64,000 bases of DNA from an uncultured Verrucomicrobiae bacterium. GTDB lineage: Bacteria > Verrucomicrobiota > Verrucomicrobiia > Limisphaerales > UBA11358. The stretch spans positions 192,241-256,240 of the forward strand of contig CAWHAH010000004.1 in the NCBI GenBank assembly GCA_963827205.1, read 5' to 3'. The position numbers were made by a program, and so were the translations under genes. How positions within the stretch are numbered: the first letter of the stretch is position 1; the number at the start of each line of letters is the position of its first letter. Positions 1 through 64,000 of the stretch are shown piece after piece. Below the pieces are notes generated by a model, which saw only the letters and a program-made list of their open reading frames with translations, made no database searches and was not told the origin of the DNA.

Positions 1-1192
1 GGTCGAGCTTGGACGCTTTCCAGGCGGGATAAAAGCCGGAGATGATGCCGACAACGCCGCTGGAGATTGAGGCAATGCCCACCCACGCTATAGGCGTAAA
101 TGTTGGCCAGTGCGTGAGGTAAGCCACCAGCTTGGAAAACCAGTAGCCGCCGACAATCCCAACCAATCCGCTAAGGACGCTCACGGTGACGGCCTCGATG
201 AGAAATTGCACCAGGATGTCGCCGCCGCGCGCGCCCACGGCCATGCGGATGCCGATCTCGCGGGTGCGCTCCGTCACGCTGACGAGCATGATGTTCATAA
301 TGCCGATGCCCCCGACGACCAGCGACACCGCCGCCACACAGGCCAGCAGGACGCTCATGACCCGGGCAGTGGCGGTGGCGGCCTGGGCAATGTCTTCCTG
401 GCTGCGCACGAGGAAGTCCATCGGACCGCCCGGCTTGAGATGGTGGCGCTGCATGAGCAGGGACGTGATTTCCTGCTGCACAATGGGCATGGCCGCCTGG
501 GAAACCGCCTGGACGAGGATCGTATCCACCCAGTCTTCCCGGTTGATGCGCTTTTGAATGGTCATGTAAGGCACGATAACGATGTCGTCCTGATCCTGGC
601 CCATGGGGGACAATCCCTTGGCCTGCAAGACCCCGATGACCTGGCAGGGAACATCGCGGATGCGGATCATTTTGCCGAGGGGCTCCTCGTTGGGAAACAG
701 TTCCTTGACGTCGGTCTGGCCGATAACACAGACCTTGGCGGCGGTGCGAACCTGCTGGTTGTCAAACATTTCACCTTCGGCCAGCGGCCATTGGCGAATC
801 TGGAGATACTCGGGGGATTCGCCCTGGACACTCGTGTTCCAGTTCTGATTCCCGGCAATGATCTGGGTGCGGGTGCGGTTTTCCGGGCTGACCGCGGTCA
901 CGCCCTGGAGTTGCGTTTGAATGGCCAAAGCGTCTTCGAGTTGCAGGCTGTGCCAGTTGCCCCAACCCAGCCGCGCTCCGCTGGAACTGAAGGAGCCGGG
1001 GAAGATGAGCAGCATGTTTTCTCCCAGGCTGGCAATTTGCTCTTCCACCTGTTGTTTGGCGCCGCTGGTGATGCTGACCGAGGCGATGACGGCGCCGACA
1101 CCAATAATCATGCCCAACATCGTCAACACGGTGCGCATCTTGTTCCGGCGCAGCGCGCGGAGGGCGGTTCGGAGCGCGGCAAAAATTCTCAT
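1..1192 (-). CDS. MacB-type ABC transporter permease (FtsX-like), C-terminus outside window
   Basis: Not in the ORF track because it runs off the window. My translation of the minus strand from ATG 1192 gives MRIFAALRTALRALRRNKMRTVLTMLGMIIGVGAVIASVS...SLVVGGIGIMNIMLVSVTERTREIGIRMAVGAR, a typical MacB/FtsX permease. Its ATG overlaps the TGA of the upstream ATPase gene (ATGA at 1189-1192). Confidence 0.85.
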   Translation of the reverse strand, partial: MRIFAALRTALRALRRNKMRTVLTMLGMIIGVGAVIASVSITSGAKQQVEEQIASLGENMLLIFPGSFSSSGARLGWGNWHSLQLEDALAIQTQLQGVTAVSPENRTRTQIIAGNQNWNTSVQGESPEYLQIRQWPLAEGEMFDNQQVRTAAKVCVIGQTDVKELFPNEEPLGKMIRIRDVPCQVIGVLQAKGLSPMGQDQDDIVIVPYMTIQKRINREDWVDTILVQAVSQAAMPIVQQEITSLLMQRHHLKPGGPMDFLVRSQEDIAQAATATARVMSVLLACVAAVSLVVGGIGIMNIMLVSVTERTREIGIRMAVGARGGDILVQFLIEAVTVSVLSGLVGIVGGYWFSKLVAYLTHWPTFTPIAWVGIASISSGVVGIISGFYPAWKASKLD

Positions 1193-1980
1193 GCGGTCAA
1201 TTTGATGGCTTGTTGGGCCTCCTGCAAATGATGCAATTCCGTCCCGGCATTCAACCGGTTTCGAACCACCTCGTCGGTAACCACACGCCCGTCGCGGAGG
1301 ACGACGGTGCGTTTGGTGTAGCGGGCGATGTCCAATTCGTGGGTGACCATGATGATGGTGATGCCCTGGTCATTCAACTGTTGGAACACGCCCATGATTT
1401 CGATGCTGGTCTGGCTGTCGAGATTGCCCGTGGGTTCGTCGGCGAGCAACAGCGCCGGCTGATTCACCAGGGCGCGCGCAATGGCCACGCGCTGTTGCTG
1501 ACCGCCGGAAAGCTGATTGGGATAATGGTCCGCCCGTTGGCTGAGACCGACCAGTTCGAGTGCGCCCAAGGCGCGCTTGCGCTGTTCCTGCGCCGGGATG
1601 TGCTGATGACTGTAAAGCATCGGCATCTCCACGTTTTCCAGAGCGGAGGTGCGTGAGAGCAAATTGAAGCCTTGAAAAACAAAGCCGATTTTCCGGTTGC
1701 GAATGTCAGCCAGGGCGTTGCGGTCCAGCGTCGAAATGTCTATGCCGTCCAGGTCAAAACGGCCGCTGGTCGGGCGATCGAGGCAGCCGATCAGGTTCAT
1801 CAAGGTGGATTTACCGGAGCCACTGGCCCCCATGATGGCGACAAATTCGCCGGGCAAAATCTCCAGCGAGATGCCCTGCACGGCATGCACGTCCACTTCG
1901 CCGGTATGGTAGGTCTTGCGCATGGCTTCCAGTTTGATGACGGGATTCATTGGCTGCGGCTCGGCGGTGTTGCCATTCAA
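1189..1980 (-). CDS. ABC transporter ATP-binding protein (MacB/LolD family)
   Basis: Walker A GASGSGKST, ABC signature LSGGQQQRVAIARAL, Walker B LLLADEPTGNLD. Lies in an operon with the adaptor and permease genes. Confidence 0.95.
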   Translation of the reverse strand: MNGNTAEPQPMNPVIKLEAMRKTYHTGEVDVHAVQGISLEILPGEFVAIMGASGSGKSTLMNLIGCLDRPTSGRFDLDGIDISTLDRNALADIRNRKIGFVFQGFNLLSRTSALENVEMPMLYSHQHIPAQEQRKRALGALELVGLSQRADHYPNQLSGGQQQRVAIARALVNQPALLLADEPTGNLDSQTSIEIMGVFQQLNDQGITIIMVTHELDIARYTKRTVVLRDGRVVTDEVVRNRLNAGTELHHLQEAQQAIKLTA

Positions 1981-2004
1981 GGTGGTTTTTTCCTGGCGGA
2001 ACGC

Positions 2005-3288
2005 TCAAAAACGCCGGCCCGCGGCGAACGGATTCTGCGTCGTCGGGCTGGAAGTCAGCCCGGGAATCGCCAGACCCGTGACTACCTGGTCGCCTTCACT
2101 CAATCCCGACGGCACCTCGGTGTCAATATTGTCGGTGATGCCGGTCCTGACTTGGACGGCCTTCAGCTCCGCGTTTTTGCCCGTGGCCTCGCTGGTCAAC
2201 ACATAGACGGTGTGAATCGGCGATTTTTCACCCGGTCCGTTGCCGCCCCGGCCGCCCCGCCTTCCTCGGCCATTGCCCGGCCGCTGGCCGCTGCCGTTAT
2301 TGGTATTTTGGCCGCTGGCGTTGGCGGCGAGCGCGTTGGTCTCGACCGCGGCCATGTCCACCGGCTGAAAACGCAGCGCCGCATTGGGGATTTCCAAGAC
2401 GTCGTTGTGTTGGGCGACGACAATGGAAACGCTCGCCGTCATGCCGGGTTTCAGGCTGTAATCCGCGTTGGTCACGCCGATGACGGTGTCGTAAGTCACC
2501 ACGTTGTTGACCGTGGTGGGCGCGTTGCGCACCTGGATGACGACTCCTTCAAACGTGCGGTTCGGGTAGGCGTCCACGGTGAAATCCACCGGCTGCCCTT
2601 CCTTGACGCCGCCGATGTCCGCCTCGTCCACGGCGGTGTCAATCTGCATCTTCGTCAGGTCGTTCGCGATTTGAAACAGCGTCGGCGTGTTGAAACTGGA
2701 CGCGACCGTCTGCCCCAGGTCCACCGCGCGCGAGATCACCACGCCGTCCACCGGCGAATGAATTTTGCAATAGCCCAAATTGGCGAGCGCATTGGTGACG
2801 GAGGCCTCTTGAATTTGCACCTGCGCCGCCGCCTCGTCCCGTGTGGCGACAGCCGTGTCGTAATCGGACCCTGAAATCAGGCTGTTGGTGTATAATTTCT
2901 CATCGCGTTGCATCTCGACCTGCTGCAACTCCAGATTGGCCTTGGCATTGGCCAGATTGGCCTTGGCCTGATTGAGCTGGGCTTCGTAGGTCGAAGGGTC
3001 AATCTCCGCGATCACCTCATTCGACTTCACCACCGAATTGAAATCCACATAAAGCCTCGTGATGATGCCGGAAACCTGGCTGCCCACCGTCACATTCACG
3101 ACCGGGTTCAATGTCCCCGTGGCCGTCACCACCTGCGTCAAATCCCCGCGCGTCACTGCCACCGTCTGATAGGCTGGCACGTCTTGCTGTCCGTGCCGGA
3201 AATACCAGACACCGCCGACAACAACCGCGACGGCTGCCAAAAAAACGGCCGCCCACTTTTTCCGTCCGCCGCCTCGATTGTCCGCCAT
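2005..3288 (-). CDS. Efflux transporter periplasmic adaptor subunit (HlyD/MacA family)
   Basis: N-terminal TM anchor, coiled-coil segment (QLNQAKANLANAKANLELQQVEM) and a beta-barrel region typical of membrane fusion proteins. The ORF is open to GTG 3306; ATG 3288 (MADNRGGGRKKW...) is preferred. Confidence 0.9.
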   Translation of the reverse strand: MADNRGGGRKKWAAVFLAAVAVVVGGVWYFRHGQQDVPAYQTVAVTRGDLTQVVTATGTLNPVVNVTVGSQVSGIITRLYVDFNSVVKSNEVIAEIDPSTYEAQLNQAKANLANAKANLELQQVEMQRDEKLYTNSLISGSDYDTAVATRDEAAAQVQIQEASVTNALANLGYCKIHSPVDGVVISRAVDLGQTVASSFNTPTLFQIANDLTKMQIDTAVDEADIGGVKEGQPVDFTVDAYPNRTFEGVVIQVRNAPTTVNNVVTYDTVIGVTNADYSLKPGMTASVSIVVAQHNDVLEIPNAALRFQPVDMAAVETNALAANASGQNTNNGSGQRPGNGRGRRGGRGGNGPGEKSPIHTVYVLTSEATGKNAELKAVQVRTGITDNIDTEVPSGLSEGDQVVTGLAIPGLTSSPTTQNPFAAGRRF

Positions 3289-3426
3289 AAATTTTAATGC
3301 GTGCACCGCTCTTGGTTAAGACAGTGCCAGTGCCGGACAGGTTACCTGATTTTCGGCTCCTGTCCATGTTTTCATCGGTGCACACTTTCGATTTGAGCCG
3401 CCCGCGCCGGTGCTTAGAATCCTTCC

Positions 3427-4461
3427 GTGCTGGAGAAGCTGACTCAACAACTCACCGCCACCCGTCCGCTGGCGGACGAGCAGGTCCTTCTGGCGGTCGA
3501 GCAATTGACCGACGAAAAAATTCCGGCGGCGGTCAAGGCCGGTTTTCTGGCCGCGCTGGCGCAAAAGGGCGAAACGCCCGAGGAAATTACCGCATTCGCC
3601 CGTGCCCTGCGCGACAAATCCATCCAGCCGCCGCTGGATGCTGAAACCCGCACGCGCGAAATTCTCGATGTGGTTGGCACGGGCGGCGACCGCTTGAGCA
3701 CGTTCAACATCTCCACCACCGTCGCCCTCCTTTGCGCCGCCGCCGGTGTGACCGTGGCCAAACACGGCAACCGCGCCGTGACCTCGTCGGTCGGCAGTGC
3801 GGATGTGGTCGAGGAACTCGGCCTCAAGGTTGACTTGTCGCCGGTGGAGGCCGCGCGTTCGCTGCGTGAACACAACTTTGCGTTTTTTTTCGCGCCACGG
3901 TTTCATCCGGCGTTCAAAAATATCGCGCCTGCGCGGAAACTCTGCGCCGAGCGAGGACAGCCCACCATTTTCAACATCCTCGGTCCGCTGCTGAATCCCG
4001 CGCGGCCCAGCGCGTCTCTGGTCGGCGTGCCGCGCCCGGAGCTGTGCGAGCCGCTGGCGCGCGCCCTGCAGTTGCTCGGCGTCCGGCGTGGCATGGTCGT
4101 CTGCGGGCTGGCCGAGGGGAAATATCTGGACGAACTTTCGACGCTCGGCGCAAACCACGTCGCGGAATTTTACCCGGAGCGCGGCCTGGCGGTTTCCAGC
4201 CTGTCGCCGGAAAATTTTCCACGGCAAGAGGCGGCGCTGGCCGCTTTGCGCGGCGGCGACAAATCGGTGAACGCGGAAATCATCCGCCGCATTTTTCGCG
4301 GCGACGAGCGCGGCCCAAAGCGCGACGCGGTTTTGCTCAACGCTGCCGCCGCGCTGTTCGTCGCGGGCAAGGCAAAATCGCTTGCCGAAGGGTGGGATTC
4401 AGCAGCGGAAACGATAGATTCCGGCAAGGCCGCCGCGAAGTTGGCGGAGCTCGCGTGCTGA
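3427..4461 (+). CDS. trpD: Anthranilate phosphoribosyltransferase
   Basis: Motifs GTGGDRLSTFNISTTVALLCAAAGVTVAKHGNRAVTSSVGSADV and ICGLAEGKYLDELS. Length 344 aa. GTG start. Confidence 0.95.
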   Translation: MLEKLTQQLTATRPLADEQVLLAVEQLTDEKIPAAVKAGFLAALAQKGETPEEITAFARALRDKSIQPPLDAETRTREILDVVGTGGDRLSTFNISTTVALLCAAAGVTVAKHGNRAVTSSVGSADVVEELGLKVDLSPVEAARSLREHNFAFFFAPRFHPAFKNIAPARKLCAERGQPTIFNILGPLLNPARPSASLVGVPRPELCEPLARALQLLGVRRGMVVCGLAEGKYLDELSTLGANHVAEFYPERGLAVSSLSPENFPRQEAALAALRGGDKSVNAEIIRRIFRGDERGPKRDAVLLNAAAALFVAGKAKSLAEGWDSAAETIDSGKAAAKLAELAC

Positions 4462-4462
4462 T

Positions 4463-5161
4463 TCAGAGCGGCGTGTCCTTGGCAGCTTCAGCAGCCTCCG
4501 CCTCCTTGATTTCCATTTCGGCATAGTGAAGACCGAGATTGTGTTGCGCGGTCTTGTCGCCTTGGCGCGCGGCCCGGATAAACCACTTCACCGCTTCCCG
4601 CCGGTTTTGCTCCACGCCGCGTCCGGTTTGATAGCAAAGCCCGAGATTGCACTGCGCGGGCGCACATTCCTGCTCGGCGGCGGCGCGATACCATTTCGCC
4701 GCTTCGGTATAATCCTGCGGCACGACCTGGCCGGTTTCGTAGAAGACGCCGAGGTTGAATTGCGCCGCCGGATAGCCGCGCTCGGCTGCTTCGCGATACC
4801 ATTTCACCGCCTCGGCATAATTTTGCGTCACGCCCTGGCCGGTTTCGTAAAGCATGCCCAGATTGAATTGCGCTGCCGGATCGTTCTGCTCCGCCGCCTC
4901 GCGCAGCCACTTGGCCGCCTCGCCAAATTCCTGCGGCACGCCCGTGCCGTGGAGGTAACACACGGCCAGATAACATTGCGCGACCGGGTCGCCCTGGTCC
5001 GCCGAGCGCCGATACCATTTCACCGCCTCCTGATAATCCTGTGCCACGCCCTGGCCGTTTTGAAAGCACACGCCGAGATAGCACTGCGCCTGCGGGTCGC
5101 CTTCTTCGGCGGCCTGGCGCATGGCTTCAAAAGTATCCCAAGTGCGGCGGTTGCTCGGCAT
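4463..5161 (-). CDS. Sel1-like (SLR/TPR) repeat protein
   Basis: Six tandem ~36-aa units of the form A.KWYR.AAEQG...AQ.NLG.CY..G.GV.Q. Convergent with trpD, with 1 nt between the stop codons. Confidence 0.9.
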   Translation of the reverse strand: MPSNRRTWDTFEAMRQAAEEGDPQAQCYLGVCFQNGQGVAQDYQEAVKWYRRSADQGDPVAQCYLAVCYLHGTGVPQEFGEAAKWLREAAEQNDPAAQFNLGMLYETGQGVTQNYAEAVKWYREAAERGYPAAQFNLGVFYETGQVVPQDYTEAAKWYRAAAEQECAPAQCNLGLCYQTGRGVEQNRREAVKWFIRAARQGDKTAQHNLGLHYAEMEIKEAEAAEAAKDTPL

Positions 5162-5293
5162 GGCTCAAAAAACAGGGCTTGGTGGTTATTTCCACACTGC
5201 GTTCAGGATAAGCGCAAGCGGCGCGAATTCAAGCCGCGAGTTGGCCGCTGTTATTTCCTTCCGTTCAACACATCGGCCTGCTACAAGACTTTC

Positions 5294-6112
5294 ATGGTAA
5301 CCCCATTGAAAATCGGCTTTCTTGGCGCGGGCAAAATGGCCACCGCGCTCGCCTGCGGCTTCATTCGCGGTGAACTCGTCAGCCCCCGCGAAATCATCGC
5401 CAGCGACCCGGCGGATGCCGCGCGCAAACATTTCGCCGCCGAAGTCAGCGCGAAAACAGTTGCGGCCAACACTGAAGTCGCGAAATTTGCCGGCGTTTTG
5501 ATTTTGGCGACCAAACCTGACCAGGTTTCAGCCGCGCTGGCGGAAATTCGCGGCGTGTTTACCGAAAAACATCTGCTCATCTCCATCGCCGCCGGCGTGA
5601 CGCTCGCGAAACTCGAAGCCGCGCTGCCCCCCGGCGCGCGCGTCATTCGCGTGATGCCCAACACGCCGGCGCTCGTCGGCGCGGGTGCGTCGGCGTTCGC
5701 GCTCGGCAAATCCGCGACGGCGGCGGACGGCGAGCTGGCGAAAAAACTTCTTTCCGCCGTCGGCCTGGCGCTTCCGGTAAAGGAACCGCTGCTCGATGCC
5801 GTGACCGGCTTGAGCGGCAGCGGCCCGGCGTATGTTTTTCAATTCATCGAGGCGTTGAGCGACGGCGGCGTGGCGGCGGGTTTGCCGCGCGATGTGGCTA
5901 CGAAGCTCGCCGCGCAAACCGTTCTGGGCGGCGCGAAGATGGTTTTGGAAACCGGCGCGCATCCCGGTTCGCTCAAAGACCAGGTGACCAGCCCCGGCGG
6001 CACGACGATTGATGGGTTGCACGAACTGGAAAAAGGCCGGATGCGCGCCGCCGTGATGAGTGCCGTCCGGGCCGCGACGGAAAAATCAAAAAAACTCGGA
6101 CAATCAAATTGA
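5294..6112 (+). CDS. proC: Pyrroline-5-carboxylate reductase
   Basis: MVTPLKIGFLGAGKMATALA Rossmann start and C-terminal VTSPGGTTIDGL motif. The long track ORF 4526-6112 is extended upstream by an antisense shadow of the Sel1 gene. ATG 5294 gives 272 aa. Confidence 0.95.
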   Translation: MVTPLKIGFLGAGKMATALACGFIRGELVSPREIIASDPADAARKHFAAEVSAKTVAANTEVAKFAGVLILATKPDQVSAALAEIRGVFTEKHLLISIAAGVTLAKLEAALPPGARVIRVMPNTPALVGAGASAFALGKSATAADGELAKKLLSAVGLALPVKEPLLDAVTGLSGSGPAYVFQFIEALSDGGVAAGLPRDVATKLAAQTVLGGAKMVLETGAHPGSLKDQVTSPGGTTIDGLHELEKGRMRAAVMSAVRAATEKSKKLGQSN

Positions 6113-6114
6113 GA

Positions 6115-6593
6115 ATGAATAAACCCGCCAAAATCGGTCTGCAAATTTTTGGGGTAATCATTTTACTCGGTGTTGGCTGGTTTACTTTTGCCTATATATT
6201 CCCAATGGTTGTTCTTTTTCACGGTTACCACACACAAATGGCAGCAGGACGAAAATACATGGATTCATTAACTGAGAAGGACATCCAAGTATGGGTTGAA
6301 CGGACTAAAAATTCCTCAATGAATATGATCCGAAAGCATACATAATCGGTGCTAAACCTGTCCCGCCTGAATTGAAGCAATTAAAGATTTTAAGAATAGA
6401 CGAAGACACAAATTGGGTTAGCTATGTCTGGGCGGGTGGTCTTGACCATACAGAACTTTATATCGAACGCATGGCTGACGGTGAATTTCAATTCACCGCA
6501 AGATATAATGACGAAAGTAATAGAGTAATTTGGCCAAAAGCACCGCATACTAATCATTCAACGACTAATCTGCCTTTTCAATTGATTCAGTAA
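6115..6593 (+). CDS. Hypothetical small membrane-anchored protein, apparently frameshifted at an A5 run (6307-6311)
   Basis: ORFs 6109-6345 and 6372-6593. The second frame is open back to 6309 and continues the first as ...VERTK|KFLNEYDPKAYIIGAKPVPPELKQLKIL. One TM helix (IGLQIFGVIILLGVGWFTFAYIF). Local GC is ~39%. Confidence 0.5.
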
Positions 6594-6644
6594 CTCCATG
6601 CTGGCCTTGACGCCGTATTTTCGCGGTGGCTGCTGGTCGGGATT

Positions 6645-6740
6645 ATTTCAAATTTGAAATTTCAGATTTGAAATCCGGAGGCGGGCGGGTGTATTCAAGA
6701 CTCCGGAAATTCCAAATTTGAGATTTCAGATTTCAAAAAA
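6645..6740. repeat. AT-rich imperfect inverted repeat built of GAAAT/ATTTC units around a GC-rich 20-nt loop
   Basis: Arm A 6645-6680 (atttcaaatttgaaatttcagatttgaaatccggag). Arm B 6701-6740 (ctccggaaattccaaatttgagatttcagatttcaaaaaa). The innermost 7 bp are perfect (tccggag/ctccgga). A third copy lies inside the next gene at 7067-7099. Confidence 0.6.
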
Positions 6741-6778
6741 TTAGTCGAAAAATCAACGCCCAACTCAAAAGGACAATC

Positions 6779-7306
6779 ATGACCTATGAACGGTTTGAAG
6801 ACCTGCCCGTCTGGAAAAAGGCGGCGGAACTGTATGAGCAGACCGAGGAATTGCTTGAAAATCACCACTTCAAAGCCACCTCCGCTTTTCGCGACCAACT
6901 GGACCGCGCGGCGCTTTCGGTGTCCAATAACGTCGCCGAAGGCTTTGAGCGCGGCACGACGAATGAATTGTTGCAATTCATTTACATCGCGCGCGGCTCG
7001 GCGGGCGAAGTGCGTTCGATGCTCACCTTGAAATTTCGTCGGACGAACAAAGCCAACGGGCCGGCGGATTTGAAATCTCAAATCTCCAATTTGAAATCCT
7101 GCGCCGAAAGCTGTTCGCGACAGTTGCGCGGTTGGGCGGATTCGCTCCAAAACTCCGAAATCAAAGGCCAACGCCATTTGAATGAACGGGTCCGGGCGCA
7201 GGAGGAGCAAAAACGCCGCGCCGCTGCATTTCAGCAGAAACTTTTGGAAAATCTGCCCGCCAACCATCCTTTGCGGCGCCAGACGGAAGCGCAAGCACGC
7301 GAATAA
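6779..7306 (+). CDS. Four-helix-bundle protein (23S rRNA intervening-sequence protein family) with C-terminal extension
   Basis: N-terminus MTYERFEDLPVWKKAAELYEQTEELL...FRDQLDRAALSVSNNVAEGFERGT..ELLQFIYIARGSAGEV is the family signature as I remember it. AAGGA lies 8 nt upstream of the ATG. The protein is ~55 aa longer than typical members. Confidence 0.85.
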   Translation: MTYERFEDLPVWKKAAELYEQTEELLENHHFKATSAFRDQLDRAALSVSNNVAEGFERGTTNELLQFIYIARGSAGEVRSMLTLKFRRTNKANGPADLKSQISNLKSCAESCSRQLRGWADSLQNSEIKGQRHLNERVRAQEEQKRRAAAFQQKLLENLPANHPLRRQTEAQARE

Positions 7307-7344
7307 ATCGGCTCGGAAGCAAACGAAACGGTTGGTTCCATCGT

Positions 7345-7542
7345 ATGAAGCGGGCACAGCGAAAATCAGAGAAGGCCGGAGACAAAATGCCAACCGAGGC
7401 TGTAGCGCCCAAGGACGAGTCCGGCGAGCCTTGGCGGTTTTGTCCACAGTGCGGGCATGAATTATTCAACGAGAAGTGCAAGCTGTGCTGTCCGCGCTGC
7501 CATTATTTCATGAGCTGCTCGGATTTCGATTTCGCCGGGTGA
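7345..7542 (+). CDS. Small zinc-ribbon protein (hypothetical)
   Basis: 65 aa with CPQC...(12)...CCPRC. An internal ATG at 7387 is also possible. No family recognised. Confidence 0.5.
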   Translation: MKRAQRKSEKAGDKMPTEAVAPKDESGEPWRFCPQCGHELFNEKCKLCCPRCHYFMSCSDFDFAG

Positions 7543-7635
7543 AGACACGGATTGCACGAATTAACGCAAATTTTATCCAGGCCATTTTCATTCGTGCCAA
7601 TTTGTGAAATTCGTGTAAAACTTCCCCTCGATTTC

Positions 7636-8232
7636 ATGAACGATTGGAACATTCAGTCCCGCGCCTCGGCGTGCGAGGCGTGCGCGCAGCCGTTTGCCGA
7701 CCGGCAGGGGTTGCACACGCTGCTCTTTGACGAGCACGCGGAGAATTTGCGCCGCATGGACGTTTGCGAAACCTGCTGGCAAAACCAATTCAGCGATGGC
7801 GCGCGCGACCGCAAAGGATTCATTTCCCACTGGCAAAGCATTTACGAAGTGCCGGCCGCGCCCGTGGACGCGATTCAACGCGAAACCGCCGAGACGCTCC
7901 TGCGAAAACTTATCGAGCAAAACGACCCGTATTATGCGCCCGCGATGTTCATTCTGGCCGTGATGCTCGAACGCAAACGCGTGTTCAAGGTGAAGGAACA
8001 GATTGTCCGCGAAGGCCGGCGCGTGTTCATCTACGAGCAGCCCAAGACCGGCGACGTGTTCACCATCGCCGATCCGGGTTTGCGGCTGGACCAACTGGAA
8101 CAAGTCCAGCGCGACGTGGCGGCCTTGTTGGAACATGGCCTGAACCCGCCTGCGCCCGCCGTCCAAAATCCCGCGCCGGCGGCGGAACAAACTCCTGCAG
8201 TTGAAGTTCCCGAAGGGACAACGCCGGCTTGA
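7636..8232 (+). CDS. Conserved hypothetical protein with N-terminal CxxC...CxxC motif
   Basis: ATG 7636 (MNDWNIQSRASACEACAQPF...VCETCWQ). The coding-like composition is continuous. The stop at 8230-8232 abuts the rnc leader stem. Confidence 0.75.
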   Translation: MNDWNIQSRASACEACAQPFADRQGLHTLLFDEHAENLRRMDVCETCWQNQFSDGARDRKGFISHWQSIYEVPAAPVDAIQRETAETLLRKLIEQNDPYYAPAMFILAVMLERKRVFKVKEQIVREGRRVFIYEQPKTGDVFTIADPGLRLDQLEQVQRDVAALLEHGLNPPAPAVQNPAPAAEQTPAVEVPEGTTPA

Positions 8233-8379
8233 ATTTATGATTTATGATTTACGATTTAGGATTGCCGGTCGTAGTGCGACTTGCGGTGAAGGATTAGCAA
8301 ATTCCCCGGTTTCGGCGTGTGGTTCGACCAGGCGTTCTGACGCGAAAAAATCATCAATCATAAATCGTAAATCATAAAT
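8233..8379 (+). promoter_or_regulatory. Long inverted repeat (31-position stem, 85-nt loop) filling the spacer and covering the rnc start codon; candidate RNase III autoregulatory or processing site
   Basis: 8233-8263 pairs with 8349-8379: 27 Watson-Crick pairs, 1 G-U and 3 mismatches, with 19 consecutive pairs. The arms are GATTTAY heptad repeats. A8378 and U8379 of the ATG lie inside the stem. Confidence 0.55.
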
Positions 8380-9103
8380 GTCCCTGGCTGAAATTCAAGC
8401 CCGTCTAGGCTACGCGTTCCGCGACGAGGGCCTGTTGCGGCTGGCATTGACGCATCCGTCCGTCGCGCATGAAAGCGGCCCGGCGGGCGCCGGCGGCGAC
8501 GAAACGCAGCGCAGGCCCGCGCACAACCAGCGGCTGGAATTTCTCGGCGACGCGGTGCTGCAACTCGTCCTTACCCGCGAGCTGTATGAAAAATTTCCCG
8601 CCTTCGACGAGGGCCCGTTGACCAAGGCCCGGGCGAAATTCGTCAACCGCCGCACGCTGGCCGAACGCGCCCGCGCACTCGGCCTCGGCGCGTATTTGAT
8701 TTTGAGTCACGGTGAGGAAACGCACGGCGGGCGGGAACGTCCGTCCGCGCTGGCGGACACGTTCGAGGCGCTGCTCGGCGCGATTTTTTTGGACGGTGGT
8801 TTCGAGACGGCGCGTGAATTCATCCTGCGCGAATTCGGCGCCGCATTCGGCAAATTGAGCGTGTTGCCAACGATTGAAAATCCCAAGGGCGAACTCCAGG
8901 AGTTGTTACAGGCCTGCTCGCCGGAAGCGCCGGAATATCGGGTCGTTTCCACAGCCGGGCCGGACCACGACCGCGAGTTTGAATGTGTGGTGCATCACGG
9001 GGGTGTGGAACTTGCGCGTGGCCGGGGCAAAAGCAAAAAGGCCGCCGAAAGCGATGCGGCCCGGGCGGCGTTGAAAAAAATGCGAGAGGAAATGGTAAAG
9101 TAG
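8378..9103 (+). CDS. rnc: Ribonuclease III
   Basis: Signature ERLEFLGDAVLQLVLTRELY and a C-terminal dsRBD (GPDHDREFECVV...GRGKSKKAAESDAARAAL). Confidence 0.97.
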   Translation: MSLAEIQARLGYAFRDEGLLRLALTHPSVAHESGPAGAGGDETQRRPAHNQRLEFLGDAVLQLVLTRELYEKFPAFDEGPLTKARAKFVNRRTLAERARALGLGAYLILSHGEETHGGRERPSALADTFEALLGAIFLDGGFETAREFILREFGAAFGKLSVLPTIENPKGELQELLQACSPEAPEYRVVSTAGPDHDREFECVVHHGGVELARGRGKSKKAAESDAARAALKKMREEMVK

Positions 9104-9104
9104 G

Positions 9105-9139
9105 GCGGCGAGTAACGCTGTCCGCGGACGCCTCGCCGC
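9105..9139. terminator. GC-rich hairpin between convergent rnc and the IscU-like gene (possible bidirectional terminator)
   Basis: gcggcgag (9105-9112) pairs with ctcgccgc (9132-9139). There is an inner palindrome gtccgcggac. A T5 run follows on the plus strand. Confidence 0.45.
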
Positions 9140-9143
9140 GGCC

Positions 9144-9632
9144 TTACTGTTTTTCTCCGTCGAGAAAAGTCAGTTTCACACGACCCTCCTTGGGCTTCGA
9201 AAAACTGTCCAGCAACGTCGGCGCGTTTGATGACATTGGCGCCGGTTTGGCTTCAATATTTTGTGGTTCGAGCGCGGAACGCAATGCGCCTTCAACGAGC
9301 TGGGCGCAGTGAATTTTCATCGGTGGCAGCGGGCCGAGTTCGCCGGCCAGTTCCTCGGTCTTGAGCGCGAGCGCTTCCTCGGCGGTCTTGCCGCGGATGA
9401 GTTCCGTGGCGAGGCTGGCGACAGCGATGGCAGTCTCGCAGCCAAAGGACTGGAAGGTGGCGCGGTCAATGACCCTTTTACCGTTCTGCTCCTTGAATTT
9501 CACCCATAGGCGCAGCATCTCGCCGCAATCCGCGTTGCCGACCGTGCCGACGGCGTCAGCCCCAGCCAGTTCGCCCAGATTCCGGGGATTGGCCAGCGCC
9601 GCCTGAATCCGCTTCTGCAAATCGTCGTTCAT
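9144..9632 (-). CDS. IscU/NifU-N-like iron-sulfur cluster scaffold protein
   Basis: GNADCGEMLRLWV...SFGCETAIAVASLATELIRGKTAEEAL...KIHCAQLVEGAL contains the three conserved Cys. ATG 9632 is chosen; the ORF upstream to 9851 looks non-coding. Confidence 0.85.
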   Translation of the reverse strand: MNDDLQKRIQAALANPRNLGELAGADAVGTVGNADCGEMLRLWVKFKEQNGKRVIDRATFQSFGCETAIAVASLATELIRGKTAEEALALKTEELAGELGPLPPMKIHCAQLVEGALRSALEPQNIEAKPAPMSSNAPTLLDSFSKPKEGRVKLTFLDGEKQ

Positions 9633-9828
9633 TCTTCGATCAAGAAAACCCGTTTCGGATTTCAAATCATACCACCAACCGGGCGGTTCCGCCAGAGTCA
9701 GCAAGTCGATTGCTGCCAAAGAATACCGCGTGACAAACACGGACATTCGGCGCAAAGTTTTGTGGATTTCGTTGATGAACTCAGAGACTTGGCAGGCCCA
9801 ACCGGGTTGAAACCTTGCCAACAGCCTG

Positions 9829-10938
9829 ATGCAACCTGAAAACCCCATCAAGATCGATCTGGCTTATTCGATTGCCGACCAGGACGTTGAGACGACCAAA
9901 TCCATTGGGATTTACAATTTTTCGCTTCATCTGGCGCGGTATCTGTCGGAGCATCCTCAACTTCGGAAATTCACGGTTTTCAGCAACAGCACGATATCGC
10001 CGAATTTGCGACTGGCGACCAAAGCCCGTGTTCAGGAATTCAATTTTGCCCGCCGGAGCAAGGTGGGCCGGATAGTGTGGGACCAGTGGAGCCTTTACCG
10101 GTCGGCGCGGGCCACGGGACATCGCTGGCTTTTTCTGCCCAAGGGCTTTTGCTCGTTCATGACGCGCCCGCGTCTGGAAGTCGCGGCCTTTGTCCACGAC
10201 GTCATGGGCGATTACTATCACCAGCATTATCCCGGATTTGAGTCGAAGCTTGGGTCGTTCTATTTTTTCCACAGTCTGGCGGCGACCCTTCGACAAAGCC
10301 GCGTGATTTTTACCAATACCGAGTTTTCGAAGCGCGAGTTGGCCGGTTGGGCGCAACGCACCGGATTATCCTGTCCCAAAGTGATTGTGGCAGGTTACGG
10401 TTTTGCCCCGCCCAATCCGTGCTGGACGGAAAAAGAAAACCGGATTTTGTTATTTGCCAGTGAACTGCCGCACAAGCGGACGGATATTGCCATCCGGTTC
10501 CTGACCCGCTGGCTGCGGGAGTCAAAGTATGATGGAGTCATTGACTGCATTGGAATTCTCTCGCCCAAGATGGCAAAGCCTGAAGGGCCGGGTTGGAATT
10601 GGATCGGCCGGGTGCTCCCGAACCGGGCGCGCGAAATGATGCGCCGGGCGCGTGCGGTCATCTATGTTTCAGATTATGAAGGATTTGGCATGCCTGCCGT
10701 GGAAGCAGTGCTGGAAGGCAGTTGCCCGGTCTTTTCAGACATTCCGCCGTTGCGTGAAGCGATGGGCGAGGCCGGCTGCCCGTTTTCAAACGATTCGGAG
10801 GAGTCCTTTCTTAAGGCAATGGACAGGGCTTTGACCATGCCTCCAGATACCATCCATGTCTGGGCAGCAGGGCTGCTGCGTCGTCATCATTGGCCGGTCG
10901 TGGCCGAAAAAATTGTGCAAGAACTTTCCACCGCGTGA
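9829..10938 (+). CDS. Glycosyltransferase family 4 (GT-B, group 1)
   Basis: C-terminal ARAVIYVSDYEGFGMPAVEAVLEGSCPVFSDIPPLREAMG is the E-x7-E region of retaining GT4 enzymes. Confidence 0.85.
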   Translation: MQPENPIKIDLAYSIADQDVETTKSIGIYNFSLHLARYLSEHPQLRKFTVFSNSTISPNLRLATKARVQEFNFARRSKVGRIVWDQWSLYRSARATGHRWLFLPKGFCSFMTRPRLEVAAFVHDVMGDYYHQHYPGFESKLGSFYFFHSLAATLRQSRVIFTNTEFSKRELAGWAQRTGLSCPKVIVAGYGFAPPNPCWTEKENRILLFASELPHKRTDIAIRFLTRWLRESKYDGVIDCIGILSPKMAKPEGPGWNWIGRVLPNRAREMMRRARAVIYVSDYEGFGMPAVEAVLEGSCPVFSDIPPLREAMGEAGCPFSNDSEESFLKAMDRALTMPPDTIHVWAAGLLRRHHWPVVAEKIVQELSTA

Positions 10939-11001
10939 TTTTTCAGAGCGGAGTTGAATTTATTTCTTTCTTTTCGCCAACCGCCACACAATATACGAGC
11001 A

Positions 11002-12156
11002 ATGCCAAAGCGCCGGGTGCCAAGAGTACTGATTGCCGGAGGAGCCGGGTTCATCGGCGTCAATGCAGCACGCCGTTTTCTGCAGGACGGCTGGGATGTG
11101 TTTGTGTGGGACAACCTCTCCCGCCCTGGCGCGGAAAACAATCTTCATTGGCTGCAAGATTTCGGCCCGGTCCATTTTTCAAAGGTTGATATCCGCGATG
11201 AAAAGACCGTAACCGAATTCTTCCAGCAGGAACGCTATGATTTGGTGCTCCATTGCGCGGGGCAGGTTGCGGTTTCCACTTCCCTCGCTGATCCCCGGTA
11301 TGACCTGGAGAACAATGTTCTGGGCACCTTCAATCTGCTGGAAGCCGTCCGTTTGTTTTGTCCGGAGGCCCTGTTTATCTTCGCCTCCACGAACAAGGTT
11401 TATGGCAGCCTGGAGGGTACCGCCGTCGTTGAGCGCAATGGCCGTTATGAATGGGCTGATCGCCCCGAGGGAATTTCGGAAGAGCAGCCGCTTGATTTTT
11501 ATTCCCCCTACGCCTGTTCCAAAGGGGCGGCGGACCAATACGTGCGGGATTATTCCAGAATTTATGGATTGGCCACCGTCTGTTTCCGTCAATCCTGCAT
11601 TTATGGGTACCGCCAATTCGGCATGGAGGATCAAGGCTGGGTTGCCTGGTTCCTGATTGCCCATGCCCTGCGCCGTCCCATCACCATCTTTGGCGATGGC
11701 AAACAGACGCGTGACCTTCTCTTTATCGATGACCTGATTGATGCCTATTGCCTGGCTTGGCAGAAGCGCGACAAAGTTGCCGGCCAGGTTTATAATGTTG
11801 GCGGTGGCCCGCAGAATCAATATTCCGTAAAGCAACTCATCCAATGGCTCGAGGCGGAGGGCGGGGCGCCGGTTGAAATCGGTTTTGCCGCAACCAGGCA
11901 GGGCGATCAAAAGGTGTTTGTTGCGGATGTCAGGAAGGCCTTTGAAGATTTTGGATGGCGTCCCTCATGCTCTGCTGAACACGGCATCCGCAAGCTCCAT
12001 CGGTGGGTGAATGCCAATCTGGAGTTGCTTCGCGAGGTCCTCGCCGTGCCGCCCGTCCAGGCAGGCGCGCACGTCCCTGAATCAACGCCGCTTGAGTTCG
12101 TGTGGGCTTCCGCGGGCTCGCAGGTTCCGGCCAGAAGCAAGAGGCCGAGCGGCTGA
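11002..12156 (+). CDS. NAD-dependent sugar epimerase/dehydratase (CDP-paratose 2-epimerase-like SDR)
   Basis: RVLIAGGAGFIGVNAARRF Rossmann motif, YSPYACSKGAADQY (YxxxK), and DNLSRPGAENNLHWL, which resembles the CDP-tyvelose/paratose epimerase branch. ATG 11002. Confidence 0.85.
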   Translation: MPKRRVPRVLIAGGAGFIGVNAARRFLQDGWDVFVWDNLSRPGAENNLHWLQDFGPVHFSKVDIRDEKTVTEFFQQERYDLVLHCAGQVAVSTSLADPRYDLENNVLGTFNLLEAVRLFCPEALFIFASTNKVYGSLEGTAVVERNGRYEWADRPEGISEEQPLDFYSPYACSKGAADQYVRDYSRIYGLATVCFRQSCIYGYRQFGMEDQGWVAWFLIAHALRRPITIFGDGKQTRDLLFIDDLIDAYCLAWQKRDKVAGQVYNVGGGPQNQYSVKQLIQWLEAEGGAPVEIGFAATRQGDQKVFVADVRKAFEDFGWRPSCSAEHGIRKLHRWVNANLELLREVLAVPPVQAGAHVPESTPLEFVWASAGSQVPARSKRPSG

Positions 12157-12447
12157 CGCGATGACGAATTTGCTCTTCGGGGGCGAATCCCGGCAAACCA
12201 GGCCCCAATAAACCTCCTGATGGGCCGCCATTTTCTCACGGAAGCGGATATTTCTATCCGTCAGATTCTTCCGTTCTTTGTTTGCTCCAGAGATCCGGAT
12301 TGGAGCGGAAGTCGTCGCGGACATTTTGCTGGCGATTAATAAGCGGCGGGCTTAAATATGCGGGCGATGAGCTGATGAACTTAAAGGCGTAGCACGGAGA
12401 ATTGACGTGCTGTGTCTGACCGACAACCAATCGCAGGGAAAGCCGAC

Positions 12448-13293
12448 ATGGAAATAAAAAAAACTGTCATCACCGCCGCCGGACAAAACCAGCGCACCCT
12501 CCCGTTGCAAACCCTCGTGGATGGCACTGGCCAGACCAAATCCGCCCTGGCCATCATTGTCGAAGAGTCCCTGCAAGCCGGCATCGAGGACATTTGTGTC
12601 ATCATCAGCCCCGGCGACCAGAACGCCTACCGCGTCGCCGCCGGGCCGCATGGCCGGCTGTTGAAATTCGTCGAGCAAACCCGGCCGCTCGGCTATGGCC
12701 ACGCCGTCTGGTGCGCACGGGAGTTCGCCGGTTCATCGCCATTCCTGCTGCTGGTGGGGGATCACCTCTACCTCAGCCGGAATGCGAAGCGTTGCGCCCA
12801 ACAACTGGTCGAAACGGCTGCCGCCGAAGCCTGCACGGTTTCCGCAGTGCAGGCCACGCACGAGAGCAAGCTGCCTTATTATGGCACGGTGGGAGGCCGG
12901 CTGGCGGGCGCACGCAAGGGGCTTTACCTGGTGTCGGACGTGGTGGAAAAACCCACCCCCACCGAAGCCGAGCAGAAGCTCATCGTGCCCGGCTTGCGCG
13001 CCGGCTATTACCTCTGTTTCTTCGGCATGCACGTCCTGACGCCGCGGGTGATGGCGTTGCTCGAAGAGGATGTGGCCGCCGCCGGCGAGAAAGGGCGGGT
13101 GCATTTGAGCAAGGCGTTGTCGCGGCTCGCGGAGCACGAACGGTATCTGGCGTGTGAACTGGATGGCCGCCGTTTTGACATCGGCGTGCAATACGGCCTG
13201 TTGACCGCGCAACTTGCGCTGGCACTCAACGGCAAGGACCGCGATGAGGTCCTGTCCGGCCTCGTCGAGTTACTGGCGCTGGGCGGCAAGTAA
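12448..13293 (+). CDS. Sugar-1-phosphate nucleotidyltransferase, GalU-like with a divergent glycine loop
   Basis: [19 protein letters not shown] sits in place of the canonical AAGxGTRxLPxTK. [12 protein letters not shown] and LLLVGDHLY are present. ATG 12448. Confidence 0.8.
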
Positions 13294-13332
13294 TCATTCA
13301 TCGCTTTAAACCCAATCATTTCGTTTTCTCAC

Positions 13333-16668
<3,336 letters not shown>

Positions 16669-16724
16669 AACTGCGAGCGGTGCTCCTGGCGCCAACCATC
16701 CGACTGTGCCGCCTCAACGGTGCG

Positions 16725-17474
16725 TCAAGGGAACGGCAATTTTGTTTCTTGTCCGTTGATGGTCAGCACCACCCAGCCATCGCGCAATTCCTTGAAACGC
16801 ACGGAGACCAAGCCGTTGGTCGTCTGCGTCAAGGCCGATTCGCCAAGCGAAATAGTATAAATCCGCTTTCCGGTTTGAATGGTGACCGCCGAACTGGAGC
16901 CGTTTCGCGCAACACCTTTGATGGAAAAAAGGTTGGTCGCCACTGCGACTGGTTTCGCCGGGCCCTTTTGCATTGCTGCATTGGTGGATACGGTTGGGGC
17001 CGGTTGGTGCGCGCTTTGAACCGGCTGGTTTGTCTTGATGACAGTTTGATAAACTTTGTTCGTTTCCGGTTGCTGCGCGACGGTGTCAAGTTTTCCGGGA
17101 TTTCGGGCGGATGGCCGCAGATCACCTCGGAGCGCCCCGAACAGCCACAGGTTCATGCCAAACATCAGCGCATAACCGACCACAATGGTGAACAGGACAT
17201 CCACCCGGTCCGCCCGGGTGACCTTCGCGATGCAGATGATCAACACGACAAGTGTGACGGGAGCAGAAATGTAAGTAGCCAGATAATTCCCCAAAAAATG
17301 GCCTAGCACCGTGTCCAACGCCCGGTCCAAGCCGCTCACGAGGGCGGCCGATCCCAGCAATCCCGGGAAATTATAGTTGAGCTTTTGGATCTTGATCATG
17401 ATCCAGAGCGCCGCGAAAAGAAACGCCATTTGCACGACAAACTCGACGAACAGGACAAGGGTTTCGAGAATCAT
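16725..17474 (-). CDS. Membrane protein (4 predicted TM helices) with a small C-terminal beta-rich domain
   Basis: Hydrophobic N-terminal half. The C-terminal FSIKGVARNGSSSAVTIQTGKRIYTISLGE...VRFKELRDGWVVLTINGQETKL loosely resembles PilP/GspC-type domains (weak). Confidence 0.7.
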   Translation of the reverse strand: MILETLVLFVEFVVQMAFLFAALWIMIKIQKLNYNFPGLLGSAALVSGLDRALDTVLGHFLGNYLATYISAPVTLVVLIICIAKVTRADRVDVLFTIVVGYALMFGMNLWLFGALRGDLRPSARNPGKLDTVAQQPETNKVYQTVIKTNQPVQSAHQPAPTVSTNAAMQKGPAKPVAVATNLFSIKGVARNGSSSAVTIQTGKRIYTISLGESALTQTTNGLVSVRFKELRDGWVVLTINGQETKLPFP

Positions 17475-17550
17475 CCGGCCGATTCATATTCAAGGCGGCC
17501 CAGACGGTCAATGATGTTTGCACGGATGGCGTGACTGGTGGCAAAAAATG

Positions 17551-17638
17551 GGCGGCGTCTTAATCTTAATCCTGCTCTTAATCGTGCTCCCCCCGGCTGA
17601 TTAAGATTACGATTATGAGTTGAGATTAAGATACCGCC
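17551..17638. repeat. AT-rich imperfect inverted repeat of TTAATC/GATTAAG units with GC clamps
   Basis: ggcggcgtcttaatcttaatcc... pairs with ...gagattaagataccgcc (about 20 pairs including G-U). A second register has taatcgt/acgatta. The loop is around ctccccccgg. Confidence 0.5.
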
Positions 17639-17907
17639 AAAAAGGGGGTTGCGTTTCCGGCCCGGAACGGTAAGATTAGGCGGAGTTGTACTTTGCAGTC
17701 GTTTTCTTTAAGATTGCCAGGTCGCGGGTTTTGGGTTTCATTTGGCCCGTTTCCGTTATAAAATCGTCGCACGCGATTGCACCAGATTGTGAACATGAGC
17801 CGGCTGGCCCGGGGCGGAGGTGATCGGCGCAACCTCCCCGAACGCTCCCCCGTCGCCACAACCCTTCTCCCGCGCGTCAACCGCCGAACCAGGAAAGGCC
17901 GCTGTTT

Positions 17908-19464
17908 ATGAAAATATTCCTCATTTGGGTGAATGACGAGAATTTCTACCGGCTGCTGCCGGAGGATTTGGGCGGCTCGAAGCCAGGCGACCCGCGCATC
18001 AAGGTGATGGGCTTTCCGCCGCTGGGCATCGAAACGCTCGCACCCGTCCTGCGCCAGCACGGACATCAGGTCCGGATGTTCGACACCTGCCATCCGGAGA
18101 TGAAGGAGCCGGACATCGCGCGGGCGCTCCGGGATGACCCGCCAAACGTCGTGGCCCTCTCGTTTTTGTCCACGACGACTTATCCCGGCGTCAAAAGCAT
18201 GGCGCAGGTGGTCAAAAGCGTGATGCCGGATGTGCCGATCATCTGTGGCGGCGTTTTCGCCACTATGAACCAGGAACGGATTTTGAAGGATTGTCCGTGG
18301 ATTGACGCCGTGGGCGTCGGCGAAGGCGAGGAATTGCTGCCGGACTATCTGGACCATCTCGACGACCCGGCCAAAGTCGCTGGCCTGGTCTGGCGCGACG
18401 GCGAGAAAATCGTCAAAAACATCGCCCGCCCGATCATCAAGGATTTGAACCAGTTTCCGTATCCCGACCGGACGACGCTGCCCATTGACTACATCGAATC
18501 CCTGCCGCTTGATGTGCCGGCCGTCCTGTCGCTGGAAAAATTTTGCACGATGCAGACGTCGCGCGGCTGTCCGTACACCTGCATTTATTGCGACATTCCG
18601 GCGCTGACCAACGGCAAGTGGCGGTTCCGGTCGCCGGAACATGTCCTGGGCGAAATGCAGCAGCTCCACGACCAGGGCTACCGTTCGATTTATCTGACCG
18701 ACGATCATTTCCTGCTCAAACGGGACCGCATCAATCAGATTTGCCAGAACATCATTGACCACAAGTTCGAGTTCAAATGGGGCTGCGAAGGCCGCGTGGA
18801 TTCCGTGGCGGTGGACCAGTTTCCCATCATGGGCAAGGCGAACTGCAATTTTTTGGCGTTCGGCGTAGAATCGGGCACGCAAAAAATTCTGGACCGGCTC
18901 GACAAGCGGCAGACGCTGGCGCAAATCGAATCTGCGGTCAGCGAAGCCAAACGGTGCGGCATCGAGCGGGCGCACGGATTTTTCCTGGTGGGCTCGCCCG
19001 GCGAAACCGAGGAGGACATCCTGGAAAGTTTCCGTTTCTGCGCGCGGCTCAAACTGGACACGTTCGGCTTCAACCGGCTGTGCGTCTATCGCGGCACGCC
19101 GCTGTGGCACGAGTATCTCGAACGCGGCATCCTCGACGACGAGCGCGACTGGGCCAAATGGTTCAAGTGCTCGGACATTGACCCGACGGTGCTGCCCAGC
19201 GAAGTCGTCAACCGCGCGCGGCAAAAGGGTTACGCGCTGCTCTTTGCCCGCCGGATTTTCTTCCGCCCCATCAAGACCTTCAAGCTGCTCCGCACCCTGG
19301 GCCGGCACATGAAGTTCACCGACATTCTCCGGCTGTTGAGCAGTCCATTCCGGCGGCGCAAGCTGAACCGGACGCCGGAACTGCCCGCGAAGATGATCGA
19401 ACGGGGATTGACCGCGCCCATCCGAAACGCCACGCCGGTGGATGCTCCGGCAGTGCCGGCGTAA
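17908..19464 (+). CDS. B12-binding domain-containing radical SAM protein (class B)
   Basis: N-terminal cobalamin-binding Rossmann-like domain (VVALSFLSTTTYPGV...IICGGVFAT), then MQTSRGCPYTCIYCDIP (CxxxCxxC). Confidence 0.93.
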   Translation: MKIFLIWVNDENFYRLLPEDLGGSKPGDPRIKVMGFPPLGIETLAPVLRQHGHQVRMFDTCHPEMKEPDIARALRDDPPNVVALSFLSTTTYPGVKSMAQVVKSVMPDVPIICGGVFATMNQERILKDCPWIDAVGVGEGEELLPDYLDHLDDPAKVAGLVWRDGEKIVKNIARPIIKDLNQFPYPDRTTLPIDYIESLPLDVPAVLSLEKFCTMQTSRGCPYTCIYCDIPALTNGKWRFRSPEHVLGEMQQLHDQGYRSIYLTDDHFLLKRDRINQICQNIIDHKFEFKWGCEGRVDSVAVDQFPIMGKANCNFLAFGVESGTQKILDRLDKRQTLAQIESAVSEAKRCGIERAHGFFLVGSPGETEEDILESFRFCARLKLDTFGFNRLCVYRGTPLWHEYLERGILDDERDWAKWFKCSDIDPTVLPSEVVNRARQKGYALLFARRIFFRPIKTFKLLRTLGRHMKFTDILRLLSSPFRRRKLNRTPELPAKMIERGLTAPIRNATPVDAPAVPA

Positions 19465-19779
19465 CGAGGCGCCCTTAAAAAATTCCCCGCGGCGGAACTG
19501 GCTTCAACCCTACACCACTAGGGCAAATCTTGTGCGAAAGTGCGTCCACGATCTGCGAGCGACTTAAGCCGCGAGTCTGGGAACCAGGCTATATGTCTTT
19601 TACGATTTCACCCATTGAGCAAGCCAGGAAGCGTCGCCGTCAATCAGCAGGTCAATCCGTGCCACGACCCCAGCGCCTGGCTCTTTGAGCAGAGTTGATC
19701 TTCCAGCGACCTTGCCGGCGGGGGGATACGCTCCGCGTGAAAATTCCCGCGACTGGATAATAACGCGGGATTCTGATTC

Positions 19780-20187
19780 TCAAAGCGGCCTTGCCAATTT
19801 CGCCAGCAGTTCGCGCGGTGTGACAATCTGAATTCCAAACGGCTTTTTCATCGCCAGCAAATCATCATCGCGTGACACAATGACTTTTGCCCCGGCAGCC
19901 AGGGCACAGGCCAGATACGGATCGTCTTTCGCGTCCCGGCTGCGTTGCTTGCCCAACGGCGCGGGTTCAACCAGCTTCACCCGGTCGTGATACCAGGTCA
20001 GCAGATTGGGCGCGGCGTGCCTGAATTTGCCCCCGCGTTCCGCAACCAAGGCCCGCACTTCTTCCAGAATTTCCAGCGTGGCAAAAACGGTGATTCGCCG
20101 TCTGGCCATCGCCCGGAGGCAATTGTAAGCATCACCACGCCAGCCCACACCGGCAAAGACGACGTTGGCATCAAGCACGACGCGCAC
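19780..20187 (-). CDS. PIN-domain toxin (TIGR00305-like type II TA toxin)
   Basis: MRVVLDANVVFAGV...SRDAKDDPYLACALAAGAKVIVSRDDDLL carries the acidic PIN residues. GTG start. Overlaps the upstream antitoxin gene by 17 nt. Confidence 0.9.
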   Translation of the reverse strand: MRVVLDANVVFAGVGWRGDAYNCLRAMARRRITVFATLEILEEVRALVAERGGKFRHAAPNLLTWYHDRVKLVEPAPLGKQRSRDAKDDPYLACALAAGAKVIVSRDDDLLAMKKPFGIQIVTPRELLAKLARPL

Positions 20188-20446
20188 GTTTTTTCCTCTC
20201 CGCCCGGAGGCGATGCTGGGCTTTCACAATCCCGGCCATTTCTTCGTCCGCAGGATCGCCGATGGGCGCGCCCTCGATGGCCTTTTCCAAAAGTGCCATG
20301 TCCTGCTTGATTTGTTCCTGCCGCCGGTTGCGGATCAGGTCGCGCATATATTCGCTCATGGAGCCAAACGCGTGCGCCTCCGAGTCTGACCGGGCGAAAT
20401 CCGCCAGCTCCGGGTTCAACGAAATGTTTATGGTCACCGCTTTCAT
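20171..20446 (-). CDS. Ribbon-helix-helix antitoxin, ParD-like
   Basis: MKAVTINISLNPELADFARSDSEAHAFGSMSEYMRDLIRNRRQEQ resembles ParD/COG3609. ATG 20446 is chosen. The upstream part of ORF 20171-20557 is translated repeat sequence (MSLLTSAATRF). Confidence 0.8.
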   Translation of the reverse strand: MKAVTINISLNPELADFARSDSEAHAFGSMSEYMRDLIRNRRQEQIKQDMALLEKAIEGAPIGDPADEEMAGIVKAQHRLRAERKKRARRA

Positions 20447-20534
20447 GCCTTCAAAAATAATGCGTTGGCAGTACATGTCAAGGCTTGCCATTGACGTTTG
20501 CCAAATGACATCCGCCCTCCCCATGAACCTCGTA

Positions 20535-20601
20535 GCAGCCGACGTGAGGAGGCTCATTCCAATCTAGGCGAATGAAGTCAGAGCCTCCTCACGTCGGCTG
20601 C
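20535..20601. repeat. Perfect 21-bp inverted repeat with a 25-nt loop
   Basis: gcagccgacgtgaggaggctc (20535-20555) and gagcctcctcacgtcggctgc (20581-20601) are exact reverse complements. Confidence 0.85.
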
Positions 20602-20640
20602 CACGGTTCAGGGGTTCAATACGCGAACGCTTTCGGGAAA

Positions 20641-20990
20641 CTCTCACCCCGGCACTCTCCTTCGGGAGAGGGAGAATCGTTCGCCGCTTCTTTGAAAATT
20701 GACACGACCGGATTGGCCGGACGCTCATCCGCAAAACCAGAAACAATCGAAAGCAGTTTCCTCTCCTGTCCGCCTTCGCCTCTGGGGCGTGTTGCCGGAA
20801 ACAAAAGGAGCGCGGACAGCCATGTCCGCGCGACGGCACCCGGAGAAACCCGCTTAAATCGTGAAGTCGCATGAACGCGCGGACTCGCGGTCCGCGCTCC
20901 GAGCTTTTGGGCAATACGCCCCTCCGGCTTCGGCGCGATCGCGTCGAAGCGCAGCGAAGACGGAGGGGAGAGGATAAAAGGTGAGGGCGG
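20641..20990. repeat. Cluster of GC-rich palindromic units in the dnaE-antitoxin spacer
   Basis: 20641-20674: ctctcaccccggcactctcc ttcg ggagagggag. 20810-20831: gcgcggaca gcca tgtccgcgc. 20877-20897: gcgcggac tcgcg gtccgcgc. 20961-20990: ggaggggagagg ataaaa ggtgagggcggg. Confidence 0.6.
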
Positions 20991-21031
20991 GCGTAAACAC
21001 TTATTCCACTGAAAACGCCGAGGAAGCCGCG

Positions 21032-23635
21032 TTATTCCCGGCTGCCGTTGGATCCATTTTTACGTTCCCAGCGGCGCTGGCGTTCGGGCAGGCTCGCGTC
21101 CACTTTCGCGTAGTAGGTTTCCTCGCCGAACAATTGATTGGCCGCCTGCTCCAGTTCCATGGACGGCGTGACACTGAAGCGTTCGTTGGTGTCCACGAAG
21201 ACGTTTCCGCCGCCGGGTTGCATGAAGCACAGCAACAATGGACATTTGCCCGAATGCGCCGCCACCAGTTCGCGCACGGCGTCGAGATGTTCCGGTTTCA
21301 AGTGCGCGGTGTGCAGGCGCAAATGGACCTGTTTGGTGAACCGTTTCGGCGCGTCTTCCAGCGGCAGGATTTCCTGCGGGAATATTTTCGGCTTTTCGTC
21401 GCCGGTGTTCACTTCGCCGATGACGAGGATGGCCCGATTAGGTTTGAGTAATTCACGATATTTTTCGTAATTCTCGTTCATGCACAGCACCTGCACGGAG
21501 CCTTCGAGGTCTTCGAGCGTGATCATCGAGTACGGCTTACCGCTCTTTTTCGACACGCCGTTTTGCACCGCGGCAATCAATCCGCCGATGCGCGTGAGGC
21601 TGCGATTCGGCAGTTCCGCGAGCCTGGCGGTGTTGGCCAGCGCGTATTTTTCGAGGATCGGCGCGAAGGGCGTCAGCGGATGGCCGGTGACGTAAAAACC
21701 GAGCAGTTCCTTTTCGTGCGCGAGCAGTTCGTGCTGCGGCCATTCGGGCAGATTGCTGATGGCTTCGGGCATCGGCGGCGCTTTTTCCTCCAACGCGCCA
21801 AACAGCGAGCTTTGCCCCTTCTGTTTGTCGGACAAAATGCTCGCCGCGCGGGCGAGCGTGCGCTCGATTTGCGCGAACAGCGTGGCGCGCGTCTGGCCGA
21901 AGGCATCGCACGCGCCGGATTTGATAAGGGCTTCAAGGATTTTCCGGTTCACCGTCCGACCGTCCACGCGTTCGCACAAATCCGAAAGCGACGTGAATTT
22001 TCCGCCGTCGCTCCGCGCCTTGAGAATCGTTTCCACGGCGACTTCGCCGACGCCTTTGATGGCGGCCAGGCCGAAGCGGATGGCTTGCCCCTCACCCCGG
22101 CCCTCTCCCCGTCCGACGGGGAGAGGGTGGCCGGAGGCCGGGTGAGGGGAAGATTTCGCTGGCGTGAAGTAAACGCCGCTTTCATTCACATCCGGCTGCA
22201 AAACCTCGATGCCGAACTCGCGCGCCTCGTTGATGTACTGGCTTAACTTGGCGGTGTCCGCCATGTCGTTGGTCATCATCGCGCAGAAAAATTCGACCGG
22301 ATAATTCGCCTTCAGATAGGCGGTCTGATACGCGACGATGGCATAAGCCGCGGCGTGCGATTTGTTGAAGCCGTAACCGGCGAACTTTTCCAGCAAATCG
22401 AAAATATCGTTCGCCTTCGCCTCGGGGATGTGATTTTTCTCCTTGCAACCCTTGACGAAAACGGCGCGTTGCTTGGCCATTTCCTGGGGCTTCTTTTTGC
22501 CCATCGCGCGCCGGAGCAGGTCGGCGCCGCCGAGCGTGTAGCCCGCCAGCACCTGCGCGGCTTGCATCACCTGCTCCTGGTAAATCAAAATGCCATAAGT
22601 CTCGCGGGCAATCGGTTCGAGCAACGGATGCTCGTATTCAATCTTCACTTCGCCCTGCCGGCGCCGGATGAATTCGGGTATCAGTTCCATCGGGCCGGGC
22701 CGGTAAAGCGCCACCAGCGCCGTGATGTGTTCGATGGAGCTGATCTGGAATTTACGGCACAAATCGCGCATCCCGCCGGATTCCAACTGGAACACGCCGA
22801 GCGTTTCCGCCTTGTTCAACAGGTCGTAAGTCTTCGCGTCGTCGAGCGGCAGATGGTCAATGTCAATTTCAACGCCGTGGGTGCGTTTGACCATTTCGCA
22901 CGCGTTGCGGATGACCGTGAGCGTTTTCAGGCCGAGAAAATCCATTTTCAGCAGGCCGAGATCGCCGACGGGGTTCATGGCGTATTGGGTGACGAGCGTG
23001 CCGCTTTCGTCCTGTTTGAGCGGGAGCAGATTCACGAGCGGCTGGTCGCCGATGACGACGCCGGCGGCGTGTACGCTCGCGTTGCGCGCGAGGTCCTCGA
23101 GCACGAGCGCCGTGTCAATGAGTTCATGCGTGACGTCCTCGCCCTCGTAGGCCTCCTTGAGTTCGGGTGATTGCTTGAGCGCTTTTTCCAGCGTCATCTT
23201 CAAATCGAACGGAATCATCTTCGCCAGCCGGTCGCATTCGCCATAGCTCAAGCCCATCACGCGGCCCACATCGCGCACCACGCTTTTTGCGCCCATCGTG
23301 CCGAAGGTGATGATTTGGGCAACGGAATCGCGCCCGTATTTCTCGCGGACATATTCGATGACGTCGGCGCGGCGATCGTCGGCAAAGTCAATGTCAATGT
23401 CCGGCGGATTAACGCGTTCAGGATTCAGGAAACGCTCGAACAGCAGGCCGTAGCGGATCGGGTCCACGTTCGAGATTTCCAGCAGGTAAGTGACAATCGA
23501 ACCGGCGGCGGAACCGCGCGCCACGCAGGCGATGCCATGCTGGTGACCGTAGCGGATAAAATCACCGACGATGAGGAAGTAACTGATGAACCCGGTTTTC
23601 TCAATCACGGTCAGTTCATGCTTGAGGCGATCCAT
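21032..23635 (-). CDS. dnaE: DNA polymerase III alpha subunit, C-terminal 867-aa fragment (frame broken from the N-terminal part)
   Basis: [70 protein letters not shown] is the canonical DnaE palm region. The frame is open upstream only to TAA at 23738-23740. Confidence 0.92.
22088..22149. repeat. GC-rich palindromic element inserted in frame inside dnaE
   Basis: cccctcaccccggccctctccccgtc cgac ggggagagggtggccggaggccgggtgagggg. Translated on the minus strand as [23 protein letters not shown]. It belongs to the same family as 20641 and 23690. Confidence 0.7.
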
Positions 23636-24852
23636 GATGACCTTGACGGCGGCGGCGATTTCCGGATTTTGAAGATTGTTGATTGGCTCGCCCTCACCCT
23701 GACCCTCTCCCCGGGGAGAGGGGACAGCGATTGCGCGTTAGTCTTATTATCTGCAACTCCCGATTCGCCTGCCGTCGGCGAATTATCCTCCCTCTCCCTG
23801 GGGGAGAGGGCCGGGGTGAGGGGTTCGTTCGCCTGATACGTCGGCAGCCGCGCCGGGTCATCAATGCCTTCGACGATGAATTCCTTGCCCTCGATATTGG
23901 CGTGAATGGTGTAACGGCGGAACAATCCTTCGGCCAGCCATTGCCGCAAATAACCCTCGCGCGTGAAATGTTCCGGCGGATGAAAAACCGGGTAGTGCAG
24001 CTTGCCGAACTCGATTTCTACGTTACATCGTTCCGCCACCTCCAGAGTGTTTTTTACCGCCTCCGGCGTGTCGGCAAAACGCGCCTTCATTTCCTCCGCC
24101 GGGCGCAGGTAAAACTGCTCCGGTTCGTAGCGCAGCCGTTTCGTGTCAGCGAGTTGCGTCTGGGTGCCGATGCAAATCAGGCAATCGTGCGCGTGCGAAT
24201 GGCTTTTCTCGATGTAATGAACATCGTTCGTGGCGACGAGCTTCAGGCCGAATTCCTTCGCCCATTGAATCAAATGGCGGTTCACTTTTGCCTGTTCCGC
24301 AATGCCGTGGTTTTGCAGTTCGAGATAAAAATTATCCGGGCCGAGCGTTTGTTTGAACCAATCCACTGTTTCGCGCGCCTTGTCCAACTGGTCTTTCGTG
24401 ATCAAATCGGGAATCTCGCTGGCGAGACAGCCGGACATGGCGATGAGGCCGTTCTTGTGCGCAGCGAGCAGTTCTTTGTCTATGCGCGGCTTATAATAAT
24501 AACCGGTGAGATGGGCTTCGGTCGTCAGCTTGATGAGATTTTTGTAGCCGGTCGCGTCCCTGGCGAGCAAACCGAGATGATGATAAACATCGCGCCCACC
24601 GCTGGTGGTTTTCTTCTCCAACCGGCTGCCCGGTGCGACATACACCTCGCAGCCGATGATGGGTTTGATGCCTTTCTCGCGCGCGGCCTGGTAAAAATCA
24701 ATCGCGCCGTAGAGCACCCCGTGGTCGGTGATGGCGAGTGCGGGGAACTTCAATTGATGGGCCTTGTCCACCAGCCGGTCCAGCCGGCAGGCGCCATCGA
24801 GCAGCGAATACTCGGTGTGCAAATGGAGATGAACAAAGTCCGCGTGCGACAT
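23611..24852 (-). CDS. dnaE: DNA polymerase III alpha subunit, N-terminal PHP-domain fragment (413 aa including translated repeat)
   Basis: MSHADFVHLHLHTEYSLLDGACRLDRLV...ALAITDHGVLYGAIDFYQAAREKGIKPIIGCE is the PHP domain. The last ~65 aa ([18 protein letters not shown]...[17 protein letters not shown]) are translated element plus out-of-frame dnaE. Confidence 0.92.
   Translation of the reverse strand: MSHADFVHLHLHTEYSLLDGACRLDRLVDKAHQLKFPALAITDHGVLYGAIDFYQAAREKGIKPIIGCEVYVAPGSRLEKKTTSGGRDVYHHLGLLARDATGYKNLIKLTTEAHLTGYYYKPRIDKELLAAHKNGLIAMSGCLASEIPDLITKDQLDKARETVDWFKQTLGPDNFYLELQNHGIAEQAKVNRHLIQWAKEFGLKLVATNDVHYIEKSHSHAHDCLICIGTQTQLADTKRLRYEPEQFYLRPAEEMKARFADTPEAVKNTLEVAERCNVEIEFGKLHYPVFHPPEHFTREGYLRQWLAEGLFRRYTIHANIEGKEFIVEGIDDPARLPTYQANEPLTPALSPREREDNSPTAGESGVADNKTNAQSLSPLPGERVRVRASQSTIFKIRKSPPPSRSSWIASSMN
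23690..23823. repeat. 134-nt composite palindromic (MITE/RPE-like) element inside dnaE at the frame break
   Basis: Outer inverted ends ccctcaccc / gggtgaggg. Two inner perfect palindromes: ccctctccccggggagaggg (23703-23722) and ccctctccctgggggagaggg. The ~65-nt core has lower GC. 134 nt is not a multiple of 3. Confidence 0.7.
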
Positions 24853-24953
24853 AAACGCAGTTTAACTTTTCACCGCTAGGACACCAAGACACAAAGTTTT
24901 GGACAAAATTGATTTACCTTGCGCGAGACTTTCTTGAGACCGAAGCAATCGTT

Positions 24954-25958
24954 TTATTCCTGATCCGTGACGGAGTCGTGGAACTTGAGGATGTCGCCTT
25001 TCTCGCCTTTCAGTTCAGCTTCCTTGAATTTGATGGCCGTGCGCGGATGCTGGTTCAACATGCCGGTGAGCAGATACGGCAGGTCATAACCCCACAACAG
25101 TTTCGCGCGCATCGGTTCGATATGGTGCTGCACGCAGTCGAGCACGGGGCGCAATTTGAATTTCGGGTTGTGCAGGAAGGCGAGCAGCAGTTCCATCGGG
25201 CAATTGCCCGCGCCGCGGCCAAGGCCGGCCATGGTGGCGTCGAGGAAGTTCGCGCCTTCGATGATGCCTTCGATGGTGTTGGCGTAGGCGAGTTGCATGT
25301 TGTTGTGCATGTGCACGCCCACTTCCTTGCCCGACGCCTTGCAGTGATTCAGATATTTCCGCACCAGAGCATGAATCCGCTCGCTGTAAAGCGCGCCGAA
25401 ACTGTCCACGACGTAAACCACCCTGGCCTCGGAAGCGGCCAGCATTTCCAGCCCTTCGTCCAGTTCGCTCTCCGGCACGGTGGAAACGGCCATGAGATTG
25501 ACGGTCGTCTCGTAACCCTTGTCGTGCGCGTCCTTGACCATGTCGAGCGCGGTCGGAATCTGGTTGATGTAAGTCGCCACGCGGATCATGTCCAGGACGC
25601 TGTCCTTCTTCGGCAGAATATCTTCATGGTAATCGCAACGTTCGGCGTCGGCCATGACGGAAAGTTTCAGGCTGGTCGGGTTGTCGCCCACGATGCGGCG
25701 CAGGTCGTCTTCGAGGCAGTATTTCCAGCAGCCGAATTCGCCGGCCTTGATGTTTTTGCGCGACGCTTTGTAACCGAGTTCCATATAATCAATGCCCGCG
25801 GCGACGCACGCGTCGTACACCACCTTTACGATCTTGTCGTCGAAGTGGTGGTTGTTCATCAGGCCGCCGTCGCGGATGGTGCAGTCGAGCACCTTGATTT
25901 CGGGCCGGAACGAGAGCCAGCGGCTGGTGGCCGTGTCTTTGGTCTTTGTTGCTTTCAT
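24954..25958 (-). CDS. HMGL-like aldolase / pyruvate carboxyltransferase-domain protein (DRE-TIM)
   Basis: KVLDCTIRDGGLMNNHHF, GIDYMELGY, VGVHMHNNMQLAYANT and GLGRGAGNCPMELL match the 4-hydroxy-2-oxovalerate aldolase / HMG-CoA lyase-type metal site. Confidence 0.85.
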   Translation of the reverse strand: MKATKTKDTATSRWLSFRPEIKVLDCTIRDGGLMNNHHFDDKIVKVVYDACVAAGIDYMELGYKASRKNIKAGEFGCWKYCLEDDLRRIVGDNPTSLKLSVMADAERCDYHEDILPKKDSVLDMIRVATYINQIPTALDMVKDAHDKGYETTVNLMAVSTVPESELDEGLEMLAASEARVVYVVDSFGALYSERIHALVRKYLNHCKASGKEVGVHMHNNMQLAYANTIEGIIEGANFLDATMAGLGRGAGNCPMELLLAFLHNPKFKLRPVLDCVQHHIEPMRAKLLWGYDLPYLLTGMLNQHPRTAIKFKEAELKGEKGDILKFHDSVTDQE

Positions 25959-27201
25959 AATTTCTGATCAATCCGGGACGAGCCGGGACAAGGGTATTAT
26001 TCGCAGAATTCGTGATAAATGGACAGAAAAAACTCGCCGGCGCCGGCGACGCTTTTTGCCATGAACCGGGACAAGAACGGGCGATGTTTGCCTGCTGGCG
26101 GAAAAAATCCTGGATCACCTCCGCTACCCGCAAGAGTTGTTTGTCGGTCAATTCCGGATAAATCGGCAAACTCAGGCACTCGTGCGCGGCCTTTTCGGCG
26201 ACGGGAAAATCGCCGGGTTTATGGCCGAGATTCGCATAGCATTTCTGCAAATGCAATGGCATCGGATAATGCAGCGCGCAACCGATGCCGTTGGCTTCGA
26301 GATATTTTTTCAAATCATCGCGGCGCGGATGGCGCACAACGTAAAGATGCCACGCGCTCTGCGCGTAATCCGCTTCGCGCGGTAATTGCAGCGGCGTGTC
26401 AGACAACAATTCGTGATAGCGATGCGCGACGCGGCGACGTTCGTTCGTCCATTTCGTCAAATGTTTCAGCTTCACTCCCAGCGTTGCGCCCTGAATGCCT
26501 TCCATGCGGTAATTGTAGCCAATTTCGTCATGGTAATAACGCACGGTGGAGCCGTGCTCGCGCAGTGAACGCGCGCGAGCGGCAAATGCCGCATTGTTAG
26601 TGACGAGCGCGCCGCCTTCGCCGCAGGCGCCGAGGTTTTTGCCAGGATAAAAGCTGAAACAGGAAATCTCGCCGGACGTGCCGACGATTTTGCCTTTGTA
26701 TTTTGCGCCGTGCGCCTGCGCCGCGTCTTCGACCAGCGGCAGTTTATGCTTGCGGCAAACGGCCAAAATCGCGTCCACGTCAAAGGGATGGCCGTAGAGA
26801 TGCACGGGCATGACGGCTTTGGTGCGCCGCGTGATGGCCCGTTCAATGAGCTTCGGGTCGAGATTGAACGTGGCGTCATCAATATCCACATAGACCGGGT
26901 TCGCCCCGACATAGGAAATCGCCCAACTGGTGGCCACGAACGTGAACGGCGTGGTGATAACTTCGTCGCCGGGGCCAACGCCGAGCAACAGCATGGCCAC
27001 GTGCAACGCCGAGGTGCCGCTGTTGAAACCGACGCAATGTTCCGCGCCGACAAATCGGGCAAAGTCTTTTTCAAATTGCGTCACGTCCGGTCCCAGGCAG
27101 AAGGAGCACTGGTCAATGGTGCGCGCGATGGCGGCGTCAAGGTCCTTGCGGACATTCCGCAATTGGGCCGGCAGGTCGAGATAGGGAATTGGGTCAGCCA
27201 T
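25789..27201 (-). CDS. DegT/DnrJ/EryC1/StrS-family sugar aminotransferase with an anomalous ~100-aa C-terminal tail
   Basis: GFNSGTSALHVAM, DAAQAHGAKY and SCFSFYPGKNLGACGEGG (PLP lysine region). The domain ends near ...VAEVIQDFFRQQ (~26090). There is no in-frame stop until 25789, which gives a 170-nt overlap with the aldolase gene. Confidence 0.88.
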   Translation of the reverse strand: MADPIPYLDLPAQLRNVRKDLDAAIARTIDQCSFCLGPDVTQFEKDFARFVGAEHCVGFNSGTSALHVAMLLLGVGPGDEVITTPFTFVATSWAISYVGANPVYVDIDDATFNLDPKLIERAITRRTKAVMPVHLYGHPFDVDAILAVCRKHKLPLVEDAAQAHGAKYKGKIVGTSGEISCFSFYPGKNLGACGEGGALVTNNAAFAARARSLREHGSTVRYYHDEIGYNYRMEGIQGATLGVKLKHLTKWTNERRRVAHRYHELLSDTPLQLPREADYAQSAWHLYVVRHPRRDDLKKYLEANGIGCALHYPMPLHLQKCYANLGHKPGDFPVAEKAAHECLSLPIYPELTDKQLLRVAEVIQDFFRQQANIARSCPGSWQKASPAPASFFCPFITNSANNTLVPARPGLIRNYESNKDQRHGHQPLALVPARNQGARLHHPRRRPDEQPPLRRQDRKGGVRRVRRRGH

Positions 27202-27294
27202 TTCGAAGAAAAAATAGTGTGTCCGCGCAGATTTGAACAGTCGCAAATTTGCGTGGCGGCTATCTTGCCGGCCAAATCATCCCCTGTTCTTCGC

Positions 27295-28326
27295 TTAACG
27301 GCCAATCTTGCCGGCAACGCCCAGAATCCGGTCAAGTCTTTGCAGGACCTGATACGGCTGGATGGACTCCATGCACGGATGAGCCTCTTGACAGATCGAG
27401 GAATCCAAGAACTTGGTGTCGCAGACGCAGGAACCGCCGACAATCACTTGTTCTTTCTGGTAGATTGGAGCGGTGTGAAGGAGTGAATCTCCGACGGCAT
27501 ACAACCCAATTACGGGAACGCCTAAAGCAGCGGCAAAATGAAGCGGCCCTGTGTCTCCGGCGACAACTAATTTGGCCCGCTTCAAGATTGCCAGAAAAAG
27601 CCGGAGATCAGGTGTTGGGGGCAGGGCAACAATTTCCGGTTCCCTAGCCTTAAGTTCATCCAACAGCGCGCGTTCCCGGTTACTGGTTCCCGATGAAAAA
27701 GCGAGCGCATGTCCCGCCGATGCGGCCAGACGGTAAAATTCCGCCCAATGGGACACAGGCCATTCTTTTTTGGGCTGCGAGGTTGCCAGATGGCAGATGA
27801 CTCTGGCGTCCGGCAAAAGACCAGTGGCCTTGCCAGACAACTCCGGGTCGGCGTATATCTCCAGACGCGTGGACTTGGGCGGCGGGATTCGGCAGGCGGA
27901 TAAGAGTTCGACGTGGCGGCGCACCCAGGAATCCGGCAGGGTTTCCGCGGGAACGATTTGAGTGTAGCAAATTTTTCTTCCCCACCGCTGCTCTTGTTCA
28001 AGCGCGCCCAGCCGCTCACGTGCGCCGCATAAGAGACTCAGAATCGCGCCGCGATCGTTGCCGACAAAATCCACGGAGAAATCAAAGCGTTCGCGGCGCA
28101 AGGCCCGGATGATCGGCCAGGATTCGCGAATCCGCGCTTTGCCGCGCGTGCGCGGCATCGGCCATACTTTTGTCAACCATGGCAAATGTTCGAGCACCGG
28201 AACCGCTTCTGCGGCCACCAGCACGTGAAGTTCGCATTCCGGCTGGTGCTCTCTCAGCGCCCGCAGCGCGGGAACCAGGAAGACCGCGTCACCAAGGTAT
28301 TTGAACTGAATGGCGAGAATTTTCAT
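27295..28326 (-). CDS. Glycosyltransferase family 9 (LPS heptosyltransferase-like)
   Basis: MKILAIQFKYLGDAVFLVPALRAL start and C-terminal VVAGDTGPLHFAAALGVPVIGLY. Confidence 0.9.
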   Translation of the reverse strand: MKILAIQFKYLGDAVFLVPALRALREHQPECELHVLVAAEAVPVLEHLPWLTKVWPMPRTRGKARIRESWPIIRALRRERFDFSVDFVGNDRGAILSLLCGARERLGALEQEQRWGRKICYTQIVPAETLPDSWVRRHVELLSACRIPPPKSTRLEIYADPELSGKATGLLPDARVICHLATSQPKKEWPVSHWAEFYRLAASAGHALAFSSGTSNRERALLDELKAREPEIVALPPTPDLRLFLAILKRAKLVVAGDTGPLHFAAALGVPVIGLYAVGDSLLHTAPIYQKEQVIVGGSCVCDTKFLDSSICQEAHPCMESIQPYQVLQRLDRILGVAGKIGR

Positions 28327-28416
28327 AAGTGGCACAGGCATCTTGCCTGTTCGCTGCCATCATTTTTGTCGCGCAACATCAAGTTCAACACACAGGCGAG
28401 CCGCCTGTGCCACTAC

Positions 28417-30240
28417 TCACGACGAGAATTGCAACTCGTAAAGTTTTTGATAAATGCCGCCCCGCCGGACGAGTTCCGCGTGTTTGCCGGTCTCGACAAC
28501 GCGCCCTTGGTCAAGCACGACAATCACGTCCGCGTTGAAAATGGTGGAAAGCCGGTGCGCGATGCACAACGTCGTGCGACCCTTCATCAATTCGTCGAGC
28601 GCGGCCTGCACCGCGCGTTCGGACTCCGTGTCCAGCGCGCTGGTGGCTTCGTCGAGGACCAGAATTGGCGCGTTTTTCAGCATGGCGCGGGCGATGGCGA
28701 GGCGCTGCCGCTGGCCGCCGGAAAGCATCACACCTTTCTCGCCAATCACCGTGTCGAAGCCCTGCGGTTTCTCCATGATGAAATCATAGGCGTAAGCATG
28801 CCTGGCGGCGGTGATAATTTCTTCGTTCGTTGCGCCCGGGCGGCCCATCTCGATGTTCCGGCAGATGGTGTCGTTGAACAAAATGGTTTCCTGGGTGACG
28901 ACGGCGATCTGGTTGCGCAGGTCGCGCGTGGCCACTTCGCGGATGTCCACGTCGCCGATGCGGACGGCGCCCCGGGCCGGGTCGTAGAACCGTAGCAGCA
29001 GATTCGCCACCGTCGTTTTGCCGGCACCGCTGGAACCGACGAGCGCAACAAGCTGGCCGGGATGAATCCGCAGGTCAATGTCGCGCAGCACGGGCTTGTC
29101 GCCGTAGGCAAAATCCACGTGCTCGAAATGGATGTCAGCGCCGGTGGCCTTGAGCGGCCGGGGTTGTGCCGGTTCGGGGACGCTGGTTTGCGTGGCCAGA
29201 AGTTCAAAGACCCGTTCGCTCGATGCACGGGCCTGGGCGAGCTGATTGTAGAGGCGCGAGAGATTCTTGATTGGCGGGTACATCAAAAAAACGCTCAAGA
29301 TAACCTGGACAAAATCACTGGTGCTGGGACGGGCTTGGGTGAGATAGATCAAATACAACAACGCCAGCGCCACGCCCAAGGCTCCCAAAAAATCAATGAT
29401 CGGCCCCGAAATTTCGTTGGCGCGGATGATGCGCATATATTGGCTGACCGCCTTGTGCGCCGTGTTGCGAAACTCGGAAGCGACGACGTTTTCGAGATTG
29501 TAGGCCTTGACAATGCGATGACCGGTGAAGGCCTCGGCCATGACCTGCATCAAGCCGGCGGTTTGCGTCTGCATCTCGCGGCTGGACCGGCGAACTTTGC
29601 GGTTGTAAACGGACAGGGGAATCAGGCAAAACGGCAGGACAATCAACGAGAGCAAGGTCAGTTTTCGCGTCTCCGGCCGGTACAACAACAGGGCCAGCAC
29701 GCTGACCAACGTGACCGGGTCACGGATGATGACCGAGGTGGCGCCGCTCAAAACGCTTTGCAGCGCGGAGGTGTCGCTCATGATGCGCGAGATGAGTTCG
29801 CCGCTGCGGTTTTTGGTGAAAAAACCAGCGGAAAGATTCAGCAGATGCGAAAAGAGGCGCACGCGAATGTCGGTAATGGTGCGGATGGCCGTCCATTGCA
29901 GAAAATAGACGTTCAGGTAGGCAAACAAGCCCCGTAAAAACATGACCAACGGGATCAAGGCCACGAGGGCAATCACGGCGCCAGGGTGCTGATGCAGTCC
30001 CTGCCCCATCGCCTCGCGCGCGTCGTGAAACCATTGCGTCATAATGGCGGGCATGCCCGGCAGCGGTTTTTCCGGCCCGGCGGTGTTGGCCGATGGAAAG
30101 ATGACGCTGCATACAAACGTGATCGTGGCGATCATCAATGGCGCCATCAGACCGCTGACGATGCCCGTGAGCACGCCGAGAAAGAGCCGCGCGCGGTAGG
30201 GCCGGGCCAGACCCCAGACTTTGAACAGGAATTCTATCAT
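28417..30240 (-). CDS. msbA: ABC transporter permease/ATPase fusion, MsbA-like lipid A / lipid flippase
   Basis: Six-TM N-terminal domain plus an NBD with GSSGAGKTT, LSGGQRQRLAIARAM and ILVLDEATSALD. Sits next to GT9 genes. Confidence 0.88.
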   Translation of the reverse strand: MIEFLFKVWGLARPYRARLFLGVLTGIVSGLMAPLMIATITFVCSVIFPSANTAGPEKPLPGMPAIMTQWFHDAREAMGQGLHQHPGAVIALVALIPLVMFLRGLFAYLNVYFLQWTAIRTITDIRVRLFSHLLNLSAGFFTKNRSGELISRIMSDTSALQSVLSGATSVIIRDPVTLVSVLALLLYRPETRKLTLLSLIVLPFCLIPLSVYNRKVRRSSREMQTQTAGLMQVMAEAFTGHRIVKAYNLENVVASEFRNTAHKAVSQYMRIIRANEISGPIIDFLGALGVALALLYLIYLTQARPSTSDFVQVILSVFLMYPPIKNLSRLYNQLAQARASSERVFELLATQTSVPEPAQPRPLKATGADIHFEHVDFAYGDKPVLRDIDLRIHPGQLVALVGSSGAGKTTVANLLLRFYDPARGAVRIGDVDIREVATRDLRNQIAVVTQETILFNDTICRNIEMGRPGATNEEIITAARHAYAYDFIMEKPQGFDTVIGEKGVMLSGGQRQRLAIARAMLKNAPILVLDEATSALDTESERAVQAALDELMKGRTTLCIAHRLSTIFNADVIVVLDQGRVVETGKHAELVRRGGIYQKLYELQFSS

Positions 30241-30497
30241 TCGACACCGTTATTGTTGGCGGTCGGCAGAAGAAAGCGAGAATTTTTCTGCGGGTACGCC
30301 GATGGTGTGCCCATGCGGTTTGCACCGTTAGAAGCAATCCGTCTTTACAGGCACCGGCGGGTCATTTATTGGTTCGCTCATCATGTCCTTGAATCGAGGC
30401 GGCCTTCATCGGCAAGACCCGTCTTTTACGACGTCTTGAAACGGGCGGAGGACGCCGGCCGCAAGGAGACTCGATTGGGCGACAAAGCTGGTTCACG

Positions 30498-31499
30498 ATG
30501 ACGATTGAGAAAAATCCATTGCCTGCAGAAGGTCAACGTTCAGCGAACGATGTGGGGTGCCCGACGCTGCCTCGGTCGGGAGAGGGCAAGCTCTTCATCA
30601 TCTCGGGCCGGTGTGGCCGCCTGGGAAATCGCATCATCCTGTTCGCCAATTTCATTGCCTTGGCGGAGGAGCAGGGACATCGCGTTTCCAATCCCACATT
30701 CCATTCCTACGCCCAATTCTTTGAAGCGACGCGGGACGACATCTATTGCCGTTATCCCCGCGCCACGCGAAAAAGCTGGTGGGACATCATTCCCGGCGTG
30801 GGCGGCGCTGTCCGCGGCACGCGCCTCTTTTTTCGACTGGCCCGTGTGTTCGGCGTGTGGAATGAGCGTCATCCGGTTTTCGGAAGGAGCATCTTTACGT
30901 TGCGCGAAACTCCGGCGCAGCCAATCACGGCGCTCGACGGCCCGGAGGTCCAGGCCAAAATCCGCGACGCCCGGGTCATTTTCGTGAACGGCTGGAATTT
31001 TCGGGCACCCGAACTCGTTAAGCGTCATGCGGAGAAAATAAGGTCCTATTTCCGGCCGATTGCGGAGATTGAGCAAGCCAGCCGACAGGCGGTGGAGCAA
31101 CTCCAGCGGCAGGCGGACGTGGTCATGGGGGTTCACGTCCGCCATGGTGACTATCGCACGTGGAACGGAGGCAAATGCTTCTTCCCGGCTTCACAATACG
31201 CAGATTGGATGAAGGGACTGGCGGAACAATTTCCGGGTCGCAAAGTGGCCTTTTTTGTGTGTAGTGACGAGCCCCGCCTTGAACACGAATTCCCGGGGTT
31301 GCGCGTGGGCCTTGGCGCCGGCTCGGCCGTGGGCGACCTGTGCGCGCTGGCCCGGTGCGATTACATTTTGGGGCCGGTAAGCACTTTTTCGATGTGGGCC
31401 TCGTTTTACGGGAACAAGCCACTGTTCCTCATCCGCGACGGCGCAGCCCGGATCGAGCGGAGCGAGTTTCGCGTCTCGGACCTGCGCGAAATACCCTGA
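30498..31499 (+). CDS. Putative alpha-1,2-fucosyltransferase-like glycosyltransferase (GT11-like motifs)
   Basis: GVHVRHGDY (HxRRGDY-type motif), FFVCSDEP, and DLCALARCDYILGPVSTFSMWASFYG (compare the SNSTFSWW motif). Family call is from motifs only. Confidence 0.65.
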   Translation: MTIEKNPLPAEGQRSANDVGCPTLPRSGEGKLFIISGRCGRLGNRIILFANFIALAEEQGHRVSNPTFHSYAQFFEATRDDIYCRYPRATRKSWWDIIPGVGGAVRGTRLFFRLARVFGVWNERHPVFGRSIFTLRETPAQPITALDGPEVQAKIRDARVIFVNGWNFRAPELVKRHAEKIRSYFRPIAEIEQASRQAVEQLQRQADVVMGVHVRHGDYRTWNGGKCFFPASQYADWMKGLAEQFPGRKVAFFVCSDEPRLEHEFPGLRVGLGAGSAVGDLCALARCDYILGPVSTFSMWASFYGNKPLFLIRDGAARIERSEFRVSDLREIP

Positions 31500-31631
31500 T
31501 GGCGCCGAAAGTGACTCGCCGACACTTATTTTTCGGCGGTTGCCACCGAAGTGCGAATGTCAACCATAAGTCGCACTGTTGTTTGAATTAAAACACTTGA
31601 TGTGACGGACGTTGTTGTGTTACGCAACGTT

Positions 31632-32663
31632 ATGCGTGCGTTCGGGGTAGTCATTCCGACCAAAAACTCGATGCACTATCTGCCCAATCACGTGCAGAAC
31701 CTGTCCACGTGGATTGACCTGGCGGAGCAGGTGGTGGTTGTGGACAGCTTCTCCAAAGACGGAACGGTGGATTTCCTCAAGAGCAATTTGCACCACTCGA
31801 ACATTCATTTTGTGAAGCATCCGCCGGGTTTGTATGCTTCTTGGAATTACGGCATCCGCCAGTTGACGACCGAGTATTGCTACATCTCAACGGTGGGCGA
31901 TTCATTGACCCGGGCCGGAGCGGAGCATTTGGTTACCACGGCCAGACGCTTGCAATGTGATGTGCTGGTCAGCCGGCCCGATTTTGTGAACGAAGCCGGC
32001 CGGGCGTGTAAGGGTCCGGAATGGCCAATGGATGATGTCATCAAGCGGTTACGATTGCGCGCACCATGCCGATTGCACCCAACCATCATGGTAGCCGCCG
32101 CACTAACGCATACCGGCGGCGCAATTACAGGAAGTTGTGCGAGCGACCTGTTCCGCACCGCCACACTGCAAAAATATCCTTTTCCCTTGGATTTTGGCGT
32201 GGCGGGTGACGCGGCTTGGAATTTGGACAATGTTGGACGTGTCATTTGGGCGGCCACTCCGGAAAAAGTGACCACCTTCCGCCGGCATCACCCAACCGCC
32301 TCCACCGGGGAAATCAAAATGGGTCAAGTCGCCAGCAACTTCGCCCCCAGGGCGAACAAGGTTGTCAACGAATGGCTGCAATCCTGCCCGGCCGGGGTTC
32401 CGATGGAAATTTGCGCGGACATAAAACAGCTTTTAGCCGTCTCGATCGAATACGAGCGCTCCTGCCACCGATCCAATGTCTTCCGAAAGAGCAAATGGCC
32501 TTGGATTCTTAATCCCCGAGCCTGGTTGGCCCGGACCCGGCGCTACGAATTAAAATCACAGGTCAATGGCCTGATGCAAAAAATTTGCGATCAAAGTCGC
32601 CACGATTGGCGGGCCGGCTCCAGCCGTCAGCCCTTCAGTTTCTTGGCGGCAAATGGCGCGTAA
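31632..32663 (+). CDS. Glycosyltransferase family 2
   Basis: FGVVIPTKNSMHYLPNHVQNL...VVVVDSFSKDGTVDFL is a GT-A N-terminus. ATG 31632 is preferred over GTG 31602. Confidence 0.8.
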   Translation: MRAFGVVIPTKNSMHYLPNHVQNLSTWIDLAEQVVVVDSFSKDGTVDFLKSNLHHSNIHFVKHPPGLYASWNYGIRQLTTEYCYISTVGDSLTRAGAEHLVTTARRLQCDVLVSRPDFVNEAGRACKGPEWPMDDVIKRLRLRAPCRLHPTIMVAAALTHTGGAITGSCASDLFRTATLQKYPFPLDFGVAGDAAWNLDNVGRVIWAATPEKVTTFRRHHPTASTGEIKMGQVASNFAPRANKVVNEWLQSCPAGVPMEICADIKQLLAVSIEYERSCHRSNVFRKSKWPWILNPRAWLARTRRYELKSQVNGLMQKICDQSRHDWRAGSSRQPFSFLAANGA

Positions 32664-32751
32664 GGCGCACGACATCTTTGCTGCAAGCCGGGCTTTTCGT
32701 TCCTGATCCGGCTACACCGGGTTGGGTTTTGTTTTGAGATTGCTGGTTGGA

Positions 32752-33870
32752 TCAGGCGGCCACGGCTTTGTAAATCTTGATGGTATCACTCGCGGTTTTG
32801 CTCCATTGGAAGCGGGCGGCCCAAGCCAAGCCACGGTTGATCCATTCCTGCCGCTGATCACTACCCAGGTTGCAAACCTTCAACATTCCCTCAGTCATGC
32901 TTTCGATGGAGCGGGGGTCAATCATGATGGCCGCCCTTCCGGTCACCTCGGTCAGACTGGACGTGTCCGAGACGATGGCGAGCGAGCCGCAAGCCATTGC
33001 TTCCAGCGGAGGAATTCCAAAGCCTTCATACAGTGAAGGGTAAACCAGTGCCAGGGAACAGCGATAAAGTTTGGCCAGGTGAGGGTCCGGAATCAGCCCG
33101 GTATTTTTGACCCGACCGTCAATTTTCAACTCGCTGATCAATTTGCTTTCCACAGGGTCGAAATTTGGGCCGACCACGCAAAGCTCCAGCTCCGTCCATT
33201 TTTCTGCCGCTCGGGCAAAGGCTTGCAACAGCGGGGCAAAGTTTTTGTACCTGGCCTTGCGGGCGCCAACAAACAGAAAGTAAGGACGTTCGGGAACCGG
33301 CTCATCGCCCAGCGACATTTCCCGTGAAAGCTCCGGGGCCAGCGGGGTAACAAACACGCGTTTTTCGGAAACGGGAATGCGCTCCAACAAATCCCTCCGC
33401 GTATTTTCTGACACGCAGATGACCGCGTCCGCCGATTCAACCGCTTTTCGTTTGACTTTGGCATCATGGCTTTTGGGATCCAGCTCCTCGCTGTAAATCT
33501 CCGGAATCATGTCATGAACGGTCAGAACAAACGGAGCATCGCGTTTGGTTTGGCTTTCCAACGCCAGGGAACCATGATGCACGGAGTGAACAAGGCTGAA
33601 ATCTTTCCTGGATTCAATTCGGGCAAAGTATCTTTTGGCGGCCCAATTGAAGAGTTTCTTTGGACGCAGGTATGGAACCGGAAAACGCTTCAGTACCAGG
33701 TTGGGATGAGTTGGAAATCTCAACTGCCGATATTCGGATGGTTTCGCGTTGCGCACCGTGACGACCGGCGTCCAATCATCCGGCAATCCATTGACAATAT
33801 TTGCCAGATAGCGGCTAATCCCTCCTACAGGTTGCATGCGATATACATGCCCGTCGTAAAGGATTTTCAT
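32752..33870 (-). CDS. Glycosyltransferase family 4
   Basis: MKILYDGHVY...ALVYPSLYEGFGIPPLEAMACGSLAIVSDTSSLTEV. ATG 33870 is preferred over TTG 33897. Confidence 0.9.
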   Translation of the reverse strand: MKILYDGHVYRMQPVGGISRYLANIVNGLPDDWTPVVTVRNAKPSEYRQLRFPTHPNLVLKRFPVPYLRPKKLFNWAAKRYFARIESRKDFSLVHSVHHGSLALESQTKRDAPFVLTVHDMIPEIYSEELDPKSHDAKVKRKAVESADAVICVSENTRRDLLERIPVSEKRVFVTPLAPELSREMSLGDEPVPERPYFLFVGARKARYKNFAPLLQAFARAAEKWTELELCVVGPNFDPVESKLISELKIDGRVKNTGLIPDPHLAKLYRCSLALVYPSLYEGFGIPPLEAMACGSLAIVSDTSSLTEVTGRAAIMIDPRSIESMTEGMLKVCNLGSDQRQEWINRGLAWAARFQWSKTASDTIKIYKAVAA

Positions 33871-33962
33871 TCGGCCATTGGATTTTTTTGCGGTCAAGCT
33901 CTAAGATTGATCCCCGACAACTTCCATTTTTCTATGGTACGACTGAATGGATTTTTTGGAAA

Positions 33963-35003
33963 TTATTTTCCAGGATCATTTTGAGCCAAGATCTGCAATA
34001 CTCCCGATACACTGACTTTGAATTCCATCCGGCGGTCGTCAGTCCGGGATACACCACCCGTCCGCTGGCCAATAACGGCAACGTGACGCAATCCGCAGGC
34101 GGCAGCCAGATTTTTGTAGGTGGGGCGGACGACGTCAGGATGAAACATTTCAACGAGCAACGCATTGGCCGGCGCGAAAGCCAGATTCGTCAATCCCGCT
34201 CCGTGCGAGGCCACCACGCATTCTGCCGAACCGAACAACCTCGCCTGCTCTGCCACAGGCAGCCGCTCCGGCTGGACGGAGACGAAGCCCAAAGACTGAA
34301 GCTGCGTTTCCAATTCAGCTTCATTGATCAGCCGACGCTTTTGTATGCAGCGACGTGAAAGGTAAATCCGTTCTGGGCCGCCGCATCGGTCGGGGAAAAG
34401 TGAGCGCAGCCATTCACACGCCCACGGCGCAACTTGCCGCAGGGGATAAGGCATGGTCGGCACAACCAGCCGCTCAAATTGATGCACAAAATTCTTCGAG
34501 CAGCGCAGGCGTTTTTTCACCGGTACTTTCAGTCGGTCCAATATTTCGTCTTGAAAATGCGCCGTTCGGCTGTGCAACAAAACGTAATCGTAATCTTCAT
34601 AATTTGCCGCTCGCAGCAGTTCCCAGCGCGGCAGGGTGTCCAGCAGCCAGTGATAATAATTATCGCCGTTGTCCGCACCCAAAAGCAGCGCCTTGCCGCG
34701 CCAGTATTTCGGAATGCGAAAGCGTCGCCGCCACAGCGCATAATGATTTTGCAGGGCGTCACAACCGACCACGGTTTGGATGCCGCCAATCACCACGTCA
34801 TCTTGGGTGGCTGCCAGCCGCAAATCACCGATGATTTTGCCGCTGGCCAGTTCGGCGACAATCAATGGATGCGGCCCGGAATTTTTTCCACTGACGGCGA
34901 GGGTCACATCGCTTTTCTTGAGCACCTGGCTCGATAACGGCAGGGCTTCCAGCGACGAAACCACGCCCTTCGGTTGCCAGAAAAACGGGAAAGCGGATCG
35001 CAT
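33963..35003 (-). CDS. Glycosyltransferase 61 / DUF563 family protein (intact paralogue)
   Basis: DNYYHWLLDTLPRWELL and VVASHGAGLTNLAFAP motifs. ATG 35003 corresponds to the ATG of the decayed paralogue. Confidence 0.85.
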   Translation of the reverse strand: MRSAFPFFWQPKGVVSSLEALPLSSQVLKKSDVTLAVSGKNSGPHPLIVAELASGKIIGDLRLAATQDDVVIGGIQTVVGCDALQNHYALWRRRFRIPKYWRGKALLLGADNGDNYYHWLLDTLPRWELLRAANYEDYDYVLLHSRTAHFQDEILDRLKVPVKKRLRCSKNFVHQFERLVVPTMPYPLRQVAPWACEWLRSLFPDRCGGPERIYLSRRCIQKRRLINEAELETQLQSLGFVSVQPERLPVAEQARLFGSAECVVASHGAGLTNLAFAPANALLVEMFHPDVVRPTYKNLAAACGLRHVAVIGQRTGGVSRTDDRRMEFKVSVSGVLQILAQNDPGK

Positions 35004-35185
35004 TGGCGGTGCGGAGTTTTCAGTGGTGCGGGAATTCAAAGCCGCATTCTTTGCCGGACATGGAATCCTGCATGGCCGGAAGCATCGGTTTTCAAACGGA
35101 CTTTTGTCAATCTAATTGCCATGCGCGAGTGCCATGCGCGAGATTCCAGCTTGTCCCTGCCGACTGCCACGCTACGCTTTGGCCG

Positions 35186-36247
35186 ATGGGCACATTTACT
35201 TCCGGCAATTTTTTCCAACGCACGCACCAAGCTCGCAAGGTCATGTTTTTCGGCCTGGGCTTTCTGGGAGACATGGTTCATTCGCTGCCGGCGTTGTGGA
35301 TGGTGCGCCGGGCCTACCCGCAGGCGCAACTGCATGTCGGCATCGCCGCGCACGTCGCATCGTTCCTGGAATGCGCGCCGTGGGTGGACCGCATCTGGGG
35401 CTACCCGCGTTTTCCCAAACACGCTTCACTGAGGGAAAACCTGGACTTTGTCAGACGAATGCGCCGCGAGCGCTTTGACGCGCTCATCAACCTCAACGGC
35501 TCGGACCGTTCGAGCTGGCTGACGTTTTTCAGCGGTGCGCGCGAACGGCTGGGGCGGGCGCCAAATGGTGGCGCAACGTTTTTCTGGCGGCACCGGTTTA
35601 CGGAAACTGTATGGCATCCGTATTCGCCGGAGCCGGTTTACGTGCAATATTGCCGTTGCTTGGAGAAAGTTGGATTTCCGGCTACGCCGCCGGAGTTTCA
35701 CGTTGAAATCAAACCGGCGCATCTGGCAGCGGCAAAAATCAGCTTGGCAGACACCGGCACTTATTTTCATCTCAGCCCGTTCACCACGGACGACCGCAGG
35801 GAATTGCCACCGGCGCAACTCGCGGAACTGATTGCCCGTTTGCAGGAGCATTGGCCTGACAAAAAACTGGTGCTTTCCTGCGCGCCTACCGACCGCGAGC
35901 GTGGCAAAATGGAATTGTTGCTCAAACAATTGCCGTTTGCGCCGTGGCGGGTATTTGCTGGCGAGCCGAATTTGCTGCAACTGGCTGCGGTCATTCAGCA
36001 CAGCGCGGCGCATCTTTGCGGTAACACGGGCACGCTGCATATCGCAATGATGACCGGCACACCCACCGTCTCGTGGTTCCGGCCCAATCCCGGCTCGGAA
36101 GTGTGGATTCCGGTCGGTGAAAAATTCCGGATCATTTTTGCGACCGGCAACAATCCGCACACCGCGTTGCAGGGAATCGAAACGGCCAAATTGCTGGCGG
36201 CAGTTCAAGCCGTGCTAACAATTGCCACGCCGATCCAGGGTCCCTAG
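35186..36247 (+). CDS. Glycosyltransferase family 9 (heptosyltransferase-like)
   Basis: KVMFFGLGFLGDMVHSLPALWMVRRAYP and HLCGNTGTLHIAMMTGTPTVSWF. Start is ATG 35186 or 35243. Confidence 0.88.
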   Translation: MGTFTSGNFFQRTHQARKVMFFGLGFLGDMVHSLPALWMVRRAYPQAQLHVGIAAHVASFLECAPWVDRIWGYPRFPKHASLRENLDFVRRMRRERFDALINLNGSDRSSWLTFFSGARERLGRAPNGGATFFWRHRFTETVWHPYSPEPVYVQYCRCLEKVGFPATPPEFHVEIKPAHLAAAKISLADTGTYFHLSPFTTDDRRELPPAQLAELIARLQEHWPDKKLVLSCAPTDRERGKMELLLKQLPFAPWRVFAGEPNLLQLAAVIQHSAAHLCGNTGTLHIAMMTGTPTVSWFRPNPGSEVWIPVGEKFRIIFATGNNPHTALQGIETAKLLAAVQAVLTIATPIQGP

Positions 36248-36588
36248 AAATACGATCTGGAGGGCATCGTAAAGTTGCTCATCGCGCTGACGTCTCGCCG
36301 CTTCAGTTCCGTTGGCGCCTGTGGTTGCGCCACCGGTTCGCGCTGGACCAATTTCTTCAACCTCGCGTCCTCGGCGAGTTTCTTGTCCGCTTCCTTCAAG
36401 TTCTGTGCCCGTGATCTGTGCGAGCTGGCCACACCCGGCCAAAATGTGTGCTGGCGGGAACGCAGGCAGGTCTGCGCGGCCAGCCAGCGGACATGGTACT
36501 GCCACGATAAAATGGAAAGCCGCGAAAACATTTTGCTGACCCAACTCAAATCCATCAGTGGTGGCCGGTTTGCATTGTCTGTGTCCAT
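36244..36588 (-). CDS. Hypothetical 114-aa protein (weak call)
   Basis: This is the only frame in the 400-nt gap with GC-rich third positions. No recognisable motif. It lies downstream of the ATP-grasp gene on the same strand. Confidence 0.25.
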   Translation of the reverse strand: MDTDNANRPPLMDLSWVSKMFSRLSILSWQYHVRWLAAQTCLRSRQHTFWPGVASSHRSRAQNLKEADKKLAEDARLKKLVQREPVAQPQAPTELKRRDVSAMSNFTMPSRSYF

Positions 36589-36650
36589 GCCATCGCCGGG
36601 TCAATTTCCTGATGTTACGCCGGTTCGTGACACCGGGCTAAGCGGTAAAT

Positions 36651-37556
36651 TTACTGGTCCAGCAACCGGTCAAATGATTTCGCCAGACGTTCCAAGGCAA
36701 TCTTGCTTTCGCGTTCGGGCAGGCCGTTCGGAGGTCCATGGGGAGTATGATTGACGTCCACCACATAGATGCGTTGGTCTTTGTCTCTCAACACATCAAA
36801 TTCTCCATAATCAATGCCCATTTTTCCGGCCAGCAAAAGAACGTTGTCCAATTCCTTTGGTGAAAGCACCGCGTCCGGCTCTGCCAGTTTTACAAGGGTG
36901 TTGACATTGGAAAACCGTGTCTCAATTGGGCGATACTTGAGATACACAAGCGGGATCCGGTCGCCGTGCACCGGCACGCGATGGTCCAGCACGAGGCCCT
37001 TTTCCCCCGAGAGGTTGTCGATCACTTTTTGATGCACACATGCGGAGCGAACCTCGTCCGGGGCGAGCGGACCTTGCCGTACGCGGCCGTCGTGCGTGGC
37101 GTTGTGGTTGGATTTTTCGACAAGCTCGCTGCCATATTGCGTGGGATCGACTTCGATCGCGTAACCGAAGACTTCCGTGAACGCTTTGGCGAGCGAGCGT
37201 TTGCTGATATCCAGGCTCTGGCCGTTGATGATCTTCCTTGTGGTTGCCGAAAGGCTTTGCAATTCCGCCGCGTCGCAAAAGGTGGCGTCCTTGAGCTTGA
37301 AGGCAACGTCAAAGCGGCGGCGCGGATTGTTCGTGATGGCGAACCCGAGCAGGGCGCACAGTTTGTAGGCGACGGAGCCGGTATTCGGGCGTTCGGGAAA
37401 AAAGAGGATGGTTTTTCGCGGACGCAACACTGAGCGGAGAGTGGTGAACGGATGTTCTTCAGCGGCAAACTTCCGGCGCAAGAGAAAATGACGGCGGACA
37501 TCCCGGAATTGCTCGCGGCGATCCCGCCATGCCTTCTTCAGTAATGAACTTGACAT
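36651..37556 (-). CDS. ATP-grasp fold protein (putative amide or peptide ligase)
   Basis: LVEKSNHNATHDGRV...VHQKVID...DHRVPVHGDRIPLVYLKYRP...NVLLLAGKMGIDYGEFDVLRDKDQRIYVVDVNHTP follows the RimK/ATP-grasp strand order. Call is by eye. Confidence 0.65.
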   Translation of the reverse strand: MSSSLLKKAWRDRREQFRDVRRHFLLRRKFAAEEHPFTTLRSVLRPRKTILFFPERPNTGSVAYKLCALLGFAITNNPRRRFDVAFKLKDATFCDAAELQSLSATTRKIINGQSLDISKRSLAKAFTEVFGYAIEVDPTQYGSELVEKSNHNATHDGRVRQGPLAPDEVRSACVHQKVIDNLSGEKGLVLDHRVPVHGDRIPLVYLKYRPIETRFSNVNTLVKLAEPDAVLSPKELDNVLLLAGKMGIDYGEFDVLRDKDQRIYVVDVNHTPHGPPNGLPERESKIALERLAKSFDRLLDQ

Positions 37557-37565
37557 GACTTTTGC

Positions 37566-38470
37566 CTAAAGAGTCTCAGCCATTTGAGGCAGCCGTGCCA
37601 GCAGATGATTTTTCAATTCGGGAATGCGATCATATTGGTGCAACACCGGGACTGGCGCACCTGTTTCATTCACTACGAAGCCCTCTTGGTTCAACTGCAC
37701 CTGGTCCCAGCGCATCATGCCCAGGGTGAGCACCGGCGCGCGGCGATTTGGGTGAACCACGCCGTTGGGCAGCAGCTTTTCCAACAGGAGGTAATTATGA
37801 ATGCCCTGGTCGCCGCCGTATATTTTCGCCAGGTTCCTGGCCTTCATCATCGTGGCGACCATGCATTCAAGATACTTGAGGGTGCTGGCCGTGTCGCCGA
37901 AAATGGTGCCGGAACACGTCACGGTTTCCCCGGCGTGCCGTTCCACATAATCCTCCCCGAATTGACAGCCCAGCCAGAGCCGGTGCAGCGGGCAGTGACC
38001 GATCCTCACTTGCGCCTCTTCAAGCACGAAATGAATCCCCGGTTCGGGATTCCACGAAAATGGTTCGATTTGAAAATAAACATCCTTGGCGTCGGTGAGC
38101 ATCACACGATCAAAGCGCTCGCCGTGTTCGCGCAGATATTGCAAATACAACAGGTATCGGCGGTAACGAACGTGCAGCACGCGATGGGCGAGTTTTTCCT
38201 TGGCGGCCTGCGAGGCGCGGCTTGAAAAATACCACTGCCACAACGGCCACAGCCGCGCCAGCGGTTGGCGTTCGCCCTTGCCAAAAAAATGGAACGGCAC
38301 AACCGTGGCTTCGAGTTCGCGAAGTTTTGCGCAGACCTCGTCTCCCACGGCACTGGCAAATACCACCAGGTGTCCCGTGTAGCCGGCGTGCTTCAGGAAC
38401 AAACGAACGGTGCGATATTGGCGAAGTCTGCTCGGTGCAGGATTGTCAGGATCACGTCTCTATCGGGCAT
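37566..38470 (-). CDS. Hypothetical protein, possible nucleotide-diphospho-sugar transferase; N-terminus split by a frameshift at a T3 run (38401-38403)
   Basis: ATG 38470 gives MPDRDVILTILHRADFANIAPFV, then a stop. Adding one T joins it to (L)FLKHAGYTGHLVVF... of ORF 37566-38402. MLTDAKDVYFQ is DxD-like. Confidence 0.6.
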
Positions 38471-38476
38471 AAACAG

Positions 38477-39498
38477 TTATCCGCCCCCAGCCAGGAGGCG
38501 CAATACGTCTGCGATTTCGATTGTGAATTCGGCGTCCCGACGGTTGTGAGCGGCCAGTCCGCGCGCACGCGCTCCGACCAGCGACGTATAATGCAAACCT
38601 CGGGCCAGAGCCAGGTGTTTGTAGCAAGGAGTTTGATTTTCGGGATGAAGCAGCTCGATCACCTTTGCGCCACGCGGCGCAAATACCAAGTTCGCGAGGC
38701 GGCGCCGTGTGGAGCCACCACATACCGGGCTGCACCAACCAATTTGGCCTGTTCGGCGACAGACAAAAGTTCCGGCTGGACGCAGGCAAACCCCAACGCC
38801 GCCAACTGCGTTTCCAGTTCCGTTTCGTTCACCAGTCGCCGCCGCTTGGTGCCGTGCCGCGAAAGGTAGATTTTTTCCGGACTGGAATTTCCCTCCGGGA
38901 AGAGCGAGCGCACCCATTCCGCACGCCCAAGGCGCGACCTGCCACAGCGGCGCGGGCATGGCCGGCACCACGAGCCGTTCAAATTGGTGGACAAAATTCT
39001 TCGAGCAGCGCAGGCGTTTTTCCGGCGGCACTTTCAACCGGTCTAAAATTTCATCTTGAAACCGTGAGGGCCGCCTGTCCAGCAGGACAAAGTCATAATC
39101 CAACCACTTCGCCGCCTGCAACATCTTCCAGCGCGGCAGACTGTCCAGCAGCCAGTGATAGTAATTGTCGCTGCTGGCTGATCCCAAAAGCAAAGCGGTC
39201 CCCTGCCGGTATTTTGGCATCCGCAAACGCCGGCGATGTAACAGATAATGGCTACGCGCTTCCGCGCAGCCGAACAAACTTTGCAGCCCGCCGACCACTA
39301 CATCGTCCGCGGTTGCCACCAAGCGCAGATCGCCGATGATTTTGCCATCGGCCAGTTCGGCAACCGTCAGGTGGTGGTGCCCGGAATCTTTTCCGTTGAC
39401 GGAGAATGAAACATCACTTTGTGCCGGTGCGCTGCCCAAGGCAGAAAGTCTTCCAGCGACGAAACCACGCCGCTTGGCAGCCAGAGAAAAGGATGCAT
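38477..39498 (-). pseudogene. GT61/DUF563 paralogue with three frameshifts (about 39440, 38920, 38700)
   Basis: Homology to 33963-35003 jumps between frames. MHPFLWLPSGVVSSLEDFLP is in frame A. LGSAPAQSDVSFSVNGK...APWAC is in frame B. EWVRSLFPEGNSSPEKIYLSR...VVAPHGA is in frame C. LANLVFAPRGAKVIELLHP returns to frame B. Confidence 0.8.
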
Positions 39499-39667
39499 TA
39501 ATTGCCTCGGCGCGCGAAATTTTTGTACGCTGAGATTCAAGGCCGCCTTTTCACCAACAAATCGTCCGACCATGGCGACCAGAATTGGTTTCCAAGCTTG
39601 TATTTGTCAACTCAAAGCCCAACTTTTTGACTGACGTTCCAGGAAAATTCCGCCAATCTGTTCCCTG

Positions 39668-39835
39668 ATGAAACTGGCCATGATTCCCGAAAAGCAGCGT
39701 CGCGGCACGGAGCAGCGTCGCCAAATCAAGTCACTCCAGACGGTCCTCAGCCTCCGGGACAACCTGGAATCAGAACGCGGGCTGGCAGAGCAGCAGGCGC
39801 CCATTCAAAAGCTGCGGCCAAAATCCAGGTCCTGA
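39668..39835 (+). CDS. Possible 55-aa protein or leader ORF immediately upstream of a GT2 gene
   Basis: Below the track cutoff. MKLAMIPEKQRRGTEQRRQIKSLQTVLSLRDNLESERGLAEQQAPIQKLRPKSRS. Strong G/C third-position bias. The stop is 3 nt before GTG 39839. Confidence 0.3.
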   Translation: MKLAMIPEKQRRGTEQRRQIKSLQTVLSLRDNLESERGLAEQQAPIQKLRPKSRS

Positions 39836-39838
39836 AAC

Positions 39839-40608
39839 GTGCAACCCCTGCCCATCTCTGTTTGCATGATTGCCGGCAACGAGGCGCATCGCATCCGCCG
39901 CGCGCTCGACAGCGTCGCCGGCTGGACCGGCGAAATCATTGTCGTCACCGATCACAACGTGACCGACGGCACGGGTGAAATTGCCGCGTCTTACGGCGCG
40001 AAAGTTTTCTGTGAGCCGTGGCAGGGCCATGCAGCGCACCGGAATTTTGCCTCGGGGAACGCGACCCAGCCGTGGTTGCTGGCCATTGATGCCGACGAAG
40101 TCGTGTCGCCGGCATTGCGCGACGAAATCGTCCGTTTGTTTGAGCTGAACAAATTCAATCCGCCGTGCGCGGCCTACCGTTTTCCGCGCTGCACCTTTTA
40201 CCACGGCCGCTGGATACGCCACGGCGATTGGTATCCCGACCGCAAGGCGCGGCTCTGGCAGCGTGGGCGCGGGCGTTGGGCGGGAAGTCTGCACGAAAAA
40301 CTCATGGTCGAAGGCCGGGTCGAACGGAGCGGGGCGAACTACTGCATCACAGCATGGAATCGCTGGAGCACGAGATGAAAAAGGCCATGCTGTCCGTGGA
40401 TTATTTCGTGCAGGAATGCGCGGCGCGGAAAAAGAGGGTTTATTTCCTTGAAGTCTTGCTCCGTCCGTGGTGGCGTTTCTTCCGCGCCTATTTTTTGCGG
40501 CTCGGTTTTCTCGACGGCTGGCAGGGGTTGGCCATCGCCCGGATCATCGCCATCTACACGTTTCTGCGTTACCTGAAAGTTTATCAGGTGCAGAACGAAA
40601 AAAGCTGA
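39839..40608 (+). CDS. Glycosyltransferase family 2 (LPS-core type), frameshifted at a G4 run (40331-40334)
   Basis: ISVCMIAGNEAHRIRRAL...LLAIDADEVVSP. Frame 1 stops at 40378. Frame 2 continues as ELLHHSMESLEHEMKK...GFLDGWQGLAIARIIAIYTFLRYLK. One extra G restores ...VERSGGELLHHS. Confidence 0.82.
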
Positions 40609-40640
40609 ACGGTCAAGCCCGTCCTCCAACCATAAACCCC

Positions 40641-41837
40641 ATGAGGCTGGCCAATATCAACCACCCTGTTTTGATTTATGAACCAAGCGTGGACGGCCAT
40701 CACGTTGGCGGTCTGCGCTTCATCACCGAGGATTTGCTGGGCGCGGGGTTTTCACTGACGCTCGCGGTGGACACGCGGCCCGCCGCCATGAAACGCATCG
40801 AGGGCCAGATGGCCCACCTCCTGGCGCAGGTGAAAATTATTCCGACCATTTCTAAAAAATTTGATGAAACCAGAATCGCCTCGTCCGCCCAGGTCGCCGC
40901 CTGCCTGGAAAAATCCGGCGCGGCGCTGGCGTTCCTGGCCCATTTCAACGACCTTGCCTCGACCACCCTGCGTCTCGCGGCCTTCGGCTGGATGCCCGCC
41001 GACCGCTTGTGGGGACGGCTCGGCGGCATTTATCTGCGCCCGCAATTTCTCAACGCCAGTCCGTTCTTGCCCAATCAGGCGCTGAAAAAAATCGGCTTCC
41101 GCCGCCTCATTCGAAATGGCTGGCTGAATCCCTTGCTGCTGTTTGACCCGCTGCTCTGCGACGTTGCCCGGAAAAAATATCCGGGCGCGCCGATTCATTT
41201 GCTCGCCGATCCGTATCCCGAAAATTTTCACGCCGACCGCGCGGCGGCTCGGAAACGGTTCAATCTCCCGGACGCCAAATTTGTTTTGCTCTTTTATGGC
41301 GGCGGCTACAAGCGCAAAGGCTTGCACCTCGCGGTCGAAGCCATGCTCAGAATGTCCGCGCCCGGCCCGGCGTTTTTGCTGTGCGCCGGCTTGCAGCCCA
41401 ACAACGAACAGCTGGCCCGCGATCTTGAAACCCTCCGCTCGCAAGGCCGCGCAGAAATCGTGAACCGCTACGTTTCCGCCGAGGAGGAGCGGCAGTTGTT
41501 CGCCGCGTGCGACGCCGTATTATTGCCTTACCTCCACCACCAAGGCACCAGCGGCGTTTTGTCGCGCGCCGCCGGCGCGGGCAAGCCGGTCATCGCTTCC
41601 GATGAATATCTCATCGGCCACCTCGTGCGCCAATACGGCATGGGATTGCTTTTTGAATCCGGCAATGTCCTGGAGCTTCAAAGTGCCATGGTCCAGGTCG
41701 CGTCTGCCAGGGTGGAAGAACTCTCCAAGTGGCAAACCGGCGCTCAAATTTACGCCCAAAAATGTTCGCGCGACACATTCCGTTCCACGCTGGTCGCCGC
41801 TGTTGAAGCAGCAATTTCCAGTGCCCCTGCAAAGTGA
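40641..41837 (+). CDS. Glycosyltransferase, GT-B fold (group 1 / GT4-like)
   Basis: VLLFYGGGYKRKGLHLAVEAM...AVLLPYLHHQGTSGVLSRAAGAGKPVIASD. ATG 40641. Confidence 0.82.
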   Translation: MRLANINHPVLIYEPSVDGHHVGGLRFITEDLLGAGFSLTLAVDTRPAAMKRIEGQMAHLLAQVKIIPTISKKFDETRIASSAQVAACLEKSGAALAFLAHFNDLASTTLRLAAFGWMPADRLWGRLGGIYLRPQFLNASPFLPNQALKKIGFRRLIRNGWLNPLLLFDPLLCDVARKKYPGAPIHLLADPYPENFHADRAAARKRFNLPDAKFVLLFYGGGYKRKGLHLAVEAMLRMSAPGPAFLLCAGLQPNNEQLARDLETLRSQGRAEIVNRYVSAEEERQLFAACDAVLLPYLHHQGTSGVLSRAAGAGKPVIASDEYLIGHLVRQYGMGLLFESGNVLELQSAMVQVASARVEELSKWQTGAQIYAQKCSRDTFRSTLVAAVEAAISSAPAK

Positions 41838-42827
41838 ACTCACGCAACAACATTTTGCTGGTCCGCCTCAAGTCCATCGGCGACATCCTGTTTTACGCTG
41901 CCGGCCGTCCACGTTTTGCGGGAAAATTTTCCGGACGCCAGACTGCATTTTCTCGTTTCCAAGGAATACGCCCCCCTCCTGCGCGGCTTTGCTGAAATTG
42001 ACGAAATCCTTCCATTGGACCGTGCGGTTTACCATTCGGGCAATTTGAAATCCGCGGTTTTCAGCACATTCGAGCTGCTGCGGGTTTTGCGGCGAAAAAG
42101 GTTTTCGCTGGCAATTGATTTTCAAGGCTACGGTGAGACGGAAATTTTGTCGTGGTGGAGCGGTGCGCCCCGGCGCTGGGGTTGCGTCTATCATCCCCCG
42201 CGCGGCTGGCTTTACACGCGGGGTGTCCGGCTCAACTACCAAATCCACCCGGCGGATAATCACCTTGCCCTGCTGCGGGAATCCGGCTTGCGACCCGGTG
42301 AAATCCGCAACGAATTTATCCTGCCGCCCGAAGCGCTGGCCGCCGCAGGCCAATTTTTCGCCGCGCATCATTTGGACCCGGTCAGATCCACGCTTTATCT
42401 CCAGCCGTTCACCAGTTCGCCGCATAAAGACTGGCCGATGGAAAATTACCTGGCGCTGGCGCGTTTTTGGCGCGAACGGAGCGTGCAAATTGTTTTCAGC
42501 GGCGGTCCCGGAGATCGGCCGCGGCTCGAACCGGCGCAGGCGGACGGTTTCACCGTGGCCGCCGGGGTTCCGCGCCTGACGGACGCCGGTTTGATGAAGC
42601 TTTCCACGGTGGTCGTGGGCGGAGACACCGGATTCCTGCACCTGGCGACTGCGCTGGGCAAGCGCGTACTCATGCTGATCAAACGGACCGGTCCCGGCGC
42701 CACCGTTCCCTTTCGTCATGCCAATTGGATCGTTGAACCACCAGCCGGTTTGGCCGTGGAACACATCGAACGGGAACGGCTATTGCAGGCCAGTATCGCC
42801 GCCTTTGACGAAGCTCGTGTCGCCTGA
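41834..42827 (+). CDS. Glycosyltransferase family 9 (heptosyltransferase-like), frameshifted at a T4 run (41891-41894)
   Basis: GTG 41834 overlaps the upstream stop (GTGA) and reads (M)NSRNNILLVRLKSIGDILF. Removing one T continues TLPAVHVLRENFPDARLHFLV into ORF 41916-42827. C-terminal VVGGDTGFLHLATALGKRVLML. Confidence 0.85.
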
Positions 42828-42876
42828 TGGTTTTTTCGCTTGTCGGCTTGATGGTTCCATTTCAAGTTGCCGGGAT

Positions 42877-43533
42877 ATGAATTCATGGCAATCGCTGGCC
42901 GGCGAAATCGTCCGGCGTCAGGCCGAATGGACCGCCCGCTGGCATGAAACTTCCACGCCGCCTGAAACCGGCGTGCCCTGGAACGCCATCGAGCGGAATC
43001 ATCGGATGAATTTTGATTTGTGGCACGAAGAAGACGTTGCGCGGCGCGAGGATTTGAGCCTGGAACGGATGCGCGACGCCAAACGCACGATCGACCGCTG
43101 CAACCAGGCCCGCAACGACGCCGTCGAGCAGATGGATGCTTGGTTCCTGGGTCAACTGCCGCCGGCCAACCCGGATAGCCCGCTCCACTCTGAAACGCCC
43201 GGCATGATCATTGACCGGCTCTCAATCCTCTCGTTAAAGGTCTATCACATGCGACTCGAAGCCGGCCGGGAATCCGCCACGGCGGCGCATCGCCGCACCT
43301 GCGCCGACCGCTGCGCGATTCTGGCGGAACAACTCCGCGATCTAGAGGAGTGTTTTCAGGAATTGCTGGCCGTGTTGGAGCGCGGCACCCGCCGTTTCAA
43401 GTTGTACCGGCAACTGAAGATGTACAACGATGCCAGTTTGAATCCTCAGCTTTACAGTCGCCCGCAGCCTGCGAAGTGGCAGGTGAGGCCAAAGGGCTCT
43501 TCTCCGGCGGAAGATCCTTTTCCCTGGTGCTGA
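42877..43533 (+). CDS. Hypothetical protein, DUF4254-like (family often adjacent to heptosyltransferases, from memory)
   Basis: ATG 42877. HRMNFDLWHEEDVARR motif and a helical composition. The family name is from recollection only. Confidence 0.7.
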   Translation: MNSWQSLAGEIVRRQAEWTARWHETSTPPETGVPWNAIERNHRMNFDLWHEEDVARREDLSLERMRDAKRTIDRCNQARNDAVEQMDAWFLGQLPPANPDSPLHSETPGMIIDRLSILSLKVYHMRLEAGRESATAAHRRTCADRCAILAEQLRDLEECFQELLAVLERGTRRFKLYRQLKMYNDASLNPQLYSRPQPAKWQVRPKGSSPAEDPFPWC

Positions 43534-43592
43534 CGGGGAAAACGTTCCAGAAATTCAGACGGTCACGGTGATCGAAGCCTCCGCCCAGGCGA

Positions 43593-44468
43593 TCAGCGAA
43601 CCAGCCGGTAATGTGTTTTGTTGAATCGAAAACCGAACCACTGTTCCAGTTTGAGCATCAGGCGATGCTTTTTTTCGCGCGAACTTAATTTGTAATCCGG
43701 GTCGGCTCGGAAAATCCCCTCCGCTTTCGGCAGCCACTCTTGAATCACTTTCGGGTGCGTGCCGGTGAAAAGTTTAAGCGTGGCCGGGTCAATTTGCTTA
43801 TAATCCACCCTGGCAGCCGGTTCATTTTCCCAGTATTTGTGGGTGGCGACGGCCTTGAGATTCATCTGCGTTTGACTGCGTACCCACCCGTAATGGTAAA
43901 TCGTCGCGCCCGTGTGCGCGGCGCGCGGATGGCGCGATTGCTTGTGACTGACCACCACGTTGAAAAAGAGCGACTCGCTCGACCACGCCGGAATGGTGTT
44001 GCGGAGGATGCGGACTTCGCTGCGATACCAGCCGGGCGACCAGGCAATCGTGTTCGCGTTGCCGTAAAAATGCAGGTAATCAAACGCGAGCGCCTCGACG
44101 CGGGCATCGTCCAGATAACGTTCCATCGTCGCCCGGACTTTCACCAGGTCGTCCTCATGCATGACTTCATCGGCTTCCAGATAAAACGCCCAGTCCCCGA
44201 TGCAATTGAACAGAGCGATGGTTTTTTGCTGGCCAAAGACAAAGCCCTTGACGCTGTAATCCGACCGGATGCGCTCGTTCCATTGCGTGGGGAGGATGCG
44301 GATTTTAGGATCGCCGATGGCGCGCAATTGTTTTTCCGTGTCGTCTTCGCATGGCCCGAGCGCGACGACAAATTCGTCCACGACGGACAGAATTGAACGG
44401 ATGGACGCCACAAACGGATAGCCGAGTTTCTGGCCATTGCGCAAAAAGGTGAACCCGCTGACTTTCAT
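43593..44468 (-). CDS. Glycosyltransferase family 2-like
   Basis: MKVSGFTFLRNGQKLGYPFVASIRSILSVVDEFVVALGPCEDDT...FYLEADEVMHEDD is a GT-A fold with an acidic DxD-equivalent. Confidence 0.8.
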   Translation of the reverse strand: MKVSGFTFLRNGQKLGYPFVASIRSILSVVDEFVVALGPCEDDTEKQLRAIGDPKIRILPTQWNERIRSDYSVKGFVFGQQKTIALFNCIGDWAFYLEADEVMHEDDLVKVRATMERYLDDARVEALAFDYLHFYGNANTIAWSPGWYRSEVRILRNTIPAWSSESLFFNVVVSHKQSRHPRAAHTGATIYHYGWVRSQTQMNLKAVATHKYWENEPAARVDYKQIDPATLKLFTGTHPKVIQEWLPKAEGIFRADPDYKLSSREKKHRLMLKLEQWFGFRFNKTHYRLVR

Positions 44469-44477
44469 GCACGAAGG

Positions 44478-45494
44478 TTAAGCTCCATTTTCCCAAGGCA
44501 AAAGTTGTTTCGCCAGGAAACCCAGCCGGGTCGCCGGCGACGGTTCGTTCCCTTCGCCCAGCGAGCCATGCGTCAAAATCCGTTCGTAGTAACCGAGATA
44601 TTTTCGCGCCGTGTCCAGGTGTGTGAATCCGCCGCGCAGCACACGGTCACGGCACGCCGCCGGACTGAACCGCTGCGGATGCTTCGCCGCCTCGGCAAGT
44701 TCGACCATTTTGGCGCTCAACGTGCCGGTTTCCGGCGTGACGATTTCGGGCAACGACCCGTATGGCGTGGCCACGACGTAAGCGCCGCTTACCAGCGCCT
44801 CGGTGACCGCCAGACCGAAGGGTTCCTCCCAGCGCACCGGGAAAATCAAGCAACGCGCCCGGGACAGCAATTCCTCCTTTTCCGGTTTGCCCAGCAAGCC
44901 GTAATAGCGGACACCCCGGATGGGGGGCCACCAGCGCTGCAGACGCAACGGCCAGTCGCGTGAGCCAATCACCCGCAGTTCCAGACCGGCGCGGCGCGCC
45001 GCCGCCACGGCGCCGTGAAAATTTTTCACTTTCCACCGTGCCTTGGCCAGAAACAGGGCATAGTCCTCGCGCTTTTCCGCAAACCGAAAATCATCCGGGT
45101 TGATTCCCGGATAAACGAAATGATGTGACCCGTGGTTTGCCGCGTGCCGCCGCGAGACAAAGACGGTGTTCGGCGGGAATTGCTCGCCCGGCCGGCCGTT
45201 GCCGTGAACTGTCAGCAAATACGGCTTGTTGACGATCCCTCGGGGCTGTTCGTGAAAATGCACGATGTCCGTCGCATCCGGAATCAGATTCAACCAGGCT
45301 TGCGGATTTTTTTCATCCGCTGCCAGCGTACGCAGTTCCGCACCGGGAAGGCGGCTTTCGGCATTGGCAATCAGTGTCACGCGATGCCCCAACGCTATCA
45401 ATGCCTGGCCGAGCCAGAAAATATAACGCTCCGTCCCGCCGTAAAGTCTTGGCGGGACTGGAATTTTCCCAAGCTTGTAAAGCGTGACGTGCAT
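44478..45494 (-). CDS. Glycosyltransferase family 4
   Basis: GGTERYIFWLGQALIALGHRVTLI and CLIFPVRWEEPFGLAVTEALVSGAYVVATPYGSLPEIV. Confidence 0.9.
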   Translation of the reverse strand: MHVTLYKLGKIPVPPRLYGGTERYIFWLGQALIALGHRVTLIANAESRLPGAELRTLAADEKNPQAWLNLIPDATDIVHFHEQPRGIVNKPYLLTVHGNGRPGEQFPPNTVFVSRRHAANHGSHHFVYPGINPDDFRFAEKREDYALFLAKARWKVKNFHGAVAAARRAGLELRVIGSRDWPLRLQRWWPPIRGVRYYGLLGKPEKEELLSRARCLIFPVRWEEPFGLAVTEALVSGAYVVATPYGSLPEIVTPETGTLSAKMVELAEAAKHPQRFSPAACRDRVLRGGFTHLDTARKYLGYYERILTHGSLGEGNEPSPATRLGFLAKQLLPWENGA

Positions 45495-45507
45495 TTGAGC
45501 TTCCGCC

Positions 45508-47574
45508 CTACTGCGTCCTTCCGAACTTTTTCTCGAGTTCCCGGTAGTTCATTTCAATCAGCGTTGGCCGGCCGTGCGGGCAGGTATAGGGCATCGCACA
45601 ATGGCGCAGATCCTCGACGAGCTTTTCCAGTTCCCGTCCGCCGAGGGGATCGTTGGCCTTCACGGCGTGCCGGCAGACGGTCTTGGCAATCGTGTGCTCG
45701 CCCAGCCGGGCGAGATTCACCTCGCGTCCCGCCGCCTTCAACTCGTCCACGAGGTCGAGCACGAACCGGCGAGGGTCGGTTACTTTGACGAACGGCGGCA
45801 GGGTGTCCAGCAAAAACGTCCGCTCGCCGAATTCACTCAACCCGACGCCCAGCCGCGTGAGCACGGGCAACTGCTCCCGCAAAAAATTCGCGTCGCGCGC
45901 CGCCAATTCAATCGTCTCCGGCAGCAGCAGCTTTTGCGACGGCGCGGAACCGCTCTGCTCAATCCGGTTCAACATTTGCTCGAACAAAATCCGCTCATGC
46001 GCGGCGTGCTGGTCGAGCAGGACCAGTCCGCGGTCGGATTCGAGCACCACGTAAAGTTTGCCGATGACCCCGATGAGGCGCAAAGGGACATTCAAAAGCG
46101 GAGTTGGCCCGGAAGACGGCGGTCGCAGGTCCGGGGTCGGAACCGCCGGGGGCGGCGGCGAGGATGGAGGATGGAGGATGGGAGATGGCGTTTGCGGTTC
46201 GGATGTTGCCGGCGCGGCCGCCGCGGCTGACGGTGAATAGCCCTTTTTCAAGGGAGCTGGTTGCGTTGGAACCTTCGGCGGTTCAACCAGCGCCGGCTTC
46301 AGCTTTTCCGGAAAATTGGGCAGCGCGGAAGTTTCGGGCGCAGGCTTTGATTGAACAATTTCCGGCCGCCCGGGTTTTTGACCCTGCGTTTTCTGCATCT
46401 CTGCGTTAAAACCGGCCGTTGGTTTCGGAAGTTCGGAATGAAACGCCAGTAGCGTCTCGCGCATGGCTTGGGCGGTAAATTTGCGGATTTCCAGTTCGCG
46501 GTGGAATTTCACCTCGCGCTTGGCCGGATGGATATTCACGTCCACCGCCGCCGGATCAATTTCCAGGAACAGGCAGCAGACGGGATAACGGCCTTTCATC
46601 AACGTCGTGTGGTAACCTTCGAGCAGGGCGTAATTGAGCCCGCGATTTTCCACCGGACGCCGATTAACGAACAAGTGCTGGCTCTCGCGGGTCGCGCGCG
46701 ACACGCCCGGCGCGCCGATGAAACCCCAGATTCGGAGTTCGCCCGTCCTCCGCAGTAGCTCTGCTACGGGGGGTGGAGAGTTCGCGGTTCGGAGTTCGGA
46801 GTTTTCCGGCGAAGCGGTTTCAAAAATATCGGTTTCTTCCGATTTGAAGGGGTCGTCGAGGGCAGCCAGGAAGTTCACGGGCAATAGCTTTTCATCGCCG
46901 AGCAGGGCGCGGAGGCGCTCGCGCAGCGCCTCCAGCCGGCTCGAAGTGGCCGCGCCGGATTTTTGCGCCGGCAATTGCCAGACAAACCGCCCCTCTTTTT
47001 GGAACGTGAACGCGACCTCGGGAAACGCCAGTGCGGCGAGCGTGAGGTAATGCTGGACGTGCGCGGCCTCGGTTTCCTCGGTGCGCAAAAATTTCCGGCG
47101 CGCAGGCAGATTGAAAAAAAGCTGCCGCACTTCGACGTTGGTGCCGGTCGCGCTGCCGGCGGCCTTGACTTCGGCAATTTTTCCGCCGTTGACAACGACC
47201 TGTGTGCCTTCGGGCGAACGGCCGTCGCGTTCGCGCGTGGTCAACGTGAAACGACTGACGCTGGCAATGCTCGGCAGCGCCTCGCCGCGAAAACCCATCG
47301 TGGCGATCGCCGCCAAATCCTCGGCCCTTTGAATCTTGCTCGTGGCGTGGCGTTCGAGGCAAAGCAGCGCGTCGTCACGGCTCATGCCGGTGCCGTCGTC
47401 GGTCACGCGGATGAGGCTGCGTCCGCCGGCCTGGATTTCGACCGCGACTTTTCCTGCGCCGGCATCGAGGGCATTCTCAACCAGTTCCTTCACGACGCTC
47501 GCGGGGCGCTCAATCACCTCGCCGGCGGCGATTTGATTGGCGACCTGTTCGGGCAGCAGTTTGATGCGGTTCAT
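45508..47574 (-). CDS. mutL: DNA mismatch repair protein MutL
   Basis: LLPEQVANQIAAGEVIERPASVVKELVENALDAGA and a C-terminal dimerisation region (GQ...YIL..DQHAAHERILFE-like). ATG 47574. Contains a low-complexity insertion (see the repeat feature). Confidence 0.95.
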   Translation of the reverse strand: MNRIKLLPEQVANQIAAGEVIERPASVVKELVENALDAGAGKVAVEIQAGGRSLIRVTDDGTGMSRDDALLCLERHATSKIQRAEDLAAIATMGFRGEALPSIASVSRFTLTTRERDGRSPEGTQVVVNGGKIAEVKAAGSATGTNVEVRQLFFNLPARRKFLRTEETEAAHVQHYLTLAALAFPEVAFTFQKEGRFVWQLPAQKSGAATSSRLEALRERLRALLGDEKLLPVNFLAALDDPFKSEETDIFETASPENSELRTANSPPPVAELLRRTGELRIWGFIGAPGVSRATRESQHLFVNRRPVENRGLNYALLEGYHTTLMKGRYPVCCLFLEIDPAAVDVNIHPAKREVKFHRELEIRKFTAQAMRETLLAFHSELPKPTAGFNAEMQKTQGQKPGRPEIVQSKPAPETSALPNFPEKLKPALVEPPKVPTQPAPLKKGYSPSAAAAAPATSEPQTPSPILHPPSSPPPPAVPTPDLRPPSSGPTPLLNVPLRLIGVIGKLYVVLESDRGLVLLDQHAAHERILFEQMLNRIEQSGSAPSQKLLLPETIELAARDANFLREQLPVLTRLGVGLSEFGERTFLLDTLPPFVKVTDPRRFVLDLVDELKAAGREVNLARLGEHTIAKTVCRHAVKANDPLGGRELEKLVEDLRHCAMPYTCPHGRPTLIEMNYRELEKKFGRTQ
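46728..46815. repeat. CGGAGTTCG-unit repeat with a central small hairpin, in frame inside mutL
   Basis: ttcggagttcg (46731-46741), gtagc tct gctac, then ttcgcggttcggagttcggagtt (46781-46802). Translated as SPENSELRTANSPPPVAELLRRTGELRIW, just before the conserved GFIG. Confidence 0.45.
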
Positions 47575-47909
47575 GCGCTTCGCGAAACGGCGGCATTCAT
47601 CCATCCGCCGGGCCAATGCTACAATGCAATGAGGCAGCGTTTCAACGATTCAACGATACGGCATCGTCGAGAAGACGAAACGGGATGCCGGCCAGAGGGG
47701 ACGGTCATGGGCACTTTACGAAAAAATTTGCTGACGTAAAGCCAAGAGATGCAAAGCCAAATGCCCGAGAATGTGCATGATAACTTATTGACAAACAGCC
47801 CACAAAAAGCAAGAATGAATCATTCGGGTGGCAGTACGTTTCTTCAGCGGGGTTCCCCACCCCCACCTCCTTGGCGTCTGCTGCCCGAATTTGTTTTCCG
47901 CAAAGCTCC

Positions 47910-47938
47910 TTGACGCTTCCGGGCGCATCTTCTAGCCT
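47910..47938 (+). promoter_or_regulatory. Candidate sigma-70-type promoter for tRNA-Asp
   Basis: TTGACG (47910-47915), 17-nt spacer, TAGCCT (47933-47938). This is about 15 nt upstream of the mature tRNA 5' end. Sequence match only. Confidence 0.35.
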
Positions 47939-47953
47939 GACTTGTTCTATTGC

Positions 47954-48030
47954 GGGGGCGTAGCTCAATTGGTTAGAGCGCTGCCCTGTCACGGCAGAGG
48001 TTACGGGTTCGAGCCCCGCCGCTCCCGCCA
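47954..48030 (+). tRNA. tRNA-Asp (anticodon GTC), CCA encoded
   Basis: Hand-folded cloverleaf. Acceptor GGGGGCG/CGCTCCC (one G-U). D stem GCTC/GAGC. Anticodon stem CTGCC/GGCAG with loop CTGTCAC. T arm CGGG-TTCGAGC-CCCG. Discriminator G, then CCA. Confidence 0.95.
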
Positions 48031-48417
48031 GTTCTCCATGTTATGACCACCTGTGACATGGAATGCCACAGCGTGACTTTCGCCAATGTTCACGACAGCT
48101 TTATCCATTTTCACCCCGCTGTTCATTGTGCCACCCGATGACTCGTTTTGACTGACCGCGACTGGTTCTTGTGATGCTCCTTGTGAGGCTGTTCCCGTGT
48201 AATTCGGCAATCTCGCAATTTTATCCAAGACAAGCCCTAATCCTTAGCCAAGATTGGGAAAGGTTCCGCTTGGTTCTTCGAAAAAGCATGAGATTTTTTC
48301 TTTGAAATATAGTGATATAAGAGCGATTCTGTCGAAGCCGCAGCTCAACAGAAGTTGGGCGTATGTATTAAACTTCGAGCATTGACCATAACCCTTTAAC
48401 CCTTCCTTAACCACTCG

Positions 48418-50805
48418 ATGCGACTTGTGAAATCCCGCTATCAAATGGCCGCCTTGGCAATCGTACTCGGTGGCTTGACTGCCACTGCGCAGACGACAAT
48501 TTTCGACGAGAACTTTGACGGCGGATATACGGGCTATTTCGGCACTGGTTCGTATTCGGGTGGCAGCCCGACCAACTGTACCAGCTATGTGCTGGCGAGT
48601 GGCGGAAACCCGAGCGGCTGCTGGCAGGAAACCATGACGACAACAACCTGGAATGACTATTACGCCGGGCAACTGCAGTTGATGACGGTTTCCGGGAACA
48701 CGGATCCGAACCCGTCGGACTACGTGTTGTCCTTCGATGCCAAAGGCAGCCAGGCGGACCTCTTCGAGTTTACTATACAAACCTGGCCGGACAATTATTT
48801 TGGCGGCTTGGGGCCGATCATAAACGCGACGGTCGACGACGAGTTGACGGCCGCCAATACCTGGCAGACTTTCAGCGTAAACTTGGGCAGCATCACGGCG
48901 GCCTTGCCGATCGGAGCAACCTGGCAGTTGGCCTTCCAACTCAATGCCTGGCAGTGGAACGGCCCCGGTTTCACCGACACCCTGACCATCGACAATATTA
49001 TCCTGAAGAATATTGGTAATCCCATTGGGCTCACCTCCTCGTTCAACCCCTCCTCCTACGGCGGCAGTGTCACCTTTACCGCCACGGTCCTGACCAACGG
49101 GACGACCGCCGGCAATGCCACAGGTCAGGTGGTGTTTTCTTCTCCCAATGGCCCGTTCAGCACCAACACGGTGACTGGCGGCAGCGCCACCAGTTCTCCA
49201 ATTACCAATCTCCCGGTGGGCACGGACCTGATCACCGCCACCTACTCCAGCGGCAACTATCCGGGCAGCGCCAACACGTTGGAGCAAAGCGTCGCCCCCG
49301 CCCCCGGCATCCCACAAAACAATCTTCCGATTTACACCGACAATCTGGTGAACGGTTTTCAAAATTGGAGTTGGGCAACCGTCAATATGACCAACACTTC
49401 GCCAGTTCATTCGGGAAGCTATTCCATCAGTGTTACCGATGGCGGTAACTACCAGGCGCTTGCTTTTGAGCATTCGGATTTTAATACCAGCCTCTACACC
49501 AATTTCAGTTTTTGGGTCAATGGCGGCAGCGCTGGTGGCCAAAAAGTGCAAGTTTGGGGATTGCTGGATGGCACCAATCAGTTGGCCTATCCCTTGGGTG
49601 CTTTGCAGACCAATACCTGGCAGCAATTTACCATTCCGCTTTCCTCCGTGGGCGTGGCCAACAAGCCAAATTGTAGCGGCTTTTGGATTCAGGGCGACGA
49701 TGGCGGCGCGGCACAACCCACCTTTTACGTGGACGATGTTCAACTGGTAGCCGCGCCTGCACCGGCCGTGGTCCACTTGAGAGTTGACGCCGGGCAGGCC
49801 TTGCAAACTGTGGATGCGCGCCAGTTCGGACTCAATACCGGCACCTGGGACGACAGTCTGACCAATGCCCAAACATTGCCACAGCTTGAAGCCGTCGGTT
49901 GTTTGAACTTGCGCTGGCCGGGTGGCTCGACTTCGGACACATACCATTGGGCCACTGACCCGACCGGGAATGCCACCTTCAGGTATATCGCCACCAATCT
50001 AGCCGCTCAAGTTTTCACCACCGTTAATTACGGCACCGGGACTCCCGGTGAGGCGACCGCTTGGGTGCTCTCGGCCAACAAAACCAATAGCTGCGGTTTC
50101 AAATATTGGGAAATTGGCAATGAATGTTATGGCACATGGGAAACCGATTCCAATGTAGTTCCTCATGATCCATACACGTATGCCACCAACGCGGCGGCTT
50201 ACATTCAGCAAATGAAGGCGGCTTACCCGGCCGTGCCTATCCATGTGGGCATTGTCGTCGCGCCGGGAGAGGGAAGCTATTCCAACAACGCGACGCATTT
50301 TGCCATCAATCCGCGCACCGGCACCACGAACTATGGATGGACGCCCATCGTATTGTCCGAGTTGAAAAGCCTCGGAGTCATGCCCGATTTCCTCATTTAT
50401 CATTTTTACTGGCAATACACCACCTATGGCTGGACTCCTTACTCTGCATCCGCAGACAGCGACCCGCTCCTGTTGCAGGTGGCCGGCAATCCGTGTCCCC
50501 TGGTTTGGAGCGACTGGGCCAGCGCCGCCGCGAACTTGCGCCAGCAAATCACCGATTACATCGGACCCGCTGGCACCAACATTGAGTTGTGTGTGACGGA
50601 AAACAACAGCGACGCCGGGGCCATGGGCCGGCAATCCACCAGTCTGGTCAACGCACTCTACCTCGCCGACAGCACCAGCCAGCTCATGAAAACCGAATTC
50701 AGATCGTACCTCTTTTGGGATTTCCAAAATGATGAACCGGAGGCGGGCGGCGATTATGACCCGACGATCTATGGCTGGCAGGGGTCGGTGATTACGGGAT
50801 CGTGA
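48418..50805 (+). CDS. Secreted multidomain glycoside hydrolase (clan GH-A, arabinofuranosidase/COG3534-like) with CBM-like and Ig-like domains; N-terminal 795-aa part
   Basis: Signal peptide MRLVKSRYQMAALAIVLGGLTATAQ. Ig-like segment VTFTATVLTNGTTAGNATGQVVF. Catalytic-type motifs LRWPGGSTSDTYHW, YWEIGNECYG and LCVTENNS. The frame breaks at the G4 run 50781-50784. Confidence 0.85.
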   Translation: MRLVKSRYQMAALAIVLGGLTATAQTTIFDENFDGGYTGYFGTGSYSGGSPTNCTSYVLASGGNPSGCWQETMTTTTWNDYYAGQLQLMTVSGNTDPNPSDYVLSFDAKGSQADLFEFTIQTWPDNYFGGLGPIINATVDDELTAANTWQTFSVNLGSITAALPIGATWQLAFQLNAWQWNGPGFTDTLTIDNIILKNIGNPIGLTSSFNPSSYGGSVTFTATVLTNGTTAGNATGQVVFSSPNGPFSTNTVTGGSATSSPITNLPVGTDLITATYSSGNYPGSANTLEQSVAPAPGIPQNNLPIYTDNLVNGFQNWSWATVNMTNTSPVHSGSYSISVTDGGNYQALAFEHSDFNTSLYTNFSFWVNGGSAGGQKVQVWGLLDGTNQLAYPLGALQTNTWQQFTIPLSSVGVANKPNCSGFWIQGDDGGAAQPTFYVDDVQLVAAPAPAVVHLRVDAGQALQTVDARQFGLNTGTWDDSLTNAQTLPQLEAVGCLNLRWPGGSTSDTYHWATDPTGNATFRYIATNLAAQVFTTVNYGTGTPGEATAWVLSANKTNSCGFKYWEIGNECYGTWETDSNVVPHDPYTYATNAAAYIQQMKAAYPAVPIHVGIVVAPGEGSYSNNATHFAINPRTGTTNYGWTPIVLSELKSLGVMPDFLIYHFYWQYTTYGWTPYSASADSDPLLLQVAGNPCPLVWSDWASAAANLRQQITDYIGPAGTNIELCVTENNSDAGAMGRQSTSLVNALYLADSTSQLMKTEFRSYLFWDFQNDEPEAGGDYDPTIYGWQGSVITGS

Positions 50806-51407
50806 ACGGGTCAAACACGCCGTATCCCACCTTTTACGCTGAAAAATTGCTTCAGTATTTTGCGCGGCCCGGCGATTCCGTCCTCAATGGCACCAGTGAC
50901 AATCTTTTGCTTTCCGCTTCTGCCGTTCATCGCACCAACGGCGCACTCACGCTGCTGGTCATCAACAAAGACATGACCACGAACCTCAATGCGCAAATCG
51001 TGCTGACGAATTTCGTGCCGTGGACAACCGCCACGATTCAATCCTACGGCATCCCGCAAGATCAGGCGGCGGAAACCAACGCCGCGGCTGCACTGCAAGA
51101 CATCGCGACGACGAATTTTCCAACGGCCGGCACGAACTTCACCTGTTCGTTTCCACCATTATCGCTGACGCTTTTCACGTTTGCACCAGGACCCTCGGTG
51201 CTTTCCGCGTTGGGCGTCCAGCCCGGGCAGGTGGAGCTTCTCCTGCAAGGCCAACCTGGCACACCTTATGTCATTCAAAGTTCGCCGGATTTGGTGGCGT
51301 GGACCTCCGTCTCCACCAACACGCTCGTTGGGAGCACTTTGAACGTCACCAACCCGGTCTCTCCGAGTTCCCCGCACCAGTATTACCGCGCTCTTTGGCG
51401 GCCTTGA
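50802..51407 (+). CDS. C-terminal part of the same glycoside hydrolase (continues from about 50785 in the shifted frame)
   Basis: The shifted frame reads GDYGIVNGSNTPYPTFYAEKLLQYFARPGDSVL..., a typical beta-sandwich following the barrel. One extra G in the run restores ...YGWQGVGDYGIV. Ends with a ...PYVIQSSPDLVAWTSV...YYRA module. Confidence 0.8.
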   Translation: MNGSNTPYPTFYAEKLLQYFARPGDSVLNGTSDNLLLSASAVHRTNGALTLLVINKDMTTNLNAQIVLTNFVPWTTATIQSYGIPQDQAAETNAAAALQDIATTNFPTAGTNFTCSFPPLSLTLFTFAPGPSVLSALGVQPGQVELLLQGQPGTPYVIQSSPDLVAWTSVSTNTLVGSTLNVTNPVSPSSPHQYYRALWRP

Positions 51408-51508
51408 AGAATCGGCGAAAAAAATTATTTGCACCAAAGTGGTTAAGAAGGATTGGGCAGGTTAGCCAGCTAAGAATTCTGAATCCGCGGAAGTGTCGCG
51501 CTTCAGAC

Positions 51509-51727
51509 ATGAACTCATCCAAAATGATCAGCGTGTTTGGCGTGACGCTCGATGACGCAAAGCGCGGTGCCCTCGGCTTGCGAGACACATTGCTTCACAA
51601 GGAATTTGCGGAAGCGCACAACCTCGACCTCGCCACCATTCCCGACCAAGCCCGACGTTTCCGCCGCTGGATAGCGAAAAGCGCCGTCAATATAAACCAT
51701 CTCAACGAGAAGAAATGGCGAGGGTGA
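51509..51727 (+). CDS. Hypothetical 72-aa protein (weak call)
   Basis: ATG 51509 within track ORF 51020-51727: MNSSKMISVFGVTLDDAKRGALGLRDTLLHKEF.... Lies in the lower-GC stretch. No motif recognised. Confidence 0.3.
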   Translation: MNSSKMISVFGVTLDDAKRGALGLRDTLLHKEFAEAHNLDLATIPDQARRFRRWIAKSAVNINHLNEKKWRG

Positions 51728-51984
51728 GCGAAATTCTGCGGATGAATTATTTGACCACACGGGACGAATTTGACACCGCGGATTTCCGGCAACGGGGTCC
51801 CGGCTCATTTTGCTTTGCAGCCGGACCGCTAAAACAAAAAGCCTTTGAAATGGAAAACAAACCTGTTATGAAGTCCGCACCCTGTAGTGGCTGGTTTTGA
51901 AGTGACCGGTACCAGATTTAAAAACGACAAACTAAATTTGCATTAACAATTTCAACACCATTTCGTAGCCAACTATTATCCAAA

Positions 51985-53289
51985 ATGAAAAGACTTCCAC
52001 ATTACACCGTTTGGTATGGATTTATATTTGTTTTTTGCTGTAATTCTGCTCTTTCAATTCCAAAAGACGAACTTCAGCCACCCGATATAGCCTACTTGCA
52101 ACAGGTCATGAAGGACACTTGGAACTACATTGATTTCTATGTTGCTCCAGAAACAGGTTTCCCCTACGACTCCAACACAAAGCCGGAAAAGTCCAACACG
52201 ACAAACGTGGGGCTATATCTTGCAAGTATATCGGTCGCTCATAGACTGGGTTATCTAAAGGAAGAAGATGCAATTCTTAAGATTAGCAAGATTTTGAGGA
52301 GCCTTGAAAAAATCCAAAACTGGAATTATTTGTATAACAATTGGTTGAGCGTTACGGGCGACACAAATGCCTATGCCGGCCCCAATAATATTTCAGATTA
52401 CAATAAACTTCCCGCCGGGCTTATTCTGGTGCGACAGGAGTTTCCGCAGCTCTCAGATGAGTGCTCCCAGATACTGGACAAAATCAATTGGGGCATTTTT
52501 TACGAGCCTGAAACCGGAAAAATCTTTTATGAATTTGATATTATAAATAAAACTGTAAACCGGCCGGTATTCATAAGTCGTGGAGAAGACAAGCTGCTCG
52601 GAGCATTTCTTATGGTCGCTTCCGGCAAGGTGCCGCCAACCACATGGGAGCATCATCGTATGGGCGAAGCCGACATGGAGGAGAAGTATGGCCTTAAGTA
52701 TTTCAAGCCGGGCTGGCAGGGTGGCGGACTTTTCATGCAGTTTATATGCGGCATGTTCCTTGACGAAACAGGGACAAAACTCGGCTACTCCGAAGCTAAT
52801 TTCGCTTTCGCCCAGATTATTCATGCCCAAAAAATTGGTTCGCCGGTGTGGGGGTGGTCCGCGTCTCAAAATCCCGATGGCGGGTATCTGGGAATGGGCC
52901 AGATTAGAGACAGCGTGGTGACTCCCCATGCCTGCATTTTGGCCATAGGCCTCTATCCGAAGGCGGTTGTAAACAATTTAAGGAAGCTGGAACAAATGGG
53001 GGCACGGGCGCCAATCGTCATCAATGGCAGGAAGCACGCGTTTGGTTTTCACGACGCCGTCAACACCGACACCGGAAAAGTCGATCCTGATTTCCTGGTG
53101 TTGGATCAGGCAATGGCTTTTTTGAGCCTGGCAAATTTTCTGGAAGACGATGTCGTGCGGAAAATGTTCAAACAAGACCCCATGGTGGCAAATGGATTGA
53201 AGTTAATCCCGGAATACAACATTAAAGATGCGGATAAAATGAGATTTAGAGATTATGTGAACAGCTTAAAAACAAGGCGGATTAACTGA
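51985..53289 (+). CDS. Secreted (alpha/alpha)6-barrel glucoamylase-like protein (Pfam Glycoamylase/DUF3131-type; possibly beta-1,2-glucanase-like)
   Basis: Signal/anchor MKRLPHYTVWYGFIFVFCC. TTNVGLYLASI, GWSASQNPDGGY and VLDQAMAFLSLANFL resemble that family as I recall it. GC is ~42-45%, far below its surroundings. Confidence 0.75.
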   Translation: MKRLPHYTVWYGFIFVFCCNSALSIPKDELQPPDIAYLQQVMKDTWNYIDFYVAPETGFPYDSNTKPEKSNTTNVGLYLASISVAHRLGYLKEEDAILKISKILRSLEKIQNWNYLYNNWLSVTGDTNAYAGPNNISDYNKLPAGLILVRQEFPQLSDECSQILDKINWGIFYEPETGKIFYEFDIINKTVNRPVFISRGEDKLLGAFLMVASGKVPPTTWEHHRMGEADMEEKYGLKYFKPGWQGGGLFMQFICGMFLDETGTKLGYSEANFAFAQIIHAQKIGSPVWGWSASQNPDGGYLGMGQIRDSVVTPHACILAIGLYPKAVVNNLRKLEQMGARAPIVINGRKHAFGFHDAVNTDTGKVDPDFLVLDQAMAFLSLANFLEDDVVRKMFKQDPMVANGLKLIPEYNIKDADKMRFRDYVNSLKTRRIN

Positions 53290-53385
53290 AGGATATGGGT
53301 GTCTGCAAGTGATTTGTGACGATTACGGGCACCAAAGCCGATCTTCACCCGGACAAAGCGAACCTGGCGCCGGTGTGCCGACGGC

Positions 53386-53667
53386 TTACGGTTTACCCAT
53401 CAGCGAGTTCTGATGTTTGGCAACGGTTGCCGCCATGGTGTTGACACTCTGGAGAATCTGGCGTGCGGCCTCGGGATCGGCAATCTTGAGTCCATACGTC
53501 TTGTCAATGGCCACAACCAATTGCAGGGCGTCCACCGAATCCAAACCCAGACCGCCGGGGCCAAACAATGGCTGGTCATCGCTGATTTCTTCCGGACAGA
53601 TTTGGAGCATGAGATTCTCCACCATCAGTCGTTTGATGTCCTGTTTGAGCGCGGCTGTAGTATCCAT
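53386..53667 (-). CDS. Acyl carrier protein
   Basis: LGLDSVDALQLVVAIDKTYGLKI contains the phosphopantetheine Ser motif (DS). 93 aa from ATG 53667. Confidence 0.88.
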   Translation of the reverse strand: MDTTAALKQDIKRLMVENLMLQICPEEISDDQPLFGPGGLGLDSVDALQLVVAIDKTYGLKIADPEAARQILQSVNTMAATVAKHQNSLMGKP

Positions 53668-53775
53668 TACAAAATCACACCATTCATTCTGAAGAACGAA
53701 TTTTGCGACAGAGCCGGGTTCAGCGCAAGCCGGGAAGCAATTGGGCAACGGTCCCGTTGGAAGTGATGCTGTTGG

Positions 53776-54237
53776 CTACGGACTGGGTCGGGCGGCATGA
53801 CCGTCTTTCGGTTTTCCCACCAATGATGCGAGCTTTCTTTCGGCAGTCTCCGTGTCCGCCATTCCTTGGGATTGGATGGGTTTGGTCGTCTGCACCGCTC
53901 CCTCTTCCGCCACCTGGGAATGGGGAGAAATCCGTGATGCTTCGGGGTACGCCCGGCGTATCAGCAGTCCGCCGCCAATCAACCACCAGGCGACAGCCAG
54001 GTTAAAAACCATGGGCAGAAGCGCATTTAGAATGTCGCTTTTACCAGCGGTCTCAATGGCGCCGAGGTCCAGCAGCGGTGGTACGGCGCTTAAACCGAAG
54101 TAAAGAAATAGAAGCCCCAAAAGCCGGACGGCCAGGCCGAAGATGTCCTTGAATATGTCTCTTGATTTCATGGTGTGCTGAATCTGTGCGTGCGCTAGTT
54201 GAATAAGTTTACCGTCGTCGTCGAGCTTAGATGGCAT
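53776..54237 (-). CDS. Hypothetical membrane protein (2 TM helices)
   Basis: IFGLAVRLLGLLFLYFGLSAV and LLPMVFNLAVAWWLIGGGLLI. Directly upstream of the ACP gene on the same strand. Confidence 0.6.
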   Translation of the reverse strand: MPSKLDDDGKLIQLAHAQIQHTMKSRDIFKDIFGLAVRLLGLLFLYFGLSAVPPLLDLGAIETAGKSDILNALLPMVFNLAVAWWLIGGGLLIRRAYPEASRISPHSQVAEEGAVQTTKPIQSQGMADTETAERKLASLVGKPKDGHAARPSP

Positions 54238-54366
54238 CGGCGGGCTTGTTCAAGTGCTTTCCCGTTTGCGGAGAAGCGACCGAAATCGCGTCATGGGCGG
54301 TTCCGTTCCAATAATTTATCATTTCATCTTAGACACACCTCGCCCGATCCGCTAAATATTCGCGTC

Positions 54367-56220
54367 ATGTTTTTCGGCCCGAGTTCCGGTGGATCAGTTC
54401 GTGCAAGTGGAAATGCAAGCCGGACACTTTTGCTTGTTTTTTGGGCTCTGTCAGTCTTCCCTTTCAAGGGCTTGGCGCTCCCCGGACGACTGGTCTTGGG
54501 CCTGGATGGAGTTGCTTACCGCGACATGAAAGCCTTGCAGGAAGGGGTCACGTACACGAACACTTGGGGCAAGCGGTTGCATCGCCGGGCGTTCGGCCCC
54601 GATGAGGGATACTTTCCGGTCAGCCGCCTGGTTTCGACGTTTCCGTCCACGAGCGACGTTGCATGGACCGACATTTTCGGCGACCGCCCGCTGCCCGGTT
54701 ACCAACGCACGTATTTCAGCGCCGCGGCGAATTCGCAAATTGTCATCAACGGCATCACCACCACCATGGAGCACGAAAGCCAGATGAGTTGGGAAATGGA
54801 AAACAACCTGCTGCGCACCATGGGTTACGTCTATCCGGTTCACACGTTTGACCACGAGATACGCGAAACGATCAGGAACTTTTGGAACGACACGGGCAAT
54901 AATGGCAGCTACTACGTCTATATTCGCGCCACGGACGATGCGCAGCACCTGGACCGCGACATCTTTGCCATGCTCTGCAGACTGGATGAGCAGCTCCAGG
55001 CGATGCGTACTCGGTATCGGGCGCAGGAAGGGCGCGATCTGCAAATCCTGATTCTCTCGGACCACGGGCACAATCACGCCGGTTCCTTCAAGCGCGTCGA
55101 AGTCCGCGCCTTGCTGGAAAAGGCCGGATACCGGATTACCGAATCCATTCAGCAACCCAAGGACGTGGTCCTGCCCACCACCGGCATAGAAGACTGGGTG
55201 GAAATCCACAATGCGCCGGGCGCCACCAAAACGCTGATGCCGCTGCTCACCCGTTTGGAAGGCGCGGACCTCGTGACGGGCCAGGACCCGGATCATTCCA
55301 ACCATTTCCTCGTCATGAATTCCCGGGGCGAACGGGCCGGTATTGACTGGAATCCAACAAATAACACCTACCGCTATTCAACCGAAACCGGCGATCCGCT
55401 CGGCTACCGTCCGGTGGCCGAGGCGCTTGCCCGCCAGAACAGGTTCGATGCCGGCGGATTCGCCGCCGCCGACACGTGGATGGCGGCGACCCTGACCAAT
55501 CACTATCCGCTGGCGCCGGAACGGATTGTCCGCGGCCTCACGCGGGTCACCCTCAACCCCGCCACCATTCTCATCAGCCTGAGCAACGACTACGTTCACT
55601 GCGGCTGGCTGATTCAGAAAGGCGCGGACCTGTCAACGTTCAGCAGTACTCACGGTGCGCTGGACAACCTCAACTCGGACGGCATCGTGTTGAGCAATTT
55701 CACGCCCACCCGGGATACTTCGAGCGACCGGGTGGCCGGACAGTTTGATGATTTTCCCGGACTGCGAAATTTTCGCGCGATGGAAAATGGCGCCGAATTG
55801 CTCACCAAAAATGAACAGGCCCTGACGCGGATCGCGCACGAACCGTTTGACTCAGATTACCAGTCGCTGCCGGAAGATGGGGTTTTCCTGCGGGTCTGGT
55901 CGCCGCGATTCACTCATTTGGACGCGCAAGCGCCAATCGAGGCAACGATTGAAAAAGTCCAGCATTTCTCGAACGCGCAGAATCCTCATGGAGTTTTCAA
56001 ACCGGCACCCGCCTTGGGACGGCACTTGACCTTCGACCGGCCGGTTTCCTTTTCCGACCCCTGCGCTTACGAAAGAATCTATGCGCTCCCGTCCGATTTG
56101 ATTCTGAAATCGCAAACGGAGTACCGGATTTCGGGATGGATACGCGATCGAAACAAAAGCATCAGCCTCTTTGAGTTCAATTTTTACACCGACAGCCAAG
56201 GCCGGCCGGCGGCGTATTGA
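54367..56220 (+). CDS. Alkaline-phosphatase-superfamily protein (type I phosphodiesterase / nucleotide pyrophosphatase-like), secreted
   Basis: Signal-like N-terminus, LVLGLDGVAYRD (metal Asp), STFPSTSDVAWTDIFG (nucleophile Thr/Ser region) and ILILSDHGHNHAG. ATG 54367. Confidence 0.8.
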   Translation: MFFGPSSGGSVRASGNASRTLLLVFWALSVFPFKGLALPGRLVLGLDGVAYRDMKALQEGVTYTNTWGKRLHRRAFGPDEGYFPVSRLVSTFPSTSDVAWTDIFGDRPLPGYQRTYFSAAANSQIVINGITTTMEHESQMSWEMENNLLRTMGYVYPVHTFDHEIRETIRNFWNDTGNNGSYYVYIRATDDAQHLDRDIFAMLCRLDEQLQAMRTRYRAQEGRDLQILILSDHGHNHAGSFKRVEVRALLEKAGYRITESIQQPKDVVLPTTGIEDWVEIHNAPGATKTLMPLLTRLEGADLVTGQDPDHSNHFLVMNSRGERAGIDWNPTNNTYRYSTETGDPLGYRPVAEALARQNRFDAGGFAAADTWMAATLTNHYPLAPERIVRGLTRVTLNPATILISLSNDYVHCGWLIQKGADLSTFSSTHGALDNLNSDGIVLSNFTPTRDTSSDRVAGQFDDFPGLRNFRAMENGAELLTKNEQALTRIAHEPFDSDYQSLPEDGVFLRVWSPRFTHLDAQAPIEATIEKVQHFSNAQNPHGVFKPAPALGRHLTFDRPVSFSDPCAYERIYALPSDLILKSQTEYRISGWIRDRNKSISLFEFNFYTDSQGRPAAY

Positions 56221-56225
56221 GAAAC

Positions 56226-57803
56226 TTACGGTTCGCTTGCCGCAAAGATTTTTCCGTTGCTGGCGCAAATCATCTGGGCGACGTAGCGGCCCGAAAGCGC
56301 AGCTGACGGCAGTCCGCCGCCCGCCACCACCCAGTGGCCGGCCATGTAAAAATCCCTGAGTCCCGGCAACGTGTAGGGAATGCGCCGGCCCAGAATCCGC
56401 GGCGTCGGCAGCCAGCCTTCATAACTGCCCTGCCAGTTGCCGGTGTAACGCACAAACGTCGCCGGCGTCGCAATGTCGGAACGATCCAGATTTTCCGCCA
56501 ATCCCGGAAATCGTTTGTCGAGGATGGCAATGATTTCCTGAACAACTCTTTTTTTCTCGACCCGGTAACGTTGCGGATCGCTCTTCTTCAAGCCGGTCCA
56601 AAACTCGTAGCTGGTCGGCAACCGGACTGTCATGACGCTGGTGCCGTCCGGGCAAAGCGCCGAATCAGAGCCAAACGTCTCGACCTCCAAACGATCGTGC
56701 TTTGTTTGATCATCCACGCACAGGGATTGGGCCAGTGGCAGATTGAGTGTGTGGGGCGCGTCCGGAAAAACTTTCTTTATTCCCAGCGAAACCTGGATGA
56801 TGGCCGGAAAGGGCATGCAATTTTCGTAGAGGTAACGGATTCTTTTATCCACGAAACGCCCGTCCAACATCTTGAAAATTGTCGTGTGTCCATCCGCGCA
56901 GGAAACAACGGTCGAGGCGGGGACGACCGTTCCGTCGTCGCAACGCACGCCGACGGCGCGATTATTTTCGACGATGACCGAAGCGACCTTGGACTTGTAT
57001 CGGATGGTCCCACCGAGACGGGTGTAACGATCCGCGATGGCCATGGCAAAATCCCACGAGCCGCCGGCGACGAAACCGCAGTTGTTGCGGGTCCGGAACG
57101 CCAGCACCATCACGAGCACGAGGGCTGACATGTGTTCGTTGCTGGCGATGGCACTGAACGCTTCGCGCACAAGGTTGTTTTTGTACCGGGCCAGGTAGGC
57201 GGTGATGGGCAGGTTTTTCCATCTCAAGATGACGGGCAGCATCGGCAGGTAACGCAGGCCCGTTCGCATCTTCTCGCGGTGCGTCATCAGTTCCACCGGC
57301 TTTTCGAGCGGCGGTTCCAATGGCGCGCAGCGGCGCGCCGCCCGCACCAGCTTCTCAATCAGAACGCTATCTTCTGGCGAGACTCGTTTGAATTCGCGCG
57401 CGAGTTCATCCAGGTCAGCAGGCACGGAGAGGGTGTTGCCACTGGCGTCTTCGACCCGAAGCATTTCGTCGTGGACAAAAACCTTTCGCCCGGCGATGGC
57501 GCCGAGTTCCGTCCAGATCTGGTGAAAGGCTGAAGGCGGTTGCGCGCCGATGAGCCAGCGCAGGCAGCCGTCGAAGACATACGGTCCCCGGTGCCAGGCC
57601 GTGCACAATCCACCGGGAAGCAAACTCGCCTCCAGGATTTCGGTCTGGATGCCGTTCATTTGCAGGTAGCAACCGCAGGACAGACCGGCAACGCCGGCGC
57701 CGATGATGACTACTTTTTCCTTTCCCGGCGTTGCGGCTGCGGGTTCAGGTCCCTTCGCTGCCGTACGCGGCTGGTCTTCAACTTGCATCGCGTCAGTAGC
57801 CAT
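56226..57803 (-). CDS. FAD-dependent oxidoreductase, phytoene desaturase (CrtI)-like family
   Basis: KVVIIGAGVAGLSCGCYLQMNGIQTEILEASLLPGG dinucleotide-binding motif, 525 aa, C-terminal GHWVVAGGGLPSAALSG. The start overlaps the stop of the upstream radical SAM gene by 11 nt. Confidence 0.9.
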   Translation of the reverse strand: MATDAMQVEDQPRTAAKGPEPAAATPGKEKVVIIGAGVAGLSCGCYLQMNGIQTEILEASLLPGGLCTAWHRGPYVFDGCLRWLIGAQPPSAFHQIWTELGAIAGRKVFVHDEMLRVEDASGNTLSVPADLDELAREFKRVSPEDSVLIEKLVRAARRCAPLEPPLEKPVELMTHREKMRTGLRYLPMLPVILRWKNLPITAYLARYKNNLVREAFSAIASNEHMSALVLVMVLAFRTRNNCGFVAGGSWDFAMAIADRYTRLGGTIRYKSKVASVIVENNRAVGVRCDDGTVVPASTVVSCADGHTTIFKMLDGRFVDKRIRYLYENCMPFPAIIQVSLGIKKVFPDAPHTLNLPLAQSLCVDDQTKHDRLEVETFGSDSALCPDGTSVMTVRLPTSYEFWTGLKKSDPQRYRVEKKRVVQEIIAILDKRFPGLAENLDRSDIATPATFVRYTGNWQGSYEGWLPTPRILGRRIPYTLPGLRDFYMAGHWVVAGGGLPSAALSGRYVAQMICASNGKIFAASEP

Positions 57804-59118
57804 CGAAATTGTTGTTGGCCGGGCCGGCGTGGGCCATTCGGCGTTGGGAAAAGTTGATGACCCAGGAAGCCAGATTGGACCTGGTCACCGGCAGGGACAT
57901 GCGGGAAATGATGGATGGCAGGCTGTAAAAATCCCGATACATTTTCCGGACGTTTTGTTCCAGCTCCACCGGCGAGCCGTGAGGCGGCTTGATGTGGCAG
58001 AGTTGGCCCGGCCAGCGATCAATCTCCCGGCTGTCCGTGATGCGTTCTTCGCCCTGCAGGCGGTCGTAAAGTGGCGTCCCCTTGACCGGCGTCAGAATGT
58101 TGAAGTAGGCAGCCGGAACTTTGTGGCTCTGAAGGAAATTCAGCGTGGCGTGAAAGGCGCCTTCAGTCTCGCCGTCCCAGCCAAAAATAAAATTCAAGGA
58201 GTAACTGATCCCGCGGCGGCGGAGATTGGCCAGCATTTCCCCGTAGCGGGAGGTTTTGTTGAACTGTTTGTTCATGCCCGCCAGCGTATCGGGATTGATG
58301 CTCTCGATGCCGATGTTGACGTGCAACAGGCCGCTGCGCTGCGCGAGGTCCAAAAATTCCCCGTCGTTGCACAGGTAGGATGACCACAGGGCCGACCACC
58401 GCACCTTGAGCGGGACCAATGCCGCCATAAGTTCCATCGCGTGACTCCGCTTGCCGGCAAAATTGCTGTCGCCGAACAGGATGTTCCGCAAGCGCCAGTG
58501 CCTGATTTCCTCAATGACTTCGGGCACCGGCCGGCATCGGTACTTTTCGCCCAGCAGAAAACGTTCGGAACAAAATTCACATCGGAAAGGACATCCCCGC
58601 GACGAAGAAACCGTGAAGGTCTTAAAAGGCCCGTAGTAGTGCAGGTTCAATAGTTCGTAACGAGGCAGAGGCAGACCGGCGAGATCGGGCAGCAAGTCGG
58701 CCTGGTAAACTTTCTTCAGCCGCCCGTGAAGGGCGTCCTCCAACATTTGGGTCCAGATTCCCTCGGCCTCACCAATACCAACCGCATCGCAATGTTCTCC
58801 CGCCTCCTCGGCGTGAAAAAATGTGTGGGGTCCGCCGAGAATGACCGGCACGCCGCGCCGGCGGAACTCGTCGGCGATGTCGTAAGCGCGGTAGGAATTG
58901 AGTGTCCACGTAGTGATGGCCACGAGGTCAGCGCGATAATCAAAATCAATCGGCTCCAGTTGTTCGTCGAGGAGTTTTATTTTCCAGTGCGCGGGAGTCA
59001 GTGCCGCCAGATAAGGGAGCGTCAACGGCACCACCTGACGACGGCGAACTTTGAACACCGTGCGGTCCGCCTTGGAGCGGTAATACGACGGCTGAATGAT
59101 TAAAATCCGGTTTGCCAT
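57793..59118 (-). CDS. B12-binding domain-containing radical SAM protein (class B)
   Basis: MANRILIIQPSYY...DLVAITTWTLNSYRAYDIA...VILGGPHTF (B12 domain), then SSSRGCPFRCEFCSE (CxxxCxxC). ATG 59118. Confidence 0.92.
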   Translation of the reverse strand: MANRILIIQPSYYRSKADRTVFKVRRRQVVPLTLPYLAALTPAHWKIKLLDEQLEPIDFDYRADLVAITTWTLNSYRAYDIADEFRRRGVPVILGGPHTFFHAEEAGEHCDAVGIGEAEGIWTQMLEDALHGRLKKVYQADLLPDLAGLPLPRYELLNLHYYGPFKTFTVSSSRGCPFRCEFCSERFLLGEKYRCRPVPEVIEEIRHWRLRNILFGDSNFAGKRSHAMELMAALVPLKVRWSALWSSYLCNDGEFLDLAQRSGLLHVNIGIESINPDTLAGMNKQFNKTSRYGEMLANLRRRGISYSLNFIFGWDGETEGAFHATLNFLQSHKVPAAYFNILTPVKGTPLYDRLQGEERITDSREIDRWPGQLCHIKPPHGSPVELEQNVRKMYRDFYSLPSIISRMSLPVTRSNLASWVINFSQRRMAHAGPANNNFDGY

Positions 59119-59272
59119 GTTATTCGTTGGAGCGCAGACAGCCATGTCCGCGAGTTCCGGGCCTCGCGAGTTTGTGCGGACAAAGCTGTCCACGCTCCGG
59201 GCTTCGGTTCGGGCGGGCAGAAGGCCCTGCGCAATTCCTTGGCCCCACGTTTCATCGCCACCACGTTACTGG

Positions 59273-60004
59273 TCATAAAATTCCGCCGTCAACTTTGAGG
59301 ACGGAACCGGTGATGTAGCCGGCTTCGGCACTCGCCAAAAAACGGACTGCCGCCGCCACTTCTTCGGGCCGGCCAAATCGGCGCATGGGAATCCTCATTT
59401 GCGCGGCCTTTCGTTCCTCTCCGGCTAGAGCGGCCAACGCCTCGGTTTCCACGAAGCCGGGACAGACAGCATTCACGGTGATGCCGATGCGCGCCACTTC
59501 CTTGGCCAGCGACTGGGTCAGCGCGACCACACCCGCCTTGGCCGCAGCGTAGTTGGCCTGACCCGCCGGGGCCAGGAGCGCGCTCAAGGATGACAGATTT
59601 ACAATCCGGCCGGCGCGCTGGCTGATCATCGTTGGCAACACGGCCTGACAACCGTGAAAGACCCCGTCGAGATTTGCCGCCAGAACGCGCCTCCATGAAT
59701 CCGCCGGCATGGTGGCCAGCAACGCGTCTTCGTGGCTGCCCGCATTATTGACTAGGACATCCAGGCGGCTGTGGCGCGCCAACATTTCATTGACCGCCTG
59801 TTTCCAGGATTCGGGAGAGGTGACGTCAAGAGCGACGCAGAAGCAGCGGTCGGGATTCGCCAGCGCCATCGTGTCGGCATGTTCCCGCCGGGAACGGACT
59901 CCGAGCCAGACCATGTTGGCGGGCGACTCATCCAGAAAGGCGCGAGCGATGGCCTGGCCCAGCCCGCCATTGGCTCCGGTAATGAGAATGACCCGCAAGC
60001 TCAT
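59273..60004 (-). CDS. fabG: SDR-family 3-oxoacyl-ACP reductase-like
   Basis: ILITGANGGLGQAIA, NNAG, S...YAAAKAG catalytic triad region, and C-terminal GSVLKVDGG. Confidence 0.9.
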   Translation of the reverse strand: MSLRVILITGANGGLGQAIARAFLDESPANMVWLGVRSRREHADTMALANPDRCFCVALDVTSPESWKQAVNEMLARHSRLDVLVNNAGSHEDALLATMPADSWRRVLAANLDGVFHGCQAVLPTMISQRAGRIVNLSSLSALLAPAGQANYAAAKAGVVALTQSLAKEVARIGITVNAVCPGFVETEALAALAGEERKAAQMRIPMRRFGRPEEVAAAVRFLASAEAGYITGSVLKVDGGIL

Positions 60005-60029
60005 GACTGAATCCTCAATTGTGCATTCG

Positions 60030-60100
60030 AAAGCGGCGTCGCGCTGCGCTTGCCGCCGCAGTCCAAGACGCTGGCGCGCCAGCCGCGTGTGGCTGAAATA
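60030..60100. repeat. GC-rich intergenic repeat (translates as FESGVALRLPPQSKTLAR)
   Basis: ttcgaaagcggcgtcgcgctgcgcttgccgccgcagtccaagacgctggcgcgcc. I recall this peptide pattern from spurious ORFs in Verrucomicrobia/Planctomycetes. Only one copy is in the window. Confidence 0.35.
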
Positions 60101-60143
60101 ATTGTGACGCGAATGTTCATTCCGTTAAGAGTTTCAGAAAAGA

Positions 60144-61220
60144 TCATGGCCGGATGTTGCCCGGTGATCCACCGGCGGACAAATGAGAAATACCGGAATC
60201 GTCACGCGCAAACCGCGCCCCCATCGCCTGCTGATTGGAGCCCACCAGACTGACGTTGGCAGCCGCAAATCGTCCACCGGCCACCGCATCACACGCCGCC
60301 ACACATTGCCAGGCGGCGGTGGCCATCAATCCTTCGCCCAGGATCCGCTTGGGGCTGATACGCGGGCCGGTCCAATCACGCCAAGCGGCCAGTTCCGGAG
60401 CATCCGCGCGCGGACTGCTCCCGACACCGTCGCAAAGCAATTCTTCCGGAGAACTTTGACCCAGTTGACCGCGCATGATACGGGCGGCTTGCGTCCGGTG
60501 GTTGCGAGGGGAGTAGGTGTGCGCATCGGTGATGGCGGCCAGTTCGACACCGGCCGACAGTTCCGGCTCGCGGCACAAACACAAGGCCCCGGCGCCACCG
60601 GTGATCACGGCCGGGCGTTCGAGATGCCAGAGTGCGTCCGCCAGAATCCAGTTCGTCTCTTCAGCGCCGATGACGAGGCATGCATCCACACGGTGCTCTT
60701 CCAGCCACTGGACGCCGACGGCTATGCCTTGCAGGAAGGAGGCCGGATCGCCCACCAGGGAACTGGCCAGGGAAACATTTTCCAGAACCGCGGCAACATG
60801 GCTGGCCGGGGCGGCGTAAACCGTTTCAGGGAATAGAAGCGGACTGGCGGTCGCCGGGTCCTTCAATATCTCGTCAAAAAACCGGCAGGAATAATTCACG
60901 CAACCCGATTGAAGACAGACCACCAGACCGAGGCGATGTTTTGAATCACGAATCGCGCGCAATCCGGCGGTGGCCTCGAGCGCGGTCGCCACAGCATAGT
61001 GCGTGATTGGACTTGTGCGTCGCAGACGCGGATGCGCCAGAAATTCCGGACGGACAGTGGGATTCGGCACCAGACGCGCCTGGAGTGGCCTCGCCCAACC
61101 CGGCCGTTCCATGGGTTGTGTCGGCAGTGGCTCGCCCTTGTCCAGCGCTTCACGCAGGGCAGCGACATTCCAGCCGGCGGGCGATACCGCGCCCAGTCCC
61201 GCTATGAAAACCCGGCTCAT
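60144..61220 (-). CDS. Beta-ketoacyl synthase-like protein lacking the active-site Cys (chain-length-factor-like)
   Basis: Thiolase-fold layout (VFIAGLGAVSPAGW...) but LVGDPASFLQG sits where KS enzymes have xACxSx. GAGGAGG lies 5 nt upstream of ATG 61220, which overlaps the fabF-like stop (ATGA). Confidence 0.85.
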   Translation of the reverse strand: MSRVFIAGLGAVSPAGWNVAALREALDKGEPLPTQPMERPGWARPLQARLVPNPTVRPEFLAHPRLRRTSPITHYAVATALEATAGLRAIRDSKHRLGLVVCLQSGCVNYSCRFFDEILKDPATASPLLFPETVYAAPASHVAAVLENVSLASSLVGDPASFLQGIAVGVQWLEEHRVDACLVIGAEETNWILADALWHLERPAVITGGAGALCLCREPELSAGVELAAITDAHTYSPRNHRTQAARIMRGQLGQSSPEELLCDGVGSSPRADAPELAAWRDWTGPRISPKRILGEGLMATAAWQCVAACDAVAGGRFAAANVSLVGSNQQAMGARFARDDSGISHLSAGGSPGNIRP

Positions 61221-62458
61221 GTCCACCTCCTCAAAATCAAGGTCGCATTGACGCCACCGAACCCGAACGAGTTGGATAGCGCGACATTCACGTGCGCATC
61301 CCGCGGTTTTTGCACGATGGGAAACTGGCAGGCGGGGTCGGGAGTTTCAAACAGTGTTTCCGGCGGCAGCCATTGTTCGCGCAGGGTCATCAGGCAAATC
61401 ACGGCTTCGACCGCGCCCGCGGCTCCGAGGAGATGCCCGATGCTGGCTTTGGTGGAACTGACCGGCAGGGTCGCGGCCCGGCGGCCAGCCCATTCGCTGA
61501 TGGCGAGTGCTTCTGAACTGTCATTGAGCACCGTGCCTGTGCCGTGCGCGTTGAGGTAATCAATTTCCTCGGGTGTGACGCCCGCGGTTGCGCAAGCCTG
61601 CTTCATGACCGTTAACGTCGTGCTGCCTTGCGGGTGAGGCTGGGTGAGATGGTGCTGGTCAATGGCCGTGCCGTAGCCGATGAGTTCTCCCAAGATGACC
61701 GCGCCCCGCCGGCGCGCACTTTCAAGAGTTTCAAGGGCAACAACTGCCGCGCCTTCTCCAAGCGCCAAACCATCGCGGCGGGCATCGAACGGACGGCAGA
61801 TGGCGGGCGAGAGCGCCTGTAAAGCGTCGAAACCTGAAAACACGAGTTCACTGAGCGCGTCATAACCGCCGGCCAGCGCGCGTTCAGCCTGGCCGTAACG
61901 AATCAACTCCCAGGCATGGCCGATGGCGTTGGCACCGGAAGCGCAAGCATTCGAGACAATGGTGATCGGTCCGTTGAAACCGAGAGCGTCAAGAACCATT
62001 CGTGCCTGGACTTGTGGCTGGTAATGAACGGCGCGCGTGGGTTGGCAACGATGGCGGTGCGGCATTTGCACCGCCTGACGGAAATACGCTTCGCCGAACG
62101 ACATGCCGCCAGCGGTCGTGCCCAAAATCAGCGGCAGGTTCTCTGCGGGTTCCCAACCGGATTGTTGCCAGGCTTCCTGGGTTGCCAGCAGCAGCAAAGA
62201 CGCGGCGCGTTCAAGTCTGGCAGTTTGTCTGGCGTTGAGACGGGTCGGTGGCAGGGTTGCCGGCAAATCAATTTCCGCCGCGCTCTTTGCCCGCTGACGG
62301 CTGACATCGAACAGCGACACGGGACGAAACGCCGTGCGCCCTGTCCGGAAACCTTCCGCGTTGGGTTTCCAGCCCAAACCGAGAGCTGTAATTATTCCGG
62401 CACCGGTGATAACCACCCGGGAAGGCGTTTGGGGCGGAGACGTTGTCGGGAAGAGCAT
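61217..62458 (-). CDS. fabF: Beta-ketoacyl-ACP synthase II-like
   Basis: IVSNACASGANAIGHAW (Cys), NAHGTGT and KASIGHLLGAAG (His/His), GFGGVNATLIL. Confidence 0.92.
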   Translation of the reverse strand: MLFPTTSPPQTPSRVVITGAGIITALGLGWKPNAEGFRTGRTAFRPVSLFDVSRQRAKSAAEIDLPATLPPTRLNARQTARLERAASLLLLATQEAWQQSGWEPAENLPLILGTTAGGMSFGEAYFRQAVQMPHRHRCQPTRAVHYQPQVQARMVLDALGFNGPITIVSNACASGANAIGHAWELIRYGQAERALAGGYDALSELVFSGFDALQALSPAICRPFDARRDGLALGEGAAVVALETLESARRRGAVILGELIGYGTAIDQHHLTQPHPQGSTTLTVMKQACATAGVTPEEIDYLNAHGTGTVLNDSSEALAISEWAGRRAATLPVSSTKASIGHLLGAAGAVEAVICLMTLREQWLPPETLFETPDPACQFPIVQKPRDAHVNVALSNSFGFGGVNATLILRRWT

Positions 62459-62682
62459 GACGGTTGAATGTCAGTAGGATTTAGCTGTGCGAGGGTGCAG
62501 GCCGGCGATGATACATTACTCGCCGGTCGAGTCTCGCGCTTACAGCATCGCTCGCATCGTTCAATTCGGTTTCAGAGTATAATCCCGTGGCGTCATCGGG
62601 CAACGGAAAATCCGCCCGCAATTCAGCCCGGCGGGCAAAGTTTTGCCTCGATTCCCGGAGGCATCCCACCCAAGCTGCGCTG

Positions 62683-63435
62683 ATGTTTGCAGCGAAAACC
62701 TGTGTGGCGGTGATCCCCTGTTTCAATGAAGGGGCAACGATCGCGCCCCTGGTCGCGGCCGTGCGCCGATATCTTCCGTCGGTGATGGTTGTGGACGATG
62801 GCTCGACCGATGACACACCGGTCCTGGCCAGGGACGCCGGCGCAATGGTGGTTGGTCACCGTCAAAATCGTGGCAAAGGCGCGGCGCTGCGGATCGGATT
62901 ATCCGAAGCGCGTAAGCTGGGATTTGAGCGCGTCGCGACCCTCGATGGCGACGGCCAGCATGCGCCGGAGGATTTGCCCGTCTTTCTGGATTGTGCTGAA
63001 CAAACCGGGGCGCGGCTGGTCATCGGCAACCGCATGCACAATGCGCGGGCCATTCCCTGGCTGCGCCGGCAGGTGAATGGGTGGATGAGCCGCAAACTGT
63101 CACGGCTGGCCGGCCGGCGCCTGCCTGACACGCAATGCGGTTTTCGACTCATCCATTTGGAAACTTGGTCGGCCCTGCTACTCAAAACGGAACACTTCGA
63201 GGTCGAATCCGAAATGTTGTTGGCCTTTCTTGAGGCGCGGTGCCAGGTTGAGTTTGTTCCAATCCAAGTCATCCGCAGCCGACGCCGAAGCCGCATCCGT
63301 CCGGTGACCGACTCGGTGCGCTGGTGGAAATGGTGGCAAGACCTGGACCGGTCCTTCGCGTCAAACGCTTGCCGGGAAAGACACCCGCACAGGCTCACTT
63401 GGTTGGATTCCAGACGTACTTTCCGCTCGCGTTAA
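62683..63435 (+). CDS. Glycosyltransferase family 2 (DPM1/ApeJ-like small GT-A)
   Basis: VAVIPCFNEGATIAPLVAAV...VMVVDDGSTDDT...LDGDGQH...QCGFRL. ATG 62683. Confidence 0.85.
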   Translation: MFAAKTCVAVIPCFNEGATIAPLVAAVRRYLPSVMVVDDGSTDDTPVLARDAGAMVVGHRQNRGKGAALRIGLSEARKLGFERVATLDGDGQHAPEDLPVFLDCAEQTGARLVIGNRMHNARAIPWLRRQVNGWMSRKLSRLAGRRLPDTQCGFRLIHLETWSALLLKTEHFEVESEMLLAFLEARCQVEFVPIQVIRSRRRSRIRPVTDSVRWWKWWQDLDRSFASNACRERHPHRLTWLDSRRTFRSR

Positions 63436-64000
63436 TGTATCCGAATCTACCGCCCGCCTTGACGCGCGCCAGTCCATTCACAAAGGGGTCGGCTTCGTCA
63501 AACTGCGGATTAATCACGAATTTCCCAGTGGGGTCAATGAATCCCCAGTGCTTCGCCTGACGGACCGGGGCCAGTCCCTCGGAAAACGCGGCGGCATCAT
63601 CAAATTGCGCATTAATCACAAATTTTTCGGTAGGATCAATGTAACCCCAATGTTTCCCCTGCCGGACCGGCGCCAGGCCGTTCACCAAGGTTCCCGCATC
63701 CTCGAACTGCGGATTGACGATGAGTTTCCCGGTTTTGTCAACGAAGCCCCATTTGCCGCCCGACCTGACCGCTGCCAGCCCCTCGGAAAACGGTTGCGCC
63801 CGTTCAAACTGCGGGTTGACCACAATCTTCCCGGTCTTATCAATGAACCCCCAACGGCCACCCAACCTCACGGGCGCAAGCCCGCCGACAAACGCGCCAG
63901 CGTCTTCAAACTGCGGATTGATGGCGTACTTGCCGTCCGTACTGATGTAGCCATAGCGACCGCCGCTGCCAAAGGGATGGTAAGGCCTGGGGTCGTAGGG
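63395..64000 (-). CDS. WG-repeat (KWG-type beta-propeller-like repeat) protein, N-terminus outside window
   Basis: At least 6 units of G.WG(F/Y)ID.TGK.VINPQF..A..F..GLA.V. The frame stays open to the window edge. Its 3' end overlaps the convergent GT2 gene by 41 nt. Confidence 0.85.
   Translation of the reverse strand, partial: PYDPRPYHPFGSGGRYGYISTDGKYAINPQFEDAGAFVGGLAPVRLGGRWGFIDKTGKIVVNPQFERAQPFSEGLAAVRSGGKWGFVDKTGKLIVNPQFEDAGTLVNGLAPVRQGKHWGYIDPTEKFVINAQFDDAAAFSEGLAPVRQAKHWGFIDPTGKFVINPQFDEADPFVNGLARVKAGGRFGYINASGKYVWNPTK

Follow-up and report, generated by a model that had tools for sequence, protein, structure and literature searches.

The stretch of DNA analyzed here, hereafter the window, comprises 64,000 nucleotides from a contig of an uncultured Verrucomicrobiae bacterium. 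It carries rnc, the gene for RNase III, just downstream of a conserved gene of unassigned function, and the whole spacer between the two genes is occupied by one inverted repeat made of GATTTAY heptads (Table 1). Given the in-frame TAA at 8375-8377, rnc cannot start before ATG 8378. The upstream gene matched no Pfam or NCBIfam family, and probably starts at ATG 7630 rather than at the listed TTG 7552, since conservation of the protein among relatives begins at MNDWNIQ; the listed TTG falls inside another hairpin with periodic arms.

Table 1. Features of the rnc junction and related hairpins in the window (4HB, four-helix bundle; MFE, minimum free energy)
Feature	Position	Strand	Remarks
Upstream conserved gene, function unassigned	7630..8232	+	Cys-rich motifs; precedes rnc in relatives
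Stop codon (TGA) of upstream gene	8230..8232	+	Abuts left arm
Left arm	8233..8263	+	About 4 tandem GATTTAY heptads; first base directly 3' of upstream TGA
Loop	8264..8348	-	Apparent decayed, frameshifted 3'-end relic of a minus-strand PF05635/TIGR02436 gene
Right arm	8349..8379	+	Overlaps the rnc start codon by two bases (A, T)
rnc (RNase III)	8378..9103	+	Ribonuclease_3 and dsrm domains; ATG 8378-8380
Heptad hairpin, GATTTCA/GATTTGA units	6641..6743	+	Just 5' of 4HB gene; z -4.5
4HB gene (PF05635/TIGR02436)	6779..7306	+	175 aa, intact-looking
Periodic-arm hairpin in upstream-gene leader	7552..7620	+	CACGGATT/CACGAATT units, period 8-9; MFE -20.7, z -2.5
AT-rich periodic-arm hairpin, TCTTAA units	17551..17638	+	MFE -36.6, z -5.5
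GC-rich periodic-arm hairpin, CCCTCNCC units	23691..23822	+	MFE -84.5 kcal/mol, z -5.4

An earlier note, made on this DNA from its letters, had described the spacer as a stem that buries the rnc start codon, and had proposed it as a site of RNase III autoregulation. The geometry was recomputed essentially as described. The arms, of 31 nt each, form 27 Watson-Crick pairs and one G-U pair, with three mismatches; the element, 147 nt in all, is flush with both codons, and the first two bases of the rnc ATG lie within the stem (pairs A8378-T8234 and T8379-A8233). Two details had to be adjusted: the run of 19 consecutive pairs holds if the G-U pair is counted, the longest pure Watson-Crick run being 12, and the 85-nt loop, correct in size, is GC-rich only relative to the arms (58% GC, the window average, versus 19%). 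The small hairpins within this loop are incidental. Folding is far better than expected from composition, with an MFE of -55.1 kcal/mol for 8225-8390 (z -3.55) and of -49.9 kcal/mol for 8233-8379 (z -4.62), and none of 200 shuffles folded as well as the real sequence. Two consecutive GATTTAY heptads are found eight times in the window versus 0.71 times expected, and seven of these eight matches lie within the element. Contigs from independent DNA runs match exactly over 7700-8376 and 8356-8900; the hairpin is therefore not an artefact of assembly. The absence of a Shine-Dalgarno sequence before rnc, also remarked upon earlier, is correct as an observation, but we rejected it as evidence of regulation, since such motifs are at background level in the window (3 of 45 crude gene starts versus 9%).

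The rnc junction was then compared across relatives. A protein scan of the genome collection with RNase III gave some 75-77 loci of the Verrucomicrobiota/Limisphaerales type, about 50-92% identical, in 73 of which the same upstream gene precedes rnc. The junction is empty (0-18 nt or gene overlap, for example TAA-ATTCC-ATG or TGA-CC-GTG) in 28 of the 73. GATTTAY-heptad hairpins occupy it in 17, of which 12 are short and window-like and 5 have an interior of 350-400 nt, and the number of heptads varies from three to five. Another 19 relatives have a hairpin of GAACATC heptads, unrelated in sequence to GATTTAY, and two each have a CACAGAG-type hairpin and a GC-rich CCCTCTCC-type hairpin, the latter type being also found in the window at 23691-23822. 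Some hairpin is present, in all, in 40 of the 73. The last five junctions contain other inserts, four of them low-GC stretches with small ORFs (L003, L053, L055 and L066), some membrane-protein-like. A similar low-GC island (39-42% versus 58%) lies in the window at 6100-6600, between proC and the 4HB gene, and contains two small ORFs of 78 and 73 aa with no Pfam match.

Empty junctions are found in the nearest relatives (L002 and L005-L008, 87-92% amino acid identity) and in every deep outgroup on the rnc tree, a neighbor-joining tree of one 220-aa protein; moreover, states are interspersed on this tree, even between sisters (L032/L033, L017/L075, L043/L049 and L001/L010). The rnc leader thus has no conserved stem, which the autoregulation proposal would require: apart from the empty spacers, relatives harbor at least four unrelated hairpins. 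We regard the rnc junction as a place where inserts have repeatedly been gained, lost or exchanged. Burial of the start codon fares no better as a design, for the arm ends about 11-23 nt before the start in the GAACATC hairpins (at least 13 nt) and in four GATTTAY loci (L010, L020, L028 and L050). Of 16 consensus pairs, a single one showed a double change (covariation term +0.86); the arms are too repetitive, and too alike by descent, for this figure to carry weight. Ten of the loci (L026, L038, L040, L043, L044, L049, L062, L064, L065 and L072) are clade members by their rnc, 60-80% identical, and by their synteny; several of their contigs are titled 'uncultured Bifidobacteriaceae/Bifidobacterium' and others bear Acidobacteria-type names, and these are probably mislabelled bins.

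The five long GATTTAY versions indicate what the short ones may derive from. In each, the arms enclose an ORF of 116-128 aa scoring against both PF05635 and TIGR02436. PF05635 is the family called '23S rRNA intervening sequence protein', a four-helix bundle. The ORF is in forward orientation in L012, L051 and L068 and in reverse in L025 and L056; it is broken in L068 and intact in the four others, where it extends into the arm and stops at a heptad TAA. Two of these loci, L051 and L056, are sisters on the rnc tree and carry the same cassette in opposite orientations, so that the interior was inverted or re-inserted recently; the opposite orientations point to an inversion in which the two arms recombined.

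We aligned the loop of the window element with the four intact cassettes (L025, L056, L012 and L051). It is collinear with the 3' end of the reverse-oriented 4HB ORF, after which a gap of about 280 nt follows, and local alignment scores clearly exceed those of shuffles (z 6.8 against L056, z 5.7 against the reverse complement of L012). The minus strand of the loop reads FTASRTTTGNPKS and then a stop, versus FNATRTTARNHKS and then a stop in the cassette, with a frameshift upstream. Because the loop aligns with the end of this ORF and some 280 nt are missing, we interpret the window element, like that of L009, as an internally deleted, ORF-less copy of a cassette consisting of a heptad inverted repeat and a 4HB gene. 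Although the ORF has decayed, about 87% of the arm positions still pair, and the arms share at least 95% identity with other copies; pure decay is therefore an insufficient explanation. Comparison of filled with empty rnc junctions disclosed no clear target-site duplication, one that would be hidden by the palindromic, AT-rich ends of the element, and no transposase, recombinase or other mobility enzyme was seen in the cassette loops; for these reasons, 'inserted' is used here on the strength of the comparison between loci. Two other accounts of the arms were discarded: integron attC sites, judged by eye, as the arms lack a match to the RYYYAAC/GTTRRRY cores and flank the ORF at either end, and a role in providing stop codons in all frames, which holds for GATTTAY and fails for GAACATC arms.

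The arms are by no means confined to rnc. In metagenome contigs scanned by exact pattern for three GATTTAY heptads, at least 120 stretches were found, at a GC content of 21-63%; among the 120 matches listed, one adjoins rnc (L145) and 119 do not. About 40% of the listed stretches were recovered as hairpins, a lower bound, as for all our hairpin counts, because the detector is ungapped and misses gapped hairpins such as that at 17551-17638. Among the matches listed, loops are mostly 8-120 nt long and some reach 330-560 nt; a 4HB ORF lies between the arms in L086, L189 and L194, and just inside an arm in L090. These hairpins mostly lie about -8 to +13 nt from ORF ends, as located by crude ORF calls, so that filling a spacer and touching a start codon would be a trait of the family.

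The same dispersal is apparent in the soil runs that contain this genome. There, the depth of the arms is 25-177 versus 6-13 for the flanks (3-14x), the copy number in the genome itself being deduced from assembler depth, and both arms (30-32 nt, at least 95% identical) recur in five or more other contigs of similar depth from the same samples, enclosing different loops of 24-28 nt between different flanks. One of these copies is again flush with an ATG and is directly followed by ATGTCCCT. A search of RNA runs gave none containing the rnc junction of the window; metatranscriptome contigs matching L012 include arms, many hairpins and one exact 4HB ORF contig. We interpret the GATTTAY arms as a multi-copy dispersed repeat in the organism or its community, which bears out a caveat of the earlier note that the stem might belong to a general repeat family.

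Within the window, too, that caveat proved well founded: the AT-rich repeats already pointed out near 6645 and 17551 are real, and two more hairpins with periodic arms lie at 7552-7620 and 23691-23822. Near the first of these repeats, a tract of heptads runs in frame through 7060-7097 of the 4HB gene (LKSQISNLKS) and is complementary to 6645-6737, and a hairpin followed by a 4HB gene with a heptad tract is also found in L009 (355-811). The Pfam match of the window 4HB gene ends just before this tract. The hairpin at 7552-7620 has counterparts: related hairpins with arms of period 8-9 (CACGGATT, CGCGAATT, CGCGAAG) are found at the leader junction of the upstream gene in about 25 of 72 loci. The hairpin at 23691-23822 and the insert at the rnc junction of L004 and L014 are members of one family. 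GC-rich hairpins with CCCTCNCC/GGGGAGAGGG arms recur at unrelated places: at 23691-23822 in the window, at about 3865-3991 in L004 and L014, and at 7271-7421 in L043. In 8.7-kb neighborhoods examined with the strict detector, long hairpins with periodic arms occupy the rnc junction in 22 loci and the next junction in 5, which leaves room for a site preference specific to rnc, a hotspot or selection.

The closest known parallel is the S23p-type intervening sequence (IVS) of 23S rRNA, found in Coxiella burnetii and Leptospira (PMC4990558). In Coxiella, the IVS has a 28-bp terminal inverted-repeat stem with a decaying S23p (4HB) ORF in its loop, its 5' region contains two to three tandem GACAGAT heptamers in strain-variable number, and RNase III cuts within the stem; as late as 2016, this study described what IVSs do and where they come from as unclear (PMC4990558). 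The elements described here share with it a terminal stem of about 28-31 bp, a decay-prone PF05635 ORF in the loop that leaves ORF-less hairpins behind, arm regions with tandem heptamers in varying number, and a fixed site that is occupied in some close relatives and not in others. [quoted passage not shown] Since it is not located in 23S rRNA, we did not file the window element as an IVS, and instead consider it the remnant of an IVS-like cassette, located in an mRNA spacer. REP/BIME and MITE-like palindromes are likewise short, multi-copy hairpin elements of intergenic spacers whose presence varies between strains; here, however, the arms are tandem heptads, full versions carry a 4HB gene instead of a transposase or RAYT, and no target-site duplication was seen. 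A literature search turned up no account of heptad-armed 4HB cassettes outside rRNA, which is weak evidence of novelty.

Taken together, these comparisons make it probable, in our opinion, that the 147-nt element is a deleted, ORF-less copy of a palindromic cassette lying flush between two genes, which RNase III would cut and whose feedback on rnc would be a by-product. The cassette, a 4HB gene bracketed by inverted repeats of tandem GATTTAY heptads about 30 nt long, would have entered an ancestral junction only a few nucleotides long, to lie flush between the upstream stop codon and the rnc start, and the 85-nt loop would be junk left over from the 4HB gene. On the bicistronic transcript, the arms would pair into an AU-rich duplex of about 31 bp, which RNase III would probably cut, thereby uncoupling the two cistrons, to judge by the rRNA intervening sequences. 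Cleavage of the stem is plausible because its architecture matches that of the Coxiella 23S rRNA IVS cut by the enzyme. Feedback on RNase III synthesis would follow from the landing site, and would not be a conserved regulatory design.

A variant that is compatible with this cassette-remnant explanation, and which we consider possible though doubtful, is that the insertion is translationally 'transparent'. A ribosome terminating at UGA 8230-8232 would melt the outer dozen or so pairs and free the rnc AUG, because the base of the stem joins stop and start codons; stop/start coupling would then be kept, and the hairpin tolerated rather than used. Preserved coupling may even be the reason why flush insertions are tolerated. 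The short ancestral junction (0-18 nt, with no Shine-Dalgarno sequence), the exact fit of the element between both codons, the location of other GATTTAY hairpins around ORF ends and the copy that runs straight into ATGTCCCT all agree with this idea. It is nevertheless purely inferential, the metagenome ORF calls on which it draws are crude, and the arms of GAACATC type end too far from the start, at least 13 nt before it.

Alternatively, the element might act at the DNA level only, the heptads being binding or recombination sites for the 4HB protein or a transposase and the RNA hairpin irrelevant. Several features would be expected from this: it is the sequence of the arms, beyond their pairing, that is conserved between copies with unrelated loops, the opposite orientations in L051 and L056 are those expected from recombination between inverted arms, and heptad number varies between loci. 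Yet neither a recombinase nor a target duplication was found, and hairpins do occur in metatranscriptome contigs; we judge this DNA-only reading unlikely.

The reading proposed in the earlier note, dedicated RNase III autoregulation in which the stem both lets the enzyme cut its own leader and masks the start, as does E. coli rncO, now appears quite improbable. It has a precedent: according to PMC5371410, citing Matsunaga 1996 and Bardwell 1989, E. coli rnc is under negative autoregulation through the cutting of a structure in its 5' UTR. In length, the stem would suffice as an RNase III substrate, more than half of the relatives (40 of 73) have some hairpin at this place, and the rnc junction is the most occupied by long periodic-arm hairpins of the 8.7-kb neighborhoods (22 versus at most 5). 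Against it stand the stemless junctions of the closest relatives and of all outgroups, the division of the hairpins into unrelated sequence families, the lack of any constant burial of the start codon, the presence of the identical arm type at many other genes and the same hairpin pattern in the leader of the upstream gene. A permissive Rfam scan of 5500-10000 gave nothing at 8233-8379, and only sub-threshold noise from miRNA models at 6643-6740; the promoter and terminator scan, of limited value for this phylum, called neither a terminator nor, on the plus strand, a promoter-like site in the element. Like rncO, the element is a stem directly upstream of rnc and a candidate target of the rnc product, but the two lack homology in sequence or structure (no Rfam match), the present one is not conserved among relatives, and it is a repeat-derived element between two cistrons instead of a primary 5' UTR. 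What stands of the proposal is thus a long AU-rich duplex joining stop and start; the dedicated switch does not, with 28 of 73 relatives empty and the arms found elsewhere. As far as comparison of sequences can tell, the hairpin is not a dedicated, conserved rnc switch. An incidental feedback on rnc is conceivable, given that in E. coli the enzyme cleaves its own leader and so down-regulates itself.

Equally improbable, in our estimate, is the more ambitious view that heptad-armed 4HB cassettes form one mobile family including the rRNA intervening sequences, of which these would be just the best-known members, and that the rnc junction has been re-colonised repeatedly in this clade by GATTTAY, GAACATC, CACAGAG and CCCTCTCC hairpins because a stem cleavable by RNase III provides useful dosage feedback on the enzyme. 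If true, a domesticated selfish hairpin would be an analogue of rncO; the heptads might, on this view, be bound by the pentameric 4HB protein. Finally, the AT-rich, simple-repeat nature of the arms might evoke an intrinsic terminator or attenuator, a chance microsatellite or an assembly artefact, but these readings are effectively refuted: the arms are 19% GC, and the stem is followed by GTCCCTGG and no T-run, at a place where the scan called nothing; homologues occur in many genomes and shuffles never fold as well; and the contigs from independent assemblies are exact.

The cassette-remnant explanation replaces a gene-specific riboregulator by a repeat element, and calls for caution when start-codon 'occlusion' is met in hairpin-rich genomes. 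It would tie rRNA intervening sequences and their S23p/4HB ORFs to a wider class of mRNA-spacer cassettes, with both orientations, multi-copy arms and rapid turnover. Moreover, the rnc junctions of close relatives constitute a natural set of alleles (empty, hairpin only, and hairpin plus gene), a ready system for testing RNase III cleavage and the effects of such hairpins on operon expression.

Two minor observations concern the surroundings. The window contains a small conserved zinc-ribbon ORF (CPxCG...CPRC) at 7345-7542, a homologue of which lies on the minus strand in L059 (4688-5042) inside a heptad inverted repeat of GTGAAAC units with a 299-nt loop; the cargo enclosed by heptad arms is thus not limited to 4HB genes. 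A GC-rich inverted repeat is also present in the window at 20531-20605, with arms of 25 nt that are 96% complementary and a loop of 25 nt.

Follow-up and report, generated by a model that had tools for sequence, protein, structure and literature searches.

A Verrucomicrobial dnaE gene carrying two in-frame palindromic repeats and most probably split by a one-base assembly error

The gene for the replicative DNA polymerase III alpha subunit (dnaE) considered here belongs to a Limisphaerales-type soil Verrucomicrobium and lies in a 64,000-nucleotide stretch of DNA (hereafter the window), where it is assembled as two overlapping open reading frames (ORFs). It is very probably a single replicative dnaE with two translated palindromic repeats at loops of the protein, its apparent split being a consensus error in which one G was lost. 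For annotation, this means that dnaE should be recorded as a single, intact gene whose sequence probably contains a base error; neither pseudogene nor split polymerase would be a fitting label. The features on which this reading is built are collected in Table 1.

Table 1. Position of the dnaE gene, its repeats and the frameshift site in the window.
Feature	Position	Strand	Remarks
dnaE (replicative DNA polymerase III alpha)	21032..24852	-	one gene, two ORFs as assembled
Site-1 composite palindromic element	23690..23823	-	134 nt (intact alleles: 135 nt)
Site-1 variable core	23723..23789	-	52% GC; own small hairpin ATTCGCC...GGCGAAT
Frameshift site	23709..23712	-	coding-strand G4 (C4 on +), tip of right-hand hairpin; intact alleles G5
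Site-2 palindromic element	22088..22149	-	62 nt, in frame; net +60 nt vs empty site
Intergenic GTAG-type hairpin repeat	20531..20605	.	lies downstream of dnaE; arms of 25 bp with 96% complementarity

The two ORFs are found on the minus strand, from 24852 to 23611 (413 aa) and from 23635 to 21032 (867 aa), and share 25 nt, which are read in different frames. Relative to the upstream frame, the downstream one is shifted by -1, that is, one base short. Because it is closed by a TAA at 23740-23738 and opens with its first start codon, the ATG at 23635, the shift is confined to positions 23737-23614, the 124 nt shared by the two open frames. Both ORFs match the DnaE equivalog profile NF004226 (length 1146): ORF 1 covers profile positions 2-315 with 348 bits, and ORF 2 positions 325-1142 with 1,051 bits, the cut-off being 1,002. 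This profile also outscores the model of the error-prone DnaE2 (NF004225) on the gene. Pfam places the PHP domain in ORF 1 only and the DNA_pol3_alpha, finger, HHH_6 and OB domains in ORF 2, with no intein domain in either. By these profile matches, the ORFs are to be taken as adjoining halves of one replicative DnaE. Putting the missing G back yields one protein of 1,273 aa, and the window's DnaE is 90% identical to the full-length DnaE P0001; an exact-sequence look-up of the two ORFs matched no record.

The element at site 1 has a modular architecture, with two inverted ends of ~33 nt flanking a 67-nt core of lower GC content. Each end is made of a CCCTCTCCC/GGGAGAGGG hairpin adjoining a CCCTCACCC tag, and the element is bounded by CCCCTCACCC on one side and GGGTGAGGG(G) on the other. 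The outer arms (23691-23712 and 23801-23822) are 22 nt long and 91% complementary; their GC content is 76-79%, that of the core 52% and that of the whole gene 58%. Folded as DNA, the element reaches z = -5.9, none of 200 shuffled sequences folding equally well, and the predicted fold pairs ~33 nt of one end with ~33 nt of the other. A preliminary description, made from the sequence alone, had reported the two overlapping ORFs, a -1 shift within the same limits, this composite element with its inverted ends and lower-GC core, and a second member of its family, of about 62 nt and lying in frame, all of which is borne out. Of the two internal perfect palindromes that it listed, CCCTCTCCCCGGGGAGAGGG stands (20 nt, 23703-23722), while the other is a 9-bp stem with a 3-nt loop (23790-23798 / 23802-23810). 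When intact, the element would be translated as a loop of 45 aa.

What, then, broke the frame? Over the first ~2,650 nt of dnaE, the 99.9%-identical genome L204 has the same sequence as the window except for one extra G (placed at window position 23713) and one SNP (at 23365), this near-identical comparison for the same element being one allele on one contig, with G4 or G5 judged from assemblies. L204/L206 belongs to the window's species, and its dnaE is called as a single gene of 1,508 aa. Five Gs are also present at the frameshift site in two other species (L001, 88% nucleotide identity; L004, 82% protein identity). In alignments to close relatives, the orthologous elements of L204 and L001 are 135 nt long and in frame; that of P0001 is in frame as well. 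Among the family copies listed from metagenomes, 113 of 122 have G5 and five have G4, and ~50 Verrucomicrobial dnaE loci keep a single frame throughout, the window alone being shifted. Across the junction, the in-frame (G5) reading is ...SLSPLPGGEGQGEGEPINNLQ... and the G4 reading RVRVRASQSTIFK.

The assembly carries further irregularities of the same kind. In a five-way alignment of ~22 kb, the window has six singleton 1-nt indels in an otherwise conserved context, L207 has 14 and L206 has 2, with none in L208 (an NCBI MAG) or L209 (a Logan contig), which are the shorter contigs in the alignment. Three of the window's indels throw a GT61 gene (38477-39549) into three frames, as seen by alignment and tblastn; an ORF map combined with Pfam on adjacent same-strand ORFs gave no other broken genes, and missed these GT61 frameshifts. 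The five window-only indels outside dnaE (39446, 38920, 38702, 38398 and 36452) cluster within ~3 kb of a strain-variable glycosyltransferase region, and could be real local decay instead of errors. Two sister assemblies break the same gene: in L207, two other 1-nt indels, one of them within the C-run of site 2, divide dnaE into three ORFs, and in L210 it is likewise called as three separate ORFs, the positions differing from the window's in the one that was mapped (L207). Homopolymer indels are a recognised weakness of nanopore assemblies (PMC9262707). Because L204 and two other species have G5, the window has five further singleton indels and sister assemblies are broken too, the split is read as most probably due to an indel error in the consensus of a long-read-type assembly, one G of G5 having been lost where strains vary in sequence; the "long-read" platform is deduced from the 0.2-1 Mb contig and the indel pattern. 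Of the three explanations put forward in the preliminary description, it is this one, a single-base error in a 135-nt element encoding a 45-aa loop, that L204, L001 and the singleton indels favour. More generally, this illustrates how indel errors gather at GC-rich hairpin repeats where strains vary, and how they can pass for gene splits.

A real G4, arising from a very recent 1-nt deletion in the strain or in part of its population, is improbable. Such a deletion, by slippage or template switching in the hairpin, would inactivate dnaE, and its outcome would be a dying lineage, a minority variant or rescue by a polymerase gene outside the window. DnaE is essential, and neither a second dnaE nor a polC, both of which were sought, is present within the 64-kb window; moreover, apart from the G, a single SNP in ~2.6 kb separates the two halves from the intact allele, and neither half shows decay. 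The deletion would fit the existence of G4 hairpin copies elsewhere (the five listed above) and the perfect 20-nt palindrome produced by the loss of the G, a change from G5 to G4 that perfects a quasi-palindrome being a known path of genuine template-switch mutations. It would also fit the quality of the window, which is accurate in places because it is 100% identical, with no errors, to the Logan contig L209 (SRR28061541) over 6.6 kb (26742-33340); a search via neighbouring proteins for a SRR28061541 contig over site 1 recovered only other assemblies. Against this stand the other singleton indels of the same assembly and the breaks elsewhere along dnaE in the sister assemblies, both of which speak for a base lost from the consensus.

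The two remaining explanations of the preliminary description are not supported. Programmed -1 frameshifting, or other recoding at C-CCC-GGG-G that would rescue full-length DnaE from the G4 gene and give the junction peptide ...SPLPRGEGQGEG..., is very improbable. The 124-nt overlap between the frames would allow for it, and the C4 run could let a tRNA-Pro bound to CCC in the P site slip back by one base and pair again, but in the upstream frame this overlap contains no X XXY YYZ heptamer, CUC CCC GGG offering P-site re-pairing only, and the sole strong structure is the hairpin containing the site itself, with none downstream. Nor is the shift conserved: L204, L001, L004 and P0001 all have G5 and stay in frame, and ~50 relatives keep one frame. 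Like dnaX with its programmed -1 frameshift (tau/gamma), dnaE is a replication gene in which two frames overlap close to a hairpin; unlike dnaX, it is devoid of a slippery heptamer, a downstream stimulator and conservation in orthologues.

There is similarly very little chance that DnaE is truly split into a 413-aa PHP polypeptide and an 867-aa polymerase core (from ATG 23635) that assemble non-covalently. The break cuts through the PF07733 palm domain, ORF 2 beginning at profile position 25 of 260, and ORF 1 would finish with 31 out-of-frame residues. A weak AAGG does lie seven bases upstream of the ATG, and split polymerases occur in nature, such as cyanobacterial DnaE with its split intein and the two-piece archaeal PolB; unlike split-intein DnaE, however, the junction has no intein halves detectable by Pfam, no relative is split at this place, and the 99.9%-identical strain is unsplit.

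Site 2 carries a more compact member of the same family, in which a perfect 13-bp inner stem and a perfect 10-bp outer stem (z = -5.6 for DNA folding, with 0 of 200 shuffles folding equally well) bring end motifs identical to those of site 1 into a single hairpin. Its translation would add a loop of ~20 aa, and it is common to L003 with one mismatch. The element falls in an alignment gap between residues 882 and 883 of Taq Pol III alpha, loop positions being taken from the alignment to this protein (2HPI); an AlphaFold2 model of DnaE residues 1-1172 from a 48-sequence alignment was too poor for loop placement (mean pLDDT 40.5). The motif CCCTCTCCCC is present in five copies in the window (0.06 expected) and CCCTCACCC in four (0.56 expected), all of them within dnaE, a clustering that is not due to chance. 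Besides the two copies in dnaE, the family is represented in the window by a degenerate half-site at ~20966-20990.

Across the clade, DnaE is ~90% conserved save for two hypervariable islands, which are sites 1 and 2. In the outgroups, site 2 is empty, reduced to an 8-codon loop (APAR[E/D]GK[A/V], 24 nt), and the linkers at site 1 measure 45-57 nt. The same 8-codon loop is found in ~30 of 120 close relatives, site 2 being occupied by palindromic families in the other ~90; at site 1, one close relative has 8 aa only. The inserts of relatives are strongly palindromic at both sites (z -4 to -10), and those compared from L038, L048, L025, L040 and L064 all open with GTAG. About a dozen palindromic families exchange at these loops, a figure that comes from reading peptide lists, k-mer clustering of the loop peptides having over-merged them. 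Three strains with flanks at least 98% identical have three different site-1 alleles, and the identity between the window and L204 falls to 84-91% around site 2 before returning to 99%, a pattern pointing to recombination. Compared with the empty sites, neither dnaE junction has a direct repeat indicative of target-site duplication. From these alignments, both dnaE segments are best described as inserted repeats, translated as extra loops. That they are ancestral linkers of this DnaE lineage and not mobile repeats, as the preliminary description had also envisaged, is hardly credible, for although both sites vary in all DnaEs, with PDB homologues unaligned at site 1 and gapped at site 2, the latter has only 8 codons in the outgroups and in those ~30 relatives, the inserted DNA is palindromic with the same families recurring in intergenic regions and unrelated genes, and strains nearly identical in their flanks differ in their site-1 allele.

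In the proposed scenario, two non-autonomous palindromic repeats (REPIN/MITE-like, of a CCCTCACCC/CCCTCTCCCC family) would have landed in hypervariable surface loops, where they would be translated as the additional 45 and ~20 aa. Since four of the six frames of the repeat contain no stop codon, frame-preserving copies could persist in an essential gene wherever the loop tolerates them. The loop occupants may then be exchanged among strains by homologous recombination together with new insertions. Such loops constitute a natural experiment on the tolerance of a replicative polymerase to foreign sequence.

The family extends well beyond dnaE. Its right-end motif, searched as a family-level pattern, is present in at least 120 metagenome contigs; a metagenome scan with a pattern including the dnaE-specific right flank gave no match. 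Copies often lie in frame within housekeeping genes other than dnaE, six of the host genes being Pfam-confirmed (AcrB-type, Mfd, HypF, MetH, NuoF-like and CysJ-like), and the site-1 architecture is also intergenic in L018 and in many metagenome contigs. Cores of the site-1 type vary among copies and the ends are conserved. Metagenome copies of this REPIN-like architecture are ~130-152 nt long, the true ends of family copies being approximate in such length comparisons. In Rfam, the best match of the right-hand hairpin with its GGGTGAGGG tag is whalefall-1 (RF01762), with 25.7 bits in the window and 23.5-29.6 bits for 16 other family copies; membership was rejected, all scores being below the gathering score of 37 bits.

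Intact RAYT transposases are inserted in frame at the DnaE loops, at site 1 or 2, in at least six assemblies, RAYT-in-DnaE alleles being known from L204, L042, L053, P0014 and P0118; they are without an ATG of their own and have conserved HUH and Tyr motifs. By tblastn, no RAYT (PF01797) was detected in the window or beside the 120 metagenome loci examined, and the only matches were in L204, L042 and L053, each flanked by repeats of other families. A literature search produced nothing relevant on RAYT-DnaE fusions or Limisphaerales repeats. It might be imagined, though it is rather unlikely, that the two DnaE loops are dedicated REPIN/RAYT landing pads in the Limisphaerales clade, and the window elements relics of that traffic. 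Were RAYT-in-DnaE chimeras made and functional, the replisome would carry along a transposase of single-strand DNA.

In-frame repeats in a replication gene are already known, and the window adds a new Verrucomicrobial case. Intragenic in-frame REPs were found to be enriched in replication and repair genes, with examples from the Verrucomicrobium Opitutus terrae and from DnaE of R. conorii (Di Nocera et al., 2013; PMC3733652), so the initial remark that no equivalent description was known for this lineage needs correcting. The present case is relevant to the preference of such repeats for replication and repair genes, the reason for which was left open in 2013. As far as we have found, two fixed hot spots in one gene, used by about a dozen families, do not feature in any earlier description.

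The window elements share with REPs and with the REPIN-RAYT systems, reportedly described by Bertels and Rainey, the arrangement of short GC-rich palindromes as an inverted pair around a spacer (the 67-nt core here, 20-100 nt in known cases) and the lack of target-site duplication. REPs occur in many copies per genome, mostly extragenic; for the window family, the count is two copies in the window, both in dnaE, and at least 120 metagenome contigs. Hairpin stems are 9-13 bp in both elements, and in relatives these two loops of dnaE are taken up by GTAG-type hairpins and also by entire RAYT genes. Unlike REPs, the window family has neither GTAG nor a terminal CGTC tag (CGTC is confined to the loop of the site-2 hairpin), its conserved ends of ~33 nt are longer than a classical REP, and no RAYT accompanies it in the window or near the 120 metagenome copies examined.

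Rickettsia RPEs are palindromic repeats translated in frame within essential genes. As had been suggested from the start, the window elements behave in the same way, being palindromic, in frame within an essential gene and tolerated as translated surface segments (RPEs measure ~100-150 nt). They differ from RPEs in their Verrucomicrobial host, which makes homology to RPE-1 to RPE-8 of Rickettsia unexpected, and in the reuse of the same codon positions by many unrelated families that turn over within species. For palindromic repeats translated as part of an essential enzyme, this is a clear and well-sampled case from beyond Rickettsia. With MITEs such as Correia/NEMIS and RUP, the family has in common a length of ~130-150 nt, terminal inverted repeats of ~33 nt, no coding capacity of its own and subfamilies with differing cores; unlike MITEs, it shows no target-site duplication at the dnaE sites, and the window family could be traced to no parent insertion sequence sharing its ends. 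The intergenic GTAG-type repeat downstream of dnaE, for its part, belongs to a family whose members fill site 1 of dnaE in L038 and other relatives.

In the window, dnaE is read as two overlapping ORFs on the minus strand (see table), as the preliminary description had it, and together they give contiguous coverage of NF004226, the replicative equivalog profile, which outscores the error-prone DnaE2 model in both. The downstream ORF carries the Pfam domains DNA_pol3_alpha (starting at profile position 25), finger, HHH_6 and OB. No intein domain is detected by Pfam in either ORF, and there is no second dnaE within the 64-kb window. By protein search, the gene belongs to Verrucomicrobiota/Limisphaerales. 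Relative to the upstream ORF, the downstream one is in frame -1; a TAA at 23740-23738 closes that frame and the ATG at 23635 is the first start codon in it, so the shift must lie within 23737-23614, the interval originally proposed.

Features of the window and of related contigs (L) and proteins (P); unprefixed coordinates are window positions
Feature	Location	Strand	Details
dnaE upstream ORF	24852-23611	minus	413 aa; NF004226 profile positions 2-315 of 1146; Pfam PHP
dnaE downstream ORF	23635-21032	minus	867 aa; NF004226 profile positions 325-1142 of 1146
Site-1 element	23690-23823	minus	134 nt; 22-nt outer arms, 91% complementary
Site-2 element	22088-22149	minus	62 nt; perfect 13-bp and 10-bp stems; in frame
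Site-1 allele	window, L204		135-nt composite element in intact form
Site-1 allele	L207:16400-16493, L211:1-31		GTAG-type hairpin FNVAQPSRLPPDEKSESRRDACVTLKDS
Site-1 allele	L205:3400-3457		plain non-palindromic linker QAESKDDGREAKAKIATDPQ
RAYT in DnaE, site 2	L204/L206 (about L204:9782-10580), L042:3270-3926		proteins P0014, P0118, P0121
RAYT in DnaE, site 1	L053:780-1376
Singleton 1-nt indels, window	39446, 38920, 38702, 38398, 36452, 23713		6
Singleton 1-nt indels, L207			14
Singleton 1-nt indels, L206			2
Singleton 1-nt indels, L208			0; 12.8-kb contig, NCBI MAG
Singleton 1-nt indels, L209			0; 6.6-kb Logan contig
Pfam-confirmed host genes of the composite element			AcrB-family pump, Mfd, HypF (five orthologous contigs), MetH, NuoF-like protein, CysJ-like flavoprotein

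The site-1 element has the inverted ends and lower-GC core first described, with 52% GC in the core against 76-79% in the arms. One of its two internal palindromes, both reported as perfect, is indeed so over 20 nt (23703-23722), whereas the other (23790-23810) is a 9-bp stem with a 3-nt loop; the smaller in-frame element at site 2 stands as reported, with two perfect stems. The motif CCCTCTCCCC occurs five times in the window and CCCTCACCC four times, all within dnaE (0.06 and 0.56 copies expected, respectively), and against shuffled sequences the elements fold with z of -5.9 (site 1) and -5.6 (site 2). Motif counts and folding alike exceed chance.

Are these sequences insertions, or ancestral linker? 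Among 48 close homologues, 85-92% identical in protein sequence to the window's DnaE, the consensus is undetermined at exactly two places. Site 2 is a loop of only eight codons, APAR(E/D)GK(A/V), in outgroups with 63-82% identity as well as in some 30 of the 120 close relatives, which bears out the reading as an insertion; in the other 90 or so, 23-43 residues are added or replaced there, with about a dozen unrelated types among them, and in two of the 120 the site holds about 260 residues. The site-1 span varies from 8 to 67 residues among relatives. In relatives with available DNA, the inserted sequences fold into strong hairpins (z between -4 and -10) that belong to different families, many starting with GTAG. 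Palindromic insertions in dnaE are real. In the alignment to Taq Pol III alpha (2HPI), the unaligned stretch between residues 323 and 381 contains site 1, and site 2 lies in a gap between residues 882 and 883, which belong to two short segments immediately preceding the helix-hairpin-helix region; in Pfam terms site 2 lies inside HHH_6. The AlphaFold model of DnaE (pLDDT 40.5) is too poor for placing the loops. No description of two fixed DnaE codon positions reused by many families was found in the literature.

The gene split, on the other hand, is most probably an artefact. Aligning dnaE from close relatives, a check suggested at the outset, showed the site-1 element present, 135 nt long and in frame in contigs L001 and L204. 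The best protein match, P0001 (90% identity), has the element in frame (...SLSPLPGGEGQGEGEPINNLQ...), and its DNA, L001 (88% nucleotide identity), reads CCCC-GGGGG against CCCC-GGGG in the window, at the coding-strand G run (23709-23712) that tips the right-hand hairpin. Five Gs (G5) are also found in L004, from a more distant species. L204, which is the same contig as L206 and was located through look-up of the neighbouring HMGL-like protein, gives the decisive comparison: within the initial ~2,650 nt of dnaE it differs from the window solely by an extra G at window 23713 and a SNP at 23365, and its dnaE is a single ORF of 1,508 aa. With the missing G added back, the window likewise encodes one DnaE, of 1,273 aa. 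In a tblastn comparison, some 50 dnaE loci from Verrucomicrobia are in one frame and the window alone shifts. Among 122 listed metagenome copies of the hairpin, 113 have G5 and 5 have G4, while the extra base is replaced by A in 3 and by T in 1.

Judged from context rather than from reads, the frameshift at the G run is very probably an assembly error. A five-way alignment of about 22 kb (window, L206, L207, L208 and L209; see table) gave the number of 1-nt indels that are unique to one assembly where the surrounding sequence is conserved. Three of the window's indels break a GT61 glycosyltransferase gene (38477-39549) into three frames, and the five outside dnaE, compared with 3-4 near-identical assemblies, lie in a strain-variable glycosyltransferase region and are probably either errors of the consensus or decay there. 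In L207, 98% identical to the window, 1-nt indels at two other positions (window-equivalent 23993 and ~22149-22153) divide dnaE (L207:15390-19118) into three ORFs; one of these indels falls within a C-run bordering the site-2 element. The dnaE of L210 (L210:3393-6689) is likewise called as three separate ORFs. These two are sister assemblies of the same ENA series (ERZ250395xx), and independent splits of an essential gene at differing places, as between the window and L207, resemble random consensus indels. Homopolymer indels are a documented weak point of nanopore assemblies (PMC9262707). The window's contig is in the 0.2-1 Mb class, and L004 and L205 terminate at or just inside site 1, which fits a long-read origin. 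Of the three explanations first offered, a single-base error within an in-frame loop is thus favoured by the intact 135-nt G5 alleles and the other window-only indels.

A real, recent deletion to G4 is improbable, although several points speak for it: L209, a 6.6-kb contig from a public run (Logan SRR28061541), is 100% identical to window 26742-33340, hairpin copies with G4 do occur (the five listed), and going from G5 to G4 makes a quasi-palindrome perfect. Such perfecting is a known route of real mutations. The two other explanations are very improbable, recoding because the shift is not conserved and has neither a slippery heptamer nor a stimulator downstream, and a truly split DnaE because the cut would fall in the palm domain and no relative is so divided.

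Turnover at site 1 is fast: three strains with flanks at least 98% identical carry three different alleles (see table). At site 2, the window and L204 differ inside a ~500-nt tract with identity down to 84-91%, the signature of allelic replacement by recombination. L001 shares the site-1 element of the window, and L003 the site-2 element. Elsewhere, the aminotransferase and HMGL-like genes of two sister strains, L204 (5328-5856) and L205 (601-1129), are separated by a segment of ~530 nt that holds two small ORFs, one encoding 85 aa, and is missing from the window (at 26104). Downstream of dnaE, window 19780-20557 holds a PIN-domain gene preceded by a small gene, the two overlapping as toxin-antitoxin pairs often do; this pair and ~1.1 kb of repeat-rich DNA are present in the window, L207, L210 and L211 and missing in L204, so the 3' flank of dnaE is strain-variable too.

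In relatives, the same two DnaE loops also harbour complete RAYT-type Y1 transposases (PF01797) in frame, whose homologues are labelled "REP element-mobilizing transposase RayT" by their sources. Hairpin repeats (ARASRPF..KHTGGTPVP or GQASRLS..TGGTPVP) border the embedded RAYTs, which retain the HUH motif PNHVHVLV and the YIQENP (Tyr) motif and lack the ATG found in free-standing RAYTs; their dN is near 0.21, and dS has reached saturation. No description of whole RAYT genes in frame in DnaE was found in the literature, and the hot-spot and RAYT pattern is a by-product worth following. Separately, six RAYT homologues (P0127, P0128, P0131, P0136, P0168, P0189) are called as fusions with unrelated proteins, the partners being D-Tyr-tRNA deacylase, AdoMet decarboxylase and exonuclease VII. 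RAYTs may often be merged with neighbours through read-through of stop-free flanking repeats.

The window's family has the composite architecture CCCTCACCCC-nn-CCCTCTCCC-loop-GGGAGAGGG, a variable core and the mirror image, spanning ~130-152 nt in the 46 of 122 listed metagenome copies with both ends located. Its right-end motif occurs in at least 120 contigs, mostly from soil, peat and rhizosphere judging from sample names. In L018 the element is intergenic, upstream of dnaE; many metagenome copies lie within long ORFs, and those in Pfam-confirmed host genes sit between domains in two different reading frames. Read-through is possible because four of the six frames are stop-free. Palindromic repeats inserted in frame are a classic feature of Rickettsia (RPE), and this family works like REPINs and RPEs. 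It differs from RAYT-mobilised REPs in two defining features: GTAG and terminal CGTC tags are both missing from the family, and no RAYT lies nearby in the window or at 120 listed metagenome loci. No target-site duplication is visible at the dnaE element junctions. The best Rfam match of the right-hand hairpin is whalefall-1, below threshold: with its GGGTGAGGG tag (window 23690-23724 and 16 copies in L084-L124) it scores 23.5-29.6 bits against a gathering score of 37. The whalefall-1 "sRNA" motif, which derives from metagenomes, may itself be a palindromic repeat related to this one.

The preliminary description knew of no equivalent for this lineage, but intragenic REPs had already been reported to encode 20-30 aa and to be over-represented in replication and repair genes, with one in R. 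conorii DnaE, others in DnaE2 genes, and the highest GTAG counts in the Verrucomicrobium Opitutus terrae (Di Nocera et al., 2013, PMC3733652). In-frame intragenic repeats are thus known as a kind, and the window contributes a new family and host. About 45-65 nt past the dnaE stop lies a degenerate half-copy of the family (20966-20990, CCCTCACC-ttttat-CCTCTCCCC), followed by a GC-rich palindrome (20927-20950). Other hairpin repeats in the window, all intergenic (20531-20605, 28328-28414, 8233-8379 and 6645-6724), comprise a GTAG-type hairpin with 25-bp arms, of the family occupying dnaE site 1 in L038, a GTGGCACAGGC-type hairpin between two genes, and two further clusters of inverted repeats, AT-rich and of another kind.

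Follow-up and report, generated by a model that had tools for sequence, protein, structure and literature searches.

The closest described system is Cluster I of the anammox bacteria, which according to the literature consists of genes for an ACP, FabZ, FabF2, FabFmut, a phytoene-dehydrogenase homolog (PDH) and a cobalamin radical SAM enzyme. Cluster I is the suspected gene set for ladderanes, although no experiment ties it to these lipids, and ladderanes have been reported from anammox bacteria only. For the FabF2/FabFmut pair, heterodimer formation and decarboxylation of malonyl-ACP were shown (bioRxiv 10.64898/2026.05.19.726425). Related clusters of Verrucomicrobia carry the label "ladderane" in antiSMASH surveys; the literature reports no product for clusters of this type, the anammox one included. 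The cluster described here, from a stretch of 64,000 nucleotides of an uncultured Verrucomicrobiae bacterium (the window), is a variant of that type.

Anammox Cluster I loci were fetched and compared directly with the proteins of the window. Identities were 34% between the ketosynthase (KS) and FabF2, 22% (E 2e-8) between its chain-length-factor-like partner (CLF) and FabFmut, 24% over about 480 aa (E 1e-32) between the CrtI-like flavoprotein and PDH, and 30–33% between the radical SAM enzymes (rSAM), where the verrucomicrobial protein belongs to a sister clade and is not an ortholog. In contrast to Cluster I, the verrucomicrobial cluster contains no FabZ and possesses a ketoreductase (KR), and its ACP shows no relationship to amxACP (E 1.5). 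Judged by these comparisons, it is a distant relative of Cluster I, at 22–34% identity. The likeness to gene sets proposed for anammox ladderane synthesis, which the preliminary description had pointed out, was correct, both with respect to the published composition and to the homology of the fetched loci. Production of ladderane-type, cyclobutane-containing lipids, as proposed for Cluster I, would be in line with the shared components (ACP, KS, dead KS, PDH-like flavoprotein and cobalamin rSAM), four of which are homologous, and with the antiSMASH label. We nevertheless regard it as very improbable, considering the low identities, the position of the rSAM outside the anammox clade, the differences in FabZ, ACP and KR, the restriction of known ladderanes to anammox bacteria and the missing experimental link even there.

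The nine-gene arrangement, in set and order, was found again in 12 other verrucomicrobial species-representative genomes (loci L001–L012), which is more than chance would produce. In a set of 32 verrucomicrobial loci with the rSAM at the centre, the CrtI-like gene was present in 22, KS in 21, CLF in 19, KR in 15 and the alkaline-phosphatase-like gene in 14. At least 7 other species have the rSAM ortholog directly beside an ACP gene (cluster cl18). A larger relative, L017, combines KS, CLF, KR and the ortholog of the window rSAM in one operon with a genuine member of TIGR04072, "lipid biosynthesis B12/radical SAM" (404 bits; cutoff 360 bits). In the sequencing runs searched, the cluster sequence was present only in DNA metagenomes. 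The gene positions of the preliminary description were all confirmed, and its view of a type-II FAS/PKS-like lipid cluster was upheld; the designation "orphan" was wrong, in view of the many verrucomicrobial species sharing the cluster and of the survey entries.

The FabF-like KS (positions 61217–62458, minus strand, 413 aa; Pfam ketoacyl-synt 123.6 bits, Ketoacyl-synt_C 113.5 bits) is of the active type, with intact motifs NACASG, HGTGT and GHLLGAAG. It scored 350 bits against TIGR03150 (cutoff 493.75 bits); its PDB matches were Thermus FabF (282 bits) and 9s5h_B (258 bits), the latter presumably amxFabF2, since chain C of the same entry is anammox FabFmut. In the CLF (60144–61220, minus strand, 358 aa), alignments showed Pro/Asp/Glu at the catalytic Cys/His/His positions, so that the claimed pairing of an active with a Cys-less KS holds. 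The ATGA overlap of KS stop and CLF start is real as well and is preceded by GGAGG 6 nt upstream; the two genes are thus coupled in translation. About 2700 relatives of the CLF were found, the best 120 being at least 72% identical. The KR (59273–60004, minus strand, 243 aa; adh_short_C2 200.7 bits) contains the motifs TGxxxGxG, NNAG and YxxxK and reached 255.8 bits against TIGR01830 (cutoff 297.75 bits). Since KS and KR have their highest family scores with FabF and FabG, the genes might be taken for housekeeping fabF, fabG and acpP, located by chance beside unrelated redox genes. This is hardly credible: both scores are under the equivalog cutoffs, fabD, fabH, fabZ and fabI are absent, the second KS, although dead, is maintained at 72–86% identity across over 120 sequence clusters, and the synteny with rSAM and CrtI-like genes extends over 12 species. 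The spacer between CLF and KR is filled by a 48-codon open reading frame (60001–60147, minus strand) with ATGA overlaps at both ends. It was called as a gene in L081–L084; in L001 and L002, where the CLF and KR matches abut, there is no room for it. It is lineage-specific and a putative gene at most.

The class-B rSAM (57793–59118, minus strand; Pfam Radical_SAM 62.5 bits, B12-binding 34.4 bits), designated clade W, has 441 aa when started at 59118, in agreement with the length of about 120 homologs, and its CxxxCxxC motif is invariant in the homolog alignment. All named NCBIfam families were missed by far, the best match being HpnJ with 97 bits, below cutoff. Its fold matched AprD4, TsrM, MgmA and CysS; AprD4 was the best PDB match in both sequence and fold, and among the structural neighbours is CysS (E 6e-10), a class-B enzyme whose substrate is tethered to pantetheine. 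HpnJ and AprD4, among the best sequence and fold matches, are non-methylating and act on sugars, a point against the reading preferred below. In a distance tree the rSAM was sister to the verrucomicrobial clade B together with the anammox Cluster I rSAM; these closest paralogous groups are 30–36% identical to it, and HpnJ is more distant (24–25%).

Orthologs with 60–65% identity occur outside such clusters in Acetobacteraceae, Acidobacteriota and Syntrophales. Those of Komagataeibacter, Novacetimonas, Acetobacter, Acidobacteriota, Elusimicrobiota and Methylomirabilota are without KS, CLF or CrtI neighbours, and no gene family was common to the neighbourhoods of the stand-alone orthologs, which speaks for a substrate without a specific tie to the KS/CLF product. 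The rSAM, possibly with the flavoprotein, could modify a widely available lipid or its sugar head group instead, such as the side chain of a hopanoid or the sugar of a glycolipid, much as HpnJ and AprD4 modify sugars. It would then owe its location in the operon to a common envelope-lipid function and not to a common substrate. About 10 Syntrophales-type loci, in which the ortholog lies beside HpnJ-, HpnL- and HpnN-like genes, the HpnJ being a true one (757 bits; cutoff 577 bits), point in the same direction, as does the family-2 glycosyltransferase gene, which is divergent from the operon, and thus from KS, at all loci where a match was found. We consider this explanation unlikely, though the most serious of the rivals. 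The rSAM is closer to clade B and to the anammox enzyme than to HpnJ, its scores for named families are far under the cutoffs, and most verrucomicrobial loci with adequate flanks place it beside KS/CLF, ACP or other cluster genes. Furthermore, no hopanoid gene was found in the window: searches for HpnN-like and HpnL-like genes gave no match, and those for HpnJ gave only the two B12-radical SAM genes, with 27–28% identity.

The gene downstream encodes a FAD oxidoreductase of the CrtI/CrtISO superfamily (56226–57803, minus strand, 525 aa; Pfam Amino_oxidase 62.1 bits) with a GxGxxG motif and 108 bits against TIGR02734 (cutoff 238 bits). The 11-nt overlap with the rSAM gene, as described previously, exists only if ATG 57803 is the start; gene callers chose the in-frame ATG 57788, 4 nt after the rSAM stop, which yields 520 aa. 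Likewise, the five genes are all on the minus strand as claimed, but the operon is less tight, with gaps of 139 nt between CLF and KR and 154 nt between KR and rSAM. The adjacency of rSAM and CrtI-like genes is lineage-specific, since in other Verrucomicrobia the orthologs lie within one cluster but about 7 kb apart.

The flanking genes named in the preliminary description are present. The dedicated ACP (53386–53667, minus strand; Pfam PP-binding 28.9 bits) has the phosphopantetheine-serine motif GLDSVD and scored 62.3 bits against NCBIfam PRK09184 (cutoff 70 bits); its start at ATG 53667, giving 93 aa, is the likelier one and was called in L081. The neighbouring protein of 153 aa (53776–54237, minus strand; two predicted membrane helices in the translation) had no Pfam or NCBIfam match and was matched by tblastn in six of the 12 loci (L001–L003, L005, L006, L009). 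The protein of the alkaline-phosphatase/NPP superfamily (54367–56220, plus strand) has 617 aa from the likelier start, 54367, and an N-terminal hydrophobic signal or anchor, and is probably periplasmic. Its assignment is marginal (PF01663, 24.7 bits; cutoff 23 bits), and its fold model was of poor quality; the invariant metal-site motifs (D47, T91-F-P-S, S-D232-H233-G, T-H429-G-G) lend support, and some sources name homologs "alkaline phosphatase family protein". The divergent region between KS and the glycosyltransferase gene (62459–62682) contains the one sigma-70-like match of the region searched (62603–62576, minus strand), which is not significant, with 3.2 expected by chance. The glycosyltransferase (GT2; 62683–63435, plus strand; Glycos_transf_2 80.8 bits), with 250 aa from the likelier start 62683, is of the polyprenyl-phosphate-sugar-synthase type; its best NCBIfam matches, PpgS and AglJ, were below cutoff, and the exact protein was found on 7 contigs. 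A gene for a WG-repeat protein (63395–64000, minus strand), of which the window includes the 3' part up to its end, is complete in L084 (10713–11639); a homolog (L001:4824–5840) matches WG_beta_rep. It lies probably outside the pathway.

A contig with 99.95% identity showed that the window covers only part of the cluster, which runs on past base 64000. Following there are genes for a flavin-halogenase-like protein (motifs GxGxxG, WxWxIP and FxxPxxSxG), two AMP ligases, a second flavoprotein (FAD oxidoreductase), a second B12-radical SAM enzyme near TIGR04072 and a protein of 445 aa. Thus the ligase listed earlier as missing is provided for; dehydratase, thioesterase and LolA/MMPL genes were not found in the additional 10 kb either, nor was a match to a canonical aryl-polyene (APE) or flexirubin cluster. 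An aryl-polyene, flexirubin or xanthomonadin-type pigment, for which an aryl or acyl starter activated by the AMP ligases would be converted to a polyene by KS/CLF and KR, optionally halogenated, and anchored to a lipid or sugar, appears improbable. KS, CLF, KR, ACP and GT2 would all be at hand, together with the ligases and the halogenase-like protein, and there are similarities to PRK09184 (ACP, see above), PRK09185 (KS, 285 bits; cutoff 407 bits) and FlxB (KR, 209 bits; cutoff 340 bits). The two PRK families, we assume, derive from APE-type clusters. Yet no APE or flexirubin family reached its cutoff, LolA-like, MMPL, thioesterase and ammonia-lyase genes are absent, and the approximately 37 kb seen contain no hot-dog dehydratase, which polyene formation requires. 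To our knowledge, no APE cluster described so far includes B12-radical SAM or CrtI-like enzymes.

Our preferred reading, which we hold to be somewhat probable, is that the genes described here are one arm of a biosynthetic supercluster of Verrucomicrobia, at least 27 kb long, which produces a specialised lipid with a modified chain on an ACP of its own. KS and its dead partner would form a KS/CLF-type heterodimer, as for the anammox pair, which may prime and extend a chain of defined length on that ACP or, alternatively, extend a starter acid; the fatty-acyl-AMP-ligase-like enzymes, whose genes lie immediately beyond the window, would then load this acid. The beta-keto group would be reduced by KR; dehydration and enoyl reduction could be borrowed from housekeeping fatty-acid synthesis or omitted. 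The B12-radical SAM enzyme may abstract hydrogen at an unactivated C-H position of the chain, while this is tethered or bound in a lipid, leading to methylation or a C-C bond, and the flavoprotein may introduce, move or saturate a double bond. Off-loading, perhaps via an HxxxD-motif protein encoded beyond the window, would be followed by decoration of the chain or its anchoring in the envelope by GT2 and the periplasmic alkaline-phosphatase-family enzyme. Genes for a dehydratase, an enoyl reductase, a thioesterase and an exporter are all absent from the approximately 37 kb seen, so that the gene content does not reveal the chemistry of the chain. A ladderane is not predicted as the product. 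The verrucomicrobial ladderane-type lipid gene cluster is real and conserved in Verrucomicrobia from soil and peat, and its specialised lipid would be assembled on the cluster's own carrier protein.

An ORF listing together with family scans placed all genes of the cluster at the positions assigned to them in the preliminary description. The five core genes lie on the minus strand and encode a FabF-like ketosynthase (KS; 61217-62458) with both Pfam KS domains, a second KS homolog giving weak KS matches only (here called dead KS or CLF; 60144-61220), a FabG-like reductase (KR; 59273-60004), a radical SAM protein with a B12-binding domain (rSAM; 57793-59118) and a flavoprotein of the amine-oxidase/CrtI superfamily (56226-57803). 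In an alignment, the active KS had kept the motifs NACASG, HGTGT and GHLLGAAG, and the Cys/His/His positions of the dead KS were aligned to Pro, Asp and Glu. The KR carries TGxxxGxG and YxxxK, the flavoprotein GxGxxG. Neither KS nor KR reached the level of a housekeeping enzyme: the KS scored 350.1 bits on TIGR03150 (FabF; equivalog cutoff 493.75) and the KR 255.8 bits on TIGR01830 (FabG; equivalog cutoff 297.75). The flavoprotein is not a member of the phytoene desaturase family TIGR02734 (108 bits, cutoff 238.1), and matched Pfam Amino_oxidase at the superfamily level only.

The arrangement had been described as a tight five-gene operon. The common strand and the ATGA overlap at the KS/CLF junction, which is preceded by GGAGG, agree with this; spacers of 139 nt between CLF and KR and of 154 nt between KR and rSAM do not. 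The 11-nt overlap reported for rSAM and flavoprotein genes exists if the ATG at 57803 is used, but an in-frame ATG at 57788 would leave a gap of 4 nt. The CLF-KR spacer is exactly filled by an ORF of 48 codons (60001-60147, minus strand), with ATGA overlaps at both ends; it was called as a gene in L081-L084, the public contigs with the cluster of the same lineage, and in this lineage only. In the related loci L001 and L002 the CLF and KR matches abut, with no space for such an ORF. The same spacer contains a GC-rich inverted repeat followed by TTTCG; as a repeat family this motif was discarded, since it occurs once in the window. Promoter and terminator scans of the cluster gave results no better than chance, and an Rfam scan of the cluster yielded no match, hence no riboswitch.

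[quoted passage not shown] The AlkP assignment is marginal; it derives from a marginal Pfam match, from the annotation that homologs carry in their sources and from motifs with invariant Asp, Thr, Asp-His and His. Its AlphaFold model was poor (pLDDT 55.7) and Foldseek returned no match at E 0.001 or better; the periplasmic domain of YejM, at E 0.014, gives only a hint of a possible relationship. In L082, from a strain 99.95% identical to the window, an insertion of 3.9 kb (14983-18882) is located exactly between the CrtI-like stop codon and the AlkP-like gene (window 56225/56239); it encodes the R subunit of a type I restriction enzyme (1010 aa) and a protein of 192 aa.

Public contigs carry the exact dead KS and GT2 proteins, and one of them, L082/L084, 99.95% identical to the window, shows that the cluster continues past base 64000. 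Found there were genes for a WG-repeat protein, a flavin-halogenase-like enzyme (L084 11869-13113, ~1.9 kb past the window end) with the motifs GxGxxG, WxWxIP and FxxPxxSxG, two AMP-binding ligases, a small protein of the 23S_rRNA_IVP family, a PF12831 FAD oxidoreductase, a second B12-radical SAM protein, which is 77% identical to a protein with 339 bits on TIGR04072 (cutoff 360), and a conserved protein of ~445 aa (L084 19577-20753; L015 12149-13483; 10 orthologs). One of the AMP ligases is nearest to long-chain fatty-acid-CoA ligase families, as judged from its 66%-identical homolog in the verrucomicrobial locus L017. Thus a ligase of the AMP/CoA type, reported as missing from the cluster, is present just past the window. 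On L084 the halogenase-like gene is followed by an AMP ligase gene on the same strand; given the halogenase-like gene, the product of the cluster may be halogenated. On the 98%-identical contig L081 the PF12831 flavoprotein gene, intact in L082, is broken in two (1-644), and a DDE_3 transposase fragment lies between the two AMP-ligase genes.

Searches of Pfam and of PDB sequences with the 445-aa protein found nothing, even at E 1. It contains an invariant W-N-H-A-L-M-D-A-R-G of the HxxxD type near residue 142. Going by this invariant HxxxD(x)2G motif and its position only, it could be a condensation-type or WS/DGAT-type acyltransferase, and off-loading in the supercluster may be its task.

The rSAM, dead KS and AlkP-like protein have numerous homologs in soil, peat and wetland metagenomes, and the organism, where the source names one, is in nearly all cases given as Verrucomicrobiota, Verrucomicrobiia or Limisphaerales. 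Scanning a single genome for each species furnished 80 loci centred on rSAM orthologs, onto which the proteins of the window were mapped. Three arrangements were distinguished among verrucomicrobial loci. In type A (L001-L012; rSAM 82-90% identical) all 12 loci possess KS, CLF, KR, rSAM and CrtI-like genes in the order of the window, and most of those on sufficiently long contigs also have the divergent GT2, the AlkP-like gene and the ACP. Type B (L014, L017, L024, L030, L031) has two additional B12-radical SAM genes before the KS. In type C (L015, L016, L018-L023, L033, L036) the order, where the locus is long enough, is rSAM, ACP, 445-aa protein, second rSAM, PF12831 flavoprotein, AMP ligase and CrtI-like gene. 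Altogether, the CrtI-like gene was present in 22, the KS in 21 and the CLF in 19 of 32 verrucomicrobial loci. The cluster is therefore a conserved but modular system and not a group of chance neighbours.

The rSAM scored 34.4 bits on PF02310 (cutoff 32.1) and 62.5 bits on PF04055, and its CxxxCxxC motif (C176, C180, C183) is invariant. With a model of pLDDT 70.8, Foldseek matches to AprD4, TsrM, MgmA and CysS were obtained at E 5e-16 to 6e-10. On the strength of these profiles and the predicted fold the protein is a member of the class-B superfamily with a predicted N-terminal B12-binding domain; the model confirms the class-B fold, which does not by itself allow the type of reaction (methylation, C-C bond formation or rearrangement) to be inferred. 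The B12-binding domain and the CxxxCxxC core are common to class-B enzymes acting on carrier-tethered or lipid substrates (CysS, Jaw5, HpnP/HpnR, HpnJ); lipid-modifying radical SAM enzymes have been reviewed (PMC13459092). CysS, a fold neighbour, acts on a pantetheinylated substrate and provides one precedent for a tethered substrate. The rSAM was far under the cutoff of every named family that it matched, including TIGR04072 (90.8 bits, cutoff 360) and HpnJ (97.3 bits, cutoff 577.6), and is a member of neither; its identity to true HpnJ is 24-25%. In a distance tree of all rSAM types encountered, its clade, here termed clade W, is tight, comprises several phyla and is sister to a group made up of clade B and the enzyme of the anammox Cluster I; HpnJ, an HpnR-like clade (H5) and TIGR04072-type clades are more distant. 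Another B12-binding radical SAM gene is present in the window 38 kb from the cluster (17908-19464, plus strand, 518 aa); its best family is BchE (176 bits), it is under every cutoff, and it branches outside all cluster-associated rSAM clades.

Clade W orthologs with 60-65% identity were detected in Komagataeibacter, Novacetimonas, Gluconacetobacter, Acetobacter, Acidobacteriota, Elusimicrobiota, Methylomirabilota and many Syntrophales/Syntrophobacteraceae. No KS, CLF or CrtI-like gene was found near these non-verrucomicrobial orthologs, whose neighbourhoods are heterogeneous. Among 131 pooled neighbours compared with NCBIfam no family occurred in more than two members; since these were one representative per similarity cluster, the result shows heterogeneous contexts only. 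About ten loci of the Syntrophales type (L049, L066, L074, L035, L051, L052, L057, L072, L077, L080) have the clade W gene (60-64% identical) beside hopanoid-type genes, namely true HpnJ (757 bits versus a cutoff of 577), HpnL-like membrane proteins and HpnN-like RND transporters, a context which could be that of an uncharacterised hopanoid or head-group function. L049 contains, in addition, an inositol-phosphate-type CDP-alcohol transferase, a nucleotidyltransferase and HAD genes. This neighbourhood favours the main rival explanation, according to which the rSAM acts on a membrane lipid or head group of general occurrence and not on the specific product of KS and CLF. We consider it unlikely. 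In most verrucomicrobial loci with adequate flanks the rSAM gene is beside KS/CLF, ACP or other cluster genes, and in at least seven verrucomicrobial species it is directly adjacent to the ACP. The literature on Acetobacteraceae contains several hopanoid modifications without known enzymes; as a tie to the rSAM of the window it was set aside, since no link to this rSAM is drawn there.

The resemblance to gene sets proposed for ladderane lipids in anammox bacteria, pointed out in the preliminary description, agrees with the literature (PMC2649909; 10.64898/2026.05.19.726425). In Kuenenia, divergent FabF paralogs are clustered with SAM radical enzymes and with proteins resembling phytoene desaturase (Rattray et al. 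2009, PMC2649909). Cluster I, which corresponds to Kuste3603-3608 and orthologs, is a candidate ladderane cluster of unproven function and consists of amxACP, amxFabZ, amxFabF2, amxFabFmut, a PDH homolog and a cobalamin radical SAM protein; amxFabF2 and amxFabFmut form a KS/CLF-like heterodimer, which decarboxylates malonyl-ACP (2026 preprint, 10.64898/2026.05.19.726425). So far no experiment ties the genes of Cluster I to ladderanes (2026 review, PMC13459092; 2016 expression study, PMC4790861). A PDB match, 9s5h_C, provided a fragment of amxFabFmut for use as query, which resulted in 68 metagenome loci. L087 contained a match 100% identical to the fragment and the gene order of Cluster I; most of the remaining loci fetched were 66-96% identical to it. 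Two loci retrieved in this way, L147 and L148, represent another variant of the cluster, with ACP, KS, dead KS, HMG-CoA-reductase-like, KR, CrtI-like and PlsC-type acyltransferase genes; no radical SAM was detected among their listed genes.

In comparisons with L087, the KS was 34% identical to FabF2, the dead KS 22% identical to FabFmut over the N-terminal 215 aa (E 2e-8), the flavoprotein 24% identical to the PDH (L087:9033-10493) over ~480 aa (E 1e-32) and the rSAM 33% identical to the anammox rSAM over 332 aa; across the anammox loci L087-L145 the rSAM values were 30-33% and 164 bits. Both systems have an active KS followed at once by a triad-less KS, a CrtI-superfamily flavoprotein adjacent to a B12-radical SAM on the same strand, and a dedicated ACP. 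The flavoprotein is homologous to the Cluster I PDH; the rSAM is homologous and not orthologous to the anammox enzyme, being placed in a separate clade, and the verrucomicrobial clade B is closer to the latter (234 bits versus 164 bits). The ACP is not of the amxACP type (L087:5695-5964; BLASTP E 1.5, not significant). Further differences are the presence of a KR and the lack of FabZ, in contrast to Cluster I (no FabZ or hot-dog gene was found in the window cluster or 10 kb beyond), the reversed order of rSAM and flavoprotein genes, and the dead KS residues, which are Pro/Asp/Glu in the window, but Val or Thr together with Asn, Glu or Cys in anammox bacteria. The supercluster of the window has GT2, AlkP-family, AMP-ligase, halogenase-like and second rSAM genes in addition, and its host is an uncultured peat and soil verrucomicrobium instead of an anammox planctomycete. 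As judged by these comparisons, the module and Cluster I are distantly homologous but not orthologous.

Extended FAS II clusters with several radical SAM and PDS-like genes, described by Rattray et al. in 2009 for Kuenenia and Desulfotalea psychrophila, are likewise modular and share with the present cluster divergent FabF paralogs, ACPs, several B12-radical SAM proteins and flavoproteins of the amine-oxidase family. The short name of TIGR04072 ("lipid biosynthesis B12-binding/radical SAM protein"), rSAM_ladder_B12, suggests that the family was built on this type. A true member (404 bits) is encoded in a larger verrucomicrobial relative (L017:4088-5509), but the window's own rSAM is outside the family, and the extended clusters, too, are without an assigned product; the polyunsaturated hydrocarbons of Desulfotalea were never linked to them genetically (PMC2649909). 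With aryl-polyene and flexirubin clusters the similarities are the logic of a KS/CLF heterodimer, a FabG-like KR, a dedicated ACP and a glycosyltransferase, to which relatives add an AMP ligase and a halogenase. Unlike those, the window cluster has radical SAM and CrtI-like enzymes. No hot-dog dehydratases, which polyene formation requires, were found in the ~37 kb examined, and dehydratase, thioesterase and LolA-like/MMPL export genes, already noted as missing, are absent from the continuation as well. Scores on families of aryl-polyene and flexirubin synthesis were all under the cutoffs (PRK09185, 285 versus 407 bits; PRK09184, 62 versus 70; FlxB, 209 versus 340).

Directly supported are the genes present, the states of their active sites, the translational coupling of KS to dead KS, the conservation and the homology to Cluster I. 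In a plausible pathway the heterodimer would prime or extend a chain, either on the dedicated ACP or on a starter that the AMP ligases have loaded; the KR would reduce the beta-keto group, the class-B rSAM would functionalise an unactivated carbon and the flavoprotein would alter the saturation state. The product would then be off-loaded and decorated by the GT2 and the periplasmic AlkP-family enzyme.

Envelope-glycan genes are abundant elsewhere in the window (9829-12156, 28417-30240, 35003-36247, 40467-45494) and include a sugar-nucleotide dehydratase/epimerase, an MsbA-like ABC exporter, a heptosyltransferase-like gene and several GT1/GT4 genes; MutL (45508-47616) and tRNA-Asp (47954-48030) are also present. 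The gene dnaE for the alpha subunit of DNA polymerase III (21032-24852, minus strand) is split into two overlapping ORFs, of which 23611-24852 covers profile positions 1-315 and 21032-23635 positions 325-1146; the cause is a frameshift or else an indel in the assembly.

According to surveys based on antiSMASH, Verrucomicrobia are well supplied with "ladderane" clusters, whose functions may be ones not yet known (PMC7298704; PMC8692599); therefore, the kind of cluster was already known bioinformatically, its chemistry not. This limits the value of the present results, which do not reveal the chemistry. New are the make-up of the variant (which has a KR, a GT2, an AlkP-family gene and a clade W rSAM), the extent of the cluster past the window, the measured distance to Cluster I and the broad occurrence of clade W genes that stand alone. 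A tentative and still doubtful proposal would be that clade W represents a new lipid-modifying cobalamin rSAM activity, sister to the Cluster I enzyme, and that KS/CLF, KR, rSAM and flavoprotein perform the same core chemistry as the ladderane candidate, a radical reaction that methylates a short unsaturated chain tethered to ACP or forms a C-C bond on it, for another, as yet undescribed class of lipids.

Ladderane synthesis is a long-standing question, and as of 2026 the candidate anammox cluster had not been linked experimentally to a product. The verrucomicrobial cluster is a distant homolog of its module in organisms which are abundant in peat and soil, with an accessory set unlike that of anammox bacteria: a KR takes the place of a dehydratase, and a glycosyltransferase, AMP ligases and a halogenase-like enzyme are added. 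Clade W is common among soil bacteria and extends to Komagataeibacter; because acetic acid bacteria that can be cultivated possess it, at least the rSAM should be open to genetics. If the core chemistry is indeed shared by clade W and Cluster I, a tractable comparative route to the working of Cluster I would be available. Knowledge of the product would show the generic role of the trio of KS/dead-KS pair, PDH-like flavoprotein and B12-radical SAM, and would replace the misleading label "ladderane", which genome-mining surveys have attached to Verrucomicrobia.
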